NCBI GenBank assembly: GCA_964016885.1
Contig: OZ024741.1
Span: 223,138,001-223,202,000 of the forward strand
Reading direction: 5' to 3'
DNA length: 64,000 bases
DNA from: Eledone cirrhosa
Taxonomy: Eukaryota
Under the pieces are notes generated by a model, which had not been told where the DNA came from, ran no database searches, and saw only the letters and a list, made by a program, of their open reading frames with translations. Of this stretch, positions 1-64,000 are shown one piece after another. Position 1 is the first letter of the stretch; each line of letters begins with the position of its first letter. The position numbers were made by a program, and so were the translations under genes.

Positions 1-215
1 TGGGTGCTTTTTGTTGTGTAACCAGCATGACCACCTTACAAGGTGAACAATACATTTGCACTGACATCATCAGCACAAGCATCTTGCAGGATGAACTGGG
101 CGTTTTTTGTCATGGCACCAGTGTGACCAATATATATCCTACCATTCTGTCACACCTAAAATCTTTAATACACTGTAACAGTTTGTTATTTGAAATTAAA
201 AAGAAAACTTCTCAC

Positions 216-376
216 CAAGAGTAAAAACTTTGGACTTTCTGGGAAAAGAAAGAAAAAAATTGCTGATGTCAAACTAGGTATAACGCAGATGGAAAGGTAG
301 AGACGCCAGTTCTTGTAAACAAAATTCTGCATATGGATGTCTATATGGCTATATGGAATGATTAACCAAGCAAAAC
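216..376 (-). CDS. SV2-like MFS transporter, exon 6 (GFAWLIIPY...NWRLYLSICVIPSLTSAIFFFLFPESPKFLLL); the gene continues beyond the window start
   Basis: atacag acceptor, GTGAGA donor, phases 1/0; AW-x-IIP, WR and PESPKFL motifs of the SV2/sugar-porter-type N-terminal half. Confidence 0.93.
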
Positions 377-1424
377 CTGTATAGAACAATAAATGGAAAC
401 ATTGACTAGAATGTGGTATTTACAAAACATTTACATATGTGTATGTGCATCATCATGGTTTTTACATGTTGGCAAGGGTCTGACAAGATTTTTTTTTAGG
501 CACAAGTATATATATATATATGTGTGTGTGTGTATATGTGCATATCTGACTCTGTGAGTCTTCATATTGGCACTACTTAAATCCAGTGGCAGCATTAATT
601 TATGTTCCATATAAACAATGCATCCTACAGCTAAATGGTTTAGAATAGGCCCATTGTATTCTCCTGTGTGTCATAAGAGGTAACTAAAAGAGTTGGTGCC
701 AGGAAGGGCAACCATCCATAAAACATTGCCTCAAAAAGAACTTTTTGTAATCATATAGTCATGGTTTTATGGTAGAAGCTTTTCTGATTTGATATCCTTA
801 CTATCACCAACCACCTTACAGGGTGTACGGGGTGCATTTTTGTGGCACCATCACTAGAGAGGTTGTTGGTTATTGTCCCAACTGAAGAGTCCTTTCTGCT
901 CTGTTGGGGTTGAGGCTGAGATGAGAAGGAAGATGAGTATGAAGTTATGGATATTTAGCAGTATGGATTATAGAGGTTATTGAGACACGAGTGACATAAT
1001 AATGATTTCAACAGCAGAAATTAGAGATGAAATATATGTTTATTTTTGATGTAGCACAAACAATGGTGTGGTACAGAGGCTGGTTTCTGGCGTGTGATCA
1101 GTCTGCTTTCCAGTGGCTGTCTGTTTTTTTTCTCGCGTTCTCAACCAGCGGGAGATAACTAGGGTTGTTCTATCAAGAGGCGTGAGGCGTCTTACTACAG
1201 ATATATGGCAAGTGTTTATTTATTATATCAATAAATAAAATCTAAGGCTTGGTTTCAAACCACATCACCTATTGCACTCACTCTTTTTGAAACTCATGAA
1301 CATTACAATTTCATTACATTCCCATTATCACATTATAAAAATCCAGAAGGTTCAGGCTTATCTATTCAATATTTATTATCAGTGTTATCATAAGCAACAT
1401 TAGTATTATTATTGTCACATAGAA

Positions 1425-1760
1425 GGTACAGTCATAATATATGAGGCATGCCTTGGGCATTTGAAACGTGGCAGAGCCCATCCTCTCTCTAGGTTTGAAA
1501 ATGAGTGTGTTAGAGGAAGTGAGAAAGAGATATATAGAAGAATCCACCTCAGTGGTGGTACTTTATTTTGTATGTATGGGCACATAACCTCTGGTTGTAG
1601 AAGTGCCATAGAGACATACATTTCTGAGCATTTTAAATCTGGTGGAGCCCATCACCTCTCCAGGTTTGAACACAGCTGAATTCTTCCAGAGAAAAATTGA
1701 AAGTGATAGCGAAGAATTGAAAATGAGATACAGAGGAAGAATCAACCTTAGTTACTGGAC
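1425..1760 (+). repeat. Two tandem ~170-bp copies of a dispersed repeat (related copies near 8640-8750 on - and 10240-10420 on +)
   Basis: ggcatttgaaacgtggcagagcccatcctctctctaggtttgaa recurs as gcattttaaatctggtggagcccatcacctctccaggtttgaa. Confidence 0.6.
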
Positions 1761-1923
1761 TAGTACTTTATTTATTGACCTCAAAAGGATGAAAGGTAAA
1801 GTTGACTGGTATGTGATTTGAACTCAGAGCCAATTCGCCACCTTACCATCAATATAATCATGATGTAGCAAGATGGAAGACAACAGAACTAGATGGAAGA
1901 CAACAGAACTAAATGAAACTCAC

Positions 1924-2045
1924 CAGCTGCAACGATTGTACCACTCATCCAAAAAGCAGCTAACAAAGAAACCATAGCACCACGCCGCTTCTTTGGTTGG
2001 AATTCAATATAATAGGAAAATACAACAGGCATGCTGCCACCAACT
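1924..2045 (-). CDS. SV2-like MFS transporter, exon 5 (VGGSMPVVFSYYIEFQPKKRRGAMVSLLAAFWMSGTIVAA)
   Basis: polypyrimidine tract plus atcag acceptor, GTGAGT donor, phases 2/1; P-x-x-FSY-x-x-EF-x-P-x3-RG and FWM-x-G motifs typical of SV2. Confidence 0.93.
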
Positions 2046-3869
2046 CTGATGGAAGAAAAAAAGGAAATGGACTGAAAATTAGTGTCACAATAAAATGCAC
2101 CAAGTACACACTGTAAAGTTATAGTGCTGGTGCCATGATAAAATGAACCTAGTACAACTGAAAATTGGTAGTGCTGGTCCCATGTTAAATGTACCCAGTA
2201 CACTCTGAAGAAAATTGATGCATGCCGCAAGAGACTAGATGAAGAGGTGAGTCAGCTAGACTCCTGATAGGCAAAAAACAATGTTACAAATTTCTCTGGG
2301 TGGGAAATAACAATGGACTGGGGGAAGTAGGTATCTTATTAGCTGACAAATGGGTAGATAAGGTAATCTCCGTAAATAGAGTGCCACAATAAAATGTACC
2401 CGGTACACTCTCTAAAGTAGTAGTGGAGATGCTACAATAAAATACACCCAGTACACTCTGTAAAATGGTTGCAGTGGTGCCAAGATAAAATGCATCCACG
2501 CAATATAGCCTGAATTTATAGAACGTATATTAAGTATTTGTTTTCTTTCTCTCAGAACCCCATTAATGGTACAAATGTGAACCTATATCCAAAGTATAGT
2601 AATTGTAAGCTCTAAAGAAACTGTCTGTATCTCCTTTCTTTTTCACTCACTTTAGGTGAGAAGTTTAAAGTTAAGGGTCAGCTGACTTCCACAGCTATAT
2701 AAGTTTTTTTAATTTTTGTTCTAGATATCAGGTGTGTAACACTTACTTTTGGTTGAAATCTTGCTTGAAAGTCTAGCTATATTACTTCGGTAGAAATTGT
2801 AAATATATCTTACATTAGTGGTATTTTTTACCTCATTACCTATTTCTTTTCCAATTACATTATTCTGCATAAGGCAGAAGCCATCCCAAAATGTTATTCT
2901 GATATATCCTATGAAGCAACATCTATTTTCCATGCTTGCATGGGTTAGACAGGCTATTACAGTATGAGGCTAGACAGGTCAGGTGACCTTGTATAAGCCA
3001 ACCATGGACATTTGAATAGATTCATAACATGACAGCTTGTCTAACCCATAAAAACATAAAAAATAGATGTTAAATGGTGATGATTATGATTATTATATTT
3101 CATGGGATATATTGGAATGATATTTTGGGATAGCTATTGATCAGGAACAATGTTTCATATAAATATGAGGTAGATGTGGCCTTTTTGATCACACCACACT
3201 TTAAAAATGTTGAGGCTTCAACTTCCTTTTTGGTGGATCAGCAGAGTCATTAGAACATCATACAAAATGCCTTGTAATGTTTAATTATGATAATTTACAT
3301 TCTGAATTAAAATCTCACCGATGTCAACTTTGCTTTCATCCTTTCAAGGTCAACAAAATATATCACCATTTACATACTGGAGTTGATATAATCAACTTTT
3401 GCCTCTCCACAAATTGTTGTCCTTCATCATCACCATTTAACATCTATTGTTTCTATGCTTGCATGGGTTAGACGGGTCCTCCATGTTATAAGACAAGTCT
3501 GGCAAGATGGCCACACCATTGCTTGCTCAAACGGAACAATATTTTGGCTGAGATTTTTACAGCTGGGAGCTCTTCCTACTTCCTAACACCAACCATGTTT
3601 ACAGTGTGGAACTGGGTGGTCCAGTTATGAGGAGGGTCTAACCAATTGGCGACAATGTACCCTGCTCAAAGTGAAACCATATTTTGGGAGCTGGGTGGTC
3701 TCGTTGAGGGAGGTCTGACCATACAATGTTCATAGCAGCACTGTGTTTTAGCTTAATTTTTACGGTTGCTGGATGCCCTTCCTAACACCAACCATGTTTA
3801 TAATATGGGACTGGGTGGTCCTATTTATGAGGTGAGTTTGATTGCGTTTTCACGGCTGATATTATTATT

Positions 3870-4075
3870 ATAGAGCAGTGGATTGACAGTATTGGTAGAG
3901 GGTCGGATGCCATGCTTTGCAGCATAGAGTTACGGTTCTTTATGGTCTGAGTTCAAATCCTGCTGAGGTTAACTTTGCCTTACAAGGTCGATAAAATAAA
4001 GTACGAGTAATGCACTGAGGTAATTGCTGGCCTTGTGCCCAAAGTAGAAACAATTATTATTATTATTATTATTAT
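3870..4075 (+). mobile_element. tRNA-derived SINE; the family recurs at ~3160-3420, 8450-8590, 11120-11320, 19545-19615, 37665-37855, 38130-38310 and 41255-41700
   Basis: A-box-like ggtagag, B-box GTTCAAATCC, conserved core (actttgcctttcatcc...ggtcgataaaataaagtaccag) and (ATT)n tail. Confidence 0.8.
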
Positions 4076-4769
4076 CTTCATTGCCATCGTTATATTTTAT
4101 TCTTTACTTTTTATTAATGGCTATTTCAAACCACCACTTAATTTTATTTTGTTGTTTTGTTATGGTTTTTATTTTACTTTATTTGTCTTTATGTTTGGCA
4201 TTATATCCCTTCCCCCTTTTTCATCTTACCTTCTCTTTTTTTTTCTCATTCTTTTCTTCATTTAACCATCACCATCTATCAATCATCCTCCGAACCCTCC
4301 TCTACTCTGTCCACATTTACACATGTCTATACATAAACAAACTCATTAACTGCTTAATGAACACAACCACAAGGATATGGTCCAAACGTTGTAATGTATT
4401 TATGTATGTATGTATACCAAAGTATAGTTGGAAGGAATGAGAGAGTGATAAAGAGAATGAGTAAAGCTTCAGATTGATCAACACCTCATATCACCTCCTT
4501 ACTCTTAGCCTCATGCTGCTGCCCTTTCATCTTTTCCACCCCCCTCTTCCCTTTCTTTCTCATTAACTCTCTTCTATTTTCTGACATATTTTTCCCCCCA
4601 CAAACAACCGATCAAAACAAAGAATGACAGTACATCCCCAACTGAATGAGAAATGGGTATTTTAAGTTATATGCAGATATCTCCCATCATTAACGAATCC
4701 AAGAGTCTGATGAGCTATTGATTCCAGAGCCGAGCCCGATCAATACAGATCAAACCTTGAGCTGATCAA

Positions 4770-6860
4770 TCATAAAATTGATGTATGCTGCATACAAAAG
4801 ACTAGATGGAGAGCAGAGTCAGCTAGACTCCTTGTAGGCAAAAAACAATGCTACAAATTTCTCTGGGTGAGAAATGACAATGGACTGGAAGAAATAGGTA
4901 TCTTATTAGCTGACAAATGGGTAGATAAGGTAATCTCCATAAATAGAGTGAACGTGAGAATCATTAAACTCAGACTAGTCCTAAATAGAACAATGACCAC
5001 AATTATATCTACATACACACCCCAATCTGGGTTGACAGAACTCAAAGATGGGATTTACAAATCTCTAATGCTCACTACTACGCTAACGGATGACAGTAAC
5101 TTACTGAAGACTTTAATGAACGTGATGGAAAACACTGTGCTGGCTTCTACAGAGTCCATGGGAGCTAAGGATTTGGCGCAAGAAATGAAGAAGGTTTCAG
5201 GCTCCTAGAATTCTGTGACGTCAATGACTTATCAATATGTAACACAAACTTCAAAAAAACCTGACAACCACTTGATCACCTATTGATCTGGTGAACATGC
5301 TAGCCAGATAGATTTTATCCTTACCAGAGGGCGAGATAGAATAATGGCTGTAAATAGGAAAGCCTTCCCTGGTGAGGAATGCACCTCCCAACATAACCTG
5401 CTAGTTAGCAACTTCATTGTCAGAGCTAGATCAAGCTGGAGACAGAGGGCAACCTGGAGGAGAAGGATATGGAAGATGAAAGAACCGTCAGCCAATAACA
5501 GATTTAGAGATATTTTGCTTGACGCCTGTGACAGTAAGGAAGAATGAATAGAGACATTCAATATAGAAGAGCATTAGGAGTTCCTAAAAGATAATCTACT
5601 GAAGGCGACAGACGAGATCTGGATGGAAGAGGGCTACAGAGAGGAGAGTGACTTGGTGATGGAACAATAAGGTAGATGAGACAATTAAGGCCAAGAGACA
5701 TGCATGGAAATAATGGAAGAACAGGGGAAGCAGGGTACACTACATAGAGGCCAGGAGGGAAGCTAGACGACAAGTATGCTTAGCAAGGAGGGAAGTAGAG
5801 GATAAAATATTCAAGCATGTTTTGCAGCGTATGACCAGAGACACGAGGCATTCAGGATTGTAAAGCAGGGTCTTAGGGAAAATTGTGATGTCATTGGTGA
5901 GAAGTGTGTCTGGGATGATAAAAGCGCACTTGCCCTCGTAAGCGCCGAAAAGAAAGCTATACGAAAGAGGCATTATGAAAGACTAGCAGAAAAACCACCC
6001 TGCGGGCGGTTTTCTGTTAGCATATTTAGTGTGCATATTGATATTATACGCAAATATATATGCATATAGATATGATACGTAAATTGAAAAGTAAATTGTC
6101 TTCACTGGCAGCTTGCCTAACTGAGGGAACTGGTGATGCTCGTGAGGGTGCTTGGCTGTTCCAGTGCATCAGCCTCATCACCAACTGAGTTAACACTGTA
6201 GGTGTGCTGGCTTGCCTCAAAAATTATTAGAGAGGTTTGCCAGTAATCTTCGCAATATTGTTATCTCTTGCTCTGGTAGCGGTTCGTTTGTCCACCCCTT
6301 TCGCTTGCCTTTTGTTGTATGTGGTCCTAGATGTATGCATTACCTGCTTGAGTATTTTAATTTTTTTTCTTTCTCTTTTCTTTCTTATGTTTGTAAAATA
6401 ATAAAATAAAACTACATTTGTAATAGTATTTACACAATTGTGAATAAAATCGTAACTGACAATATGCACAGAAATTGAACGAAGACTGTTACACTTCCTT
6501 CTGTAATCAGTAAAGTAATCTATGATACATTTAAAAAAGATGATATTATATTTAAAAGCCATTATGCCGAAATGTTATGAAAATGATATAACGAATGCTA
6601 ATGGCAGTGTTATAAGCAATACATTTCATATATAAGAATATTTATGCTTAATCAAGAGCTTCAAAATTTAGTAGATAAATTACATAATATTCATTCATGA
6701 TTTATTCAAAGTAATCCAACTTATTTTAATAACGTGTTCAGAAAAAATATCCCTGAGTCTCGCAGTTCTCCAATCATTATATATTAGATTACTGGCTGAT
6801 GAGAATGCATGGGAGAAAGAGACCCTACTCCAAGTGAACCCTACAGAGGGCTCAGCCATA
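4770..6860 (+). mobile_element. Decayed RTE-clade LINE fragment (APE endonuclease and linker), interrupted by a Helitron at 5983-6788
   Basis: frames read ILLADKWVDKVISINRVNVRIIKLRL, FPGEECTSQHNLL and HYER|LLADENAWE; similar to 53208-54554; many stops and frameshifts. Confidence 0.85.
5983..6788 (-). mobile_element. Non-autonomous Helitron (806 bp)
   Basis: minus strand starts TC and ends with hairpin (CAGAAAACC...GGTTTTTCTG) plus CTAG; inserted between host A and T with no TSD; removing it rejoins the RTE codons. Confidence 0.85.
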
Positions 6861-7620
6861 CAAGTAAGCACTTTCATAACTTGATCCATCTGTTTTATGC
6901 CCCTATAATTGCTCCTCTCCAGAACATCCCATTTACTTTTGTAACAATTAACAAGTATACTGCTGCACCAGTCTTTGGGTATGACTCGGCCATATATTAC
7001 TTAATTGACTATGCATGTAACTAGTTTAGTTCCTACATCTCCTGATGTCCAGCGGCCTTACCACTTTTCATCTTTAATTTCTTCTTTGACCCTATAGTCA
7101 TCAACCCCAGTAGATGGTCCCTCTGTTGAGTCTGCTGCGGGTAGTTTCTCTCTCTCCCATTCATTCTTAACATTCATCAATCTCTCATAATGACATTTCC
7201 AGGCCTCTTTTTTCTGAGCATCAGTGACATTAAGTGCACCAGCATCATTTTGGACACACTTATCTCCAACAACATCCTGATTTACATTGACACACTGCCT
7301 TGCAATGTGGAACACTTCATGCTTCTGATTCTCACATTGCCAAACATTGGCAAATCACCTATTCTGTGTGCTATGTACACTTGACGTCTAGCTTCTCTTT
7401 TAGCAGCTGAGTACCAGTCTCTATTCCCTCCATTTTTCCAATCCTTCCATGCTTGTCTCTAGTCCTTAATGCCTCCATTCACCATGCTGTTCCACCACCA
7501 AGTCACCCTCGGTTAGTTGGAGCTTTGCTCCAGCCACAAGTCTCTTCAGTTGCATGCAGTAGGTTGTCGCGTAAGAACTTCTAATTGTCTTCTATATCAT
7601 ATAATTCTAATTTGTCTTCT
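6860..7620 (-). mobile_element. RTE-clade LINE fragment (linker to RT start)
   Basis: KKEAWKCHYERLMN and NYRGIKQMDQVMKV, homologous to 54280-54660. Confidence 0.8.
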
Positions 7621-8081
7621 CTCATCATACACATCTTGTAGGGTTTAATTTAACCTATATTTAAGTGAAAGGTCCTTTAGCTTCCAGACCTTCTTGTATG
7701 TTTCGTTCTTCGTTCTGTCTTTTGCTTATTGAGATGTCACTAACGACTAAATGATGGCGGGGGGGGGGGGGGGGGGCATTTATATTAGAAATATTATAAT
7801 ATATGATAGTTTTAAAAAAAGCCTGTATAACTAAGACTTTAGAATATAAATTCAAAATAGGATAATCATTTCTAAGGTATTTTGAGGGCAGCAACAGTTT
7901 GAATGCAAGTACATAAACTTCAAAATATATGATGTATTGTCCATCCTTTCCAAATTTGCAGGTTCTATACCAGTATTCTTAACTCATTTACTAGCTCCAA
8001 CCAGTGATGTGTCCATGCTGTCTTGTATAACATTTTGTTAGTATGCACATATGTATATATTATATAATTTTATATACTTAC

Positions 8082-8244
8082 CCAATTCCACTAATAAATC
8101 TCATGGAAGTGAAAAGCCAATATTCCTGAGCAACACTAGAAATAAGGCCTGCAATACCATTGAGTGTTAATGAACACAGAAGGACCTTACGTCGACCAAT
8201 TTCATCAGCTATTACACCCCACATATAACCACCTATCAGCATTC
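8082..8244 (-). CDS. SV2-like MFS transporter, exon 4 (GMLIGGYMWGVIADEIGRRKVLLCSLTLNGIAGLISSVAQEYWLFTSMRFISGIG)
   Basis: tttcag acceptor, GTAAGT donor, phases 1/2; MFS motif A (G-x3-D-x2-GRR) and RFISGIG in TM4. Confidence 0.93.
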
Positions 8245-10649
8245 CTGAAATCAAAACAAAGCAGGAAATGAATAAATTAACCCTTCATAACTATATTTCA
8301 AAATAAAATACACATCCTATGATTTTCAGAGGATTTTGAAAATAATCAAGATTTAGTAATATAACTAACATCCTCTTATCTGCAATTTGGAACATAACAG
8401 TTAAAATTATGATGGAAGTTATTTTTAGATAAATATAAACACTTTAGGCAGTGAATTGGCAGATATGTTAGAATGTTAGGTGGAATGCTTTGTGGTAATT
8501 GTTCCAGCTCTCTGAATTCAAATTCCACTAAGGTCAACTTTGCCTTTTATCTTTCAAGGTAGATAAAAAATAGTACCACTCAATACTGGTACTGATTCTT
8601 CCTCTATATATCTTTATAACTTCCTCTCCACTTCCTCTCACCTTCTCTAGAAGAAATTTACTGTATTTTGAGCTGGAGAGGCGATGGGCTCTACCAGGTT
8701 TAAAGTGCCCATGACATCAGGAGCTATGGGTTCATACATACAAACACTTTAAAACATACAGCTCAGTACCATAAAATCAAGGGCAGTTACAGGCAGTTTG
8801 ATATCAAAAAGGTTAAGATGTCTGAAAAGACTTTGTATAGATCTATCAATACCGTATTTATTTTTAAATTACTCTATTTTCCTATGTTTTCTCTATTTAA
8901 CAATGTGTAAGACGGGATTCATCTTTGACTCTTTTTTTACTTATAACTGATATTAATGAGTACTTTCATAGTGTTTTCTAATAAATTTTCATCTAGTTTA
9001 GTTCATATAATTTTAATACACGCCAATACCTGTCCTTCTTTTATAAGTGTTTTTTTTAATTTTTTTTAAATAATCAGGTATGATTTGACAGTAATTTCAC
9101 TATTATTTCTAGCAGATCAAATTACCACATCAAGGCTGCTTCATTGTAATATGGAGTTTAATGATCAGGTAAATAGGCTTTAAAAAAAACCCTAAAATAT
9201 ATTAATCTGGTGACATTCACACAGGTTTTTACCCATTTCCCTTCTCAAAATAAACTGTAGCATGTCGAATAAAGTGTTTTGCCCTGACAATACAAACCAA
9301 AACTGGATTCCATTTCATTATCCATGAACTGTTAATCCCATACATCATCCACTAAGTTATTTTTTCTCTACAAACATTGAGGTTGTTGTTCTACAACAGC
9401 TACAGCTGGTGCCACAACAAAAAGCACTCAGTAAACCCTATAAAGTGGTAGTGCTGGTGCCATAAAAAAATGCTCCCAGTACACAGTGTAAAATGTTTGG
9501 CATAAGAAAGGGCACACAACAGTAGAAAACTGTACAAAAAATGAGCAAGACATTAATCTGTATCCTATAGATCATCATCATCATCATCATCATCACCATT
9601 TATTTCCAAGCATTTATGGGTTCAACAAGCTGTAATATAGACAGCTCAGGTGACCACATTTTGCTTGTAGGGTCTGTTTTGGGGTTTGCCTCTATGTCTG
9701 GATGCTCTTCCTAATATCAACCACTTTACACCATGTACTAAGAGCATTTTATCATGACTCCAATACAGTCTGGTCTGCCTGCGTTTTTATTATGGCACTA
9801 ACATCTTACAGGGTGAACTGGGTGCTTTTTTTCGTGGAGCCAGCACTACTGCCTTACAAGATGTAGTAGGTGCTTTTAGTTGTGTAACCAGCACTGTCTT
9901 AGAAGATGGACTGGGTGTGTTTTATCGTGCTACCAGCACTACTGCCATACAGTAATGGTGTTAATTACTAATGTTTTTCTGTTTTTTTTTCATTGTGTTG
10001 TGATTTAATGTGCTGTAAGAGTTCCATGTTGCATACAGAGGGACAGGTTATACCAAAGCATGAAATGTTTGCAATGCAAGCCCTATCAGTTCCTAAAGCT
10101 ACTCAACAACAAATCCAATATGCTTACAAATGAGCCTATACATGATTGTTTGATATGCTAAAAATAGCAGCCACATACCCCACTCTACGGTTCTAAAAAT
10201 AAAAAAATGGACTTATTAGGTAATGCCTTGAATGCATATAAGGACCCATAACTCCTAGTGGAATTGTAGGGATGCTGTAGTGACATATGGTGTGTCGTGG
10301 GCATTTTAAACCTGGTGGAGTCTATCCTTTCTACATGTCTGAACACAACCAATTTCTTCCAGAGAAGTAGAGAAAAAGAGAGGAGGTGAGAAAGAATAAA
10401 CCCCAGTGCTAGACTGGTACTTCTTTTTTTTTTTTTTATTGACCTTGAAAGGATGAAAGGCAAAGTTGACCTCAGACAGAATGAACACTGTAAAGCCTTC
10501 TATCCAACATTCTAATGGCTGCTAATTTGCCAATGTAGACTAAGGATCTCCTTAAAAAGCTTGAGATGGTTGTGGTAAGAATTCCTTTGATTATGTCGCC
10601 TTGATTAAAATTAAAGTAGAACTAAAGAATAATAGTAGCAACAACTAAC

Positions 10650-10811
10650 CAACAAACATTGATGCATTGAGGACAGCCACATACAACTCAGAAATGTTGA
10701 AGTCACAGGTGACAGAGGGCAACACAAAGGAAAGAGATATAATTTCTATGGCATCACTGGAGACAGCCCAACCACAGATAAAAAGCAACAGATAATGGAA
10801 TATACCATTTC
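10650..10811 (-). CDS. SV2-like MFS transporter, exon 3 (TM1-2: GNGIFHYLLLFICGWAVSSDAIEIISLSFVLPSVTCDFNISELYVAVLNASMFVG)
   Basis: ttttcag acceptor, GTTAGT donor, phases 1/1; G-x-G-x-F-H...D-x-x-E...FVLPS signature of SV2-family TM1. Confidence 0.92.
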
Positions 10812-12049
10812 CTGAAAAGGAAAATGAAAAGAATTAAGAAATTCAAAAAAATAAAATAATATAATAGCAAACAAACAAGAAATTAAATTTGTTCAGATTG
10901 ATGTTGTTGTAGTGGAGGTTAACTCATTAGAAATTCAATATAATAATTTGAGTTGAACTAGCAAAATGGTTTCAGCTCAAATTGACATGAGATTTGAAAC
11001 ATCTGAGGAAAACTTGGTCATGAGGAATGTGCTCAGGTAAGTTTGGTAAATCAAAATTTGCATTCCATTTGGAATATGGTAAAGGAGTCTAGAATGATCT
11101 TCATTGTTTAGCTCCAAAGGTTGGTGGATTGGCTGTATCAGAAAAACATGGGACATAATGCTTTGTGGTATTTAGTTACAACTTTTTGCATTCAATTCCT
11201 GCTGAGGCTGACTCTACCTTTCATCCTTATGGGGTTGAGAAAATAATGTACTGGAGTTAATATAATCAACTTCCTCCCTGCTCATAAATTGCTGGTCTTG
11301 TGCCTAAATTAGAAATCATTATTGTTTAGCTCCAGGTCAACTCTAATGAAGCAAATTTATGACCAGAAACATTCCAACTACAATCCTATCTTTTCAGAGC
11401 TATCTTAGACTACATTACTCAAGGTGTCCTTTTGTTTTTAACTCTTAGGATACCAAACCACCTCTATTCTATTTAAAAATCTTCCATGTAACCTTTATCA
11501 AGTTATATTCCAAACTTCAGTTTTTTCCTTATTCAGTTTTTTCCAAATTATTTGAAAATCAGTCACTGTCAATTATTAGAAATATGGTAATAAAAGGGCT
11601 AAGGCAGTTAGTCTGAGGTGATATTGGAGTGTGTATGTAAAGAATATGGATAAGAAGAAGGAGGTAAAGTATTAGATTAGAAGCTCATCAATTTTGAGCT
11701 ATTTGCAGAGGTTTACATGTGCAAGGTCAGCTTTTATCATTTCATCCCAAGCTTTCCAAAGTTTTCCTCTTCCGTAGCTTGCGTCAACTTTGAATGCTCT
11801 GCACCTTTTTAGACAGCTGTCATCCTCCATGTCACATCCATACCACTGGAATCTCCTCTCCTCCACATAGCATATAATCTGTCATGTATTACTAATGAAC
11901 TAAATTATAAAACAAAGATAGCCAAATTAAAAATCTTAGAAAAATTGTCAATAAATAGGCAACTGTTTCTGTAATTAACTACCATCATTATCATCGTTTT
12001 TACATCCACCTTTTCATGTTGGCATGGGTTGGATAGAATTGTTTATACA

Positions 12050-12475
12050 ATAGAAGACCCACCTTGCCTATGTACAAAGTGAAATCTACAGTCAGTAGGC
12101 ACCTCTTAACCAAATATATACCCCATCCCACTACCCCTACTCCACCCCCACTCCCACCAACACCACCCTTTCTCTGTAAAATTATGTTGGTACCACAACG
12201 TCCAAAATAAATGAGGTCGTGTAGGTGTCACAACAAAAAAAAAACACACAGTCCACGCTGTAATGTGGCCGTGTAGGTAACATGGTAAAAAGCTCCCAGC
12301 CCACACTGTAAACGTGGTTGTGTTAGGAAGGGCATCCAGCCGTAGAAAACCTGCCAGACAGTCCTATATGAACGAGACATGGTCACCCGACCTACCTTGC
12401 CTCAAGTAGGACAATTCCCGTCTAAATCCATGCTAGCCTGGAAGATAGACATTAAACGATGATGATGATGATGAT
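12050..12475 (+). mobile_element. 5'-truncated RTE LINE 3' end with (GAT)n tail
   Basis: closely similar to 57135-57645, which directly follows an RTE RT ORF. Confidence 0.8.
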
Positions 12476-13444
12476 ATTTCACAGTTAGATGCCCTTCCTG
12501 ACATCAACCCTTTTAGTTGCCACTTACAAAATGCAGGAATACAGTTTACCTATTCTGAAAACTGGGATTCACATGGCATTTGTTTATTAAAAACCCTTTA
12601 TGTGGTTGCTGTTAAGTTTCATATTAACTCACTCATTAAGCAGCAAAGGCCTACACGTAATCATTGTAAAAATTAATATTTTACCGTTTTTTATAAACTA
12701 TCGAAGCGTTGGTTACTATGAAATATTTTTTTAGAAAATGTAGGAATCCCAAATGCAGGAAAGACTGTAACAACAGTTGATTGCTGTAGATAGCTTAGAA
12801 AATCAGATAAAATACCCCTATGGATGGAAAAATGTGGCCAGTAGCTGCTTTGAAGAATCAAAGGATACAGTGTGTGATTTTTCAAAGCAGCAACTAGTCA
12901 CATTTTTCAGTTCATAGGAGTATTTTATTCAATTTTCTAAGCTATTATCTATAACAATTAACTTGTTAGTCTTTGCTATGCTTGAAATTCCTATACTTTT
13001 TAAAAAGAAATTTAGTTTTTAATTTATCAATAAAACAAAAGAACAGAGTTGACTTCACTCACACAATCATCATCATCACCGTTTTACATCCATTTTTCAA
13101 CACTAGCATAGGTTAGATGAGTTGTCCTATTGTGGGCAATGCTAGATCAGGTCTTGCACATATGGAACCGATTCTAGCTTGGTTTTCCCTCAAACACATT
13201 TACATATAAACACACACTCCCACTGACAATAAACAAGAATATTCAAAGCAACTGATAGGAATATATTAAGCGAGATGGGGAAGGATGGGGGGGGGGGCTT
13301 GTCTTATCTGAGAGGTGTAATTCCGCTTGAGTGGTAACCAGTCTATGATGACACATCCAACTCTTGCTAGCAAGCAGGAAAACGTGACATTAAAGAATGA
13401 GGATGATGATGTTGATGATGAATTAAATAAAAGCAGTCACCTAC

Positions 13445-13492
13445 CAGTTGCTTCTAAAGCATCTTCATATGATGTAGAGTCTGGTTTACCTT
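13445..13492 (-). CDS. SV2-like MFS transporter, exon 2 (KGKPDSTSYEDALEATG)
   Basis: tttcag acceptor, GTAGGT donor, phases 1/1; 'YEDALEATG' matches the conserved pre-TM1 helix of SV2/SVOP proteins. Confidence 0.85.
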
Positions 13493-13538
13493 CTGAAAGA
13501 AAAATAAATTGAATACAAATGAACACATTAGTTTAGAA

Positions 13539-13821
13539 CAGAGGCCTGCCAGACCAGTCAGAGTGGCCTGCGATGACCCTTTTTAATTTTTCCTTGTAGG
13601 GTTATTTAGAATTTTTTTTGTAACCGTAATACAATTTTCTGTTAGTTGACCTATACTGAAGGGCTTCACTGATAGGGTTATGTGTTATAATTTCCCAGTT
13701 CCATGTTATGGAAAGAAGTTGTGGTGAATCTTTGGAATAATGCTTAATAAATATTAATGGCCCTAATAGTTGTTCCAATGTTCAAAAGTGGCCCGCCAAT
13801 GGAATATGTTGCACACCCTTG
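13539..13821. mobile_element. hAT (Charlie-like) MITE with 8-bp TSD GTTTAGAA
   Basis: GTTTAGAA at 13531-13538 and 13822-13829; CA...TG termini; internal TGGCCCGC/TGGCCTGC subterminal motifs. Confidence 0.75.
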
Positions 13822-14085
13822 GTTTAGAAGTTTATATGAAGTGATATTCTATTCAGGATACTGAATTGTATAGAAAAAGAGATAACAGTGAATCGATTTT
13901 GTTTGAAAGATGCCACATTTAACATTCTTGATATAAAACAGTCTGAAACATCCCCTGGTTCTACGGAACAAAGCTTTTTTCTTTTAATACTTTTGTTGCC
14001 ATATTTTTAATGAAATATACTGTTAATAGGCTTCAATTAATTTTGGAAATAATAAAAAATTTTGAAGAACTTAGTAAGATAACTA

Positions 14086-14180
14086 CCGTATATACTCGAA
14101 TATAAGCCAAGGAATATGTGACAAAAAAACAAAACAATCGATGGTAAAACAGGGGACAGCTTATATTCGGGGTAAATAAT
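14086..14180. mobile_element. Left end of a Tc1/mariner-pogo (Tc2-like) non-autonomous element
   Basis: TA|CCGTATATACTCGAATATAAGC, with the inverted subterminal copy GCTTATATTCGGGGTAAATA at ~14159-14178. Confidence 0.5.
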
Positions 14181-14823
14181 TTAACGATTTTCACCAACTT
14201 CAAATTCTACGTAAATAAGGTGCTAAGATATCTGGTGATTATTTTAATGAAACAGTTTTTCTACATTTACTATTTCGTCGTGACTTTTCTTTATGAGAAC
14301 ATTCCCAGTAAACTTTCATTATTTGAACTTTTTAGTACATAAATATCCCGTATATATGCATATACGCACCGACTGTTTTTCTCTGTGACTTAATCATACT
14401 TTTTCTTTCAATTTTGTTTCGTTTTATTTCACTCGCTCGCCCGCTCCTCTATTTTTTTCTTGGTCTGCCTCTCCTCTATCTCTACTCTGAATCCTTATAC
14501 AGTGTTCTCTTAGTTGATCTCTTTCAACTATTCCCTATTCATTTTGATCCCCCCCCCCCCCTAGTGTTTTAAATAATCTGCATAACGGTTAAATAAAATC
14601 TTTTTTTTTTTTTTAATAATACCTTAAACTAAAAATATATCTCCATTTCTTTATATTATATTAATTTAGAATTTTCTTACGCTTTTTTTATTTTCTAAAA
14701 CAAAGAAATAAAAGTTTCTAAACTGTGGGAAGGGGTTGTCTTATTTTCACTTGCGGGTTTTGTACGTTAACGACACTTAAAACAATTTAAATATAAAAAT
14801 ATTAAAACTTCTTTTTCGCCTAC

Positions 14824-16150
14824 TTGTGCTGGAGATGGTCACTTGGGCAGAATCCTCAACCACTCCTTCCAGCGGGTCCTGTCAGAAGAAACTGTCTACA
14901 ACTGATCCGACTGGATCCCCAAGGGGGACCAGCCAAGCTCGTAGATGTTATCCAACCATCTTGCTCAGGGTCTACCCCTGGGTCTCCTGCCGGTTATTTT
15001 GCTCGTAAAATCTGTCCAGTGATTCTTTCCTGGGACATTCTAACCACGTCCATAGTATCGGAGCTGTGATCTTTCAATTTGGAGTAGTGGCTCTACCTGG
15101 AGTGACTCTCCAATCTCTGAGCTACGAACTCTATCCTTTGGAGGAACCCCATTTCGGCCGCTTGTGTATGCGATCGTATTCTTTCAGTCATTACCCAAGA
15201 TTCATGACCATAGGTAAGGGTTGGCGTGAATACCAAATTGAAGAGTGCGAGTTTGGCTTTTACGCATACCCCCCTTCTTCTGATTACTGAATGCTAAAGC
15301 TGGCGCATTTCTACACCAGCTCCTGCAATTCTTGCACTTAATTTAGCTTCCTGCTCTGTGGGTGGTGCAAGTTTATGCACCTAACAAGGAGTCCGAATAC
15401 AGGTCCTTCCTTGATGAAGTTAGTGTAGCATTAGATGTAGTTAAGACAGTCATATATCCTGATGGGAGACTTCAATCCACATGTTGGCACTGACCACCTG
15501 GCATGGAGGAAAGGAGTGATTGGAAGGAATGGCAACCCCCGATCTAAATATGAATGGAGAGGCCTTATTTGACTTCTGTTCTAGTAATGGACTCTCTATT
15601 ATGAATACCTTTTTCCAGCACAAAGTCATCCATAAATATACGTGGTATAAGGGGAATCAGGGACAGAGATGAATAATTGATTTTGTTATTGTCTCTGATC
15701 TGTTCGATTCTGTGCTGGATGTTCGTGTTAGGAGAGGGGCTGAGCTGTCAACTGATCACCATCTAGTTATCTGCAACTTGAGACTACCTAAAGCCAAAGA
15801 AGCCCACAAAACTGGCAGGTCCATGGCGACCTACAGGATAAAGTGGGATGCATTGGTAGATAAGGAAGTCAGGACCAGGTATGCAGATACTATTGCATCC
15901 AAGTTCAGAGAACTCCCGGAGCAAACTAGGGACGTTGAGATAGTGTGGAGATTGTTCAGCACTGCAGTTTCTGCTTCAACTGTAAAATGCTGCAGGTGAA
16001 AGAGGTTTGGTGTGGCGCCAGACGCCAGGAGGACACCTTGGTCAAAGATGCCATCCGGACAAAGAAAGTGGCTTACAAAGCTTGGCTTGGAAATAAGTCC
16101 TCTTTCTTGCACTTGCGGTACAAGCAGGCCCGAAGAATCGTAGCAAAGAC
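14824..16150. mobile_element. Fragments of a second RTE-like family: RT C-terminus on - (14824-15355), endonuclease on + (15360-16150)
   Basis: + strand LMGDFNPHVG, NTFFQHK, IDFVIV and VRRGAELSTDHHLV; - strand LTYGHESW and RPRGRP-like motifs. Confidence 0.75.
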
Positions 16151-17639
16151 AGTAAAATTTTGTTACAATAAAATTATGTTGGGAGATTTTCATATAAGTA
16201 TAAAAGCTTTAAAATGAGCGATTTTATACCATAGAACCAGAGGCAGTTTAGTATAGAAAGGGTTAAAGCGTTTATCACCATCATCGTCATATTATGGTAT
16301 CCAACTCACTGGGTTTTTATTTGTATCCTTTATTGATTATTCTGAAAATTATTTACTTTCAGTAATTGAAGTGTTTAGAGAAACAATTTTTCTTTTAATT
16401 TCATCTTCATTTACATGATTATATTTCTTGTCATCACTGGCGGCTCACCTTACCGAGGTGTCAGATGATGCCTGTGAAGTTGCCTGGTTATTTCAGCGCC
16501 TTAGCCTCGCGATCACCAGTGGTAATGCTGCGAGCGTGTTGGCTTGCCTCTAAGTGTGTAGTTAATAAGGTGTGGCCGATTGTCGCACTTGGTGGTGAAT
16601 CCCCCCCCCCCCCCTTTTTTTTTTCTTTCCTTTTTGTGTATTATATTTGATATATGTTTGTGTATTATATTTGTGAGGTTCCTAACAGTTGACTATAATT
16701 TACTTTTGTATATTTTCAATTAATGAAAGCATTTAAAGAACAGTTAGTTGTGTGTGTCTTTTCTTTACACTTCCATAAAGGAACTATTTACAATATCGGT
16801 GGCATCCTCCCAACCTAAACGAAACGAGAACGTCAATTTTAGGGGCCAGTGTTCGCCTGTTGTGCTACAAAAATGTACGAGATGCATTAGAAGAAGAAAA
16901 AAACATGGGAGAATAGAGTATGTGGTGTGTGTGTCTGGCCGGCACCCGGGCATTTAGCACCCTAGGGCTAACTTTACAATGTTCATCTCCTCCCAGTTAG
17001 GCACCCCATTTTCACAAATAAAATACTTTCAACTTACAGTTTGGTAAACTGACGAACCTAATTTTTGGCACGTCCTGCTCTGACCACAAACAAAATTGTT
17101 AAGCTTGCATTTTGTACTACGCAGCTTTGGGTATTTCCACAAAACTGAGTAGTATTAAAGAGGTTTAGCAATTTATTTATTCATCGCAGAAAATTATTAT
17201 ATATATAATTTGATAATACAAATTTGTGTAAAACTGTATGATACTTTATGGTTCAGTAATGCGCCTCTCTGATGTCAGCTCCCTAAGCAGTTGTCCATTT
17301 GGCCTTAATGGAAGCACCGGCCCTGTGTGCGTAAATATGTTTGTTTGAGTACGAGAGAGAGCATCCATCCTACGCTCACTCGTAACGTATATACTTCCAT
17401 TACTACCTCAAACCTTTTCGTCTGTCTCGCTTAGGATGTAAAACGTGTTTTCCAGGGATGGCGGGGTCATGTTTTAAACGAATCTGACTTTCAAATTATT
17501 CGTATTTTAGTTAAATCGGGGAGAGGAGCATCACATTCGTTCAAAGCATATAGGAAAAATAGACGGGTGTGATAGCAAAAATGTACCCAAACTAGAAAAT
17601 AACAATATCAACAAAAGCTTAAAATAGAAAATAACATAC

Positions 17640-17730
17640 TAGTTATCAAATCATTATCACTGGCATCAGACTCCTCCAATAAATTCTGTCTTTCGACTAA
17701 TCTCCCAGACTGATCATGTCTCCAGTCCAT
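17640..17730 (-). CDS. SV2-like MFS transporter, coding exon 1 (MDWRHDQSGRLVERQNLLEESDASDNDLIT)
   Basis: ATG in an aaaATGg context; 91-nt exon ending at a GTATGT donor in phase 1, matching the acceptor phase of the next exon; acidic N-terminal tail. Confidence 0.75.
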
Positions 17731-17924
17731 TTTAGCGATATTAACGTGCGTATCTTCTACTACCGAGTTACAATCCTGTTTATTATTTGACAGAAATAAT
17801 TGATAACAAACTTGTCTTCTATCACCGAGAGTTACTTCCGTTTCATTGTATACATGTGTAAATACTAGAATATGTTGATATTCACAGATTTACAGCTTCC
17901 TATAATTATTATGTTTGTGTAGGG

Positions 17925-18720
17925 TAACAGGTTGGAAGAGTCGATATAGTATCGGACAAAATGCTATGCAATATTTATTCCGGCTCTTTAGGTTCTCCAC
18001 GAGGCCAACTTTGCCACCCTTCCTAGAGTACTTATGTCGATATAGAAAACAATTATTATTTGGCAGTAAGGGTGGTGGATTGGCAGTATCGGTAGAGGGT
18101 CGGACATGCTTTCAAATCCCGCCGAGGTTAATTTTGTCTTTCATCCTTACGGGGTCGATAAAATAAAGTACCAGTAATGTACTGGATAATTGCTGGCCTT
18201 GTGCCTAAAGTAGAAACAATTATTTGGCAGTAAGGGCGGTGAATTGGCAGTATCGGTAGAGGGTCGGACATGCTTTCAAATCCCGCCGAGGTTAACTTTG
18301 CCTTTCATCCATACGGGGGTCGATAAAATAAAGTACCAGTAATGTACTGGGTAATTGCTGGCCTTGTGCCAAAAGTAGAAATAATTATTATTTGGCAGTA
18401 TCGGTAGAGGGTCGGACGCCATGCTTTGCAGCATAGAGTTACGGCCCTTTACGTTCTGAGTCCAAAACCCGCTGAGGTTAACTCTGCCTTTCATCTTTAT
18501 GGGGTCAATAAAGTAAGGCACAAGTAATGCACTGGGGTATTTGCTGGCCTTGTGCCAAAAGTAGAAACAATTATTTTGTTTGTGTGTGTTGGCAGAGTTG
18601 TTAAAGCATTAAGCAAATTCTTAGCAGTATTTGTTCCGGCTCTTTACGTTCCGGGTTCAAATCACCAAGATCAACTTTGTCTTTCTACTTCTAGGGTCGA
18701 TAAAATAAAATAAAGTTAAG
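17925..18720 (+). repeat. Head-to-tail cluster of about five tRNA-derived SINE copies
   Basis: repeated atttggcagt...ggtagagggtcgga...gaggttaactttgcctttcatcc...tgctggccttgtgcc.aaagtagaaacaatt. Confidence 0.85.
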
Positions 18721-19615
18721 TGTAGATGTCTACGGTATTGTTATAGATCACCCACATCGATATCAGTGGGAAATGATTATTTTTCCTCCAAACACGCTGT
18801 ATAGGATTTTTTCCAGGCAAAAAAGACCTGTGGGTAAGATTAGTTTGTAACACGAAAAAAAAAAAAAAAAATAACTATAAAGAAAACACTGGGATAGGGG
18901 TGGAAAGTCCCTGTTTTCGGGTGGGGGGTGGGGGGTCCTTTGCAGCATATTCAGATGTAAGATTAATTGAAAGCACAAGGAAAAATAAAAAGAAAAGGAA
19001 AAATAATTATTTTCCCTGAAATTGATGGGGGTGTTCTTTAAATTTACCTAATTGACTTTCCCCTCTTCATAAATTGCTGGCTTTGTACCAATGTTAAATA
19101 GAAAGAATTATGTGTTTGTGTATCATCGTCATCATCACCGTTTAACGTCCATTTTCCACACTATTATACGGGTTGTCCCATTTAGAGGCAAGTTGGGTTG
19201 GGTGACCGTGTCTCGATCATAAAGGACTGTTTCTGGCTAGATTTCTACAGCTGGATGCCCTTTCTAACGCCAACTACATTTATAGTGTGGACTGGGTGCT
19301 TTTTGTCGTGACTCTTACACAAACACTTTACTGTGTGGGAAGAATGTTTTTGTGATACCAACATAACTTTACAATGTAATTGTGGTGTGAACAGAAGTGG
19401 GAGGGGTATGGGGGTTATGGAAGGGACTACAGTGGATTAAGGGGTGTTTGAGTCCATGCGCAAAGGAAAGCGGATTTTCTGTATTACTGCATAACGCCAA
19501 AGATCTCGATCCTGTGTCAAATTAAATATATAATAATAATAATAATTGTTTCTACTTTTGGCACAAGGCCAGCAATTACCCAGTGTATTACAGGTACTTT
19601 ATTTTATCAACCCCG

Positions 19616-22600
19616 TAATAATAATAATAATAATGCTTTCTTTATTAACCACAAGGGTTTACACAAAGTAGACATTAAAGACAAAACACGACGGTACAAA
19701 TGGGCATTTCTGCATGTAAAAAAACAAAAAACAGGGGATGTAACAAAAAAAGAAACAATGAAAAATTCTCCAATAGGGGGGAGACTTCCGAGGAACATTC
19801 GTGGAGAAAGCCCATTAAAAAAGCCTCGGTGACCCTGACCACCAGGGCAAGTGCCCTCTCCCGGTTTTCCACCTTCAATTTACAGGCATATACTCAGAGT
19901 AGGTCCATTCACTCGGGCCATTCTTGCCTCTCTTACCCATCTTTCAACAAATGCTGGGAAGAGAGCACCTCCCTCTCTACCCTGATTTTCCTTTTTAAAT
20001 GAAATTTGAAAAAGTTAATCAGGGCATCACCGAAGAGGTAAGTGCTCGTCTTCAGCCCTTTCAAACGCGTCCACCATACTATCTCTTTCGCCATGGCCAC
20101 CAGACAGATAAAATTTGCTTGCCCTTCCCGGCTAAAGGAAGAGGGCGGAGCAATCCTCACGATGGACTCAGTTGATAGCTGGATCCGTCCTACACACGAC
20201 AGCAGGTGTTCGACATAAACCCGCAAGTCAGCAATGCTCGGACACTGGATGAGTGCGTGCAGGACGGTTTCGTCGCCCTGCGCGCATCTCGGACATCCTC
20301 GGCTGACGGCACCTCCATGCCTGTAGAGTTTATCCCGAACTGGCAAAGCTCCTCGGTAGCACTGCCAGGCCAGGGATTTCTGGAAGTTATCCATAGGCCC
20401 CGGCCCGAAAGTTCTTCCGAAGAGATTGGCTAGTTGATTTTCGTCGACGCCTAGAGTTTCCCCAAGTACGTCGTCGCTCTTCCCCTCCACTAATCCTCTA
20501 TAGAACGCCAAGGTGGAGTTTCCACCGATCACATTGCCCGATTGGTCGAGGGCTGTGAGCGCCTGAAGACATTCCAGTCTCCAAGCACTCCCTCTCGGTC
20601 TTCGCTTGAACCAGGACTGCAGCTCCGTCAAGGAGACGAGCTGGGGAAAGACGTGTCTATCAAACGGCGACCACACCTGATCACCGTCGAGGAAGAGGTG
20701 GAGATGTCGTAGCCTGAGCGCGTGTCTGCGCATCATCAGCCACGGCATGCCCAGCCCTCCACGTAGCGGGTGTTGACAGCAGATTGACCGCGCCCAAAGC
20801 CAGCCGCCCTCAGGACTGCCGCCAGATAACGATGGTCGACTCTATCGAAAGCTTTCGGCTGATCTAAATTGATCAAGGAGTCACCCGTGCCAGGTTCCCT
20901 AGTTATCCTCTCCACGATGTATCGCATGAAGTGGAGGTTGTCGTGGATGGACCTGTCGGGAATGCCGCATGTCTGCGCCTCTCCCACCAGACCACTAATG
21001 ACAAGCGCCAACCTCTTTGCTAGCACCTTGGCCAAAATCTTGAACTCTGTGTTTAGCAGAGTTCTGGGCCTGAAATTATCTATGTTATCCCCCTTGTTCG
21101 GATCCTTTCTCAGCAGCACCACAGCTCCTCAGCTCACAGAGCTGGGAATTCTCCCGTTCTGTTGCCAGTTGCAGTAGACGTCCGCCAAGAGGCCTCCGAA
21201 CAAGTCTGGCATCTGTACGTAAAGTTCATAGGGCAGACCATCCAAACCAGGCGATTTACCCCTTGTGCAGCCAGTCATTGCCTCCCGTACTTCAGTGGCT
21301 GTTATCGGCTTTTCGCAACACTCCGCCTCAGTAGCTGAGAGCCGCGGCAGACACTAAATTCCATCCCCCGATCCGGCCCACCGCTTCCCCCGAACAGCTG
21401 AACGAAGTGTCGCTGAAAAGCTTCACACATTTGCCTGGAATCGTGTAGCATGTGCCTGTCGTGGTCCACCAAAGACCGGATCGTGGCTTTGTTGCCACGA
21501 CGCACCTCCGCCACTCGGGCCCATTGAACGGCTTTCGTCCCTTCGTGAATGAGAGCGCGCATCCTAGCTCTGACAACGCAACCTTCATGCTTTGCATTGA
21601 AGAATTGGTCAAGGGCCAATTTCACCGCAAGTACGTCGGTCGCAATGCCTTTGCTAAGCGCCTCGCCTAATTTTCTAACTAGTTCTCCTTCTGCTCTATT
21701 TTTCTCTATTGCTAAAGCTTTACTAAACCTAATGGACTCTATTCTAATCGCTCTTTTCAGAGCAAACCACCACTTGTTGATGATGGCCCCCATCAATGCC
21801 CGCTTAACTAGTTCGCTAATCCGGTCTCTGTAGGCCTTGTGCGCTGGTAATAATGCGTTTAGCTTCCAGTAGCCGGGTCCTTGTCTATGAAGCCTATCTA
21901 AGTCAACCACACAGATCAGGAATTTGTGGTCCGTGTAGCTGACTATCTTGAATTGTGGACAGCCTATGCTAGACCTATCTATTTCCCTACAAAATACTCT
22001 ATCTAGATATGATCTGGATGACCCGATCGGTTTGTCCAAGTCCACATTGGCACATTCGGGAAATCCAATCGGTACCTGTCAGACAGTTCAAAACGCCTGA
22101 GCAGGTTGGTGAGGCTCTTGCACCCTCCTCCCCTATCCGCTAATCCCACACAGTACCAGCGTGCATCTAAGGTCCCGTTCCAGTCGCCCAGTAACACTAA
22201 AGAGCAGGACGTTCCAAGAAAGGTCTCCAGACACCGGAAGAAATCAGGCCGCCCTGCTCCTGTAGGGGCATAGACGGCCACTAGCCTGAAAGCTTGCCCG
22301 TCTCCGCTGGTCACGTCCAGCACCACCAACTTACCTTCTGGGTCCAGGAAGATGGCCCATATGGCGAGATCCAAACCTCTCCGAAAAAGCACAGCAACTC
22401 CTCCCCCCGATCCAGGACAGCTGGGAGATGCGTACACATCGTAGCCGCTGAAGATCGGTGCGAAGGCCCGTGCTTCGGAGATTCTAGTCTTGCTGATGGC
22501 CACCACATCTATGTTTAGTGACCTAAGGTCGTTGAGCAGGTGGTCCTGCTTCCATGACGACCCCAAGACTCGCACATTTATGCTGCTTATTCTGAATGAG

Positions 22601-25250
22601 GTCATGTTCAAAAAGGAATGGAAAAGATGGGAAAGACCACTTACCTTACTTCTCGTAGAAGAAGGATGGTTTCTCCATCCTTCTCACTATTTGTGGCCTC
22701 CTCCGGAAGGATGTCCTTATAAATCCTCCTGGAGAGTGCTTGTTGGAAGTCTCCGATGTCCTTGGGGAATTTTTGTTTTAGTCGCAAAGCGAAACCTACA
22801 GTCAGTAGGCACCTCTTAACCAAATATACACCCCAATCCACTACCCCTACCCTATCCTCCCACTCCCACCAACACCACCCTCTCTCTATAAAGTTGGTAC
22901 CACAACATCCAGTCCAAATAAATGAGATAAATGAGATCGAGATCGTGTAGGTGTCACGAGAAAAAACACACAGTCCACGCTGTAATGTGGTCGTGTAGGT
23001 AACATGGTAAAAAGTTCCTAGTTCCACACTGTAAATGTGGTTGGTGTTAGGAAGGGCATCCAGCCGTAGAAAACCTGCCAGATAGTCCTATATGAGCGAG
23101 ACATGGTCACCTGACCAACCTTGCCTCAAGTGGGACAACTCCCGTCTAACCCATGTTAGCGTGGAAAATGGACGTTAAACGAAGATGATGATGATGATGA
23201 TGTCGTGTACGTTTTCTGTGTGATGCGAGTGATTTGTATGTGTGGAGGTGGTGTGAATTTTTGGGGTGTTGTGTAGTCTTTTTCTGTGATGCTGGTGTTG
23301 TGTTGGATGTAGTGTAATAATTGGTTATTGTTCAAATTTAATGCTGTGTAGTGTGTATCGTTTTGGTTGTTTTGTTTTGTTTGCGTTTTTTGTGGGTTTG
23401 TTTCTGTTTTACTTTTTGGTGACTTTTGTGGTCTTGGTGATGGTGGTGTTGGGGTTAATGATGGTGATGGTGTTGGTGTTTGTGGTGATGGGGGTTGGTG
23501 ATGCTGGTGTGGATGGTGGCATAGCTGTCCTAACTTTTGTTAGTTTATTTGTTTCCTCCTGTATTTTGTTTTTGGAGGAGGAAGGAAGAACTTTTTATTT
23601 TTGGGGTTCTTTTTCTTTTTTTCTTTTTCCTGATACAGTTTCCCAGTCCTCGTCGTCACAATCTGTCTCCAGTTGCGATAGGTCGGGGAGTGGAAAATCC
23701 TCCACAGGCATTGGCTTTGGTTGTGGCGTGGTGGATGGTGGAGGCACTGGTGTTAGTTCTGGCGCGGTGGTGGTGTTGGTTTTGTTACTGTTGCTGGGGT
23801 TGTTGCTGCTATAGTTGCTTCTGTTGTTGCTGCCATTTCTGCTGCTGGTGGTGTGATAGTTGAGTCACTGGAGTGGGTAAGAGAGGTGGCCTCAACTTTT
23901 TAGCCTGAGGGCAGAAGGCCTTTAGGTGGGTACCTTCACCACAAATGACACACCTAGGCCTTCTGCCCTCGACGATCACGGTGAGGTGGCTGCCGTCAGT
24001 GAGGTCTATCACCTCTGGAATTTCCTCAATGTTTTTTGGGTCCTCTTGGATCAGGAGCACCATCCCAGATCCAGACCAGTTCTCCTGCTTTTCTTTTGTT
24101 ATTTCAATTATTTTCGTGTTGGACTCGATGCCGGCGAGGACGGCAGCCATTAGCCAGGGAATTTTGATGGCCGGTGGAACGTGGGTCATCCGGATCTTGA
24201 CGAGTCTCTGACCACAATAGCTTGGGACAAGTGTGAAGTCGTCGTTTCTTAATGGGGCCATGGAGTTCCCTCTGGCTTCCTGTGGTGTTCCATATTTCTG
24301 CCCACGTCTGATGTGGATTTTTTTTGCCCACACATGTCCCAAAGCTTTTTGTATTTAGGACTCGGATGCCCGTTCCACTCGGCGTGATTCTGTGTTTATC
24401 GTCCGATAAGACACGGTGCATAGGTGCCGATGCTCCATCTTATTAGGTGGTGAGTGGGGGTGGGGTGGGGGTTGAGGCTGACCCTGTACCCATTTATTTT
24501 TACCATTCTCTTGGCTTCATTTAATTCATCCTGGATTACCTCGATTGTTCCGCTTTGCTTGGCTGCTTTGGCAAACGACACTTTGTTTTTCGGTGGTGTT
24601 GATGTTGTTGTTGTTATTCTCATTGTTGTTGTTGCTGTTGTTGTTATTGTTATTTTTAGTTTCAGTTGTGGTGGAGGTGGTGGTGGTGTCAGTGGTGTTT
24701 GGCGTGGAAGAGTCGATTCTGGGTGAATCCGTTTTGATGTCACGAGATAATAATTTTTTTTTTTGGTTTCTGTTGTCACTATGGTGGTGGTGGTGGTGGT
24801 GGTATCAGTGGTGTTCGGTGTTCTTTTTGACATTGTGGTGGTGGGGGTGGCGGCTTTAACACCTGCAGTTATTGGTAATGGCGGGAAATCCATGTCTTTA
24901 TGCGACAATTCTAAATAATTTAGACTGCATTTAATTATATTTTCAGTGTTGGGAACCGTAGCAAGGCTTACAATGGGGTTGGAGGTGGGGGAGGGGGTTG
25001 TTGGTCTGTTAAAAACAGTAAATTTGTCGTCCATGTTTTTTTTTTTCAAAAAAATATTTTGTTTGATAAATAAAAAGTTTAAGTTTTGAGCTCAAGGCCC
25101 CAATATTTTTTGTGTCCTTTTCAGAAAGCAATATATGTGAACTTATAAACACTTAACAACAAAAAATTTCCATAACTGGCAATTTGAAACAACTGAAAAC
25201 AACAAACCTTTGTGGAGCTCACGTTAATACGATTTCCTACGTAGGTCGCC
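19616..25250 (-). mobile_element. Near full-length but inactivated Tx1/L1-clade LINE (ORF1 with CCHC knuckle; ORF2 with APE endonuclease, internally deleted RT and C-terminal zinc finger)
   Basis: ORF1 pieces 24396-25049 and 23809-24342 (CVICGEGTHLKAFC); ORF2 pieces 22003-22611 (SINVRVL, AVYAP, LGDWN), 21302-22045 (TDHK, GPGYWKLN), 20736-21122 (NFRPRTLLNTEFKILAKVLA, DQPKAFDRVDH) and 19933-20748 (CPRC...ETVLHALIQC); AATAAA followed by (ATT)n tail. Confidence 0.92.
22783..23202 (+). mobile_element. RTE 3'-UTR fragment nested antisense inside the Tx1-like ORF1 region
   Basis: near-identical to 57163-57645 and 12075-12475; (GAT)n tail. Confidence 0.85.
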
Positions 25251-26047
25251 AATAATAATAATAATAATGATTTCTTTATTAACCACAAGGGTTTACACAA
25301 AGTAAGGCATTAAGGACAATACAGGACGGTACAAATGGGCATTTCTGCATGTAAAAAAACAAAAACAGAGGATGTAACAAAAAAGAAACAATGAAAAATT
25401 CCCCAATAGAGGGGAGACTTCTGAGGGCCATTGTGGAGAAAGCCCATTAAAAAAGCCATGGTGACCCTGACCACCAGGGCAAGTGCCCTCTCCCAGTTTT
25501 CCACCTTCAATTTACAGGCACATACTCAGAGTAGGCCCATTCACTCAGGCCATTCTTGCCTCTCTCACCCATCTTTCAACAAAATGTTGGGAAGAGAGCA
25601 CTTCCCTCTCTACCCTGATTTTCCTTTTCAAATGAAATTTGAAAAAGTTAATCAGGGCATCACCGAAGTCTTTAGCCTTTTCAGACGCATCCACCATACT
25701 ATCTCTTTCGCCATGGCCACCAGACAGATAAAAACAGCCTGCCCTTCCTGGCTAAAGGAAGAGGGCGGGGCAATCCTCACGATGGACTCAGCTGATAGCC
25801 GGATCCATTCTACACGCGACAGCAGGTGTTCGACATAAACCCACAAGTCAGCAATGTTTGGACACTGGACGAGTGCGTGCAGGACAGTTTCATCGCCCTG
25901 TGTGCATCTCGGACATGCCCAGCCGACGGCACCTCCATGTCTGTAGAGTTTATCCCGAACTGGCAAAGCTCCTCAGTAGCACAGCCAGGCCAGGGATTTC
26001 TGGAAGTTGTCCTTAGGCCCGAAAGTTCTTCTGAAGAGATTGGCTAG
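25251..26047 (-). mobile_element. 3' end of a second copy of the same Tx1-like LINE, cut by the assembly gap
   Basis: aligns with 19616-20433 at high identity; same AATAAA-(ATT)n tail. Confidence 0.9.
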
Positions 26048-26247
26048 NNNNNNNNNNNNNNNNNNNNNNNNNNNNNNNNNNNNNNNNNNNNNNNNNNNNN
26101 NNNNNNNNNNNNNNNNNNNNNNNNNNNNNNNNNNNNNNNNNNNNNNNNNNNNNNNNNNNNNNNNNNNNNNNNNNNNNNNNNNNNNNNNNNNNNNNNNNNN
26201 NNNNNNNNNNNNNNNNNNNNNNNNNNNNNNNNNNNNNNNNNNNNNNN
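26048..26247. other. Assembly gap (200 N)
   Basis: run of N. Confidence 0.99.
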
Positions 26248-26829
26248 AGATGGCCAATTCCGTCCTGATAGCAGCAAGTATGGATGTGGTTCAGGGATGC
26301 AGAATGCTAGAAGTCTCAATGACAAACCTATTTGAATGGGGCTGTTAATTCAACAGCTTGTGATCTTCACCTTGTCAGATAATGCGGCGTGGGTCTGTCA
26401 CTGAATTCACTGGGTTGTTACTTATCAAAATGTTGCTTGTTAATACAGTCAGAGAGAGAGAGTTAAGGAAAGTGTGTGTGTGGGTGTGTTATCTGTCAGA
26501 GGAGTGGGTGGGACAAGTAATGCTAATAGACACAAAAATAAAATTAGTTGGGTAGGTTGACAAAGTGGAATGGTAAAGAAAAAAAGACATCTATCAAAGA
26601 AGCTTTGGTGTATAAGGTCAGTTCAAGAGTTACATTACAATTATTGATGGAAATATGAGAAAAAAAAAAGATCAAAACAAAAGCAAGCAACAAACAGAGG
26701 TGGAAAGGCGTAAAGAAGGACAGATCTGTCTGTACAAGAAAGTAGAGGAAAGGGCTTTAAATGAGAGGAAAAGGATGGAAAAAGTAAAGGCCATGGATGA
26801 AAGAGAGAGGGAAGGGGAGAGGGTGATAG

Positions 26830-28350
26830 GTTCTATGCCTAGGGCCAGGCAGTGTTTTAGCTGCACCCTGCAATCAAAACTGCAAAAACATTTCCGCGAA
26901 CAATGGCCAGCAACACCCGCTGCAACAGCCACTCAATATCACAGGGCTCCTTCCTCACACGGGCTGCTAACATCCCAATTTTATGGAGCTCAGCAGTACA
27001 AAGTCCAAGGACACCTGAGATCTCAACGGCAACTGGTGCGTAGAGCAAGTGGCTAGACAAGCTCCAGTATTTGCTTGTCTTCTTGTCCTCTGCATTGCAG
27101 GCTGCAGTACTGGGGTTTGTCGCCAAAATGACTAGGCTAGAGATGGAGAATGTGTCACAGCAGATCTCATCCTAGATGAGGGATTCACCTCCTTCGAATG
27201 GGAAGAGGGCAATTCTGTTGGGGCGCTTGCCTTCTCCGCGGTCGAAGCCTGCTGGCTCAGTTGTGATGGGAAGCCAGCTGCATCAAGGCTCCTTCTCAAT
27301 ATGTCATTGAGAGCAGCAGGTCGGGAGTACTGGCCTGCTCTCCTGCGACATGCCAGTGGCATTTGAGGGGCTCACGCATGCTGAGTTTGAAGCATTGGAC
27401 CACTCCAATGCAAGTGCACTTGTCATCTAGAAGGGTACCAGTTGATGAGGAAGGCCCCAAATTGAGGCATGCACCACTATTTGGCTGCAAAGCAGATCAG
27501 AGACCTACGGGGCAGTGCTGGTCCAAGCCAGTCTTGATCCACCTGGAGGAAGATCTGCACTTGATGTCATCCCAGTTACATTGGACATTTGTATAATGGG
27601 GGAGAAAGAGGCTTTCACCTGTCCGGTTGGCCAGAGCCTGCTCAAGTTCTGGGGCCACATCAGGTTCGGCCATCTTGCTAAGGACCTCGCTGATGAGGGT
27701 GCGACTGGAGGAGATTGAGGAGAAGTAGACTGGCAGTGCTAGATCTAAAGCGGATTGGAGGCTGAGACCACTGAGCCTTGCTGAGAGCTTCGATTGTTGC
27801 CAGCCGGCGCTGTCGAAACTGACATTGCAGATGAGTTCGGATGATGGCTTTGAGTTCACCAAGGCAATCTGTGTGGGGTTGACAAAGTGCACCATGCAGT
27901 GTGAACAAACATTTTTGATGAACCAAAGCACTTCTTCAAGAGGAAGAGTGCCGAATGAGTGTCAGTGAAGTGCAGCCTCTTTGCCATTTGTGGTAAGTCT
28001 GCATGTTTGGTCTCCAGGCACTTTTGTATGGATTTTGAGAGAATTCGAGAACCGAGAATGCAGACAGTGTCTTTGGGCATTAGCCGAACCCCGGACAAGA
28101 TAGGATGGAAGCTGAGTACGGCGTTGTGGAATTCAGCCTTTTCATAGCTAACGTTTATCACCTTGAATGAATTGATCTTGAATCCGAGGAACTATAGAGC
28201 TGGGAGGATTAGTTGAAGGCCCTCAATTACCATCTTAACCAAGCCACCCAGGATTGCATCATCCAGGTACCAAAAGTTGAAGGGCAACGTTGTCAACTGC
28301 CAGTGCAATGTGGAGCGAGCCAAGTGTGTCTCCTTGCTGGACACCTATAG
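26830..28350 (-). mobile_element. Decayed CRE-like non-LTR retroelement (RT plus restriction-like endonuclease)
   Basis: GVQQGDTLG, NFWYLDDAILGG, WQQSKLSARLSGLSL, ALNDILRRSL, AEDKKTSKY, PVAVEISGVLG and WLLQRVLLAIVRGNV across frameshifted ORFs. Confidence 0.8.
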
Positions 28351-29679
28351 TGGAAGTAGCATGAATAAATAAATACTTTAATGAAAGGAATGGGGTGAAG
28401 TAAAATAAAATTTAGAGAGTAAATAAATAAGTAGGTGGATAGATGAGTAGCTAAAGTATGCACACGTACCACATACTAAAATTGTCTACACACATGCGCC
28501 TGTGTGTATCATACACATGCACACACATATGGACGTGCTACAGTCATACACCCATACAAGAATCAGGGAAGAGGAGGTGGTAAAGCTATCTGCACATATA
28601 CACATGAGAAGTATAATATGTAAAAGGAAACTTACAAGATGAGTAGTGGTTGTTCGATGGTACATGGTTGGTAGTAGGTGAATACACTAGGTAAGGAGTG
28701 GGAGAATGGGATGTGGACCAGGGGTGTTTGCAAGTAGGTTCCCAGGGGAAGTATGAGTGTTGAAGCAAAAGTGTAGGGTGGGGGATTAGTCCAAGTACAA
28801 GTCACTGCTCAGGCTTAAATGCAGATTGGTTCAGGGTTCTGGTACTTGGTAGGTGTAGAGCATTAGCCTTCAGAATCATGTGTTAATTTGAGGCATAGGT
28901 ATGATTTTGCATGTGGCGCATACATTTGGTCACCAGTTCAGATTTTTTATTTATTAATATCTCCCTGTCGAACAAAATGCAAAGTGCCTCGGTCGAGGAC
29001 AAGTTGCAAGGGCCTCTTCCTCCTGTGTAGGGTAAGGCCCTGGTGATGGTCATCCAGCACAGTTGATAGGGTAAAGCCCTGGTGATGGTAGTCCAGCATT
29101 GGTCAAGTGTTCAGTTTTTATATAATCGCCAGAGGTGGGTGGGTTGTACCACGTAGCCCTACATTTTCTGTTCCAGCATTGATTGCATGCCTCTTAGGAT
29201 CCAATGAATTCTCTGTCTTAGTTAAATCTGTTACATTGGGACGTGTAGTAGGGTGCATGCCTATGGGAGATCTGCTCAGTCGCAGACAGCAGGGAAATTC
29301 AGATGGAGACATTTTTAGTTAGGTTAATGATAAATGAAGCGGGGGTGGTTGGAGATCCTTTTCATATATTGGAGGATCTTGTTGGGCTTCCTGTAAGGGT
29401 AGTATAGTCCAGTTTCGAGGAGGCTTGCTGAAACCACTTGGTGCCGTAGTCAGGATTTTACGATGCATTGAGTGCACCCATAATTAATGGTCTTCCCGGT
29501 CTCGGCACTACAGACTTTCTCTCTCTAGTCTCCTCTATCTTTCTATTTCTTCTTTAATTTCTCAATCTATTTTATGATTCATCATAAAATAGATTGAGTT
29601 GCCTCCTCTTGAGAATATCTTCTTTGCATGTTGAATGTTGTTCTATAGACTTCCTTTTCCAGATGTAAGCCATTCCTGC

Positions 29680-30900
29680 CAAGCTGAGGATCGACTGAGA
29701 TGAAATAATTGTCCTCAGCAATGGTAGCCAGGAGTGAGGATAAAGGGCGGTAAAGAAGAGTATTGTGAAGCTGGCGAAGAGCCTCAGCCCTATAGAGGTC
29801 AATGCTCCAAACCACCACAGCACCACCTTTGTCAGCGGGTTTGATGACAATGTCATCGCGACGCCAAAGGTTGCGTGATGTTAGAGTGACGAGAATGCTG
29901 GTGGAAATGGAACCGGTTCACAGTACGACGGCAAGTATCGATAAAGGAGTCGAAGGTGCTGAACTGGCCAGAGCTCGGCATCCAATGTGATTGCCAGCGA
30001 CTGAGACGAGTGCAGTCATCCGTCTGTGTTGATGATGGCGTGTCGTGAAAAAAGCTGTCAGCTTTAATCGACGGAAGAACCCTTCAATATCGGCACGTGT
30101 GCGGAACTCGTCACAGGTAGATGTGGTTGGTATAAAATGCAAACCACGGGCGAGGAGGGAGCGCCCAGCTTCGGAGAGTGGTAGGTCCTGGGGTATGGTG
30201 ACTACAGTGCAGGGACGTGAGGGAGTGAAAGGGGGCGGAGGTGGAGGGAATAAGGTGGTTGGGCAAAGCGTGTGCAAATTCAGTGGTGGAAGGTGACGGA
30301 ATAGAGGGGTTAGGGTTGGAGATATGAGTATGGGTGGTGACGGCAGACAGGGAGCAGAATGAGTGGAGTTTGTGGTTTTTTATGGAAGTGAGGAAATTGA
30401 AAAGGAGGTAATTGAGGTAAAGGCTGAATTGGATAAGGGATTGGGTGAGGAAAGGGTGGCAAGTGGAGAAGAGATGGCGGGAGAACGGATTTGGGCAAGA
30501 GTTGATCGAATAGTTGCCCGCATGAGTTGGCAAGAGGAGCGGGTAAGGATGGGCTCAGTGGTGGGAGCAGAATACGAGGTGGGGTGAAACTTGAGGCATA
30601 AACCTCGGGGAATGAGGTAGTGGTGGAGACAGCGACTTAAAAAGGTAATGTGACCATTATATCGTGTTTTGGTGAAGATGAGGTTGGAGAGATGCAGGGA
30701 GGATTGGATGCATATGGGGGGGGGGGGGGGTTGGAGAAAGTGCTTGAGAGTGGAATGGAGCTGGTGGAGAAAAGATTTGAGATTGGGCATATTGAAGGTA
30801 CTAGGGTGGGAGTGAAAAATAGACGGATGAGAAGAAGGTGGTGTAAGAATATTTTAGTAGAGGAAAAGTGATAGAGAGTCGTGGAATATTTAAATGCTAG
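29680..30900 (-). mobile_element. Penelope-like element, N-terminal half (inverted relative to the 3' half)
   Basis: HITFLSRCLHHYLIPRGL, LSEAGRSLLARGLHFIPT and DDIVIKPADKGGAVVVW are characteristic PLE ORF motifs. Confidence 0.85.
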
Positions 30901-30959
30901 AAGCAAAGAAAATTTTGATGATACGAAATATTTCCTGGTGGAAGTTCAGGTATACTGCG

Positions 30960-32690
30960 ATGCCAAATTGTTTGTTGGCTACATCAAAGCCCAAATATTC
31001 TCCCAGTACGCTGGACTGACTCCTGAGATATATGGTCATTATATCGATGACTGTATTGGTGCCACCTCTCTTTCACGAGAACAGCTCGACTGCTTTCTTT
31101 CTTTTGTCCTATCTTTCCATCCTGCTCTCACTTTCACTGCCTCCGTCTTCGATTCTTCTGTCCCTTTTGTAGATATCTCTCTATCTATTAATCACCCTCA
31201 CCACACCCTCTCTACTTCCATCTTCTATAAACCAATAGATTCCCACTCTTACCTTCACTTCACCTCCTCCCATCCAACCTACACCAAAAACTCCATACCC
31301 TATTCCCAATTCCTCCGTCTTCATCGACTCTGTAGCCAGGGCGACGATTTCAAAACCCATTCCCTTCACATGGCATCCTGCTTCATCCAGCGTGGATATC
31401 CCCCCACACTGATCCAAGCTGCTCTCACCTGCACCCGTGAAACAGACCCTACCACAGCCCTCTCACCTCACCCGCGTTCCTTTCCCTCTCACCTACCACC
31501 ACATCACCCTATCACTCCGGCGACACATCCTCCGTTCCTTCCGCATCCTCTCTTCTGACCCCGTCACTTCTCGCTTTTTTCCAAACCCACTCATTAACTG
31601 CTGCTTTTAAGCGCGCCCGCAATCTCTGTGACTTCCTGGTACGCAATTCCTTCTCATCCTCTCGCACGACTCCACCCAGCTCTCATCTTTGTTCTCGTTC
31701 CCGCTGCAACACTTGTCCCTTCATTTCCACCCTCACCACTCTCACAGGCCCTCATAGGTCTTTCCGTATCCGCCACTCTTTCACCTGCACATCCATCCAC
31801 GTTGTCTATGCCCTCTGGTGGTCTTTATACATAGGACAAATGGGATGCCATATGGCAAACCGTTTTGCTGAGCATTTGAGTGACATACGACTAGGTTTGG
31901 ATACTCCTGCAGCCCGTCATTTCTGTTCTCCTGGTCATTCTTCCCTACATGTTTCAGTCCTGGGTGTCCTTTTACATCATGGATCACAGGCCTTGCGCAC
32001 CAGGACTGAACAAAGTCTGATTCACCGCCTTGGGTCCTATTCCCCTCTTGGACTCAAATCACCTCCCCAATTTCATTAATACCCCATCCATTATCACACG
32101 TGCTTGTACATTCACCCCTAGATTCCTATTGCTCTCTCATGATCATAAAGATTTTCTCTTACAACTAATACAGACTGTCTGTATACACACATACACACCC
32201 TTATATTAACATACTTTTGCTCATAGCTTCGTACTTACATGCACACATACTCTTTTACTTACATACACACACACATTTCTTCTTAGCTTCGTACGGACGT
32301 ATAACACACACATACACAGACACATACATGCTTATGCATGTGCACAAGTATAGCTCTTTTTACAAAACGTTTTTTTTTTCCATTTCAGGTAGTTGTGCTC
32401 CATCATCCACTTTTCTAAAAAAGTATATCATACACATAACGCCAGCACCAACAGTTTTCCAAGAGATGTCAACATGAATGAACCTGTTATTTTTATCTAA
32501 AGACATTTTTTCCAATTCCAACCCGCCTGTCCCCTCAATCTATCTTATTTCTCATTCTTTCTTCTGATGAAGGACTAGCATCCAAAACGTGAAGACCCTC
32601 TTCCTGCTATTTCAAGCATTAACCTAATACATCCCTTCCATATACTGTACCAATTGTGTTGTTATTTCAGTTTACCTTTTACATACATAT
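30960..32690 (+). mobile_element. Penelope-like element, RT C-terminal half, GIY-YIG endonuclease and 3' terminal repeat region
   Basis: YIDDCIG, FYKPIDSHSYLHFTSSHP, SIPYSQFLRLHRLCS; VVYA...YIGQ...RFAEHLSDIR; degenerate hammerhead motif at 32560-32595. Confidence 0.88.
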
Positions 32691-32695
32691 ATATA

Positions 32696-33139
32696 CTAGA
32701 CCTGAAAAATGCGCAAGCTCAAAAGAGCCACAGAATGTTATAATAAACCTTCAAAAGTGTGGGAGTAGAGTTGTTGCTCAAAAATATTGTAATCATTATC
32801 TATCGTACACTCTGTGGCATCCTTTTATAAAAAAGAGACTCATAATGAACTCAAGACGATGAGATAATTATTTAAGCTAATGTTCAATATCTCATATTAG
32901 ATGTTTAGTAATGATTAATACGGAATGCACTTAAACCGACTTCTATATTATAAATTTACTTAAATAATTATCGTGTCGTCTTGAGTTCGTTATGAGTCTC
33001 TTTTTTATAAAAGGATGTCACAGAGTGTACGATAGATAATGATTACAATATTTTTGAGCAACAACTCTAGTCCCACACTTTTGAAGGTTTATTATAACAT
33101 TCTGTGGCTCTTTTGAGCTTGCGCATTTTTCAGGTCTAG
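32696..33139. repeat. Fold-back element with ~164-bp near-perfect inverted arms, bounded by CTAG at both ends
   Basis: 32696-32859 is the reverse complement of 32976-33139 with few mismatches. Confidence 0.9.
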
Positions 33140-34419
33140 TTTAATTTTTTTTAAGACAACGCTTGTAATAACTCTAGTTAAACATGATATATATTAATAA
33201 TAAATTATCGTTGTAATGTAATTAGATTGTTATTTTATAAATGATCTTATAAATATTATTGTAAGATGTATAAAAATATTTTCAGACTTTTAATATAAAC
33301 AACTACAAAAAACAATCAATATTAAATAAATATATTTTACATAATAATTGTTATAGTTGAATTAATAAAAATTAAATATTACATACAAATAGTCTAACAT
33401 AATAAAAAAAATAATCTAACATAATAATAATAAAATAATCTAACATAAAACGAACAATAATATGGACAAATATACAAGTAAATATGATACAACCAATATT
33501 ATAAGCATGTTATAACGAACTGAAAAAAAAAAGTTAATATAAATTTAAAAAATCATATATAAATTAACAATATAACTTACCAAAATGAGAAAAATATTTT
33601 GATGATAAACGACGAAATACAGGAGGAAGATTCGAAAGTGAAACGATAAATAAACGTGCAAATAAAATGGCAGATGCTTTTGAGCAACAATTACTCTCGT
33701 TGGTTGATTAGCCAATAAGAGGATGAAATTAGTCAATAAGACGATACCTTACAAAATATGTTTGGCAGGGATCACCACGGCCAGCGATACTCCTTGAATT
33801 TTTTATTCACACAGACACGCAGACTTAAAACATTCTGCTGTTAGTCACTGCGTGTCTAACAGATATATATATATATTAGAGGGGAGACAGAGATAGGTGT
33901 CTGATGGCTAGTGCTTGTAGAGGAGGGACAGGGATATATCTATGCATGTAATTTCTTTTGAAAAAATTAAATAAGGACTAGTTTGCATATTCAGTTTTCA
34001 TATACATATTCTAGCTTCCTTCTCACCTGTCTGTTTGTTTCACTGAACAGGAGTTAACACAGGAAAATGCAATAAAATATATTAGAATTAAATTGACTTA
34101 CATTTTTTAATCTGTCATTCAAGATGACACCAGGAATTATTGGCAAACTATTTTTTCAGCCTGTGGTGTTAGACATTTGAAGGAGCTGGTGGGTCACTGA
34201 CAAGGTTATAGTCATTGTTGGTGGCTTGCCTTACCAATGTATCAGGTGATACTCCTAGCGAGGGTGCTTGGTTATTCCAGTATCTTAGCTTCATTGTTAT
34301 CCGAGGCAATGCTGCAACTGTATTGGCTTACCTAAAAAATTATTAGAAGGAAATGCCAGTGCACCTTGTTGTAGTATGTAATTGAGTGTGCAGGTTTTTT
34401 CACATCTTTTTTTTTTACT

Positions 34420-37186
34420 AGGGGATCAAAAAGTTGAATTCCCTGAAATATAAGTAATACACATGTAAAGTTTGAAAAAAGTCGGTTGGGTACTTCTTGA
34501 GTTTTAGGGATTCAAACTCACAGACACAGACAGACAGACATCCTCAGGGAAGTGACGTAATGCAGACAGTCAGACATACAGACAGATATTATAAGGGCGC
34601 GACGTTATATGTATGTATCTATCTAAAAAAAGAAAGACTAAGAATTATAGAGAGAGATCGTTAAATCGCCTAATGCGGTCCCTAGGACATTTGAAATTTG
34701 TTTTGCCCAGAACACTCCCTGAAACATAAGTATTACATGTGTAAAGTTTGAAAACAGTCGGTTGGGTGGTTCTCGAGTTTTAGGGATTCAAACTCACACA
34801 CACACAGACAGACATCCTCAGTTTTATATATATAGACTAGCAGAAAACCACCCGGGTGCGGTTTTCTGATAGTCTATATATCTAAAACAGAGAATATCTG
34901 TCTGTCTGTCAGTTCACTAAAACTTGAGAACCATCCAACCGATTGTTTTCAAACTTTAGACATGTAATACTTATGGTCCTGTGAGTGTTTTGAGCAAAAA
35001 TTATTTCAAATTTTCAATGCCCTAGGGACCGCATTAGGCGATTTAGCGTTCTCTCTATATAATTCTTAGTCTTTCTTTTTAGATAGATACATAGATATAA
35101 CGTTGCGCCCTTATAATATCTGTCTGTATGTCTAGCTGTCTGCATTACGTCATTATGACGCGCTCAGTGTGTGTGTGTATATATATATGTATCGTAATGC
35201 AGACAGCAAGACATAGCTTTCCTTCCCCTCTTCCAGCGTCTCTCTCTCTCCCTCCCGCTATCCTCCTCTTGTAGTCTGTCTCTTTCTTTCACTCTCACTC
35301 TCTCTCTACGCGTAGGACAGACAGACAGAGAAATTGCTGGTTATATATTATAAGGAGATTACAAATTCGATTTTTACACTTGGCGTGGGTCGATTTGAAA
35401 ATGTTTTTGACCAAAGACTCCACCGGACCTTCATCTATAAGTGTAGCAATTTCACCGAAATTTGAACGTACGGTTTAAGAGGAGATGTGTGCCGAAGGTT
35501 TTACTAGACAGACAGACAGACAGTGACTCCGCCGGACCTTCATCTATAAGTGTAGCAATTTCCCCGAAATTTAAACGTACGGTTTAAGAGGAGATGTGTG
35601 CTGAAGGCTTTAGTAGACAGACAGACAGACAACCTCAGCTTTACATATATAGACTTGAAAGTCAAGAAATGGTGATTGTCGCAAATAACGCCAACAGAGG
35701 CAGACTCATTAGAGCCAATAGAATGTTCCCCAAAATAATATGGGCCGAAGCCGAAAAAATTTTGTTTGGCAGCTCTAATTGCGCCTTAATTTTATTCAAA
35801 AAATTGTATACTAACATATTCGAATACCAGGCACTATTGGAATCAACAATAGCAGCGTCCTGAGGGTCATTACAAAACACAAATTCGCGAGAATTAGTGT
35901 TTAAGGCTTGGAAGGTGGTAAAAAAAATCCACAAAATCTTCCATTCTTTTTTTTTTTAAATTTATTTTTAATAATATTTAAATAACTGGCGGTTAGAAAA
36001 AAATATTCCTATGAAATTTTAATCATACCATTAGGTGTGAATAAGGAAATATTTTTTTATTGTCAAAACAAATGTTCAAAAGTTAAACTTCAATTTTTTT
36101 AATTATTTCCAATTTTTTCATGAAATTGAACACTGGACATTGGCTACTGGAAATGGAAATTAAATCGTATTTAATTGTATTTAAATTTCTAACCTTATTT
36201 TATTATTTATATTTTTTCAATAAGAAATAAAAAAAAAACAACAAAAAAAATTGAACAAATCAAACGTAGGTTATGGAACTGTGCAATCTGATTAATAAAT
36301 TACCTCATCAGCAGCAACCTTCTTCAAATGGTCCTTATTATCAGCAGCAACAACCACAAATTCAATGGCAACCTTCTTCGCATGGTGTCAAGTCAGAACC
36401 GGTGCAAGGTGTCTCTATAGCAACCAGCGATTCCCTCGGCCTCAGTGACCAAAGTCAGTGGAGAGGGGAAGGTAATGTTTCTGTAGCACGTGTTTTAGCG
36501 CTTATTCACTCTCTCTCTCTCCCTCCCGCTATCCCCCTCTCGTAGTCTGTCTCTTTCTTTCACTCTCACTCTCTCTCTACGCACGTGTTTCCACTGTCGG
36601 ACAGACAGACAGAGAAATTGCTGGTTATATATATAAGTAGACTAGCAGAAAACCATCCGGTGGGCGGTTTTCTGCTAGCAAATCTAGTGTATATACTGAT
36701 ATTGTTGAGATTTGGATGAGAAATGTTTTCGGCACCACATGTTCACCGTCTCTCGGTGTGTCTTTTATGCATGTATAAATATATATGTTATCTATACGGT
36801 GAAATCTTTGAAATAAATATATGTTAAAACGAAAAAGGAGAAAAAGAGATTAGTGACGGAAATATAAACGTTATGATACATAAACGTTATGATATAACGA
36901 TGGAAATATATCTTCAAATGGTCCTTGGCATGGCGTCAAGTCAGAACCGCCTTGAACTGGTTACTTCTGGCTTGTGCAAGGTGTCTCTATAGCAACCAGC
37001 GATTCCCTCGGCCTCAGTGACCAAAGTCAGTGGAGAGGGGAAGGTAATGTTTCTATAGCGACAGTGTTTCTCTTGGTAGTACCAAAGTGGAGAAAGGAAG
37101 GGGAAGGTAATATTTCTGTAGCACCTACATTTGAGTTTTAGGGAAGGACAGACAGACAGACAAACAGAGAAATGCCCATATATTTC

Positions 37187-37241
<55 letters not shown>

Positions 37242-37267
37242 CACACACAGAAATGTATATATATTTC

Positions 37268-37308
<41 letters not shown>

Positions 37309-38130
37309 CACACACAGAAATGTATATATATTTCTGTGTGTATATATATATATTTCTGTGTGTGTATATATATATTACACACACAGAAATGTATATATAT
37401 TTCTGTGTGTATATATATATATATTACACACACAGAAATGTATATATATTTCTGTGTGTATATATATATTACACACACAGAAATGTATATATATTTCTGT
37501 GTGTATATATATATATTACACACACAGAAATGTATATATATTTCTTAGAACAAAATTATTATTAATGTTTTGCTGTTCATAACAATTGGAATTGAAAAAT
37601 TACTTTTGAAATTATTAGTTATTTTACTAATGCTTAGATATGTAAAAATGAAGCAATGTTTCTAATAATTGTTTCTACTTTTGGCACAAGGCCAGCAATT
37701 ACCCAGTACATTACTGGTACTTTATTTTATCGACCCCGTGAGGATGAAAGGCAAAGTTAACCTCGGCGGTATTTGAACTCAGACCGTAAAGGGACGTAAC
37801 TCCATGCTATGAAGCATGGTGTCCGACTCTCTACAGATTCTGCCAATCCACCGCGCTAATGTCTGTACGTAATGAGGGAGTGAGAGGGGAGAGAAAGAAA
37901 GGCAGAGGTGAAGTGACTCTCTCCTCCTCCATCTCCCCATTTGTCACAGCGATAGAGGGGAGGAATGTTAGTGTGTTACAAAGAGAAAGAGTGAGAGTGA
38001 GAGAAACAGACAGACTAAAAGAGAGGGATAGCTCAGAGAGAGAGAGAGAGATAGCAACCACGTGCGCACGTGTTTCCACTGTCGGACAGACAGACAGAGA
38101 AATTGCTGGTTATATATTATAAGGAGATAA
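34420..38130 (-). mobile_element. Cluster of non-autonomous Helitron-like elements (tandem and inverted copies) with (CAGA)n microsatellites
   Basis: hairpin+CTAG 3' ends at 34837 and 36642 (same as at 5983), each abutting a TC(TA)n 5' end; duplicated blocks 35210-35350 / 36505-36640 / 38055-38125; ~108-bp tandem duplication at 35416-35640. Confidence 0.7.
37178..37545. repeat. Tandem array of self-complementary units ATTTCTGTGTG(TG)-(TA)n-TACACACACAGAAAT
   Basis: seen directly; about 6-7 units with variable (TA)n spacers. Confidence 0.9.
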
Positions 38131-40329
38131 GTATTTCTACTTTTGGCACAAGGCCAGTAATTACCCCAGTGCATTATTTGTGCCTTATTTTCTTGACCCC
38201 ATAAGGATGAAAGGCAAAGTTAACCTCAGCGGGATTTGAACTCAGAACGTAAAGGGCCATAACTCTATGCTGCAAATCATGGTGTCTGACGCTCTACTGA
38301 TACTGCCAATCTATCAACCAAAAACAAAAACACTAGAACCAGAATCAGAATGTATTGACACCTTTAGAAATAAACAATACAAATGGAACATTTTAATAAA
38401 ACCTTATGATCTAGTGCAAACACAACAAATTGGGGTTTCTTATATTGGATATTTTTATTTATGACAGGATCCTGGATTTAAATCGGCCTTCCTCTCAAGA
38501 TCCTATGAGTTAATAAATTATGTCAATACTTATCATAGATAATTTCAATAAAGCTTTTATTCAACAGTTAAAGAGATTTAAGGTATAAGGTATCACAGAG
38601 TAATTGATATTATAGATTAACTTATAGAGAATAACAACAGTAATTTAATCAAATAGAAATTTATCATAACATTGTCCTGTAAACAATGCTGTTAGCACTC
38701 TATATCTTTGAATTGTTGAAGTGGCTTTTTGAGATGCATTAGTCTTCTGTATTCCTCAGTAGCTAGTGATGATAATTAATTATTCAGCTGGAGTCCATTG
38801 TATTCTTCAGTTGCTGGAGAAGATGAATCATTAACTACATTGAATAGTTAAGACAGTTAATAAGCAGAGTTCTTTGGGCATTGGATTAAAAATTGCCTCA
38901 GTATTTGTTCCAACTCTGTGCTTTGTGTTCAAATCCCACTGAGGTCACTAAATAAAGAACCAGTTCCCTACTGGGGTCAATTTTTCCTCTATCTCTATCA
39001 CTTTCTTTCTCTCTCAAATAAGAAGTAATCGACTGCATTCTGACCTGGAGAGAGATTGTCTCCCCTAGGTTTAAAATACCCAAGACACACTGTGTTTTAG
39101 AAAGGGCCCCTTATTTACATTGAGTAGTTCTTGATTATATTTATAAACTTCTTTCATAGTCTCAGTTTCTGCATTGGAAGATGTAGTTAAGTCTGCAGAA
39201 AGGACTCAATCCATCGTATGACCAGGGTCAAATTAAGTCCTTTGGAAGCCCTAAGCACTTAAAAGATTATGGTCTCGCCCCCACCACTCCACATATGAAG
39301 TCTGCAATTTTTTTTTAATGACAAATACATTTAATTTTAATAAAATAGTTCTCTTCCCTTGATGCCTTAACCTCTTCAGTGCTGTAGACAAGATAACTTG
39401 TCCTAACATGTATGCATTTCAGTGCCACTGACGAGATAACTCGTGCTAACATATTTCAACTCCTTTCACACAGTTCATAACTTCAAAGACACTAAGGAAA
39501 TGAGATTACCTTATTCACCAAACCAACACACTCTCTGGATCTATGTGTGTGGTCTTGAGTTACAATTAGCTTATCACTTGGCACATTAAAAATTAGGTAC
39601 AATCTTTGAATACATTAAGAATATTCAAGAAGCTTTTGGCCATGTGGCAACAAATTATAAAAATGAAAAGTTTAGCCTATCAAGAATATCTTAATTTTTC
39701 ATACTTCTCCACCATTAATCTTTTGTGCAAAATGTATTCTTTTCATCACAGTAATATTTGTGTGTTATTTGATACAAAAGAATTAAAATTTGACAAGGTA
39801 TTTATTTGTTTCGCTCTATAATACTTACACCAAAACATGCATACACTGCATGAATTGTTTTTATTGTAATTCATGTTGGATTATTTGTGTATTTTATTTT
39901 TTCTATATAGTAATGTTACATTAATTATGTCTAGCCCTAGTACATATATGATCAGGCTGGAGCATCTGCTCTTTCACCTTTTGTGAAAGGGGCACGTTCC
40001 ACTGGTCAGACGCTCCATTCACTGTCAACATCTGCTTGGAGGACTGGGTATGCCATAAATGATGACTTACAGATATGCGTTGAAGCTACAACATCTCTAG
40101 CACTTCTTTGATTCTGAATATGTGTGGTTGCTGTTTGTCAAATGTGTTTTTCCCAGTTTCTCTCTTTAACAAAGAGTTGTAGTCATGAGTCAAGCAAAAA
40201 CCAAGAAACTGGAATCTTGTCAAGTGCTCACAGTCCTCCACCAGTCAGGCAATGCAGTTAGTGGAATTTCCACTTGGGCATTCTAGAGGATAAGTAGTGT
40301 GAAAAAGCAATGACATTCTTGAGGAAGTA

Positions 40330-40990
40330 CTAGGCATCAACAAAAAACGAATGATTCCAGAGGATTTTCAATCCAAGTCCCATGTATAATTCGCACAAAT
40401 CCCTGGCCTGGCAGTGCTGCCATGAAGCATTGTTGATTCTAGATAAACACAGCAGATACAGACGTACTATCAGCCATACCTGTCCAATAGCGGAGGGCAC
40501 TGAAACCATTCTGCACTCATTTCTTTAGTGCTATAACATTAATGACATGTAGAATTATGTTCAACAGCTGTTATTACATGTTGATACAGCTTTCAGCTGA
40601 ATCTATTGTGTAAAATCGCACCACTGCCTTCCTTTGGCTAGGAAAGGCAGGCTGTTTATATGTGTCTGCTGGCCATGACAAAAGGGGTTGTGAAGTGAAC
40701 AAGATCAAAAGAGCTAAAGCCAAACACTTTCCTCTTTGACCAAGTCCTCATAAACGTTTTCAAATTTTAACTTGAAAAGAAAATTGAGGGTAGAGAGGGA
40801 CATGCAACCTTCCAGTAAATTTGTTGAAATGTGGATGTGAGTGGCAAGCATGATCCAAGTGAATGGGCTTGCTCTGAGTATGCACTTGTAGATTGGAGAA
40901 AGATAACTGAGAAAAGTACTTGCCTTAGTGATTAAGGTGACTATGTTTTGCATGGATTTTTCTATGACAGCCCTTGAAAGATTCCTTTTT
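40330..40990 (+). mobile_element. Old Tx1-like LINE 3' fragment
   Basis: diverged similarity to the reverse complement of 19800-20450 (aaatccctggcctggcagtgct, gtgaatgggcttgctctgagtatg). Confidence 0.65.
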
Positions 40991-41699
40991 TTGGGATGGA
41001 CTGGGTGATTTTCATCGTGGCACCAAAACACTCACCTAACAGAGTGGACTGGGTGCTTTTTTGTTGTGATACGAGCAGACCACCTTACAAGGTTAACTGG
41101 GTGCTTTTTTTTTTGTTTGCCAGCACGATCACCTTAAAGGCTAAACTGGAGCGTTTGTTCCTGTGGTGCCCAGTACCATCACTATACAGTGTGAATTGGG
41201 TGCATTTTGTCATGGCACCAACATTGGTTAATATGGCTAATAAAGAAATCATTATTATTAGGTGGTGGATTAGCAGTATCAGTAGAGCATTGGACAATCT
41301 ACTTTGCACCATAGAGTTACATCCCTTTACGTTCTGAGTTCAAATCCAGCCAAGGTTAACTTTGCCTTTCATCCATACAGTGTTGATAAAATAAAGTACC
41401 AGTAATGCACTGGAGTCAATTTAATCAGCTTATCCCTCCCCACAAAATTGTTGGTCTTGTGCCTAAATCAGAAACCATTATTATTGCCATTAAGGGTGGT
41501 GAATTGGCAGTATCAGTAGAGGGTCGGATGCCATGCTTTCCAGCATAGTTACGGCCCTTAACGGTCTGAGTTCAAATCCCATCAAGGTTAACTTTGCCTT
41601 TCATCCTTACGGAGTCGATAAAATAAAGTACCAGTAATGTACTGGGTATTTGCTGGCCTTGTGCCAAAAGTAGAAACAATTATTATTGCCATTATTATT

Positions 41700-42500
41700 C
41701 AAGTGCAACAACGCACTCGGAGACACTCTGGGCGTCAACAAAGTCGAACTGACCAGTCTGTTCCAGATGACTTTTGAGCTGGGGACTATGGATAATTTCC
41801 AGAAATCCCTCACTTGGCAGTGCTACCGGGGGACACTGCCAGTTTGAGATAAACTCTACAGGCACAAAAGTGTTGTCAGACAGACCTGCCCGAGATGCAT
41901 GCAGAGCGACAAAACTGTTCTGCATGCACTCATCCAGTGAGCATGCATTACTAACATGTGGAGTTATTTTGAACAACTGTTGGCGCATGTAAAATGGATC
42001 CGGCTATTGACCAAGTCCATAGTGAAGATCAACCCGCTGCCTTTTTCGGGCCAGGAAGGGCAGGCAATTTTCCTCTGTCTGGTGGCAGCAGCGAAAGAGG
42101 TTGTATGGTAGACCAGATTGAAAGGACTGAAGACAGACACTTTTCTCTTTCAAGTTTCACTTGGAAAGGAAGGTGAGGGTGGAGAGAAAAGTGCTGCCCC
42201 CAGTACATTTGCTAAAAGGTGGGTGAATGTGGCAAGAATGGCACGTGTGAATGGGCCTACTCTGAGCATGCGCCTGTAGGCTGGTTAATTTGAGTGGGAG
42301 TGGGGTGCCCTTACTGGGTGTACTCGAAGCGTCAGGTGGTTCTCCCCCTATTGGGGAATTTTCATTCTTGTATTTTTATTTTTATTTTGTTACTGTTATT
42401 TATATTGTTTACATGTATTTATGTAAACCTCACTGTTCCTGTCTTTTGTACTGTCCTCTATATGTCGGCCCCTGTGGCCAATAAAGAAATTATTATTATC
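41700..42500 (+). mobile_element. Tx1-like LINE 3' fragment ending in AATAAAGAAATTATTATT, followed by (AGT)n
   Basis: similar to the reverse complement of 19630-20480. Confidence 0.8.
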
Positions 42501-42526
42501 ATTAGTAGTAGTAGCAGCAGCAGCAT

Positions 42527-42561
<35 letters not shown>

Positions 42562-42694
42562 TACTAGACCACCTGTGACCCGTTGTGTCACGTTCACTTA
42601 AAAGTATTTTTTTTAAATCATGTTCACTTAGAAATAATTTTTAAATAATTAAAATATACAGACATGCATATAATATAAAATGAAATTGGAAGGC

Positions 42695-42762
<68 letters not shown>

Positions 42763-43361
42763 GTGGGTGTCTGTGACCTATATACACTGGTCACAGACAC
42801 ACACACACACATATATGTATATTTAGAAACCCTTCCTATTTAGCAGGAAATATTTGCTACACGCATCCTCTCCTAACACAAGTTATATGATACATATGAC
42901 TTAATATTCAGTCACCAAATTCGAGCTAGATACAGTAATGCTTATTTGATTCTTTGAAGTCACCTGTTATAATTTCATTCAACAACACCACCATCTCTCT
43001 CTCTCTCTCTATGTCTATCTTTCAATCTACTCTCTCTCAATGATAATCTCTTTCTCTCTCTCTATTCATGAAGGTACCCAGAAAAACCCTGTATCTCGAG
43101 AACACGTGATTCGATTTAGATGAAACTTGTTTTATTCCATTTGTATTCTCATTTCAGGGGCAATTTCCTTTCAAAGTATTTTCCCATTATGCGCCATTTT
43201 GGCTGCATTAAATTACAGACAAGCACATAATCACACAGTTTTAGTAGTATATAGATAACAGCAACAACAATGACAATTAGTGATGATAATAATACTGACA
43301 ATTATAAGGATGAATAAATGTACCAAAATAGAGGGGAGTGGTTCAACCGTTTCAACATTTA

Positions 43362-46300
43362 TTAAGATTCAATCGAAGGAAGGGTTCCCTCATAGCCTTT
43401 TTTACTTATGAGCCAAAATGTAGTCAGAGCCCGTCCAGCAACAGTCATTTCCCCTCGTAGCTCAGTTTCATAGCCTCCAAGTTCATCAAGAATTTTCACT
43501 GTATGTTCACTGAGCTGAATACGTAAAGGTTCCGAACTGGATTCCATTGTGGCTGCAATTAGCATTGTATCTCCAAAGAGGGTGTAACGAGGCATCTTTA
43601 AACCTACCACTCCAGCTACAACAGGTCCAGAATGAACACCAATACGCAACAGGAGTTTACATTTGGGTAAGTGTGGTACTTTCATTGCTAACATGGTTAT
43701 TACTAAGTCCATTGCTGCTGTTGTAATTTCACCTGCATGGGCATTTCCGTTTCGTTCTGGGACACCACTTGCAACAACATATGCATCTCCAATAGTCTCC
43801 ACCTTGTAGACATCATATTTGTGCAATATGGAGTCAAACGTGCTATAGAGGTTATTCAGAAGATCAACTACTTGCATGGGTTGACTGTTCTTCGCAATTG
43901 TTGTAAAACCAACTATATCACTATAGAATACAGTGACACAGCTGAAGTCCTCTGGTTCCACTTTATTCCCATGTTTTAATTCTTCCACTACTTTTTTGGG
44001 TAACATTTGACTAATGATATTATCTACTTTTGCCTTTTCTGCTTCAAGGTCATGGGTGCGCTCAATCACTACTTGCTCAAGGTTATTAGAATAAGACTCC
44101 AGTAATCGAATTAAGTTGTCCATTAGTTCTCCCTTTGTTGGGTAAATATTATCCAACACTAAAAGAAGTTTAGAAAATGTAGGTCTGATCAGAGGTTCAT
44201 CATTCCACACCTCTTCAAGCATTTTGAGGAATTTTTTCTGAGTTGTTTTCCCTTCTGGTAAAAGTTCACTTTTAAGTTGTGGTCGAATAACAAAGATATC
44301 TCCACCAATTGACTGCCATATTTTCTTCTCCTCTCCCAGAACAGGACTATTTTTTTCAGCTATAAGATCCAAAATACTACTAACGGGCAGAAACATCTGT
44401 TCATAAGCAAATGGTACATCTCGAGTGACAATTTCACTGGCAATTATTCCAAAGGAATAGACATCCCCTTCTTTGGTACCCATTTGAATATCATTTAAAG
44501 CCTCAGCAGATGTTAGTAGTTCAGGCGCTGTCCAAAGAAGCTCATGCATCTTCCTTAATTCACTCTCCCACTCAAAATCTTCTTCAGCCATAAGGTAATT
44601 TCCATAGCGAATTGATGGACAGCCAAAACTGGTCAAACGAATGCACCAACGATTATCCAGTAAACAGTTTGAAGATTTGAGACGTCCATGAGAACCAATA
44701 TTAGTTTTGTTGTGAATGAATTCCATACCACTACAAATGTCTTTTAGAAAAGAAAATCGGAAATCCCAGCCAAGGTGTATGGCATCATTGACAAGAATAT
44801 CTTCAAGACTACCCTTACTTGCTGGCTCTATAAAAAAAGACACATTTGGATACGTAAGACAAGCTCCACCGTAAATGATTAAATTTTTGTGATTTAAAGT
44901 TGTCAATTCAACCATTTCCAGTCGGACTGCTTCATCATCGAGATCAACAGTTCTACAGTTCAAACGTTTCACAAACCATTTCTCACGCTTCCAAGTATAC
45001 AATTCATTAGATATTCGGTTGACATGTGGTCCAGATGAATATTTCTTCACATCGGTTTCCTGATTATCAACTTTTGAAACTTCATCCCACAGAACAAGCC
45101 ACTCAAAGTTTGCCAAAGCAGTCCTAAGGTGGATGCGTTTAATGAAATACCGCATCAGTAGATATATAATGCATATGAGAAAAATTATAGAACAACCAAT
45201 TGGAGCAAGAATAGCTGCAAGATGTATTGAACAGGTTCCACCAAGCCACATTGATGAAATGCACACACATTCTCCAGGCATTACGCACTTGCCATGAATG
45301 CATTTGTTTTCACATACTGGTTCCTTACAATTAGGTCCAGACCAGCCAATGTAACACATACATTCGTTTGGTCTATGACAAAAGCCATGCTTGCACGGAC
45401 ACTGTACCGTTGTGCAATTATTTCCCTCATATCCAGGGAAACATTTACAGGTATTCTCTTTGATGCACTTGCCATTACTGAAGAGAGTAACATCTTCCTG
45501 TGATAACATATGACCACAGCTTTCTTCACATGTAAAAGGCGGTATTACCCACTCCTGACGTTGCATGATTTCAGATGGCCATGGTTGACCAGCTTCTTCA
45601 ATTAATTTATCGTCGTACCGGCTAACCACTCCTGTATATGAAGTATATTTTCTCAGGTTAGCTACAGATTTGGGAATGACTAATGGTGGTATCGTTAAGT
45701 TATATGGAGGTAAATTCAATGGAGACTTCACTTCATAAATATACTCACGTGGTGTTGCACCTCCATATTCAATAAGCCTAATTGGAAGAGCTACTAAATT
45801 AGGAGCAGTTACAGTATCAGTGATAGGATTAACCAAAATAATATTTCCAGTAAAGTCAGTTCTTCTACCTTGATGATTAAGAGCCACCTTTCCTGACAAA
45901 CCAACGAACTTAACCTTTTTCATTTCATTTCCAATTTCATCTCCATAAGCAGTCATTTGGCGGGAAACTATGTTGCTTATTGCTTGAGCCATCAACCACA
46001 TACCATCATAACCAATTGCCAAAAAAGATGCTAGTTCTTTATTTGGATATGTTGCTTTACTTCCTAAATACTTAGTTCTATCAATACTGTAAAATCTTTC
46101 GAGTACATGTATCCATTTTTCTGTTTTGAAGTTACTAAATTTGAAAGTTTGAAAAAAGAGTAGTGACCCGCGATAAGCAATGGTACATTTTGGTTCTATC
46201 TGGCAAACAGCTTCATTCATCAAAGGAAAGGAATGAGCATATTCATTTAAAAAAAGCCATTGGTAATTATCAAGTGTAGAAATACCAAATCGGATTCCAG

Positions 46301-48428
46301 AACGCAAAATATATGGCAAAGATCTAATAGAAAAGCATATAATTATTTTTGTCCCAGCCTCCTTTAGTTGTCTCATCTCTTCACCATAAAATTCTGGTTT
46401 CCAACTGGAATCACTGAAAGAATCAAATTCTGCAACATTCACCTTTGTTTTAACTTCAATATTGAATGCATTCACTTTGTTGTTGAATTCAGTATCAATT
46501 GAGCAATTGCTGCTGGTGATAACTGACACTTTCGTCCATTTTCTTTCTTTACAAGCATTCAGAAAAAAATCGTAAACGACTGACGATTTCCAGCAGATAC
46601 TATTGTATGAATTGTCTCCTAAAAAGTAATCATCTTTGTCAGTCAAAGAAATAACGGGCAGGTTTTCTACAATTGTATTTCTGGCAATGGCTTTTGTGAT
46701 CAATGGATTTGATGACAGAAGGATACCGCGCAATTCCGATTCGCTATTTTTATGCACTTCCCTATGTATTTGGTACTGTTGAATACTAAATTCTAGGTCA
46801 TCTTTAGTATTGAATGATTCAATTGTAACTGACATGCCATACTGTGTAAAAATTCCAGGAAGTTGCCCTGAGGTTATGTCACTAGCAGCAAATTTTACAA
46901 AAGTGTCTATATGTGGATATGGGTTTTTAACTGTTCCAGTTACATTAAAATTCCCGAGATGTCCGATGTGAACTTGCCCTGTCACCTTAAAAGCTGGTGT
47001 TTGGACACTTACACCTTGATATACAGTAGAGAAAATTTCTAACCTTACCGAATCAATAATTTCACATATTGAACCTCTCAGCTCCAACAAACCATCTACT
47101 ATCATCCTTGACATGTCTGATGAAAGACATTTGTTTGGAGGGATCGTTTTAATATAAATGTCTAATTTTGAATCAGGACCAGAGTAAATTCTTTTTCCTT
47201 TATCATCAATAATCATTATTTTTATTTGTCCCGGTATGGGAAAATTTCGAGTAATTTTGATAGGTGAAGTAGCTGATTTTAAATTGTGAATAATTTTTAA
47301 ATTTTTAAATTTCTGGGCTTCAACTGTAATATAATTTGTGAAAGTCATACCTGGAATTCCTGCCAAAGTGGGCTTAGTTAAAGGAGGAAACTCAATATAG
47401 TCTTCGTATGAGTGGCTTCGTCCTAAAAGTGTATCATCATAGCAGGTTTTACAATTTGGTATTCTGAACCATGGATCTCTCGCCATATACATAGTTAAAT
47501 TCAGGTTAAAGCCAGCTACAACATCTAAAATCCTAATATCTTCAAAGTTAACTTTACCAGCCACGGCTTGTTTTCGAATAATTACATCGTTTGTACTTTG
47601 ATGTATCATGGTTGAATTGCCTGCCAGTCGGACTGCAGTGATTTTCAAAAGCATCTTTAAATTCTTTTGGAAATAAAATTTTTTATAGCGATACGGTACG
47701 GTCAACTCTACAAAAGCGATGGAATCTAGGCCTGTCGTAACAATGTTACCTTCGTTATCATGTATCTCAGCTGCAACAGTAAAACCTGTGTTGGCTGTGG
47801 CTACAGTTGGCGGTTGTTCGGTGATGACTAGTTTAGCAGCAGGGGTGGTTATATTGATAGGATGTGTGCTTGTGAGAATGTTTAGCTTGGGTACTTCAAT
47901 TTTATATATTCGGCTGGTGCTTGGCATTTTATTCTCTTTATGATAATGAATAACCCAATCAATTATGATGGTTTTATTGAACACTTTTGTTTTTAGAGTG
48001 GTTGGCCCAATATCTGAACCACATGTCATGTAATATTTGAAGCGATTATATCTCTCAGGAAAAAACACATCAGGATTAGTGTTCTGACATAGCTTACCAT
48101 CAGAGTTCATCCAGGTATCATTTTCTGTAGAAGATATACTGGTCACTAATACTTCCATGTTGTGTAGTGAGTCATCAACTTTACTTCCATTAAATGTATT
48201 TATATAGGCAAAAATCGGATAACTGGTAACTTCGTTTAATGGTACTGAGTACTTCATCTTATGTGTACTGGTAGGTATAATTGCAGGAGGTGAGTTTTGA
48301 TTGTCCAAATTAATCTGATACTTTAAAGCACTACCCAATAACATTTGCTTGTAAAGTGTAACTAAAAGCAGTAGATTAAACAGGATGATGTGACTGTTAT
48401 AATAATGAGTACGCTTCAAGGAGTACAT
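43362..48428 (-). CDS. Single-pass receptor guanylyl cyclase-like protein (natriuretic-peptide-receptor-like), 1688 aa, intronless CDS: signal peptide, N-terminal extension, ANF-receptor/PBP1-like domain, 3 EGF repeats, TM, kinase-homology domain, coiled coil, class III cyclase domain
   Basis: 5067-nt uninterrupted ORF; hydrophobic N-terminus; F-x-GLSGKV-x-L-x3-G-x-R motif ending the PBP domain; Cys spacing of EGF repeats; TM LAAILAPIGCSIIFLICIIYLLM; HGRLKSSNC and LLWTAPELL (KHD); YSNNLEQVVIERT; SDIVGFT, YKVETIGDAY and RIGVHSGPVVAGVVGLKMPRY (cyclase). Confidence 0.96.
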   Translation of the reverse strand: MYSLKRTHYYNSHIILFNLLLLVTLYKQMLLGSALKYQINLDNQNSPPAIIPTSTHKMKYSVPLNEVTSYPIFAYINTFNGSKVDDSLHNMEVLVTSISSTENDTWMNSDGKLCQNTNPDVFFPERYNRFKYYMTCGSDIGPTTLKTKVFNKTIIIDWVIHYHKENKMPSTSRIYKIEVPKLNILTSTHPINITTPAAKLVITEQPPTVATANTGFTVAAEIHDNEGNIVTTGLDSIAFVELTVPYRYKKFYFQKNLKMLLKITAVRLAGNSTMIHQSTNDVIIRKQAVAGKVNFEDIRILDVVAGFNLNLTMYMARDPWFRIPNCKTCYDDTLLGRSHSYEDYIEFPPLTKPTLAGIPGMTFTNYITVEAQKFKNLKIIHNLKSATSPIKITRNFPIPGQIKIMIIDDKGKRIYSGPDSKLDIYIKTIPPNKCLSSDMSRMIVDGLLELRGSICEIIDSVRLEIFSTVYQGVSVQTPAFKVTGQVHIGHLGNFNVTGTVKNPYPHIDTFVKFAASDITSGQLPGIFTQYGMSVTIESFNTKDDLEFSIQQYQIHREVHKNSESELRGILLSSNPLITKAIARNTIVENLPVISLTDKDDYFLGDNSYNSICWKSSVVYDFFLNACKERKWTKVSVITSSNCSIDTEFNNKVNAFNIEVKTKVNVAEFDSFSDSSWKPEFYGEEMRQLKEAGTKIIICFSIRSLPYILRSGIRFGISTLDNYQWLFLNEYAHSFPLMNEAVCQIEPKCTIAYRGSLLFFQTFKFSNFKTEKWIHVLERFYSIDRTKYLGSKATYPNKELASFLAIGYDGMWLMAQAISNIVSRQMTAYGDEIGNEMKKVKFVGLSGKVALNHQGRRTDFTGNIILVNPITDTVTAPNLVALPIRLIEYGGATPREYIYEVKSPLNLPPYNLTIPPLVIPKSVANLRKYTSYTGVVSRYDDKLIEEAGQPWPSEIMQRQEWVIPPFTCEESCGHMLSQEDVTLFSNGKCIKENTCKCFPGYEGNNCTTVQCPCKHGFCHRPNECMCYIGWSGPNCKEPVCENKCIHGKCVMPGECVCISSMWLGGTCSIHLAAILAPIGCSIIFLICIIYLLMRYFIKRIHLRTALANFEWLVLWDEVSKVDNQETDVKKYSSGPHVNRISNELYTWKREKWFVKRLNCRTVDLDDEAVRLEMVELTTLNHKNLIIYGGACLTYPNVSFFIEPASKGSLEDILVNDAIHLGWDFRFSFLKDICSGMEFIHNKTNIGSHGRLKSSNCLLDNRWCIRLTSFGCPSIRYGNYLMAEEDFEWESELRKMHELLWTAPELLTSAEALNDIQMGTKEGDVYSFGIIASEIVTRDVPFAYEQMFLPVSSILDLIAEKNSPVLGEEKKIWQSIGGDIFVIRPQLKSELLPEGKTTQKKFLKMLEEVWNDEPLIRPTFSKLLLVLDNIYPTKGELMDNLIRLLESYSNNLEQVVIERTHDLEAEKAKVDNIISQMLPKKVVEELKHGNKVEPEDFSCVTVFYSDIVGFTTIAKNSQPMQVVDLLNNLYSTFDSILHKYDVYKVETIGDAYVVASGVPERNGNAHAGEITTAAMDLVITMLAMKVPHLPKCKLLLRIGVHSGPVVAGVVGLKMPRYTLFGDTMLIAATMESSSEPLRIQLSEHTVKILDELGGYETELRGEMTVAGRALTTFWLISKKGYEGTLPSIES

Positions 48429-48469
48429 TTTTCAAACTTCATACGTCCTTGTTACGGAGAAGATTGTAT

Positions 48470-48492
48470 CTAGAAAAACAAATACAAACAAT
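48470..48492 (-). promoter_or_regulatory. Probable splice acceptor of a 5'-UTR intron, 41 nt upstream of the cyclase ATG
   Basis: minus strand reads ttgtttgtatttgtttttctAG|ATAC..., a polypyrimidine tract followed by AG. Confidence 0.55.
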
Positions 48493-48934
48493 AGAAACCT
48501 TTTAAATATTGATTCATTCTCATTTGAGATAGCAGCATTTAATTATCAAACTATTTATTAATTTAAAGTTATCTAATTTCAAAACAATTCTATTTCTATA
48601 TAATTATTGAACAATTTGTTCATTACTATTTCAACAGATACAGCAACTCTACATTTCTGCTGATGAGGCTAAAAAAAAAAAAAAAAAAAAATTAAAATCA
48701 TATTTGGTGTTGCTCCCTGAAATTTACAAGAGAAAATGAAAAACTATATTTTCTTATCGTATGTTCTATGAAACGGTCCTGGAAGGGAAAAATAGCTTTT
48801 TCTACTTTAAAGTACATATATTTTCCTGAATATTATTTTCCTTATATATGTGTACAAAAACTGTGTTTCTTAAACAATATATGGTTCTCTCTCTCTCTAC
48901 ATAAATCTTTTAAATTTGAATATATGTGTGTATA

Positions 48935-49262
48935 TATTGTGGTTAGAGCATTGGCCTTGCAATCGAAAGGTTGTGAGTTCAATTCTCAGACCGGGTGATG
49001 TGTTGTTTCCTTGAGCAAGGCACTTTATTTCACATTGCTCCAGTTTATAGAAATGAGATGATAGGGACCCCAGTCCCTATCATTCCACTGCAAAGTGGTC
49101 GTGGAGGTGCCACGGTAAAAAAAGCACCCAGCACTCACTGTAAATGAGGTTGGTGTTAGGAAGGGCATCCAGCTGTAGAAACCAGCCAGAATCAATTCCC
49201 GTCCCACCCTTGCAAGCAGGGAAAAGTGGACGTAAAATGAAATGATGATGAAATGATGATGA
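48935..49262 (+). mobile_element. Second tRNA-derived SINE family with an RTE-derived 3' tail
   Basis: tggttagagc...ggttgtgagttcaattctc head; gtttccttgagcaaggcacttt core; tail shared with the RTE 3' UTR; inverted copy at 51720-52052. Confidence 0.8.
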
Positions 49263-49274
49263 TATACACACACA

Positions 49275-51247
49275 GTGTCCGGTCGGCTGACCTTATCTTG
49301 CTCATACGGGAACTGATTCTGGCTTGATTTCTACAGCTGGATGCCCTTCCTAACACCAACCTCATTTACAGTGAGTGCTGGGTGCTTTTTTTCCATGGCG
49401 CCTACACGTCCACTTTACAGTGTGGGCTGGGTGCTTTTTTGCCGTGGCACCTCCACGACCACTTTGCAGTGGGAGGGGGTAGGGGCATATTGTCTATATG
49501 CTTCAGCTTCAGCTTGTACCCATGGGGTGTCGGGTCTTCTGTATTACTGCGCGATGCCAGAGGTCACGGTCGTGTGTCATCACCTTTGAGAGGTGTAATT
49601 GGGTAAGGTCGGCTTTTATCACATCATCCCAGGTCTTCTTGGGTCTCCCCACTCCGTGGCTTCCATCGACTTCTAATGCTCTGCACCTTTTTATGCAGCT
49701 GTCATCCTTCATACGCATCACATGTCCATACCAATGCAACCTCCTCTCCTGCACACAACATTTGATTCCTCTTATGCTCAGTCTCTCTCTCAATTCATTT
49801 ATGCTTCGCTGTTCGTGTATATTACTATTACACATTCATCGGAGCATGCAAGATTTGTTTCTTTCTAATCTATGCAAGTCTTCCACAGACAGCGCCAAGG
49901 TCTCACTACCATGTACCATTGCTGTTCGTATACACACATCATACAGTCTGCCTTTCATTTTGAGGGAAAAGTCTTTTGCAGCTAGCAGTGGCAGTAGCTC
50001 CCTGAACTTCTTCCATCCCGTTCTTACCCTAGTTATTGTACTTTCTGAACACCCACCTCTGCTGCTAATTCGGTCACCTAGGTAGCAGAAGCTATCTACT
50101 GTTTCTACAGAGCCCTCCCAGAGTTTGGTGGTACTTGTTTCCTGTGGCTGTTTGCTGCTTGCTGTCCCAGCGCAGCTGCTACATGTGAAGCCTACATTCT
50201 TAGTTAAGCTTCCTGAGATCCCACTACATCTCTTGTGTACCCCTTGTTTGCATTTGGGGCAGAGAATGGAGTTCTTACCTACACCTTTCCTACATACTGA
50301 GCAAGGCCATTTCCCTGAGGGAATCTGGGTTCTGGTTTCTCGTCTACTTACAAGGACCTTAGTCTTTGTCAGGTTGACTTTGAGACCCCTTCTTTCTAGC
50401 CCCTGCTTCCAAGTTTGGAATTTCTTCTCTAGTTCTACCATAGATTCAGCTATAAGTGCGAGGTCATCTGCATACAGGAGTTCCCATGGGCATCCGGTTT
50501 TAAACTCCTCCGTTATTGCCTGCAGAACTATGATGAACAGGAGAGGGCTAAGAACAGATCCCTGGTGGACACCGACTTGTATGCTAAATTCCTCACTATA
50601 GTCATTGCTAATCCTAACTTTGCTGACTGCTCCCCATTACATGGCTTTTACAGCTTTCACAAGCCATTCATCTACTCCTAGTTTTCTAAGAGCCCACCAG
50701 ATTATAGCACGGGGAACTCTGTCAAAGGCTTTCTTGAGATCGATGAATGCCAGGTAGAGTGGCTTACTTTTAGCTAGGTACTTTTCCTGTAACTGCCTCA
50801 CAAGGAAGAAGGCATCAGTGCTGCCTCTTCCTGGCACAAACCCAAATTGCATCTCATCTCGTTTCACTCGGTCCCTAATCAACTGTGTATAACTCTTTCT
50901 GTTACTTTCATTACCTGGTCCATCAGCTTTATACCTCTATAGTTTCCTCTATCAAGTGTATCTCCTTTACCCTTGTAGCAATTGACAATGATGCTACTGC
51001 ACCAATCCTTTGGTATGACACCTTCTAGTATAACCTGGTTAACAATACGTGTGGTTGTGGTGTGACCTACCGACCCAGATGCCTTCAGCATCTCGGCAGC
51101 TATACCCGATGGACCGGTTGCCTTCCCCGTCTTCATATCTTTGATTGCCTTACTTACTATGCTGCAGCTGACTTGTACTGCTGGCCCCTCTATAGGGTCT
51201 ACTTGGGGTAGGGTCTCTTCTTCCCATGCATTCTCCTCATTTAGTAA

Positions 51248-51250
<3 letters not shown>
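49275..51250 (-). mobile_element. 5'-truncated RTE-clade LINE (RT with YADD, Cys-rich insert and 3' UTR), with in-frame stops
   Basis: KTGKATGPSGI, MQFGFVPGRG, DLKKAFDRV, GVHQGSVLSPLLF, ELLYADDLAL, CSVC...CPKC...HKRC and RRLHWYGHVMRM. Confidence 0.92.
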
Positions 51251-51332
<82 letters not shown>

Positions 51333-51443
51333 ATGTGTGTGTGTGTGTTAGGTAATTCCGAAGAAAAAGCAAAGGAAAAAAGAGTGCTCTGTATATAGAA
51401 GAGAACTATTTAATTAGTAAGTAAACAACACAATATATAACTA

Positions 51444-51511
51444 CTCCATTACCAAAGGTTTCAGGATCCTAGACAATATTAATATATGTCTAGATCGTTC
51501 ATCAGACAGAG
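51444..51511 (-). ncRNA. Candidate type I hammerhead ribozyme in the left arm of a ~105-bp inverted repeat
   Basis: ctctgt-CTGATGA-(long stem II)-GAAA-CC-ttt-GG-TA-atggag; GUA cleavage triplet; 6-bp stem I including two G-U pairs. Confidence 0.55.
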
Positions 51512-51719
51512 AGACGATCTAGACATATATTAATATTGTTTAGGGTCCTGAAACCTTTGATGATATAATGAATAAAATAAGCAGGGTTTAATGATTGGTT
51601 TATGAAACATTTCTCACTCATATAGGATTGTTTCTGGCTGGTTTTCTACGACTGGATGCCCTTCCTAACACCAACCATATTTACAGTGTGGATGTTTTGT
51701 GGTACCAACATAATATATA

Positions 51720-52052
51720 TAATCATCATCATCATCATTTTACGTCTGCTTTTCCCTGCTTGCAAGGGTGGGACGGGAACTGATTCTGGCTTGATTTCTA
51801 CAGCTGGATGCCCTTCCTAACACCAACCTCATTTACAGTGCTAGGTGCTTTTTTTCCATGGCACCTGCACATCCACTTTACAGTGGAATGATAGGGACCC
51901 CAGTCCCTATCATCTCATTTCTACAGCTGAGTAAACTGGAGCAATGTGAAATAAAGTGTCTTGCTCAAGAAAACAACACATCACCCAGTCTGAGAATTGA
52001 ACTCACAACCTTTCGATTGCAAGGCCAATGCTCTAACCACTAAGCCATGTGC
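51720..52052 (-). mobile_element. SINE copy (same family as 48935-49262)
   Basis: reverse-complement match including the tRNA-like head and (GAT)n tail. Confidence 0.8.
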
Positions 52053-52143
52053 CTCCATTATATATATATGTATATGTGTATATACATATATATTTGCATG
52101 TATATACACATATCATACATATACCATATATATGTATATATAT

Positions 52144-52192
<49 letters not shown>

Positions 52193-52204
52193 TCACATAT
52201 ATAT

Positions 52205-52500
52205 ATGTAGGTAAAAGGTAAACAGAAATAACAACACAATCAGTACAGTATATGGAAGGGATATATTAGGTTAACGCTTGATATAGCAGGAAGAGGGTCT
52301 TAACGTTTCGGATGCTAGTCCTTCATCAGAAGAATAAATGAGAAATAAGATAGATTGAGGGGACGGGCAGGTTGGAATTGGAAAAAATGTCTTTAGATAA
52401 AAATAACAAGTCCATATTGAAGGTACTAGGGAGTGAACAATAGACAGGTGAGAAGAAGAAGGTGGTGTAAGAAGATTTTAGTAGAGGGAAAGTGGTAACA
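52205..52500 (-). mobile_element. Solo Penelope-like terminal repeat fragment
   Basis: 52205-52410 matches the reverse complement of 32485-32690; 52411-52495 matches 30786-30870. Confidence 0.8.
52298..52333 (-). ncRNA. Minimal hammerhead ribozyme of the Penelope-associated type
   Basis: tctt-CTGATGA-aGGActagcaTCC-GAAA-CG-TT-aaga: intact core, palindromic AACGTT stem III, GUU triplet. Confidence 0.75.
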
Positions 52501-52744
52501 TGGGTAGCTTGGATTGACCATTAAGGAGAAAATCAGGTCAGAGGACCATGTTTAGCTAACCCGGAGCAGATTTCGGCTTGGTTTCTACAACTAGGTGCCT
52601 TTCCTAATACCAACCACATTTATAGTGTGTGGTGGGTGCTTTTTGTTGTGTCACCTACATGACTACATTACAGTGGGAACTGGATACTTTTGTCATGGAA
52701 CTAGCTTGGGAAAATTGCAGACATAATATATATATATATATATT

Positions 52745-55700
52745 ATTTGGACCAATCATAAGACAACGGCCTATGCTATCACTTCTTCTGGTTGCTTTTC
52801 GATATGATGGATGGACTAAGGAATTTCTGGAGAGTCTGAAGAATCTGGACACTCGGAGACAATGCCAAAGATAACGACAAATTCACCTCATGCTGCCGGA
52901 CGAAAGGGCAAGGTCTCCTCCTCCTTGTTTTGGCCGCGGATGGCCAACATAACTACAACCCCATCCCCCTCACTGCGCCCCAGCCACCAAACGTAATCCA
53001 AAACTTCAGAGTTGGTACCATGAATGTAGGCACCTTAAAAGGTCACTCTAACGAGGTTGTAGAAATGCTTGAACGTAAGGAGGTTGATGTTTGCTGTATC
53101 TAAGATACCAGGTGGAGGGGCGGGTCTGCTAGATTCATTGTGGGTAAAAAACGATGCTATAAGCTTTTCTGGGTGGGAAATGACAATGGGCTGGGTGGAG
53201 TAGGATCATGTTAGCAGAAAAATGGGTGGATAAGATAATAGACGTAAATAGAGTGAATTACAGAATAATTAAAATAAGACTTGTTCTAAATAGAACTACT
53301 GTGACAGTAATATCTGCGTACGCACCCCAATCCGGACTGCCTGGCGCTATAAAAGACAGATTCTATGAGACACTGATGCTCACTACCTCTCAAATAACCG
53401 ACAGTGACTATATAATTATTGCTGGCGACCTAAATGGTCACGTTGGACAACATTGTGATGGCTATGACGGAATCCACGGAGGCTATGGGTTTGGTACTAG
53501 AATTGAGGAAGGCTCCAGAATCCTGGAATTCTGTGACGCAAATAACCTAACTATCTGTAACACTAACTTCAAAAAACGAGACAATCACTTGATCACCTAC
53601 AGATCAGGGGAACATACCAGCCAGGTAGATTATATCCTTACCAGAAGACGTGACAGAGTGTCTGTTGTAAACACTAAATCCCTCCCCCATGAAGAATGCA
53701 CCTCCCAACATAGACTGATAATTAGCGACCTCATAGTCAGGACGAGACGTACTCAACAACAGAAGAGGACTATCCTCAGGAGAAAAATATGGAAGCTAAA
53801 GAACCCCACAGCCAGTAATAAATTTAAAAGCATATTACTTGATGCTTTTGACAGTAAGGAAGAGCATTTAGAGTCGTACAATATAGAGGAACAGTGGGAA
53901 TTCCTGAAAGCAAACCTGCTGATGGCGGCAGACGAAGTCTGTGGCTGGAGCAGGCCTATAGGCAAGAGGAGAGTAACGTGGTGGTGGAACAGTAAGGTGG
54001 AGGAATCAATTAAGGCCAAAAAGCAGGCTTGGAAAGTATGGCGGGATGGGGGAAGTAGAGAAGACTATCAAGTGGCCAGGAGGGAAGCTAGGAGACAAGT
54101 GTACTTCGCAAGAAGGGAAGCAGAGGAAAGAAAGTTCAAGCATGTTCTACAATGCGAGGACCAAAAACGTGAGGTGTTCAGGATTGCTAGGCACTGTGTC
54201 AAGGAAAACCGTGATATTGTCGGGGAGAAGTGTGTCCTTAATGATGATGGTGTACTTGCCATCACTGACGCTGATAAGAAGGTAGCTTGGAAGTGTCACT
54301 ACGAAAGGCTACTAAATGAGGAGAATAAATGGGAGAAAGACAGTCTCCCCCACATTGATCCAATAGAGGGACCAGCAGTGTTAGTCGAAGGTAGTATAAT
54401 AAGTAAGGCAATCAAAGATATGAAGACGGGTAAGGCGGCTGGGCCTTCGGAAATAGTTGCTGAAATGCTGAAAGCTTCTGGAACGGTGGGACACACCATG
54501 GTCACCCGGATAGTAAACCAAGTCATACAGAATGGGGTTGTTCCGAAGGACTAGCGTAGCAGCATCATCATTAACTGCTACAAGGGTAAAGGAGATGCCC
54601 TAGATAGAAGTAACTATAGAGGCATTAAATTAATCGACCAAGTCATGAAGGTCACAGAAAAAGTAATAGCGCAACTAATCAGAGAGAGAATTGATCTAGA
54701 TGAAATGCAGTTTGGGTTTGTGTCAGGTAAAAGTACCACAGACACTCTTTTCCTTGTACGACAAAGAAACAGAACCCAGATCCCCTCAGGGAAATGGCCT
54801 TGCTCAGTATGTAGGAAAGGTGTAGGTAGGAACTCCATTCTCTGCCCCAAATGCAAACAATGGGTACACAAGAGATGTAGCAGGATCTCAGGAAGCTTAA
54901 TTAAGAATGTAGGCTTCACATGCAGCAGCTGTACTGGGACAGCAAGCAGCAAACAGCCACAGGAAACAAGTACCACCAATCTCTGGGAGGGCTCTGTAGA
55001 GACAGTAGACAGCTTCTGTACCTACGTGACCGAATTAGCAGCGGAGGTGGGTGTTCAGAAAGTACAATAACTAGGGTAAGAACGGGATGGAAGAAGTTCA
55101 GGGAACTACTACCACTGCTAGCTGCAAAAGACTTCTCCCTCAGAATGAAAGGCAGACAGTATGATGTGTGTATCTGAACAGCAATGTTACATGGTAGTGA
55201 GACCTGGGCGCTGAAGGTGGAAGACTTATGTAGATTAGAGAGAAACGAAGCCTGCATGCTCCGATGGATGTGTAATAGTAATATACGCGAACAACAAAGC
55301 ATAAATGAATTGAGAGAGAGACTGAGCATAAGAGGAATCAAATGCTGTGTGAGGAGAGGCGGATGCGTTGGTATGGACATGTGATGCGTATGAAGGATGA
55401 CAGCTGCATAAAAAGGTGCAGAGCATTAGAAGTCGATGGAAGCCACGGAGTGGGGAGACCCAAGAAGACCTGGGATGATGTGATAAAAGCCGACCTTACC
55501 CAATTACACCTCTCAAAGGTGATGACACACGACCGTGACCTCTGGCGTCACGCAGTAATACAGAGTACCCGACCTCCCATGGGTACAAGCTGAAGCATAT
55601 AGACAATATGCCCCCACACCCTCCCACTGCAAGGTGGTCGTGGAGGTGCCAGGGCAAAAAAGCACCCAGCCCACACTGTAAAGTGGACGTGTAGGCGTCA

Positions 55701-57422
55701 CGAAAAAGCACTCAGCACTCACTGTAAATGAGGTTGGTGTTAGGAAGCGCATCCAGCTGTAGATATCAAGCCAAATCAGTTCCTGTTTGAGCAATGCATG
55801 GTCAGCCGACCAGACAGTGCCCACAACAGGACAACCCGTCTAACCCATGCTAGCATGGAAGAACGGACGTAAAACGGTGATGATGATGATGATGACAACT
55901 ACAGGAGAAGTACCTAGCTAAAAGTAAACCCCTATACTTAGCTTTTGTTGACTTGGAGAAAGCCTTTGACAGAGTCCTCTGCCCCATTATCTGGTGGGCT
56001 CTCAGAAAACTAGATGTTGATGAATGGCTTGTGAGAGCTATACAAGCCATGTATAAAGAAACAGTCAGCAAGGTTAGAATTAACAACGAATATAGTGAAG
56101 AGTTTAGCATAAAAGTTGGTGTTCATCAGGGTTCCGTCCTTAGCCCCCTCCTATTTATTATTGCCCTCCAGGCTATAACAGAGGAGTTGAAGACCAGCTG
56201 CCCACGGGAACTTCTATACGCAGATAATCTGAATCAATGGCTGAACTAGAGAAGAAATTCGAAACATGGAAGCATGGCCTAGAATCAAAAAGGCCTTAAA
56301 ATTAACTTGTCTAAGATTAAAGTTCTAGTATGTAGAAAGGAAAATAGGGCACAGGTGCCCATCTGGGAAATGGCCATGCTCAGTGTGTAGGAAAGGAGTA
56401 GGCAGACACTCCATTTTATGTCCCAAATGCAAAGTATGGGTGCATAAAAGATGTAGTGGGATCACAGGTAAGCTAACTAAGAATATAGATTTTATATGTG
56501 GCCGGTGCTCTGGTGCAATAAGTAACAGCAAGTACCAAAGGATGCTAGCTCATTCTATTGCACAGATGGTTCTATAGAAATAGTGGACACCTTCCGTTAC
56601 CTGAGTGAAAAAATCAGCAGTGGTGGAGGGTGCTCTGAAAGTACAGTAGCTAGAGTCAGAACGGGATCGAAAAAGTTCAGAGCTTATACCACTATTGGCC
56701 GCTAAAGGTTTTCCTCTAAAAATGAAAGGCAGGCTGTATGATGCCTGCATACGAACAGCGATGTTACATGGCAGTGGGACATGGGCATTGTGTGCAGAGG
56801 ATATACGCAGACTGGAGAGAAACGAAGCTTGCATGCTCCGTTGGATGTGTAATAGTAATATACATGAACGGCAAAGCATAAATGAACTAAGTGAGAAATT
56901 AGGAATAAGAGGGATCAGATGCTGTTTACTCGAGAGAAGACTACGTTGGTATGGTCACATGATGCAACTGAAAAACGACAGCTGTATAAAAAAGTGCAGG
57001 GCGATCAAAATAGACGGTAGCCACGGAGTAGGCAGACCCAGAAAAACCTGGGACGACTTGATAAATTCCGACCTCACACACTTACACCTCTCCAAGACCA
57101 TGTCACTGGACCGAGACCTTTGGCGCTATGCAGTAATACAGAAGACCCACCTTGCCTAAGTACAAAGCGAAACTTACAGTCAGTAGGCACCTCTTAACCA
57201 AAATACACCCCCGTCCCACTACCCCTACCCCACCCCTTCTGATGTAAAGTTATGTTGGTACCACAACATCCAGTCCTAAATAAATGAGGTCGTGTAGGTG
57301 TCACAACAAAAAACACACAGTCCACACTGTAATGTGGGCGTGTAGGTAACACGGTAAAAACCTCCCAGTCCACACTGTAAATGTGGTTGGTGTTAGGAAG
57401 GGCATCCAGCCGTAGAAAAAAA

Positions 57423-57501
<79 letters not shown>

Positions 57502-57645
57502 GGTGTTAGGAAGGGCATCCAACCGTAGAAAACCCGCCAGACAGTCCTATACGAGCAAGACAACCAATCATGCCTTAAGTGGGACAATTCCCATCCAAAC
57601 CCATGCTAGCGTGGCAGATGGACGTTAAACGATGATGATGATGAT
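52745..57645 (+). mobile_element. Near full-length RTE-clade LINE (5' UTR, APE, RT, 3' UTR, (GAT)n tail), inactivated and carrying a nested RTE
   Basis: VGTMNVGTL, ISAYAPQ, AGDLNGHVG and SQVDYIL (ORF 53208-54554); RT motifs at 54560-54764 continue at 55899 (LQEKYLAK...DLEKAFDRV...HQGSVLSP...YADNL). Confidence 0.92.
54765..55898 (+). mobile_element. Nested 5'-truncated RTE copy (subfamily of 49275-51250), apparent TSD GACAA
   Basis: near-identical to the reverse complement of ~49275-50340; GACAA at 54760-54764 and 55894-55898. Confidence 0.82.
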
Positions 57646-58071
57646 ATCACGATAAATTAACGGAACCATAGACTCTCGTTGAAAAGGTAACATACTAGAG
57701 AGAGAGAGAGAGATAGTGTGCCATCAATAAAACAGGGAAAACCACCAGTGTATGGAATCTATAATCTATGGAAGTCAGGGTAGACACACAATAATTAAAA
57801 ATATAAATTAAAATGTATATACGCACCTCTATAACTATATAACACAGGCGTACAAATCCAAAGAGATCTGTTTCGCCAGGAAGTTGTTGACTGAAATAGA
57901 ATAGCCTAGGGTTCATCAGCGCGTGCAAGACTATACATTCCAAACAACTCTAAGAGAATCTAAAGCGACCATCCAGCTACACGCGGCAGAGAGATGTCAC
58001 AGCGTGTTTAGGGCAGTGAACCAGTGGTATCTGAGGGACGAGCTGCTAGAAAGGGCAGCCCAAAACCACTG

Positions 58072-58833
58072 CTGGACCGTCAGGGATAGTTGCTGAGATG
58101 CTGAAGGCATCAGAAGTAGGCACTAAATTGGTTGCATGCATCATCAATCTAGTTATATATGGTGGTGTCATACCCAAAGGCTGGTGCAGCAGTATTCTCA
58201 TAAATTGCTACAAAGGTAAAGGGGATACTCTAGAGACTAGCAATTATAGGGGCATAAAGCTGATGGATCAGGTTATGAAAGTGGCAGAGAGAATATTAGC
58301 GTAACTGATTAGAGAAAGGGTCAAATTAGATGAGATGCAGTTTGGTTTTGTGCCTCGGAAAAGTACAACAGATGCCCTCTTCTTAGTGAGGCAACTACAA
58401 GAGAAGTTCTTTGAGAAGAATAAGCCACTATACTTAGCTTTTGTTGACCTAGAGAAGGCCTTTGATAGGGTACCCCGATCTCTCATCTGGTGGTCCCTAA
58501 GGAAACTAGGTGTAGAGGAATGGTTTGTGAGGACAGTGCAAGCTATGTACAGGGGTGCTGTCAGTAAAGTGAGAGTAGGTATGGAGTTTAGTAAGGAATT
58601 CCAGATACAAGTAGGTGTACATCTGGGTTCAGTCCTCAGCCCGCTCTTGTTCATTATAGTCCTCCAAGCCAAAACAGAGGAGTTTAAGACTGGATGCCCA
58701 TGGGAACTTCTCTATGCTGATTATCTGGTTCTTATAGCAGAATCAGTAGAGGAGCTAGAGAATAAATTCTGGCTATGGAAACAGCAGTTGGAATCGAGAG
58801 GACTGAGAGTGAACCTAGCTAAGACAAAAGTGT
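58072..58833 (+). mobile_element. RTE RT fragment truncated at the start of the tandem array
   Basis: AGPSGIVAEMLKAS, MQFGFVP, DLEKAFDRV, ELLYADYLVL and VNLAKTKVL. Confidence 0.9.
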
Positions 58834-61800
58834 TGAAAAGGTTACTGGCTGGGGAAAAGTTACTGGCTGGGAAAGGTTACTAGCCAGAGAAAGGTTACAG
58901 CCTGGGGAAAGGTTACTAGCCGGGGAAAGGTTACTGGCCAGAGAAAGGTTACTGGCTGGGGAAAGGTTACTGGCCGGAGAAAGGTTACTGGCTGGGGAAA
59001 GGTTACTGGCCGGGGAAAGGTTACTGGCCGGGAAAAGGTTACTAGCCGGGGAAAGGTTACTGGCCTGAGAAAGGTTACTGGCCGGGGAAAGGTTACTGGC
59101 TGGGGAAAGGTTACTGGCTGGGGAAAGGTTACTGGCTGGGGAAAGGTTACTGGCCGGGGAAAGGTTACTGGCCAGAGAAAGGTAACTGGCCAGAGAAAGG
59201 TAACTGGCCGGGGAAAGGTTACTGGCCGGGGAAAGGTTACTGGCCAGAGAAAGGTTACTGGCCAGAGAAAGGTTACTGGCCAGAGAAAGGTTACTGGCCG
59301 GGGAAAGGTTACTGGCTAGAGAAAGGTTACTAGCCAGGGAAAGGTTACTAGCCGGGGAAAGGTTACTGGCTGGGGAAAGGTTACTGGCTGGGGAAAGGTT
59401 ACTGGCCAGAGAAAGGTTACTGGCTGGGGAAAGGTTACTGGCTGGGGAAAGGTTACTGGCCGGAGAAAGGTTACTGGCCAGAGAAAGGTTACTGGCCAGA
59501 GAAAGGTTACTGGCTGGGGAAAGGTTACTGGCTGGGAAAAGGTTACTAGCCAGAGAAAGGTTACTGGCCAGAGAAAGGTTACTGGCCGGGGAAAGGTTAC
59601 TGGCCGGGGAAAGGTTACTGGCCAGAGAAAGGTTACAGGCTGGGGAAAGGTTACTGGCTGGGGAAAGGTTACTGGCCGGAGAAAGGTTACTGGCCAGAGA
59701 AAGGTTACAGGCTGGGGAAAGGTTACTGGCCGGAGAAAGGTTACTGGCTGGGGAAATGTTACTGGCCGGGGAAAGGTTACTGGCCGGGGAAAGGTTACTG
59801 GCCAGGGAAAGGTTACTAGCCAGAGAAAGGTTACTAGCCAGAGAAAGGTTACTGGCTGGGGAAAGGTTACTGGCCGGAGAAAGGTTACTGGCCAGAGAAA
59901 GGTTACAGGCTGGGGAAAGGTTACTGGCCGGAGAAAGGTTACTGGCCAAGGAAAGGTTACTAGCCAGAGAAAGGTTACTAGCCAGAGAAAGGTTACTGGC
60001 TGGGGAAAGGTTACTGGCCGGAGAAAGGTTACTGGCCAGAGAAAGGTTACTGGCTGGGGAAAGGTTACTGGCCGGAGAAAGGTTACTGGCCAGAGAAAGG
60101 TTACTAGCCAGAGAAAGGTTACTGGCCAGAGAAAGGTTACTAGCCAGAGAAAGGTTACTGGCCAGAGAAAGGTTACTGGCTGGGGAAAGGTTACTGGCCG
60201 GAGAAAGGTTACTGGCCAGAGAAAGGTTACTGGCTGGGGAAAGGTTACTGGCCGGAGAAAGGTTACTGGCCAGAGAAAGGTTACTGGCTGGGGAAAGGTT
60301 ACTGGCCGGGGAAAGGTTACTGGCCAGAGAAAGGTTACTAGCCAGAGAAAGGTTACTGGCCAGAGAAAGGTTACTGGCCGGAGAAAGGTTACTGGCCAGA
60401 GAAAGGTTACTAGCCAGAGAAAGGTTACTGGCCAGAGAAAGGTTACTGGCCAGAGAAAGGTTACTGGCTGGGGAAAGGTTACTGGCCGGAGAAAGGTTAC
60501 TGGCCAGAGAAAGGTTACTGGCTGGGGAAAGGTTACTGGCCAGAGAAAGGTTACTGGCCAGAGAAAGGTTACTAGCCAGAGAAAGGTTACTGGCCGGAGA
60601 AAGGTTACTGGCCAGAGAAAGGTTACTGGCTGGGGAAAGGTTACTGGCCGGAGAAAGGTTACTGGCCAGAGAAAGGTTACTGGCTGGGGAAAGGTTACTG
60701 GCTGGGGAAAGGTTACTGGCCGGAGAAAGGTTACTAGCCAGAGAAAGGTTACTGGCTGGGGAAAGGTTACTAGCCAGAGAAAGGTTACTGGCCGGGGAAA
60801 GGTTACTGGCCGGGGAAAGGTTACTGGCCAAGGAAAGGTTATTGGCCAGAGAAAGGTTACTGGCCAAGGAAAGGTTATTGGCCAGAGAAAGGTTACTGGC
60901 CAGAGAAAGGTTACTGGCTGGGGAAAGGTTACTGGCCAGAGAAAGGTTACTAGCCAGAGAAAGGTTACTGGCCGGGGAAAGGTTACTGGCCGGGGAAAGG
61001 TTACTGGCCAAGGAAAGGTTATTGGCCAGAGAAAGGTTACTGGCCAGAGAAAGGTTACTGGCTGGGGAAAGGTTACTGGCCGGAGAAAGGTTACTAGCCA
61101 GAGAAAGGTTACTGGCCGGGGAAAGGTTACTGGCCAAGGAAAGGTTACTGGCTGGGGAAATGTTATTGGCCGGGAAAAGGTTACTGGCCAAGGAAAGGTT
61201 ATTGGCCAGAGAAAGGTTACTGGCCAGAGAAAGGTTACTGGCTGGGGAAAGGTTACTGGCCGGAGAAAGGTTACTGGCCAGAGAAAGGTTACTGGCTGGG
61301 GAAAGGTTACTGGCTGGGGAAAGATTACTGGCTAGAGAAAGGTTACTGGCCAGGGAAAGGTTACTGGTCAGAGAAAGGTTACTGGCCAGAGAAAGGTTAC
61401 TGGCCGGGGAAAGGTTACTGGCTGGGGAAAGGTTACTGGCTGGGGAAAGGTTACTGGTCAGAGAAAGGTTACTGGCTGGGGAAAGGTTACTGGCCGGGGA
61501 AAGGTTACTGGCCAGGGAAAGGTTACTGGCTGGGGAAAGGTTACTGGTCAGAGAAAGGTTACTGGCCGGGGAAAGGTTACTGGCTGGGGAAAGATTACTG
61601 GCTAGAGAAAGGTTACTGGCCAGGGAAAGGTTACTGGTCAGAGAAAGGTTACTGGCCAGAGAAAGGTTACTGGCCGGGGAAAGGTTACTGGCTGGGGAAA
61701 GGTTACTGGCTGGGGAAAGGTTACTGGCCAGGGAAAGGTTACTAGCCAGAGAAAGGTTACTGGCTGGGGAAAGGTTACTGGTCAGAGAAAGGTTACTGGC

Positions 61801-64000
61801 TGGGGAAAGGTTACTGGCTGGGGAAAGGTTACTGGCTGGGGAAAGGTTACTGGTCAGAGAAAGGTTACTGGCTGGGGAAAGGTTACTGGCCGGGGAAAGG
61901 TTACTGGCCAGGGAAAGGTTACTAGCCAGAGAAAGGTTACTGGCTGGGGAAAGGTTACTGGCTGGGGAAAGGTTACTGGCTGGGGAAAGGTTACTGGCTG
62001 GGGAAAGGTTACTAGCTGGGGAAAGGTTACTGGCCGGGGAAAGATTACTGGCTGGGGAAAGGTTACTGGTCAGAGAAAGGTTACTGGCTGGGGAAAGGTT
62101 ACTGGCTGGGGAAAGGTTACTGGCTGGGGAAAGGTTACTGGCCGGGGAAAGGTTACTGGCTGGGGAAAGATTACTGGCTGGGGAAAGGTTACTGGTCAGA
62201 GAAAGGTTACTGGCCGGGGAAAGGTTACTGGCTGGGGAAAGATTACTGGCTGGGGAAAGGTTACTGGCCAGAGAAAGGTTACTGGCTGGGGAAAGGTTAC
62301 TGGCTGGGGAAAGGTTACTAGCCAGAGAAAGGTTACTGGCTGGGGAAAGGTTACTGGCTGGGGAAAGGTTACAAGCCAGAGAAAGGTCACTGGCTGGGGA
62401 AAGGTTACTGGCTGGGGAAAGGTTACTAGCCAGAGAAAGGTTACTGGCTGGGGAAAGGTTACTGGCTGGGGAAAGGTTACTAGCCAGAGAAAGGTTACTG
62501 GCTGGGGAAAGGTTACTGGCTGGGGAAAGGTTACTAGCCAGAGAAAGGTTACTGGCTGGGGAAAGGTTACTGGCTGGGGAAAGGTTACTAGCCAGAGAAA
62601 GGTTACTGGCTGGGGAAAGGTTACTGGCCGGGGAAAGGTTACTGGCTGGGGAAAGGTTACTGGCTGGGGAAAGGTTACTGGTCAGAGAAAGGTTACTGGC
62701 TGGGGAAAGGTTACTGGCCGGGGAAAGGTTACTGGCCAGGGAAAGGTTACTAGCCAGAGAAAGGTTACTGGCTGGGGAAAGGTTACTGGCTGGGGAAAGG
62801 TTACTGGTCAGAGAAAGGTTACTGGCTGGGGAAAGGTTACTGGCCGGAGAAAGGTTACTGGCTGGGGAAAGGTTACTGGCCAGAGAAAGGTTATTGGCCG
62901 GGGAAAGGTTACTAGCCAGAGAAAGGTTACTGGCTGGGGAAAGGTTACTGGCTGGGGAAAGGTTACTGGCCAGAGAAATGATACTGGCCGGGGAAAGGTT
63001 ACTGGCCAGAGAAAGGTTACTGGCTGGGGAAATGTTACTGGCCGGGGAAAGGTTACTGGCCGGGGAAAGGTTACTGGCTGGGGAAAGGTTACTGGCTGGG
63101 GAAAGGTTACTGGTCAGAGAAAGGTTACTGGCTGGGGAAAGGTTACTGGCCGGGGAAAGGTTACTGGCCGGGGAAAGGTTACTGGCCAGAGAAAGGTTAC
63201 TGGCTGGGGATAGGTTACTGGCTGGGGAAAGGTTACTGGCTGGGGAAAGGTTACTGGCCAGAGAAATGATACTGGCCGGGGAAATGTTACTGGCCGGGGA
63301 AAGGTTACTGGCCGGGGAAAGGTTACTGGCCAGAGAAAGGATACTGGCCGGGGAAAGGTTACTGGCCAGAGAAAGGATACTGGCTGGGGAAAGGTTACTG
63401 GCCGGAGAAAGGTTACTGGCCAGAGAAAGGTTACTGGCCAGAGAAAGGTTACTAGCCGGGGAAAGGTTACTGGCCGGGGAAAGGTTATTGGCCAGAGAAA
63501 GGTTACTGGCCAGAGAAAGGTTACTAGCCGGGGAAAGGTTACTGGCCAGAGAAAGGTTACTAGCCAGAGAAAGGTTACTGGCCGGGGAAAGGTTACTGGC
63601 CGGGGAAAGGTTACTGGCCAGAGAAAGATTACTGGCCAGAGAAAGGTTACTGGCCAGAAAAAGGTTACTGGCCAGAGAAAGGTTACTGGCTGGGGAAAGG
63701 TTACTGGCCGGAGAAAGGTTACTGGCCAGAGAAAGGTTACTGGCCAGAGAAAGGTTACTGGCCGGGGAAAGGTTACTGGCCAGAGAAAGGTTACTGGCCA
63801 GAGAAAGGTTACTGGCCAGAAAAAGGTTACTGGCTAGAGAAAGGTTACTGGCTGGGGAAAGGTTACTGGCTGGGGAAAGGTTACTGGCTGGGGAAAGGTT
63901 ACTGGCCAGAGAAAGGTTACTGGCCGTGGAAAGGTTACTGGCCAGAAAAAGGTTACTGGCCAGAGAAAGGTTACTGGCTGGGGAAAGGTTACTGGCCGGG
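58834..64000. repeat. 18-bp minisatellite/satellite, consensus GAAAGGTTACTRGCYRGR, about 287 units, running off the window end
   Basis: strict 18-bp period; phase is unchanged from 58921 to 64000; a single 17-bp unit near 58868. Confidence 0.98.

Follow-up and report, generated by a model that had tools for sequence, protein, structure and literature searches.

The question raised by this locus is whether a receptor guanylyl cyclase (GC) with an ectodomain of about 1070 residues, encoded in Eledone cirrhosa, is a one-off assembly of domains or a member of an older family, and whether it can make cGMP by itself. The window, that is, the whole stretch of DNA analysed, is 64 kb long. The canonical homodimeric receptor GCs, GC-A to GC-G, differ from the window protein in having an ectodomain of one Venus-flytrap domain (~450 residues) adjoining the membrane. 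An earlier note on this DNA had pointed out the large, non-canonical ectodomain, and Pfam, hydropathy and fold models bear it out. The modules run from a likely signal peptide through three predicted Ig-like domains, a Venus-flytrap/ANF domain, three EGF repeats and a transmembrane (TM) helix to a kinase-homology domain, followed by a coiled coil and a cyclase domain (Table 1).

Table 1. Features of the receptor gene and its product, in positions of the window (aa, residues of the protein)
Feature	Position	Strand	Basis
Candidate splice acceptor (T-rich tract, then AG) lying 41 nt upstream of the ATG	48470..48490	-	sequence only
Whole CDS, receptor guanylyl cyclase, Ig3-VFT-EGF family, cephalopod clade A (alpha-like)	43362..48428	-	ORF and Pfam
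Likely signal peptide, aa 1-~34	48327..48428	-	hydrophobic peak at aa 13-32; family conservation starts just after; cleavage site inferred
Ig-like beta-sandwich 1, aa ~35-195, conserved Cys114/Cys136	47844..48326	-	AlphaFold model and structural search
Ig-like beta-sandwich 2, aa 196-372	47313..47843	-	structural search
Ig-like beta-sandwich 3, aa 373-485	46974..47312	-	structural search
Venus-flytrap (ANF/PBP type I), aa 486-966, long insertion near the end	45531..46973	-	Pfam and fold model
Three EGF repeats, aa 967-1068, 18 Cys	45225..45530	-	Pfam, Cys spacing, sequence matches
Single transmembrane helix, aa ~1070-1096	45141..45221	-	hydropathy up to 2.81
Kinase-homology (pseudokinase) domain, aa ~1140-1425	44154..45011	-	Pfam PF07714, E 4.3e-22 (match aa 1148-1422)
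Coiled coil / signalling helix, aa 1431-1490	43959..44138	-	aligns to GC-A and GC-C linker; weak HNOBA match
Class III guanylyl cyclase domain, half-site type, aa 1491-1674	43407..43958	-	Pfam PF00211, E 1e-53
AATAAA overlapping the stop codon, possible polyadenylation signal	43358..43363	-	sequence only

The stop-to-stop frame occupies positions 43362-48431 of the minus strand and gives 1688 residues when counted from the ATG at 48428. The coding sequence is a single exon without introns; a T-rich tract followed by AG suggests a possible intron in the 5'-UTR. Two Logan contigs, possibly from the same sample as the window and then not independent of it, cover the coding sequence with 0 and 2 differences. 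A frameshift or assembly artefact was ruled out because the frame is open, the residue losses described below are common to the nine rows of the clade to which the protein belongs (clade A), and the two Logan contigs match. Neither a second copy of the gene nor a gene of the sister clade (clade B) was found by tblastn within the 64 kb. The closest named protein is that of Octopus vulgaris, with an identity of 61% over the ectodomain and 71% overall.

The earlier note had put about 480 residues ahead of the PBP-like domain, which it started near position 46975; 485 residues precede the motif VHIGHLG, and residue 486 is at nucleotide 46973. Nothing in Pfam matched residues 1-530. The AlphaFold2 model of residues 34-490, built from a 26-row alignment, has a pLDDT of 89.7 and a pTM of 0.83 and is nearly all beta. 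Three separate ranges of this model (1-162, 163-339 and 339-452) each align to Ig-type sandwiches, including STAT, Rel, velvet, Runt, filamin, intimin and GH2 Ig domains, with Z of ~8-10 and rmsd of 2-3.5 per domain. The first sandwich (range 1-162), which no Pfam family matched, was aligned to 1uus (Z 8.5, rmsd 2.8, 109 aligned), the second to Rel, velvet and other Ig-type sandwiches (Z 8.6-9.6, rmsd 2.0-2.8) and the third to the Runt domain (Z 8.9, rmsd 2.5, 95 aligned) and a filamin repeat (Z 7.9). The extension is predicted to consist of three Ig-like beta-sandwiches. As the Z values are near those of common folds, they establish the fold, but neither kinship nor function. Foldseek with the three-domain model returned only low-TM matches to Ig arrays, and ESM Atlas gave only leads below 0.9 for the extension (Ig_SMCHD1, Big_1) and nothing family-specific for the Haliotis ectodomain. 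Residues ~175-250 are matched by repeats of large unnamed proteins, several of which carry bacterial Ig-type Pfam domains.

The Pfam family ANF_receptor (PF01094) matches residues 532-866 above its cut-off (E 2.4e-18), and the Venus-flytrap fold reaches about residue 966, the segment 867-966 being for the most part an insertion inside it. The model of residues 485-1069 (pLDDT 89.4) is closest to GABA-B (Z 28.1, rmsd 3.0, 384 aligned), followed by NPR-C (Z 26.2), the sweet receptor T1R (25.9) and GC-A (25.8), and Foldseek agrees. The modelling and structural search that the earlier note had proposed as a check thus assigned Ig-like folds to the extension and a Venus-flytrap to the ANF region. 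The gap in Z between GABA-B and NPR-C is only ~2 and the identity 11-15%, so that no ligand can be deduced. A PDB sequence search with a relative consisting of the Venus-flytrap only gave 0 matches. GABA-B and T1R are heterodimeric Venus-flytrap receptors (the PDB titles agree for T1R). Unlike these and the other class C GPCRs, such as mGluR, the window protein has a single TM helix and no seven-TM domain.

Eighteen cysteines at residues 967-1066 (nt 45530-45231) make up three six-Cys EGF units. The Cys-rich repeats that the earlier note had seen just outside the membrane do score as EGF, with Pfam EGF families placed at residues ~970-1071: EGF_2 (24.4 bits against a cut-off of 22.1, three stretches) and EGF_PEAR1L (45.7 against 37.5) both pass, and EGF_TEN is under its cut-off (39.3 against 65). 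The spacing, assigned there to the WIF1/tenascin type, is of the WIF1/Delta type, the nearest solved sequences being Delta-like, WIF1 (E 2.9e-7) and HHIP. A strict EGF pattern matched two of the three units, with 0 matches in 2000 shuffles. Three units are present in lophotrochozoan rows, four in six rows of the hydrozoan clade and five in three rows of the choanoflagellate clade, counts that leave out P0285 (pattern error), P0226 (no count) and P0043 (13 Cys, insertion). The hydrophobic segments at residues ~13-32 and ~1070-1096, located by hydropathy, correspond to a type I layout.

On the cytoplasmic side, the pseudokinase has HGRLKS (in HGRLKSSNC) where HRD is expected and the catalytic Asp is absent. 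The cyclase is derived from a receptor GC and not from soluble GC (sGC), because its best PDB sequence match is GC-A with E 1e-78, against 2e-42 for sGC alpha-1. In the description of the class III active site given in PMC2576301, monomer A contributes two metal-binding Asp, an Arg and the P-loop, and monomer B contributes Asn, Arg, Lys, Glu and Cys. These positions were compared in alignments to GC-A, GC-C and sGC alpha-1 and in a site table of 100 proteins and 3 controls. The window protein retains D1504 (nt 43919), E1544, D1548 (43787) and R1595 (43646). The Cys is replaced by T1616 (nt 43583), the Asn by L1623 (43562), the Arg by T1627 (43550) and the Lys by A1664 (43439), so that the protein has YTLFGDTMLIAATME where GC-A has YCLFGDTVNTASRME, and VAGR where GC-A has MKGK. 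The metal- and phosphate-binding half-site is kept and the partner-side Cys, Asn, Arg and Lys are gone, as is the C-terminal S-x-H-x-F-K tail of the family. By the established chemistry of class III cyclases, a homodimer of the window protein is very unlikely to be able to make cGMP. The domain is the best-conserved region of the protein and is not decaying, since it is 97% identical to that of the O. vulgaris orthologue, against 45-69% for parts of the ectodomain; among octopods, the identity of clade-A cyclases is 88-97%.

The first search gave 14 matches, 13 of which belong to the family; the named ones were all octopod, and a Sepia member appeared in a later search. Further members came from deeper searches: Haliotis, Gigantopelta, Tegillarca, Sinanodonta, Saccostrea and Strigamia. 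Among the best 120 of 6097 matches listed were Argopecten, Potamilus, Crassostrea, Mytilus, Dimorphilus, Hydra, Hydractinia, Clytia, Salpingoeca and Monosiga; these best 120 (8000 candidates scored) included no named member from vertebrates, insects, nematodes, echinoderms, anthozoans or sponges. Profiles of the Ig modules matched 45 of the 94 newly added proteins (all three modules in 15) and none of 29 conventional ANF-type receptor GCs. The three Ig-module matches in Salpingoeca are weak (2e-6, 5e-5 and 1e-4 at Z=1000) and collinear. The Monosiga protein has ANF and EGF domains and no Ig-module match, and all three modules were matched in P0285, labelled 'Opistho-2' in its source, which we take to be a filasterean.

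Phylogeny of the kinase-homology and cyclase region had been suggested in the earlier note, and the trees were built from these two domains only, the ectodomain being invisible to them. The family forms one clade in the first tree (59 of 83 rows, SH-like 99) and in the second (28 of 44 rows, support 100/99), for which LG+G4 was used with one unicellular cyclase as the root and the long-branched Strigamia left out. The animal rows have the choanoflagellate-type rows as their sister group (95/95), the conventional receptor GCs sampled fall outside, and P0285 is placed, weakly, just outside the family clade. Since trees of the intracellular part give one clade, the Ig/VFT/EGF architecture is inherited, and it is probably older than animals.

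The cephalopod rows form a clade (100/100) within which clades A (100/100) and B (100/99) are sisters; the split between them therefore came after duplication of a complete gene. In clade A, nine rows including the window protein, the Cys, Asn, Arg and Lys are each retained in 0/9, and the HxFK tail likewise in 0/9. Both Asp are kept in 8/9, and the P-loop Gly and the A-side Arg in 9/9. The 16 rows of clade B keep the Asn and Arg (16/16), the Cys (15/16) and the Lys (14/16, Arg in the other two), together with both metal-binding Asp and the A-side Arg (16/16). They are altered at the P-loop Gly (0/16, D or N instead), the Thr next to it (0/16) and the Gly ahead of the second Asp (0/16). The C2 domain of the adenylyl cyclase (AC) control has N at the P-loop Gly position, like some clade-B rows, and one of the 17 conventional receptor GCs, P0302, has Asp there; any effect of the clade-B changes would be judged from their position only. 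The site is complete in 15 of 16 other protostome rows (the exception is Strigamia) and in 15 of 16 choanoflagellate-type rows, and Cys, Asn and Arg are all present in 17/17 conventional receptor GCs. The Asn and Arg lost by clade A are missing also from human sGC alpha-1 and from the AC C1 control. As the rows within a clade are related, the counts stand for one event per clade and not for 9 or 16.

Complete loss of the site also occurs. Clade B contains three more cephalopod rows in which both half-sites are degenerate. The fully degenerate members of the family include P0006 (both Asp lost), P0035, P0186, P0188 and Strigamia P0043, so catalytically dead receptors serving another role are tolerated in it. 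The identity of the cyclase to that of Haliotis is 58-62% in five tested A rows with both Asp and 40-43% in two tested fully degenerate paralogues.

Both clades are present in all four named octopods that have an A gene: O. vulgaris, O. bimaculoides, O. sinensis and Argonauta hians. The searches turned up a single clade-A gene for each named octopod species, and several clade-B genes in some; in O. bimaculoides the A gene is LOC106877831, and LOC106875597 is among the B genes. The A and B genes are on different contigs in the named genomes, and several B models lie on one contig in O. vulgaris and in Argonauta; those of O. vulgaris resemble fusions of neighbouring copies. The clade-B ectodomain is likewise ~1070 residues long, with an EGF stalk equal in length to that of clade A.

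A comparable pair of groups is found in hydrozoans. The catalytic Arg is absent from 14/14 rows of group 1, and group 2 keeps Asn and Arg in 9/9 and the P-loop Thr in 0/9; 13 of the 14 and seven of the nine rows were assigned by the first tree and the other three by likeness, only four rows being species-named. Six of the choanoflagellate-type rows in the site table were likewise placed by likeness alone. Hydra has one copy of each group; two Hydra genes of the family are LOC100197876 and LOC100197588. In the Arg-less group, Ig-like module 3 is the sole Ig module retained, as judged from module HMM matches. A single origin of clade A and hydrozoan group 1 was rejected by the AU test (p-AU 5.7e-5), for which the groups were defined by their residue pattern, with the trees already known. 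The half-site pattern seems to have evolved twice, in cephalopods and in hydrozoans.

To the observed architecture, residue losses, sister-clade relation and co-occurrence of the two clades within named species a mechanism can be fitted. On balance, the window protein would be the alpha-like half of a heterodimeric receptor cyclase, paired with a clade-B paralogue; because its partner-side catalytic residues are lost, cGMP is likely made only when it is paired with the sister receptor. We lean slightly towards a complex in which each A+B pair would have one active site, the paired Venus-flytraps sensing the ligand and the EGF stalk relaying the signal. Binding of an extracellular ligand would make the Venus-flytraps open or close, as in GABA-B, T1R and GC-A, and the stalk would carry the movement on through the TM helix, the pseudokinase and the coiled coil. 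To the active site the A chain would contribute D1504, D1548, R1595 and the P-loop, and the B chain its Glu, Cys, Asn, Arg and Lys; the second catalytic site of the dimer would be dead. The Ig domains may serve as an accessory binding surface or as a spacer. The ancestral receptor probably had a complete site and worked as a homodimer, and this is how the snail, bivalve, annelid and choanoflagellate copies still look. Because one clade-A gene stands against several clade-B genes in some octopods, we propose that A is the shared subunit of a small receptor repertoire. A wider and tentative version is that an undescribed pre-animal lineage changed on two occasions, once in coleoid cephalopods and once in hydrozoans, from homodimers to obligate alpha/beta heterodimers, the octopod gene being a shared alpha for tandem, variable betas in combinatorial cGMP receptors for chemosensory or cell-contact cues.

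The pairing need not be symmetrical. All 16 clade-B rows retain both Asp and the A-side Arg, so a B homodimer may be active by itself, and perhaps only A depends on its partner. Taken further, clade B would be an active homodimer and A a non-catalytic modulator, either a dominant-negative or tuning subunit or an NPR-C-like receptor for ligand binding and clearance, signalling through its pseudokinase or not at all. Both Asp, the A-side Arg, Glu, Cys, Asn and Arg are indeed present in 15-16 of the 16 B rows, fully dead members of the family exist, and clade A has lost the HxFK tail. However, every A-side residue is kept in 8/9 A rows, and a mere decoy would not need a cyclase that is as conserved among octopods as that of clade A; three A-side positions are altered in all 16 B rows, and the same asymmetry arose separately in hydrozoans. 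We regard the modulator as rather unlikely, and pairing of A with B remains the reading preferred here.

If the window protein is a half-site subunit, its partner could instead be a complete cyclase outside the family, such as a conventional receptor GC, or a partner of either kind. The missing half could be filled in by any cyclase that supplies Glu, Cys, Asn, Arg and Lys, and conventional receptor GCs have the Cys, Asn and Arg throughout, but the reciprocal changes, the matching ectodomain and the equal-length stalk are found in the sister clade, which makes an outside partner improbable. That the protein is a weakly active homodimer, or uses another nucleotide, would agree with the retention of Glu1544 and both Asp; it is very improbable, as the ribose-orienting Asn, the transition-state Arg, the phosphate-binding Lys and the guanine-binding Cys have been replaced by small or hydrophobic residues. 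Least probable of all is the domain-shuffled receptor of the earlier note, taken as lineage-specific and as linking adhesion or mechanical input to a cyclase. Ig-like and EGF modules are typical of adhesion proteins, and the first, single-sequence search gave cephalopod names only, which hinted at a shuffle specific to cephalopods. This was overturned by the deeper searches, the module matches and the tree: the same layout is shared by cephalopods, gastropods, bivalves, an annelid, a centipede, hydrozoans and choanoflagellates, the module order recurs in the annelid and bivalve proteins and, by its three weak matches, in Salpingoeca, and the intracellular part by itself groups the family as one clade. 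These results contradict the recent shuffle; an adhesion or mechanical input may still act on the receptor. What the locus represents is apparently an undescribed receptor-cyclase family of pre-animal age, which is less exotic than a one-off domain shuffle.

Among known systems, GC-A/NPR1 and GC-C share with the window protein the Venus-flytrap, single TM helix, pseudokinase, coiled coil and class III cyclase. Unlike theirs, its Venus-flytrap is preceded by three Ig-like domains and followed by three EGF repeats, within 1688 residues in all, and their sites are complete whereas its cyclase lacks the Cys, Asn, Arg and Lys. With sGC alpha-1 and AC C1 it shares the retention of both Asp and the A-side Arg and the loss of the catalytic Asn and Arg, but sGC alpha-1 keeps the Cys that clade A lost, and the window protein is a membrane receptor in which Pfam finds no H-NOX or PAS domain. 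[quoted passage not shown] The window subunit likewise misses half of its catalytic site; ODR-1 can dispense with its ectodomain, whereas that of the window protein is large and conserved. The ODR-1/DAF-11 ectodomain is not known to have Ig or EGF modules. Because the cephalopod split nests among complete copies, in trees that include neither ODR-1 nor DAF-11, we infer that it is independent of theirs.

In the portions of the reviews available, ODR-1/DAF-11 is the one obligate heterodimeric receptor GC named, and the family would add two independent cases. With two cases and living complete 'before' copies in snails, bivalves, annelids and choanoflagellates, the passage from a homodimer to an alpha/beta heterodimer with one active site, a step also taken by soluble GC and adenylyl cyclase, would become directly testable. 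The family would also place a Venus-flytrap/EGF receptor cyclase ahead of the origin of animals, and it flags an expanded set of orphan receptors in cephalopods.

The earlier note had not recognised the architecture from described families and had considered that it might prove to be a known, widespread subfamily. It is widespread, but no description of an Ig3-VFT-EGF receptor cyclase was found in the literature searched, most subscription journals lying outside the search, and six accession strings gave 0 literature matches. In the available text of a GC family phylogeny 'EGF' occurs 0 times (PMC1435932); the accessible part of the oyster kinome notes 23 RGCs and none bearing EGF (PMC4883820), and the tables consulted on pseudokinase architectures of human, rodents and fly contain none with EGF (PMC2754085). 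Family proteins may nevertheless be listed in kinome tables: the Salpingoeca record is already named 'RGC/RGC protein kinase', and the database labels of the cephalopod members are only 'speract receptor-like' or 'gcy-4-like'.

The receptor guanylyl cyclase of the window is encoded by a single 5-kb exon, and several proteins of the cephalopod clade (P0006, P0009, P0011, P0034, P0035, P0184 and P0211) were called in full from ENA contigs between 12 and 144 kb long. In three distant fragments (P0116, P0133 and P0134) the likeness to the window CDS ends just past the second Ig domain, as if an intron at this point were common to all three. Together, the single exon, the relatives called in full and the fragment ends hint that introns may have been lost, or the gene retroposed, in cephalopods. 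The CDS beginning is overlapped by a short uORF, the ATG of which lies 14 nt 5' of the CDS start and out of frame.

Comparison of C-termini across the family showed that the S-x-H-x-F-K tail is present in most complete and beta-like members and is gone from both alpha-like groups (cephalopod clade A, 0 of 9; hydrozoan group 1, 0 of 14, for the final Lys). The active site is degenerate in both halves in P0035, P0186, P0188, P0006 and the Strigamia member, P0043. The contig of P0035 is as long as that of P0009, and the contig of P0006 as long as that of P0211, which suggests tandem dead paralogues.

None of the 18 other long window frames scanned resembled a cellular gene. Four broken LINE-type stretches comprise endonuclease, RT and zf-RVT pieces and two fragments that carry a PHD finger. 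A reverse-transcriptase fragment directly precedes the first copies (58837) of an 18-bp satellite, the unit of which varies at only a few positions. The satellite continues past the window end, and it accounts for the long 'ORFs', which measure 1599 and 1726 aa.

Minor features of the window and their coordinates
Feature	Position	Strand	Remarks
LINE-type piece, broken	19936-22683	-	
uORF	48442-48416	-	8 codons; read from sequence
LINE-type piece, broken	49839-50636	-	
LINE-type piece, broken	53184-55067	+	
LINE-type piece, broken	58305-58880	+	
18-bp satellite	58837-64000		consensus AAAGGTTACTGGCYRGRG; about 287 copies

Further unusual receptor-cyclase ectodomains, CUB+EGF and a kelch propeller with PBP, were seen in P0284, P0277 and P0288, records of unicellular origin, and they are joined to the same pseudokinase-cyclase tail.

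Follow-up and report, generated by a model that had tools for sequence, protein, structure and literature searches.

An octopod receptor guanylyl cyclase lacking most of one catalytic half-site, and a sister paralogue that may complement it

The window (i.e., the whole 64,000-nucleotide stretch of Eledone cirrhosa DNA analyzed here) encodes a receptor guanylyl cyclase (GC), termed class A, in which four of the eight catalytic residues (Cys, Asn, Arg and Lys) are missing, and it does not carry all eight in one chain as a homodimeric receptor GC would. An intact sister paralogue from the same genome, class B, retains the residues that class A is missing. Judging from this complementarity in sequence, class A probably makes cGMP only as a heterodimer with class B, through one active site. 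That such a partnership would be obligate for class A appears better supported than that it would be obligate for both subunits.

The class-A gene and its catalytic site

Class A (P0001) is an EGF/Ig receptor GC of 1688 amino acids, identified from its open reading frame and Pfam matches, in a single exon at 43362-48428 on the minus strand, to which all window coordinates below refer. The initial annotation had described an intact 1688-codon frame, and it is present there without internal stop or intron. One contig from run X1 covers 43204-48600 with 0 differences, although X1 is possibly the assembly's own source and so not independent; runs X4, X5 and X6 gave little coverage of the frame. 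The domain order (ANF-type ectodomain, one membrane helix, kinase-homology domain, coiled coil and class III cyclase) is that of a receptor GC. An N-terminal hydrophobic stretch (residues 14-32, 48333-48389; hydropathy 1.84) is likely a signal peptide, and residues 36-490 (46959-48323) are predicted to form tandem beta-sandwich (Ig-like) domains. This segment has no Pfam match; folded from the single sequence it reached a pLDDT of only 30, versus 92.8 (pTM 0.86) with AlphaFold2 and a 33-row alignment. PDB matches to the model were Ig-like arrays at TM <=0.28, i.e., with no close solved relative, and the ESM Atlas returned no match >=0.9 for it, only Ig-like leads. There follow an ANF_receptor ligand-binding-type domain (residues 532-866, 45831-46835; Pfam PF01094, E 2.4e-18), EGF-like repeats (residues 970-1071, 45216-45521; PF23301, PF25024 (below cut-off) and PF07974) and a single transmembrane helix (residues ~1070-1095, 45144-45221; hydropathy 2.81 at 1070). 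On the intracellular side are a kinase-homology (pseudokinase) domain with HGR in place of HRD at 1247 (residues 1148-1422, 44163-44987; PF07714, E 4.3e-22), a coiled coil or signalling helix that is 95% identical to Octopus orthologues (residues 1433-1490, 43959-44132) and the class III GC domain (residues 1491-1674, 43407-43958; PF00211, E 1e-53), whose nearest solved proteins are NPR1 (E 3e-66) and GC-C (E 6e-62).

The active site of these enzymes is shared between monomers: in the available text of PMC2576301, one monomer provides two Asp and one Arg, its P-loop and helix alpha1 forming the triphosphate site, while the other provides Glu, Cys, Asn, Arg and Lys. The motifs first reported for class A (YSDIVGF, KVETIGDAY and MPRYTLFGDTMLIAATMES) were all found in the frame. 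On the Asp-donating side, the metal-binding Asp1504 (GAT, 43917-43919) and P-loop DIVGFT (43902-43919) are intact, as is the triphosphate-binding Arg1595 (CGT, 43644-43646), and the KVETIGD segment (43785-43805) carries Glu1544 (GAG, 43797-43799), Gly1547 and the second metal-binding Asp1548 (GAT, 43785-43787). Alignment to the solved NPR1 and GC-C bore out the three substitutions proposed earlier, which lie at 43548-43583: Thr1616 stands where NPR1 and GC-C have Cys (ACC, 43581-43583), Leu1623 replaces Asn (CTA, 43560-43562) and Thr1627 replaces Arg (ACA, 43548-43550). A fourth loss, which had escaped the initial annotation and lies beyond the segment it covered, replaces the beta7-beta8 Lys with Ala1664 (GCT, 43437-43439). 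The guanine-selecting Glu is kept as claimed, but its grouping with the aspartate half does not stand, as it shares its half-site with Cys, Asn, Arg and Lys (PMC2576301 and PMC6005667 Table 1, in the parts available). Four of the five residues of that half-site are gone and the other half is whole; the losses thus fall in one half only, as had been proposed. The guanine-selecting Glu-Cys pair is incomplete in class A (Glu1544 present, Thr1616 for Cys) and complete in class B. The pattern of an Asp donor (two metal-binding Asp and the triphosphate Arg kept; Asn, Arg and Lys absent) recurs in 5/5 grouped class-A rows and 9/9 class-A protein records.

Those nine records comprise the window, O. 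vulgaris, O. sinensis, two O. bimaculoides isoforms, Argonauta, one Logan and two ENA proteins. Every one has Thr for Cys, Thr for Arg and no Lys, and the Asn is replaced by Leu in seven and Gln in two; none of the Octopus and Argonauta orthologues among them has the canonical Cys, Asn and Arg. Among the matches listed, the nearest named proteins are from Octopus (70-72% identity over the full length) and Argonauta (61%). Identity to orthologues in the cyclase is 97-98% (Octopus) and 88% (Argonauta), versus 76-84% in the pseudokinase and 45-67% in parts of the ectodomain. On these identities, the class-A gene is under strong constraint, and the earlier view that the altered half-site is selected rather than decayed agrees both with the motif shared among orthologues and with this difference between cyclase and ectodomain. 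Sequencing error and decay were both rejected because the orthologues share the substitutions; the intact frame also speaks against decay. Rescue by A-to-I RNA editing was also discarded: A-to-G changes in the class-A codons never yield Cys, Asn, Arg or Lys, so editing cannot restore the site.

The class-B sister and the wider family

Queries with the cyclase and the N-terminal region revealed at least three family loci among the best candidates in the E. cirrhosa genome: class A (contig C2), an intact class-B gene (contig C13) and a broken class-B copy. The intact gene, P0005 (G000:C13:7266488-7271506), is intronless, encodes 1672 amino acids, is 37% identical to class A and has the same architecture. 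The broken copy adjoins it in divergent orientation and has 5 frame changes, 4 stops and ~590 missing residues. No canonical family member was found among the best candidates from the same queries. The genome also holds many canonical GC exons and a separate exon resembling soluble GC (sGC) alpha; class A itself has a membrane helix and no Pfam match to H-NOX/H-NOB or PAS, and membership in sGC alpha was rejected.

The initial annotation had predicted a paralogue with the complementary pattern, i.e., with Cys, Asn and Arg kept and the aspartates lost. A sister with the first half of this pattern exists, as P0005 retains Glu, Cys, Asn, Arg and Lys, but both of its aspartates are kept as well, and no Asp-lost partner was present at the three family loci (best candidates scored, so the counts are lower bounds). 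Class B in fact retains all eight textbook catalytic residues. Its changes lie next to them: P0005 reads DIVNFG where class A has DIVGFT, and ESICDS where class A has ETIGDA, and in class B the Gly and Thr of the P-loop are altered, as are the residues on either side of the second Asp (Gly before it, Ala after it) and a dimer-arm Lys. Both classes are on record in O. vulgaris, O. bimaculoides (LOC106877831 for A, LOC106875598 for B), O. sinensis and Argonauta in addition to E. cirrhosa; the corresponding Hydra loci are LOC100197876 and LOC100197588.

We gathered the family by three protein searches and one profile search, and the figures that follow refer to the matches listed. These matches come from choanoflagellates (Salpingoeca and Monosiga), Hydra, Hydractinia, an annelid, bivalves, gastropods, a centipede and cephalopods. 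There were 91 proteins with an intracellular match, from which 21 were dropped (8 near-duplicates, 7 fragments, fused or incomplete models, and 6 multi-cyclase proteins from outside the family) and 70 were aligned. Five groups defined by the tree hold 63 of the aligned rows; the other 7 are four non-family outgroups, P0229, P0018 and P0175. For several rows from the cephalopod clade and the clades that include Hydra, the taxa were assigned from tree position.

All 12 scored sites are intact in 27/27 canonical relatives. Class-A rows from the cephalopod clade keep 7/7 sites of the Asp and P-loop side in 5/5 rows, and Cys, Asn, Arg and Lys in 0/5. In class B, both Asp, the Arg at 1595, Glu, Asn, Arg and Lys (or Arg in its place) are present in 13/13 rows and Cys in 12/13, while G1507, T1509 and G1547 (P-loop and hairpin sites that were picked after class B had been seen) are canonical in 0/13 each. 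Their replacements vary: N or D at G1507; A, G, S or C at T1509; and S or C at G1547. Three rows (P0015, P0173 and P0226) read DIANFS. Outside these sites, class B has fixed Ser in place of A1549 and Leu in place of K1611. More broadly, 114 cyclase columns are conserved in the canonical rows; class A departs from 23 of them and class B from 11, in many cases conservatively and outside the half-sites. Some changes of the class-B type are tolerated singly, to judge by other cyclases: nematode GC records P0182, P0188 and P0211 have Ser at the P-loop Gly, and the C1 domains of the adenylyl cyclases (ACs) AC5 and AC8 have Cys after the second Asp. The literature covered yielded no data on mutating the P-loop Gly or Thr or the hairpin Gly. 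Two family members, P0018 and P0175, are degenerate on both sides, and fully dead receptors, going by these residues, do occur in the family.

A maximum-likelihood tree was built for 32 of the 70 rows from kinase and coil columns, with the cyclase excluded. It placed A and B as sisters (support 100/99) and nested the pair within canonical genes of annelids, bivalves and gastropods (99/98). On the best reading, a self-sufficient ancestor would have duplicated in the cephalopod line, and the two copies would then have undergone reciprocal losses. Hydra-containing clades show a similar but milder split at the level of residues. In the clade of Hydra P0170 and Hydractinia P0167 the transition-state Arg is lost in 12/12 rows, and in the clade of Hydra P0186, 6/6 rows have lost the P-loop Thr and 2/6 the hairpin Gly; support for grouping the two clades is weak (86/82). 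AU tests, on groups named beforehand from residue patterns and a first FastTree, rejected uniting cephalopod A with the Arg-less Hydra clade (p 0.00024) and B with the Thr-less Hydra clade (p 1e-12). A single origin of the two splits was thereby rejected, and they likely arose separately. In two cases, therefore, a copy that lost its Arg side has a counterpart that lost the P-loop Thr, and neither loss is seen in the 27 canonical rows. This pairing, which rests on two events, is the strongest argument that the class-B changes would matter. Extending it to the whole family, we tentatively propose, and hold as plausible though short of probable, that at least two transitions from homodimer to obligate heterodimer took place among ancient Ig/ANF/EGF receptor GCs, in the cephalopods and the Hydra-type cnidarians, with one copy dropping the transition-state Arg side and the other keeping its aspartates while disabling the P-loop.

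A proposed A/B heterodimer and its rivals

In the heterodimer that we favor, the working site would take D1504, D1548, the P-loop and R1595 from A, and E1517, C1589, N1596, R1600 and K1637 from B. Homodimers of A should be dead, given the established roles of Asn, Arg and Lys, and the aspartate side of B is predicted to be crippled because Gly and Thr of the P-loop and the hairpin Gly are gone. The mirror site, with the B aspartates (D1477 and D1521) opposite the Thr, Leu, Thr and Ala of A, would then be a non-catalytic pseudo-site like those of sGC and membrane AC. Dimerization would proceed through the coiled coil and cyclase, and an extracellular ligand sensed by two different ectodomains could switch the single site via the pseudokinase and coiled coil.

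Modeled with ESMFold2 together with GTP and Mg, the A/B coil and cyclase scored 0.66 (best control 0.00), which speaks to likeness and compatibility rather than partner choice, since the pair resembles complexes already solved. The mark used was reached by 51/78 solved complexes and 2/108 mismatches; runs agree in >=90% of contacts, with partner pLDDT >=84. The modeled interface includes A residues 1507-1510 and B residues 1589, 1596, 1600 and 1637-1639, and the A-B contacts of lowest error lie mostly within the coiled coil (residues 1433-1490). Catalytic-domain interfaces are promiscuous (PMC3591389, in the part available), so the model cannot choose B over A or another GC.

The complete set of eight residues in class B raises the main alternative, that dependence runs one way: B would be an active homodimer, of reduced or altered activity, and A an optional partner giving a dimer with one good site and a different ligand or regulation. 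D, D, R, E, C, N, R and K are all present in 12/13 B rows, and the retention of both aspartates in all 13 suggests their continued importance. Nematode cyclases tolerate Ser at the P-loop Gly, the fungal RGC1 cyclase shows activity in isolation although that of NeoR does not (PMC10622942, in the part available), and class B is multi-copy in several genomes with one A per genome among the matches listed. We nevertheless regard this arrangement as unlikely. Three sites that never vary in the canonical rows are replaced variably in every B row, which is a pattern of relaxed constraint; the same Thr was lost independently in the Hydra B clade, precisely where an Arg-less sister exists; an O. vulgaris B copy, P0009, has lost its second Asp; and sGC beta likewise retains one Asp at its pseudo-site (PMC6005667, in Table 1). 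Less probable again is that A acts outside catalysis, binding ligand or GTP and metal and signalling by protein contacts in the role of a scaffold, a decoy or a dominant-negative subunit. Loss of four of five half-site residues, the 23 altered cyclase columns and the existence of the doubly degenerate P0018 and P0175 would all suit such a pseudo-cyclase; a scaffold, however, has no evident need of the Asp and P-loop side that A keeps whole in every grouped row, and it is exactly this side that the sister has altered.

The remaining alternatives we rate far lower. Pairing of A with an unrelated canonical receptor GC (NPR-like, from intron-containing genes) would draw on the many canonical GC exons in the genome and on promiscuous interfaces (PMC3591389, in the part available), but is very improbable next to a sister that shares the whole ectodomain architecture of A and carries the reciprocal changes. 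It is scarcely more credible, and if anything less, that homodimers of A are active, whether through an altered mechanism or with another nucleotide as substrate: its metal ligands, P-loop and Arg1595 are all intact and variant base-selecting residues are tolerated in some cyclases (Glu-Gly in Cya2; PMC6005667, in the part available), but Asn, Arg and Lys are all absent, and sGC alpha, with the same pattern, has no homodimer activity (PMC3591389, likewise in part). A decaying retro-pseudogene or sequencing error verges on the negligible. In favor are the lack of introns and the presence of a broken family copy in the same genome, but the cyclase, with its nine-fold shared substitutions in an intact frame, is the best-conserved domain of the protein, and a processed pseudogene was rejected on the same grounds.

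Relation to known cyclases

The A/B pair most likely works, by analogy, like sGC alpha/beta and the C1/C2 halves of AC, yet belongs to neither family. As in sGC alpha, class A keeps Asp, Asp, Arg and the interface Glu without Asn, Arg and Lys (PMC6005667, in Table 1), and our own comparison with human sGC alpha likewise revealed loss of Asn and Arg; class A differs in being a membrane receptor without H-NOX or PAS and in having also lost the Cys that alpha keeps. Class B has the first Asp, whereas sGC beta does not. Like class A, the C1 domain of AC5, which reads DIEGFT, is without Asn and Arg, and the class-B P-loop (DIANFS or DIVNFG) resembles SIANFS in AC5 C2, which keeps Asn, Arg and Lys. 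In contrast to AC, however, A and B are two genes rather than one chain, class B has the guanine-selecting Glu and Cys, and class B did not lose the two aspartates that C2 lost. NPR1 and GC-C have the ANF, transmembrane, pseudokinase, coil and cyclase core in common with class A, but each has the full catalytic set in a single chain, and neither has the ~450-residue Ig-like extension or the EGF repeats.

Heterodimeric membrane GCs are already known. For ODR-1 and DAF-11 of C. elegans, both single-pass receptor GCs, an obligate heterodimer has been proposed in which each monomer gives essential catalytic residues to one site (PMC5225109, in the part available), with formal proof in native cells still awaited (PMC8045692, likewise in part). 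A heterodimeric receptor GC is what we propose for A/B as well; the octopod pair differs in its Ig-like, ANF and EGF ectodomain, its split within the cephalopod line and its aspartate-keeping partner. Since the tree makes the A/B split younger than the annelid-mollusc divergence, it argues for analogy with ODR-1/DAF-11. Chytrid RGC1/2 and NeoR are membrane GCs functional only as heterodimers (PMC7655827, in the part available), but they are fungal light sensors, and the isolated RGC1 cyclase is active alone (PMC10622942, as above). In the literature covered (few subscription journals and no supplements) we found nothing on the Ig/ANF/EGF receptor GC family, on these loci or on a heterodimeric receptor GC in cephalopods or Hydra, and the family, which on present matches spans choanoflagellates to molluscs, is apparently ancient and undescribed; the repeated split and the aspartate-retaining partner were likewise not found in print.

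In the papers covered, the case for heterodimeric single-pass animal GCs rests so far mainly on ODR-1/DAF-11, and the A/B pair and Hydra clades would add testable second and third cases. Bivalves, gastropods and annelids still have self-sufficient relatives that can serve as living outgroups, and Hydra, in which genetic methods exist, offers an independent replicate. The passage from a homodimer with two sites to a heterodimer with one is thereby open to study. If the heterodimer is real, a half-site has been killed cryptically via the P-loop in a protein that the standard eight-residue check would score as active; other aspartate-retaining cyclases may be half-dead in the same way, which would alter what is annotated as active. 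The aspartate-lined pseudo-site would be left open for allosteric control, a single A could be combined with several B ectodomains so as to sense ligands combinatorially, and ligand screens with either subunit alone would fail. A role in sperm chemotaxis, considered in view of the intronless gene, the fast-evolving ectodomain and database labels, was set aside with no result in its support. Those labels, 'speract receptor-like', are automatic and are carried by class-B records.

A broken class-B gene in E. cirrhosa and tandem copies in Octopus

In the E. cirrhosa genome, a second gene of class B (the sister paralogue that keeps both aspartates and the Glu/Cys/Asn/Arg/Lys set) lies on the minus strand at G000:C13:7257695-7260976 (loci L031/L032), in divergent orientation relative to the intact class-B gene. 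This copy is broken by five frame changes and four stops, and it lacks residues about 637-1228 (numbered as in the class-B protein P0015). Intact-looking relatives are recorded for Octopus and Argonauta. In the Octopus vulgaris records P0009, P0010 and P0173, class-B copies that stand in tandem on one contig have been joined by the gene models, which points to a class-B array. In one copy among these fused models, the second Asp is replaced by Ala.

Degenerate members of the receptor cyclase family

Both half-sites are degenerate in the ENA proteins P0018 and P0175; one falls within the cephalopod B clade and the other within the Hydra-containing clade that lost the transition-state Arg. These two proteins are candidate true pseudo-cyclases. 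P0024 (Strigamia maritima) and P0229 (eukprot) may represent additional independent losses of Asn and Arg; in P0024, the first Asp is replaced by Asn and the cyclase model is incomplete.

Surroundings of the class-A gene

Immediately downstream of the class-A stop codon lies a dispersed high-copy repeat (window 43100-43260), to which each of the four runs contributes a very large number of matching contigs and reads. About 40 bases upstream of the class-A ATG, a pyrimidine-rich tract with a terminal AG (48470-48500, minus strand) is possibly a splice acceptor of the 5'-UTR.

A satellite of 95.6 copies with 90% matches, whose 54-bp period contains an 18-bp unit, occupies 58837-64000 and continues past the window end. 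The long ORFs at 59756-64000 (plus strand) and 58819-63999 (minus strand) exist because of this satellite, and a Pfam search of both returned no match. Retroelement-like fragments, with zf-RVT and endonuclease/phosphatase domains, and a PHD-finger ORF are found at 19933-22611 (minus), 53208-54554 (plus) and 49836-50441 (minus).
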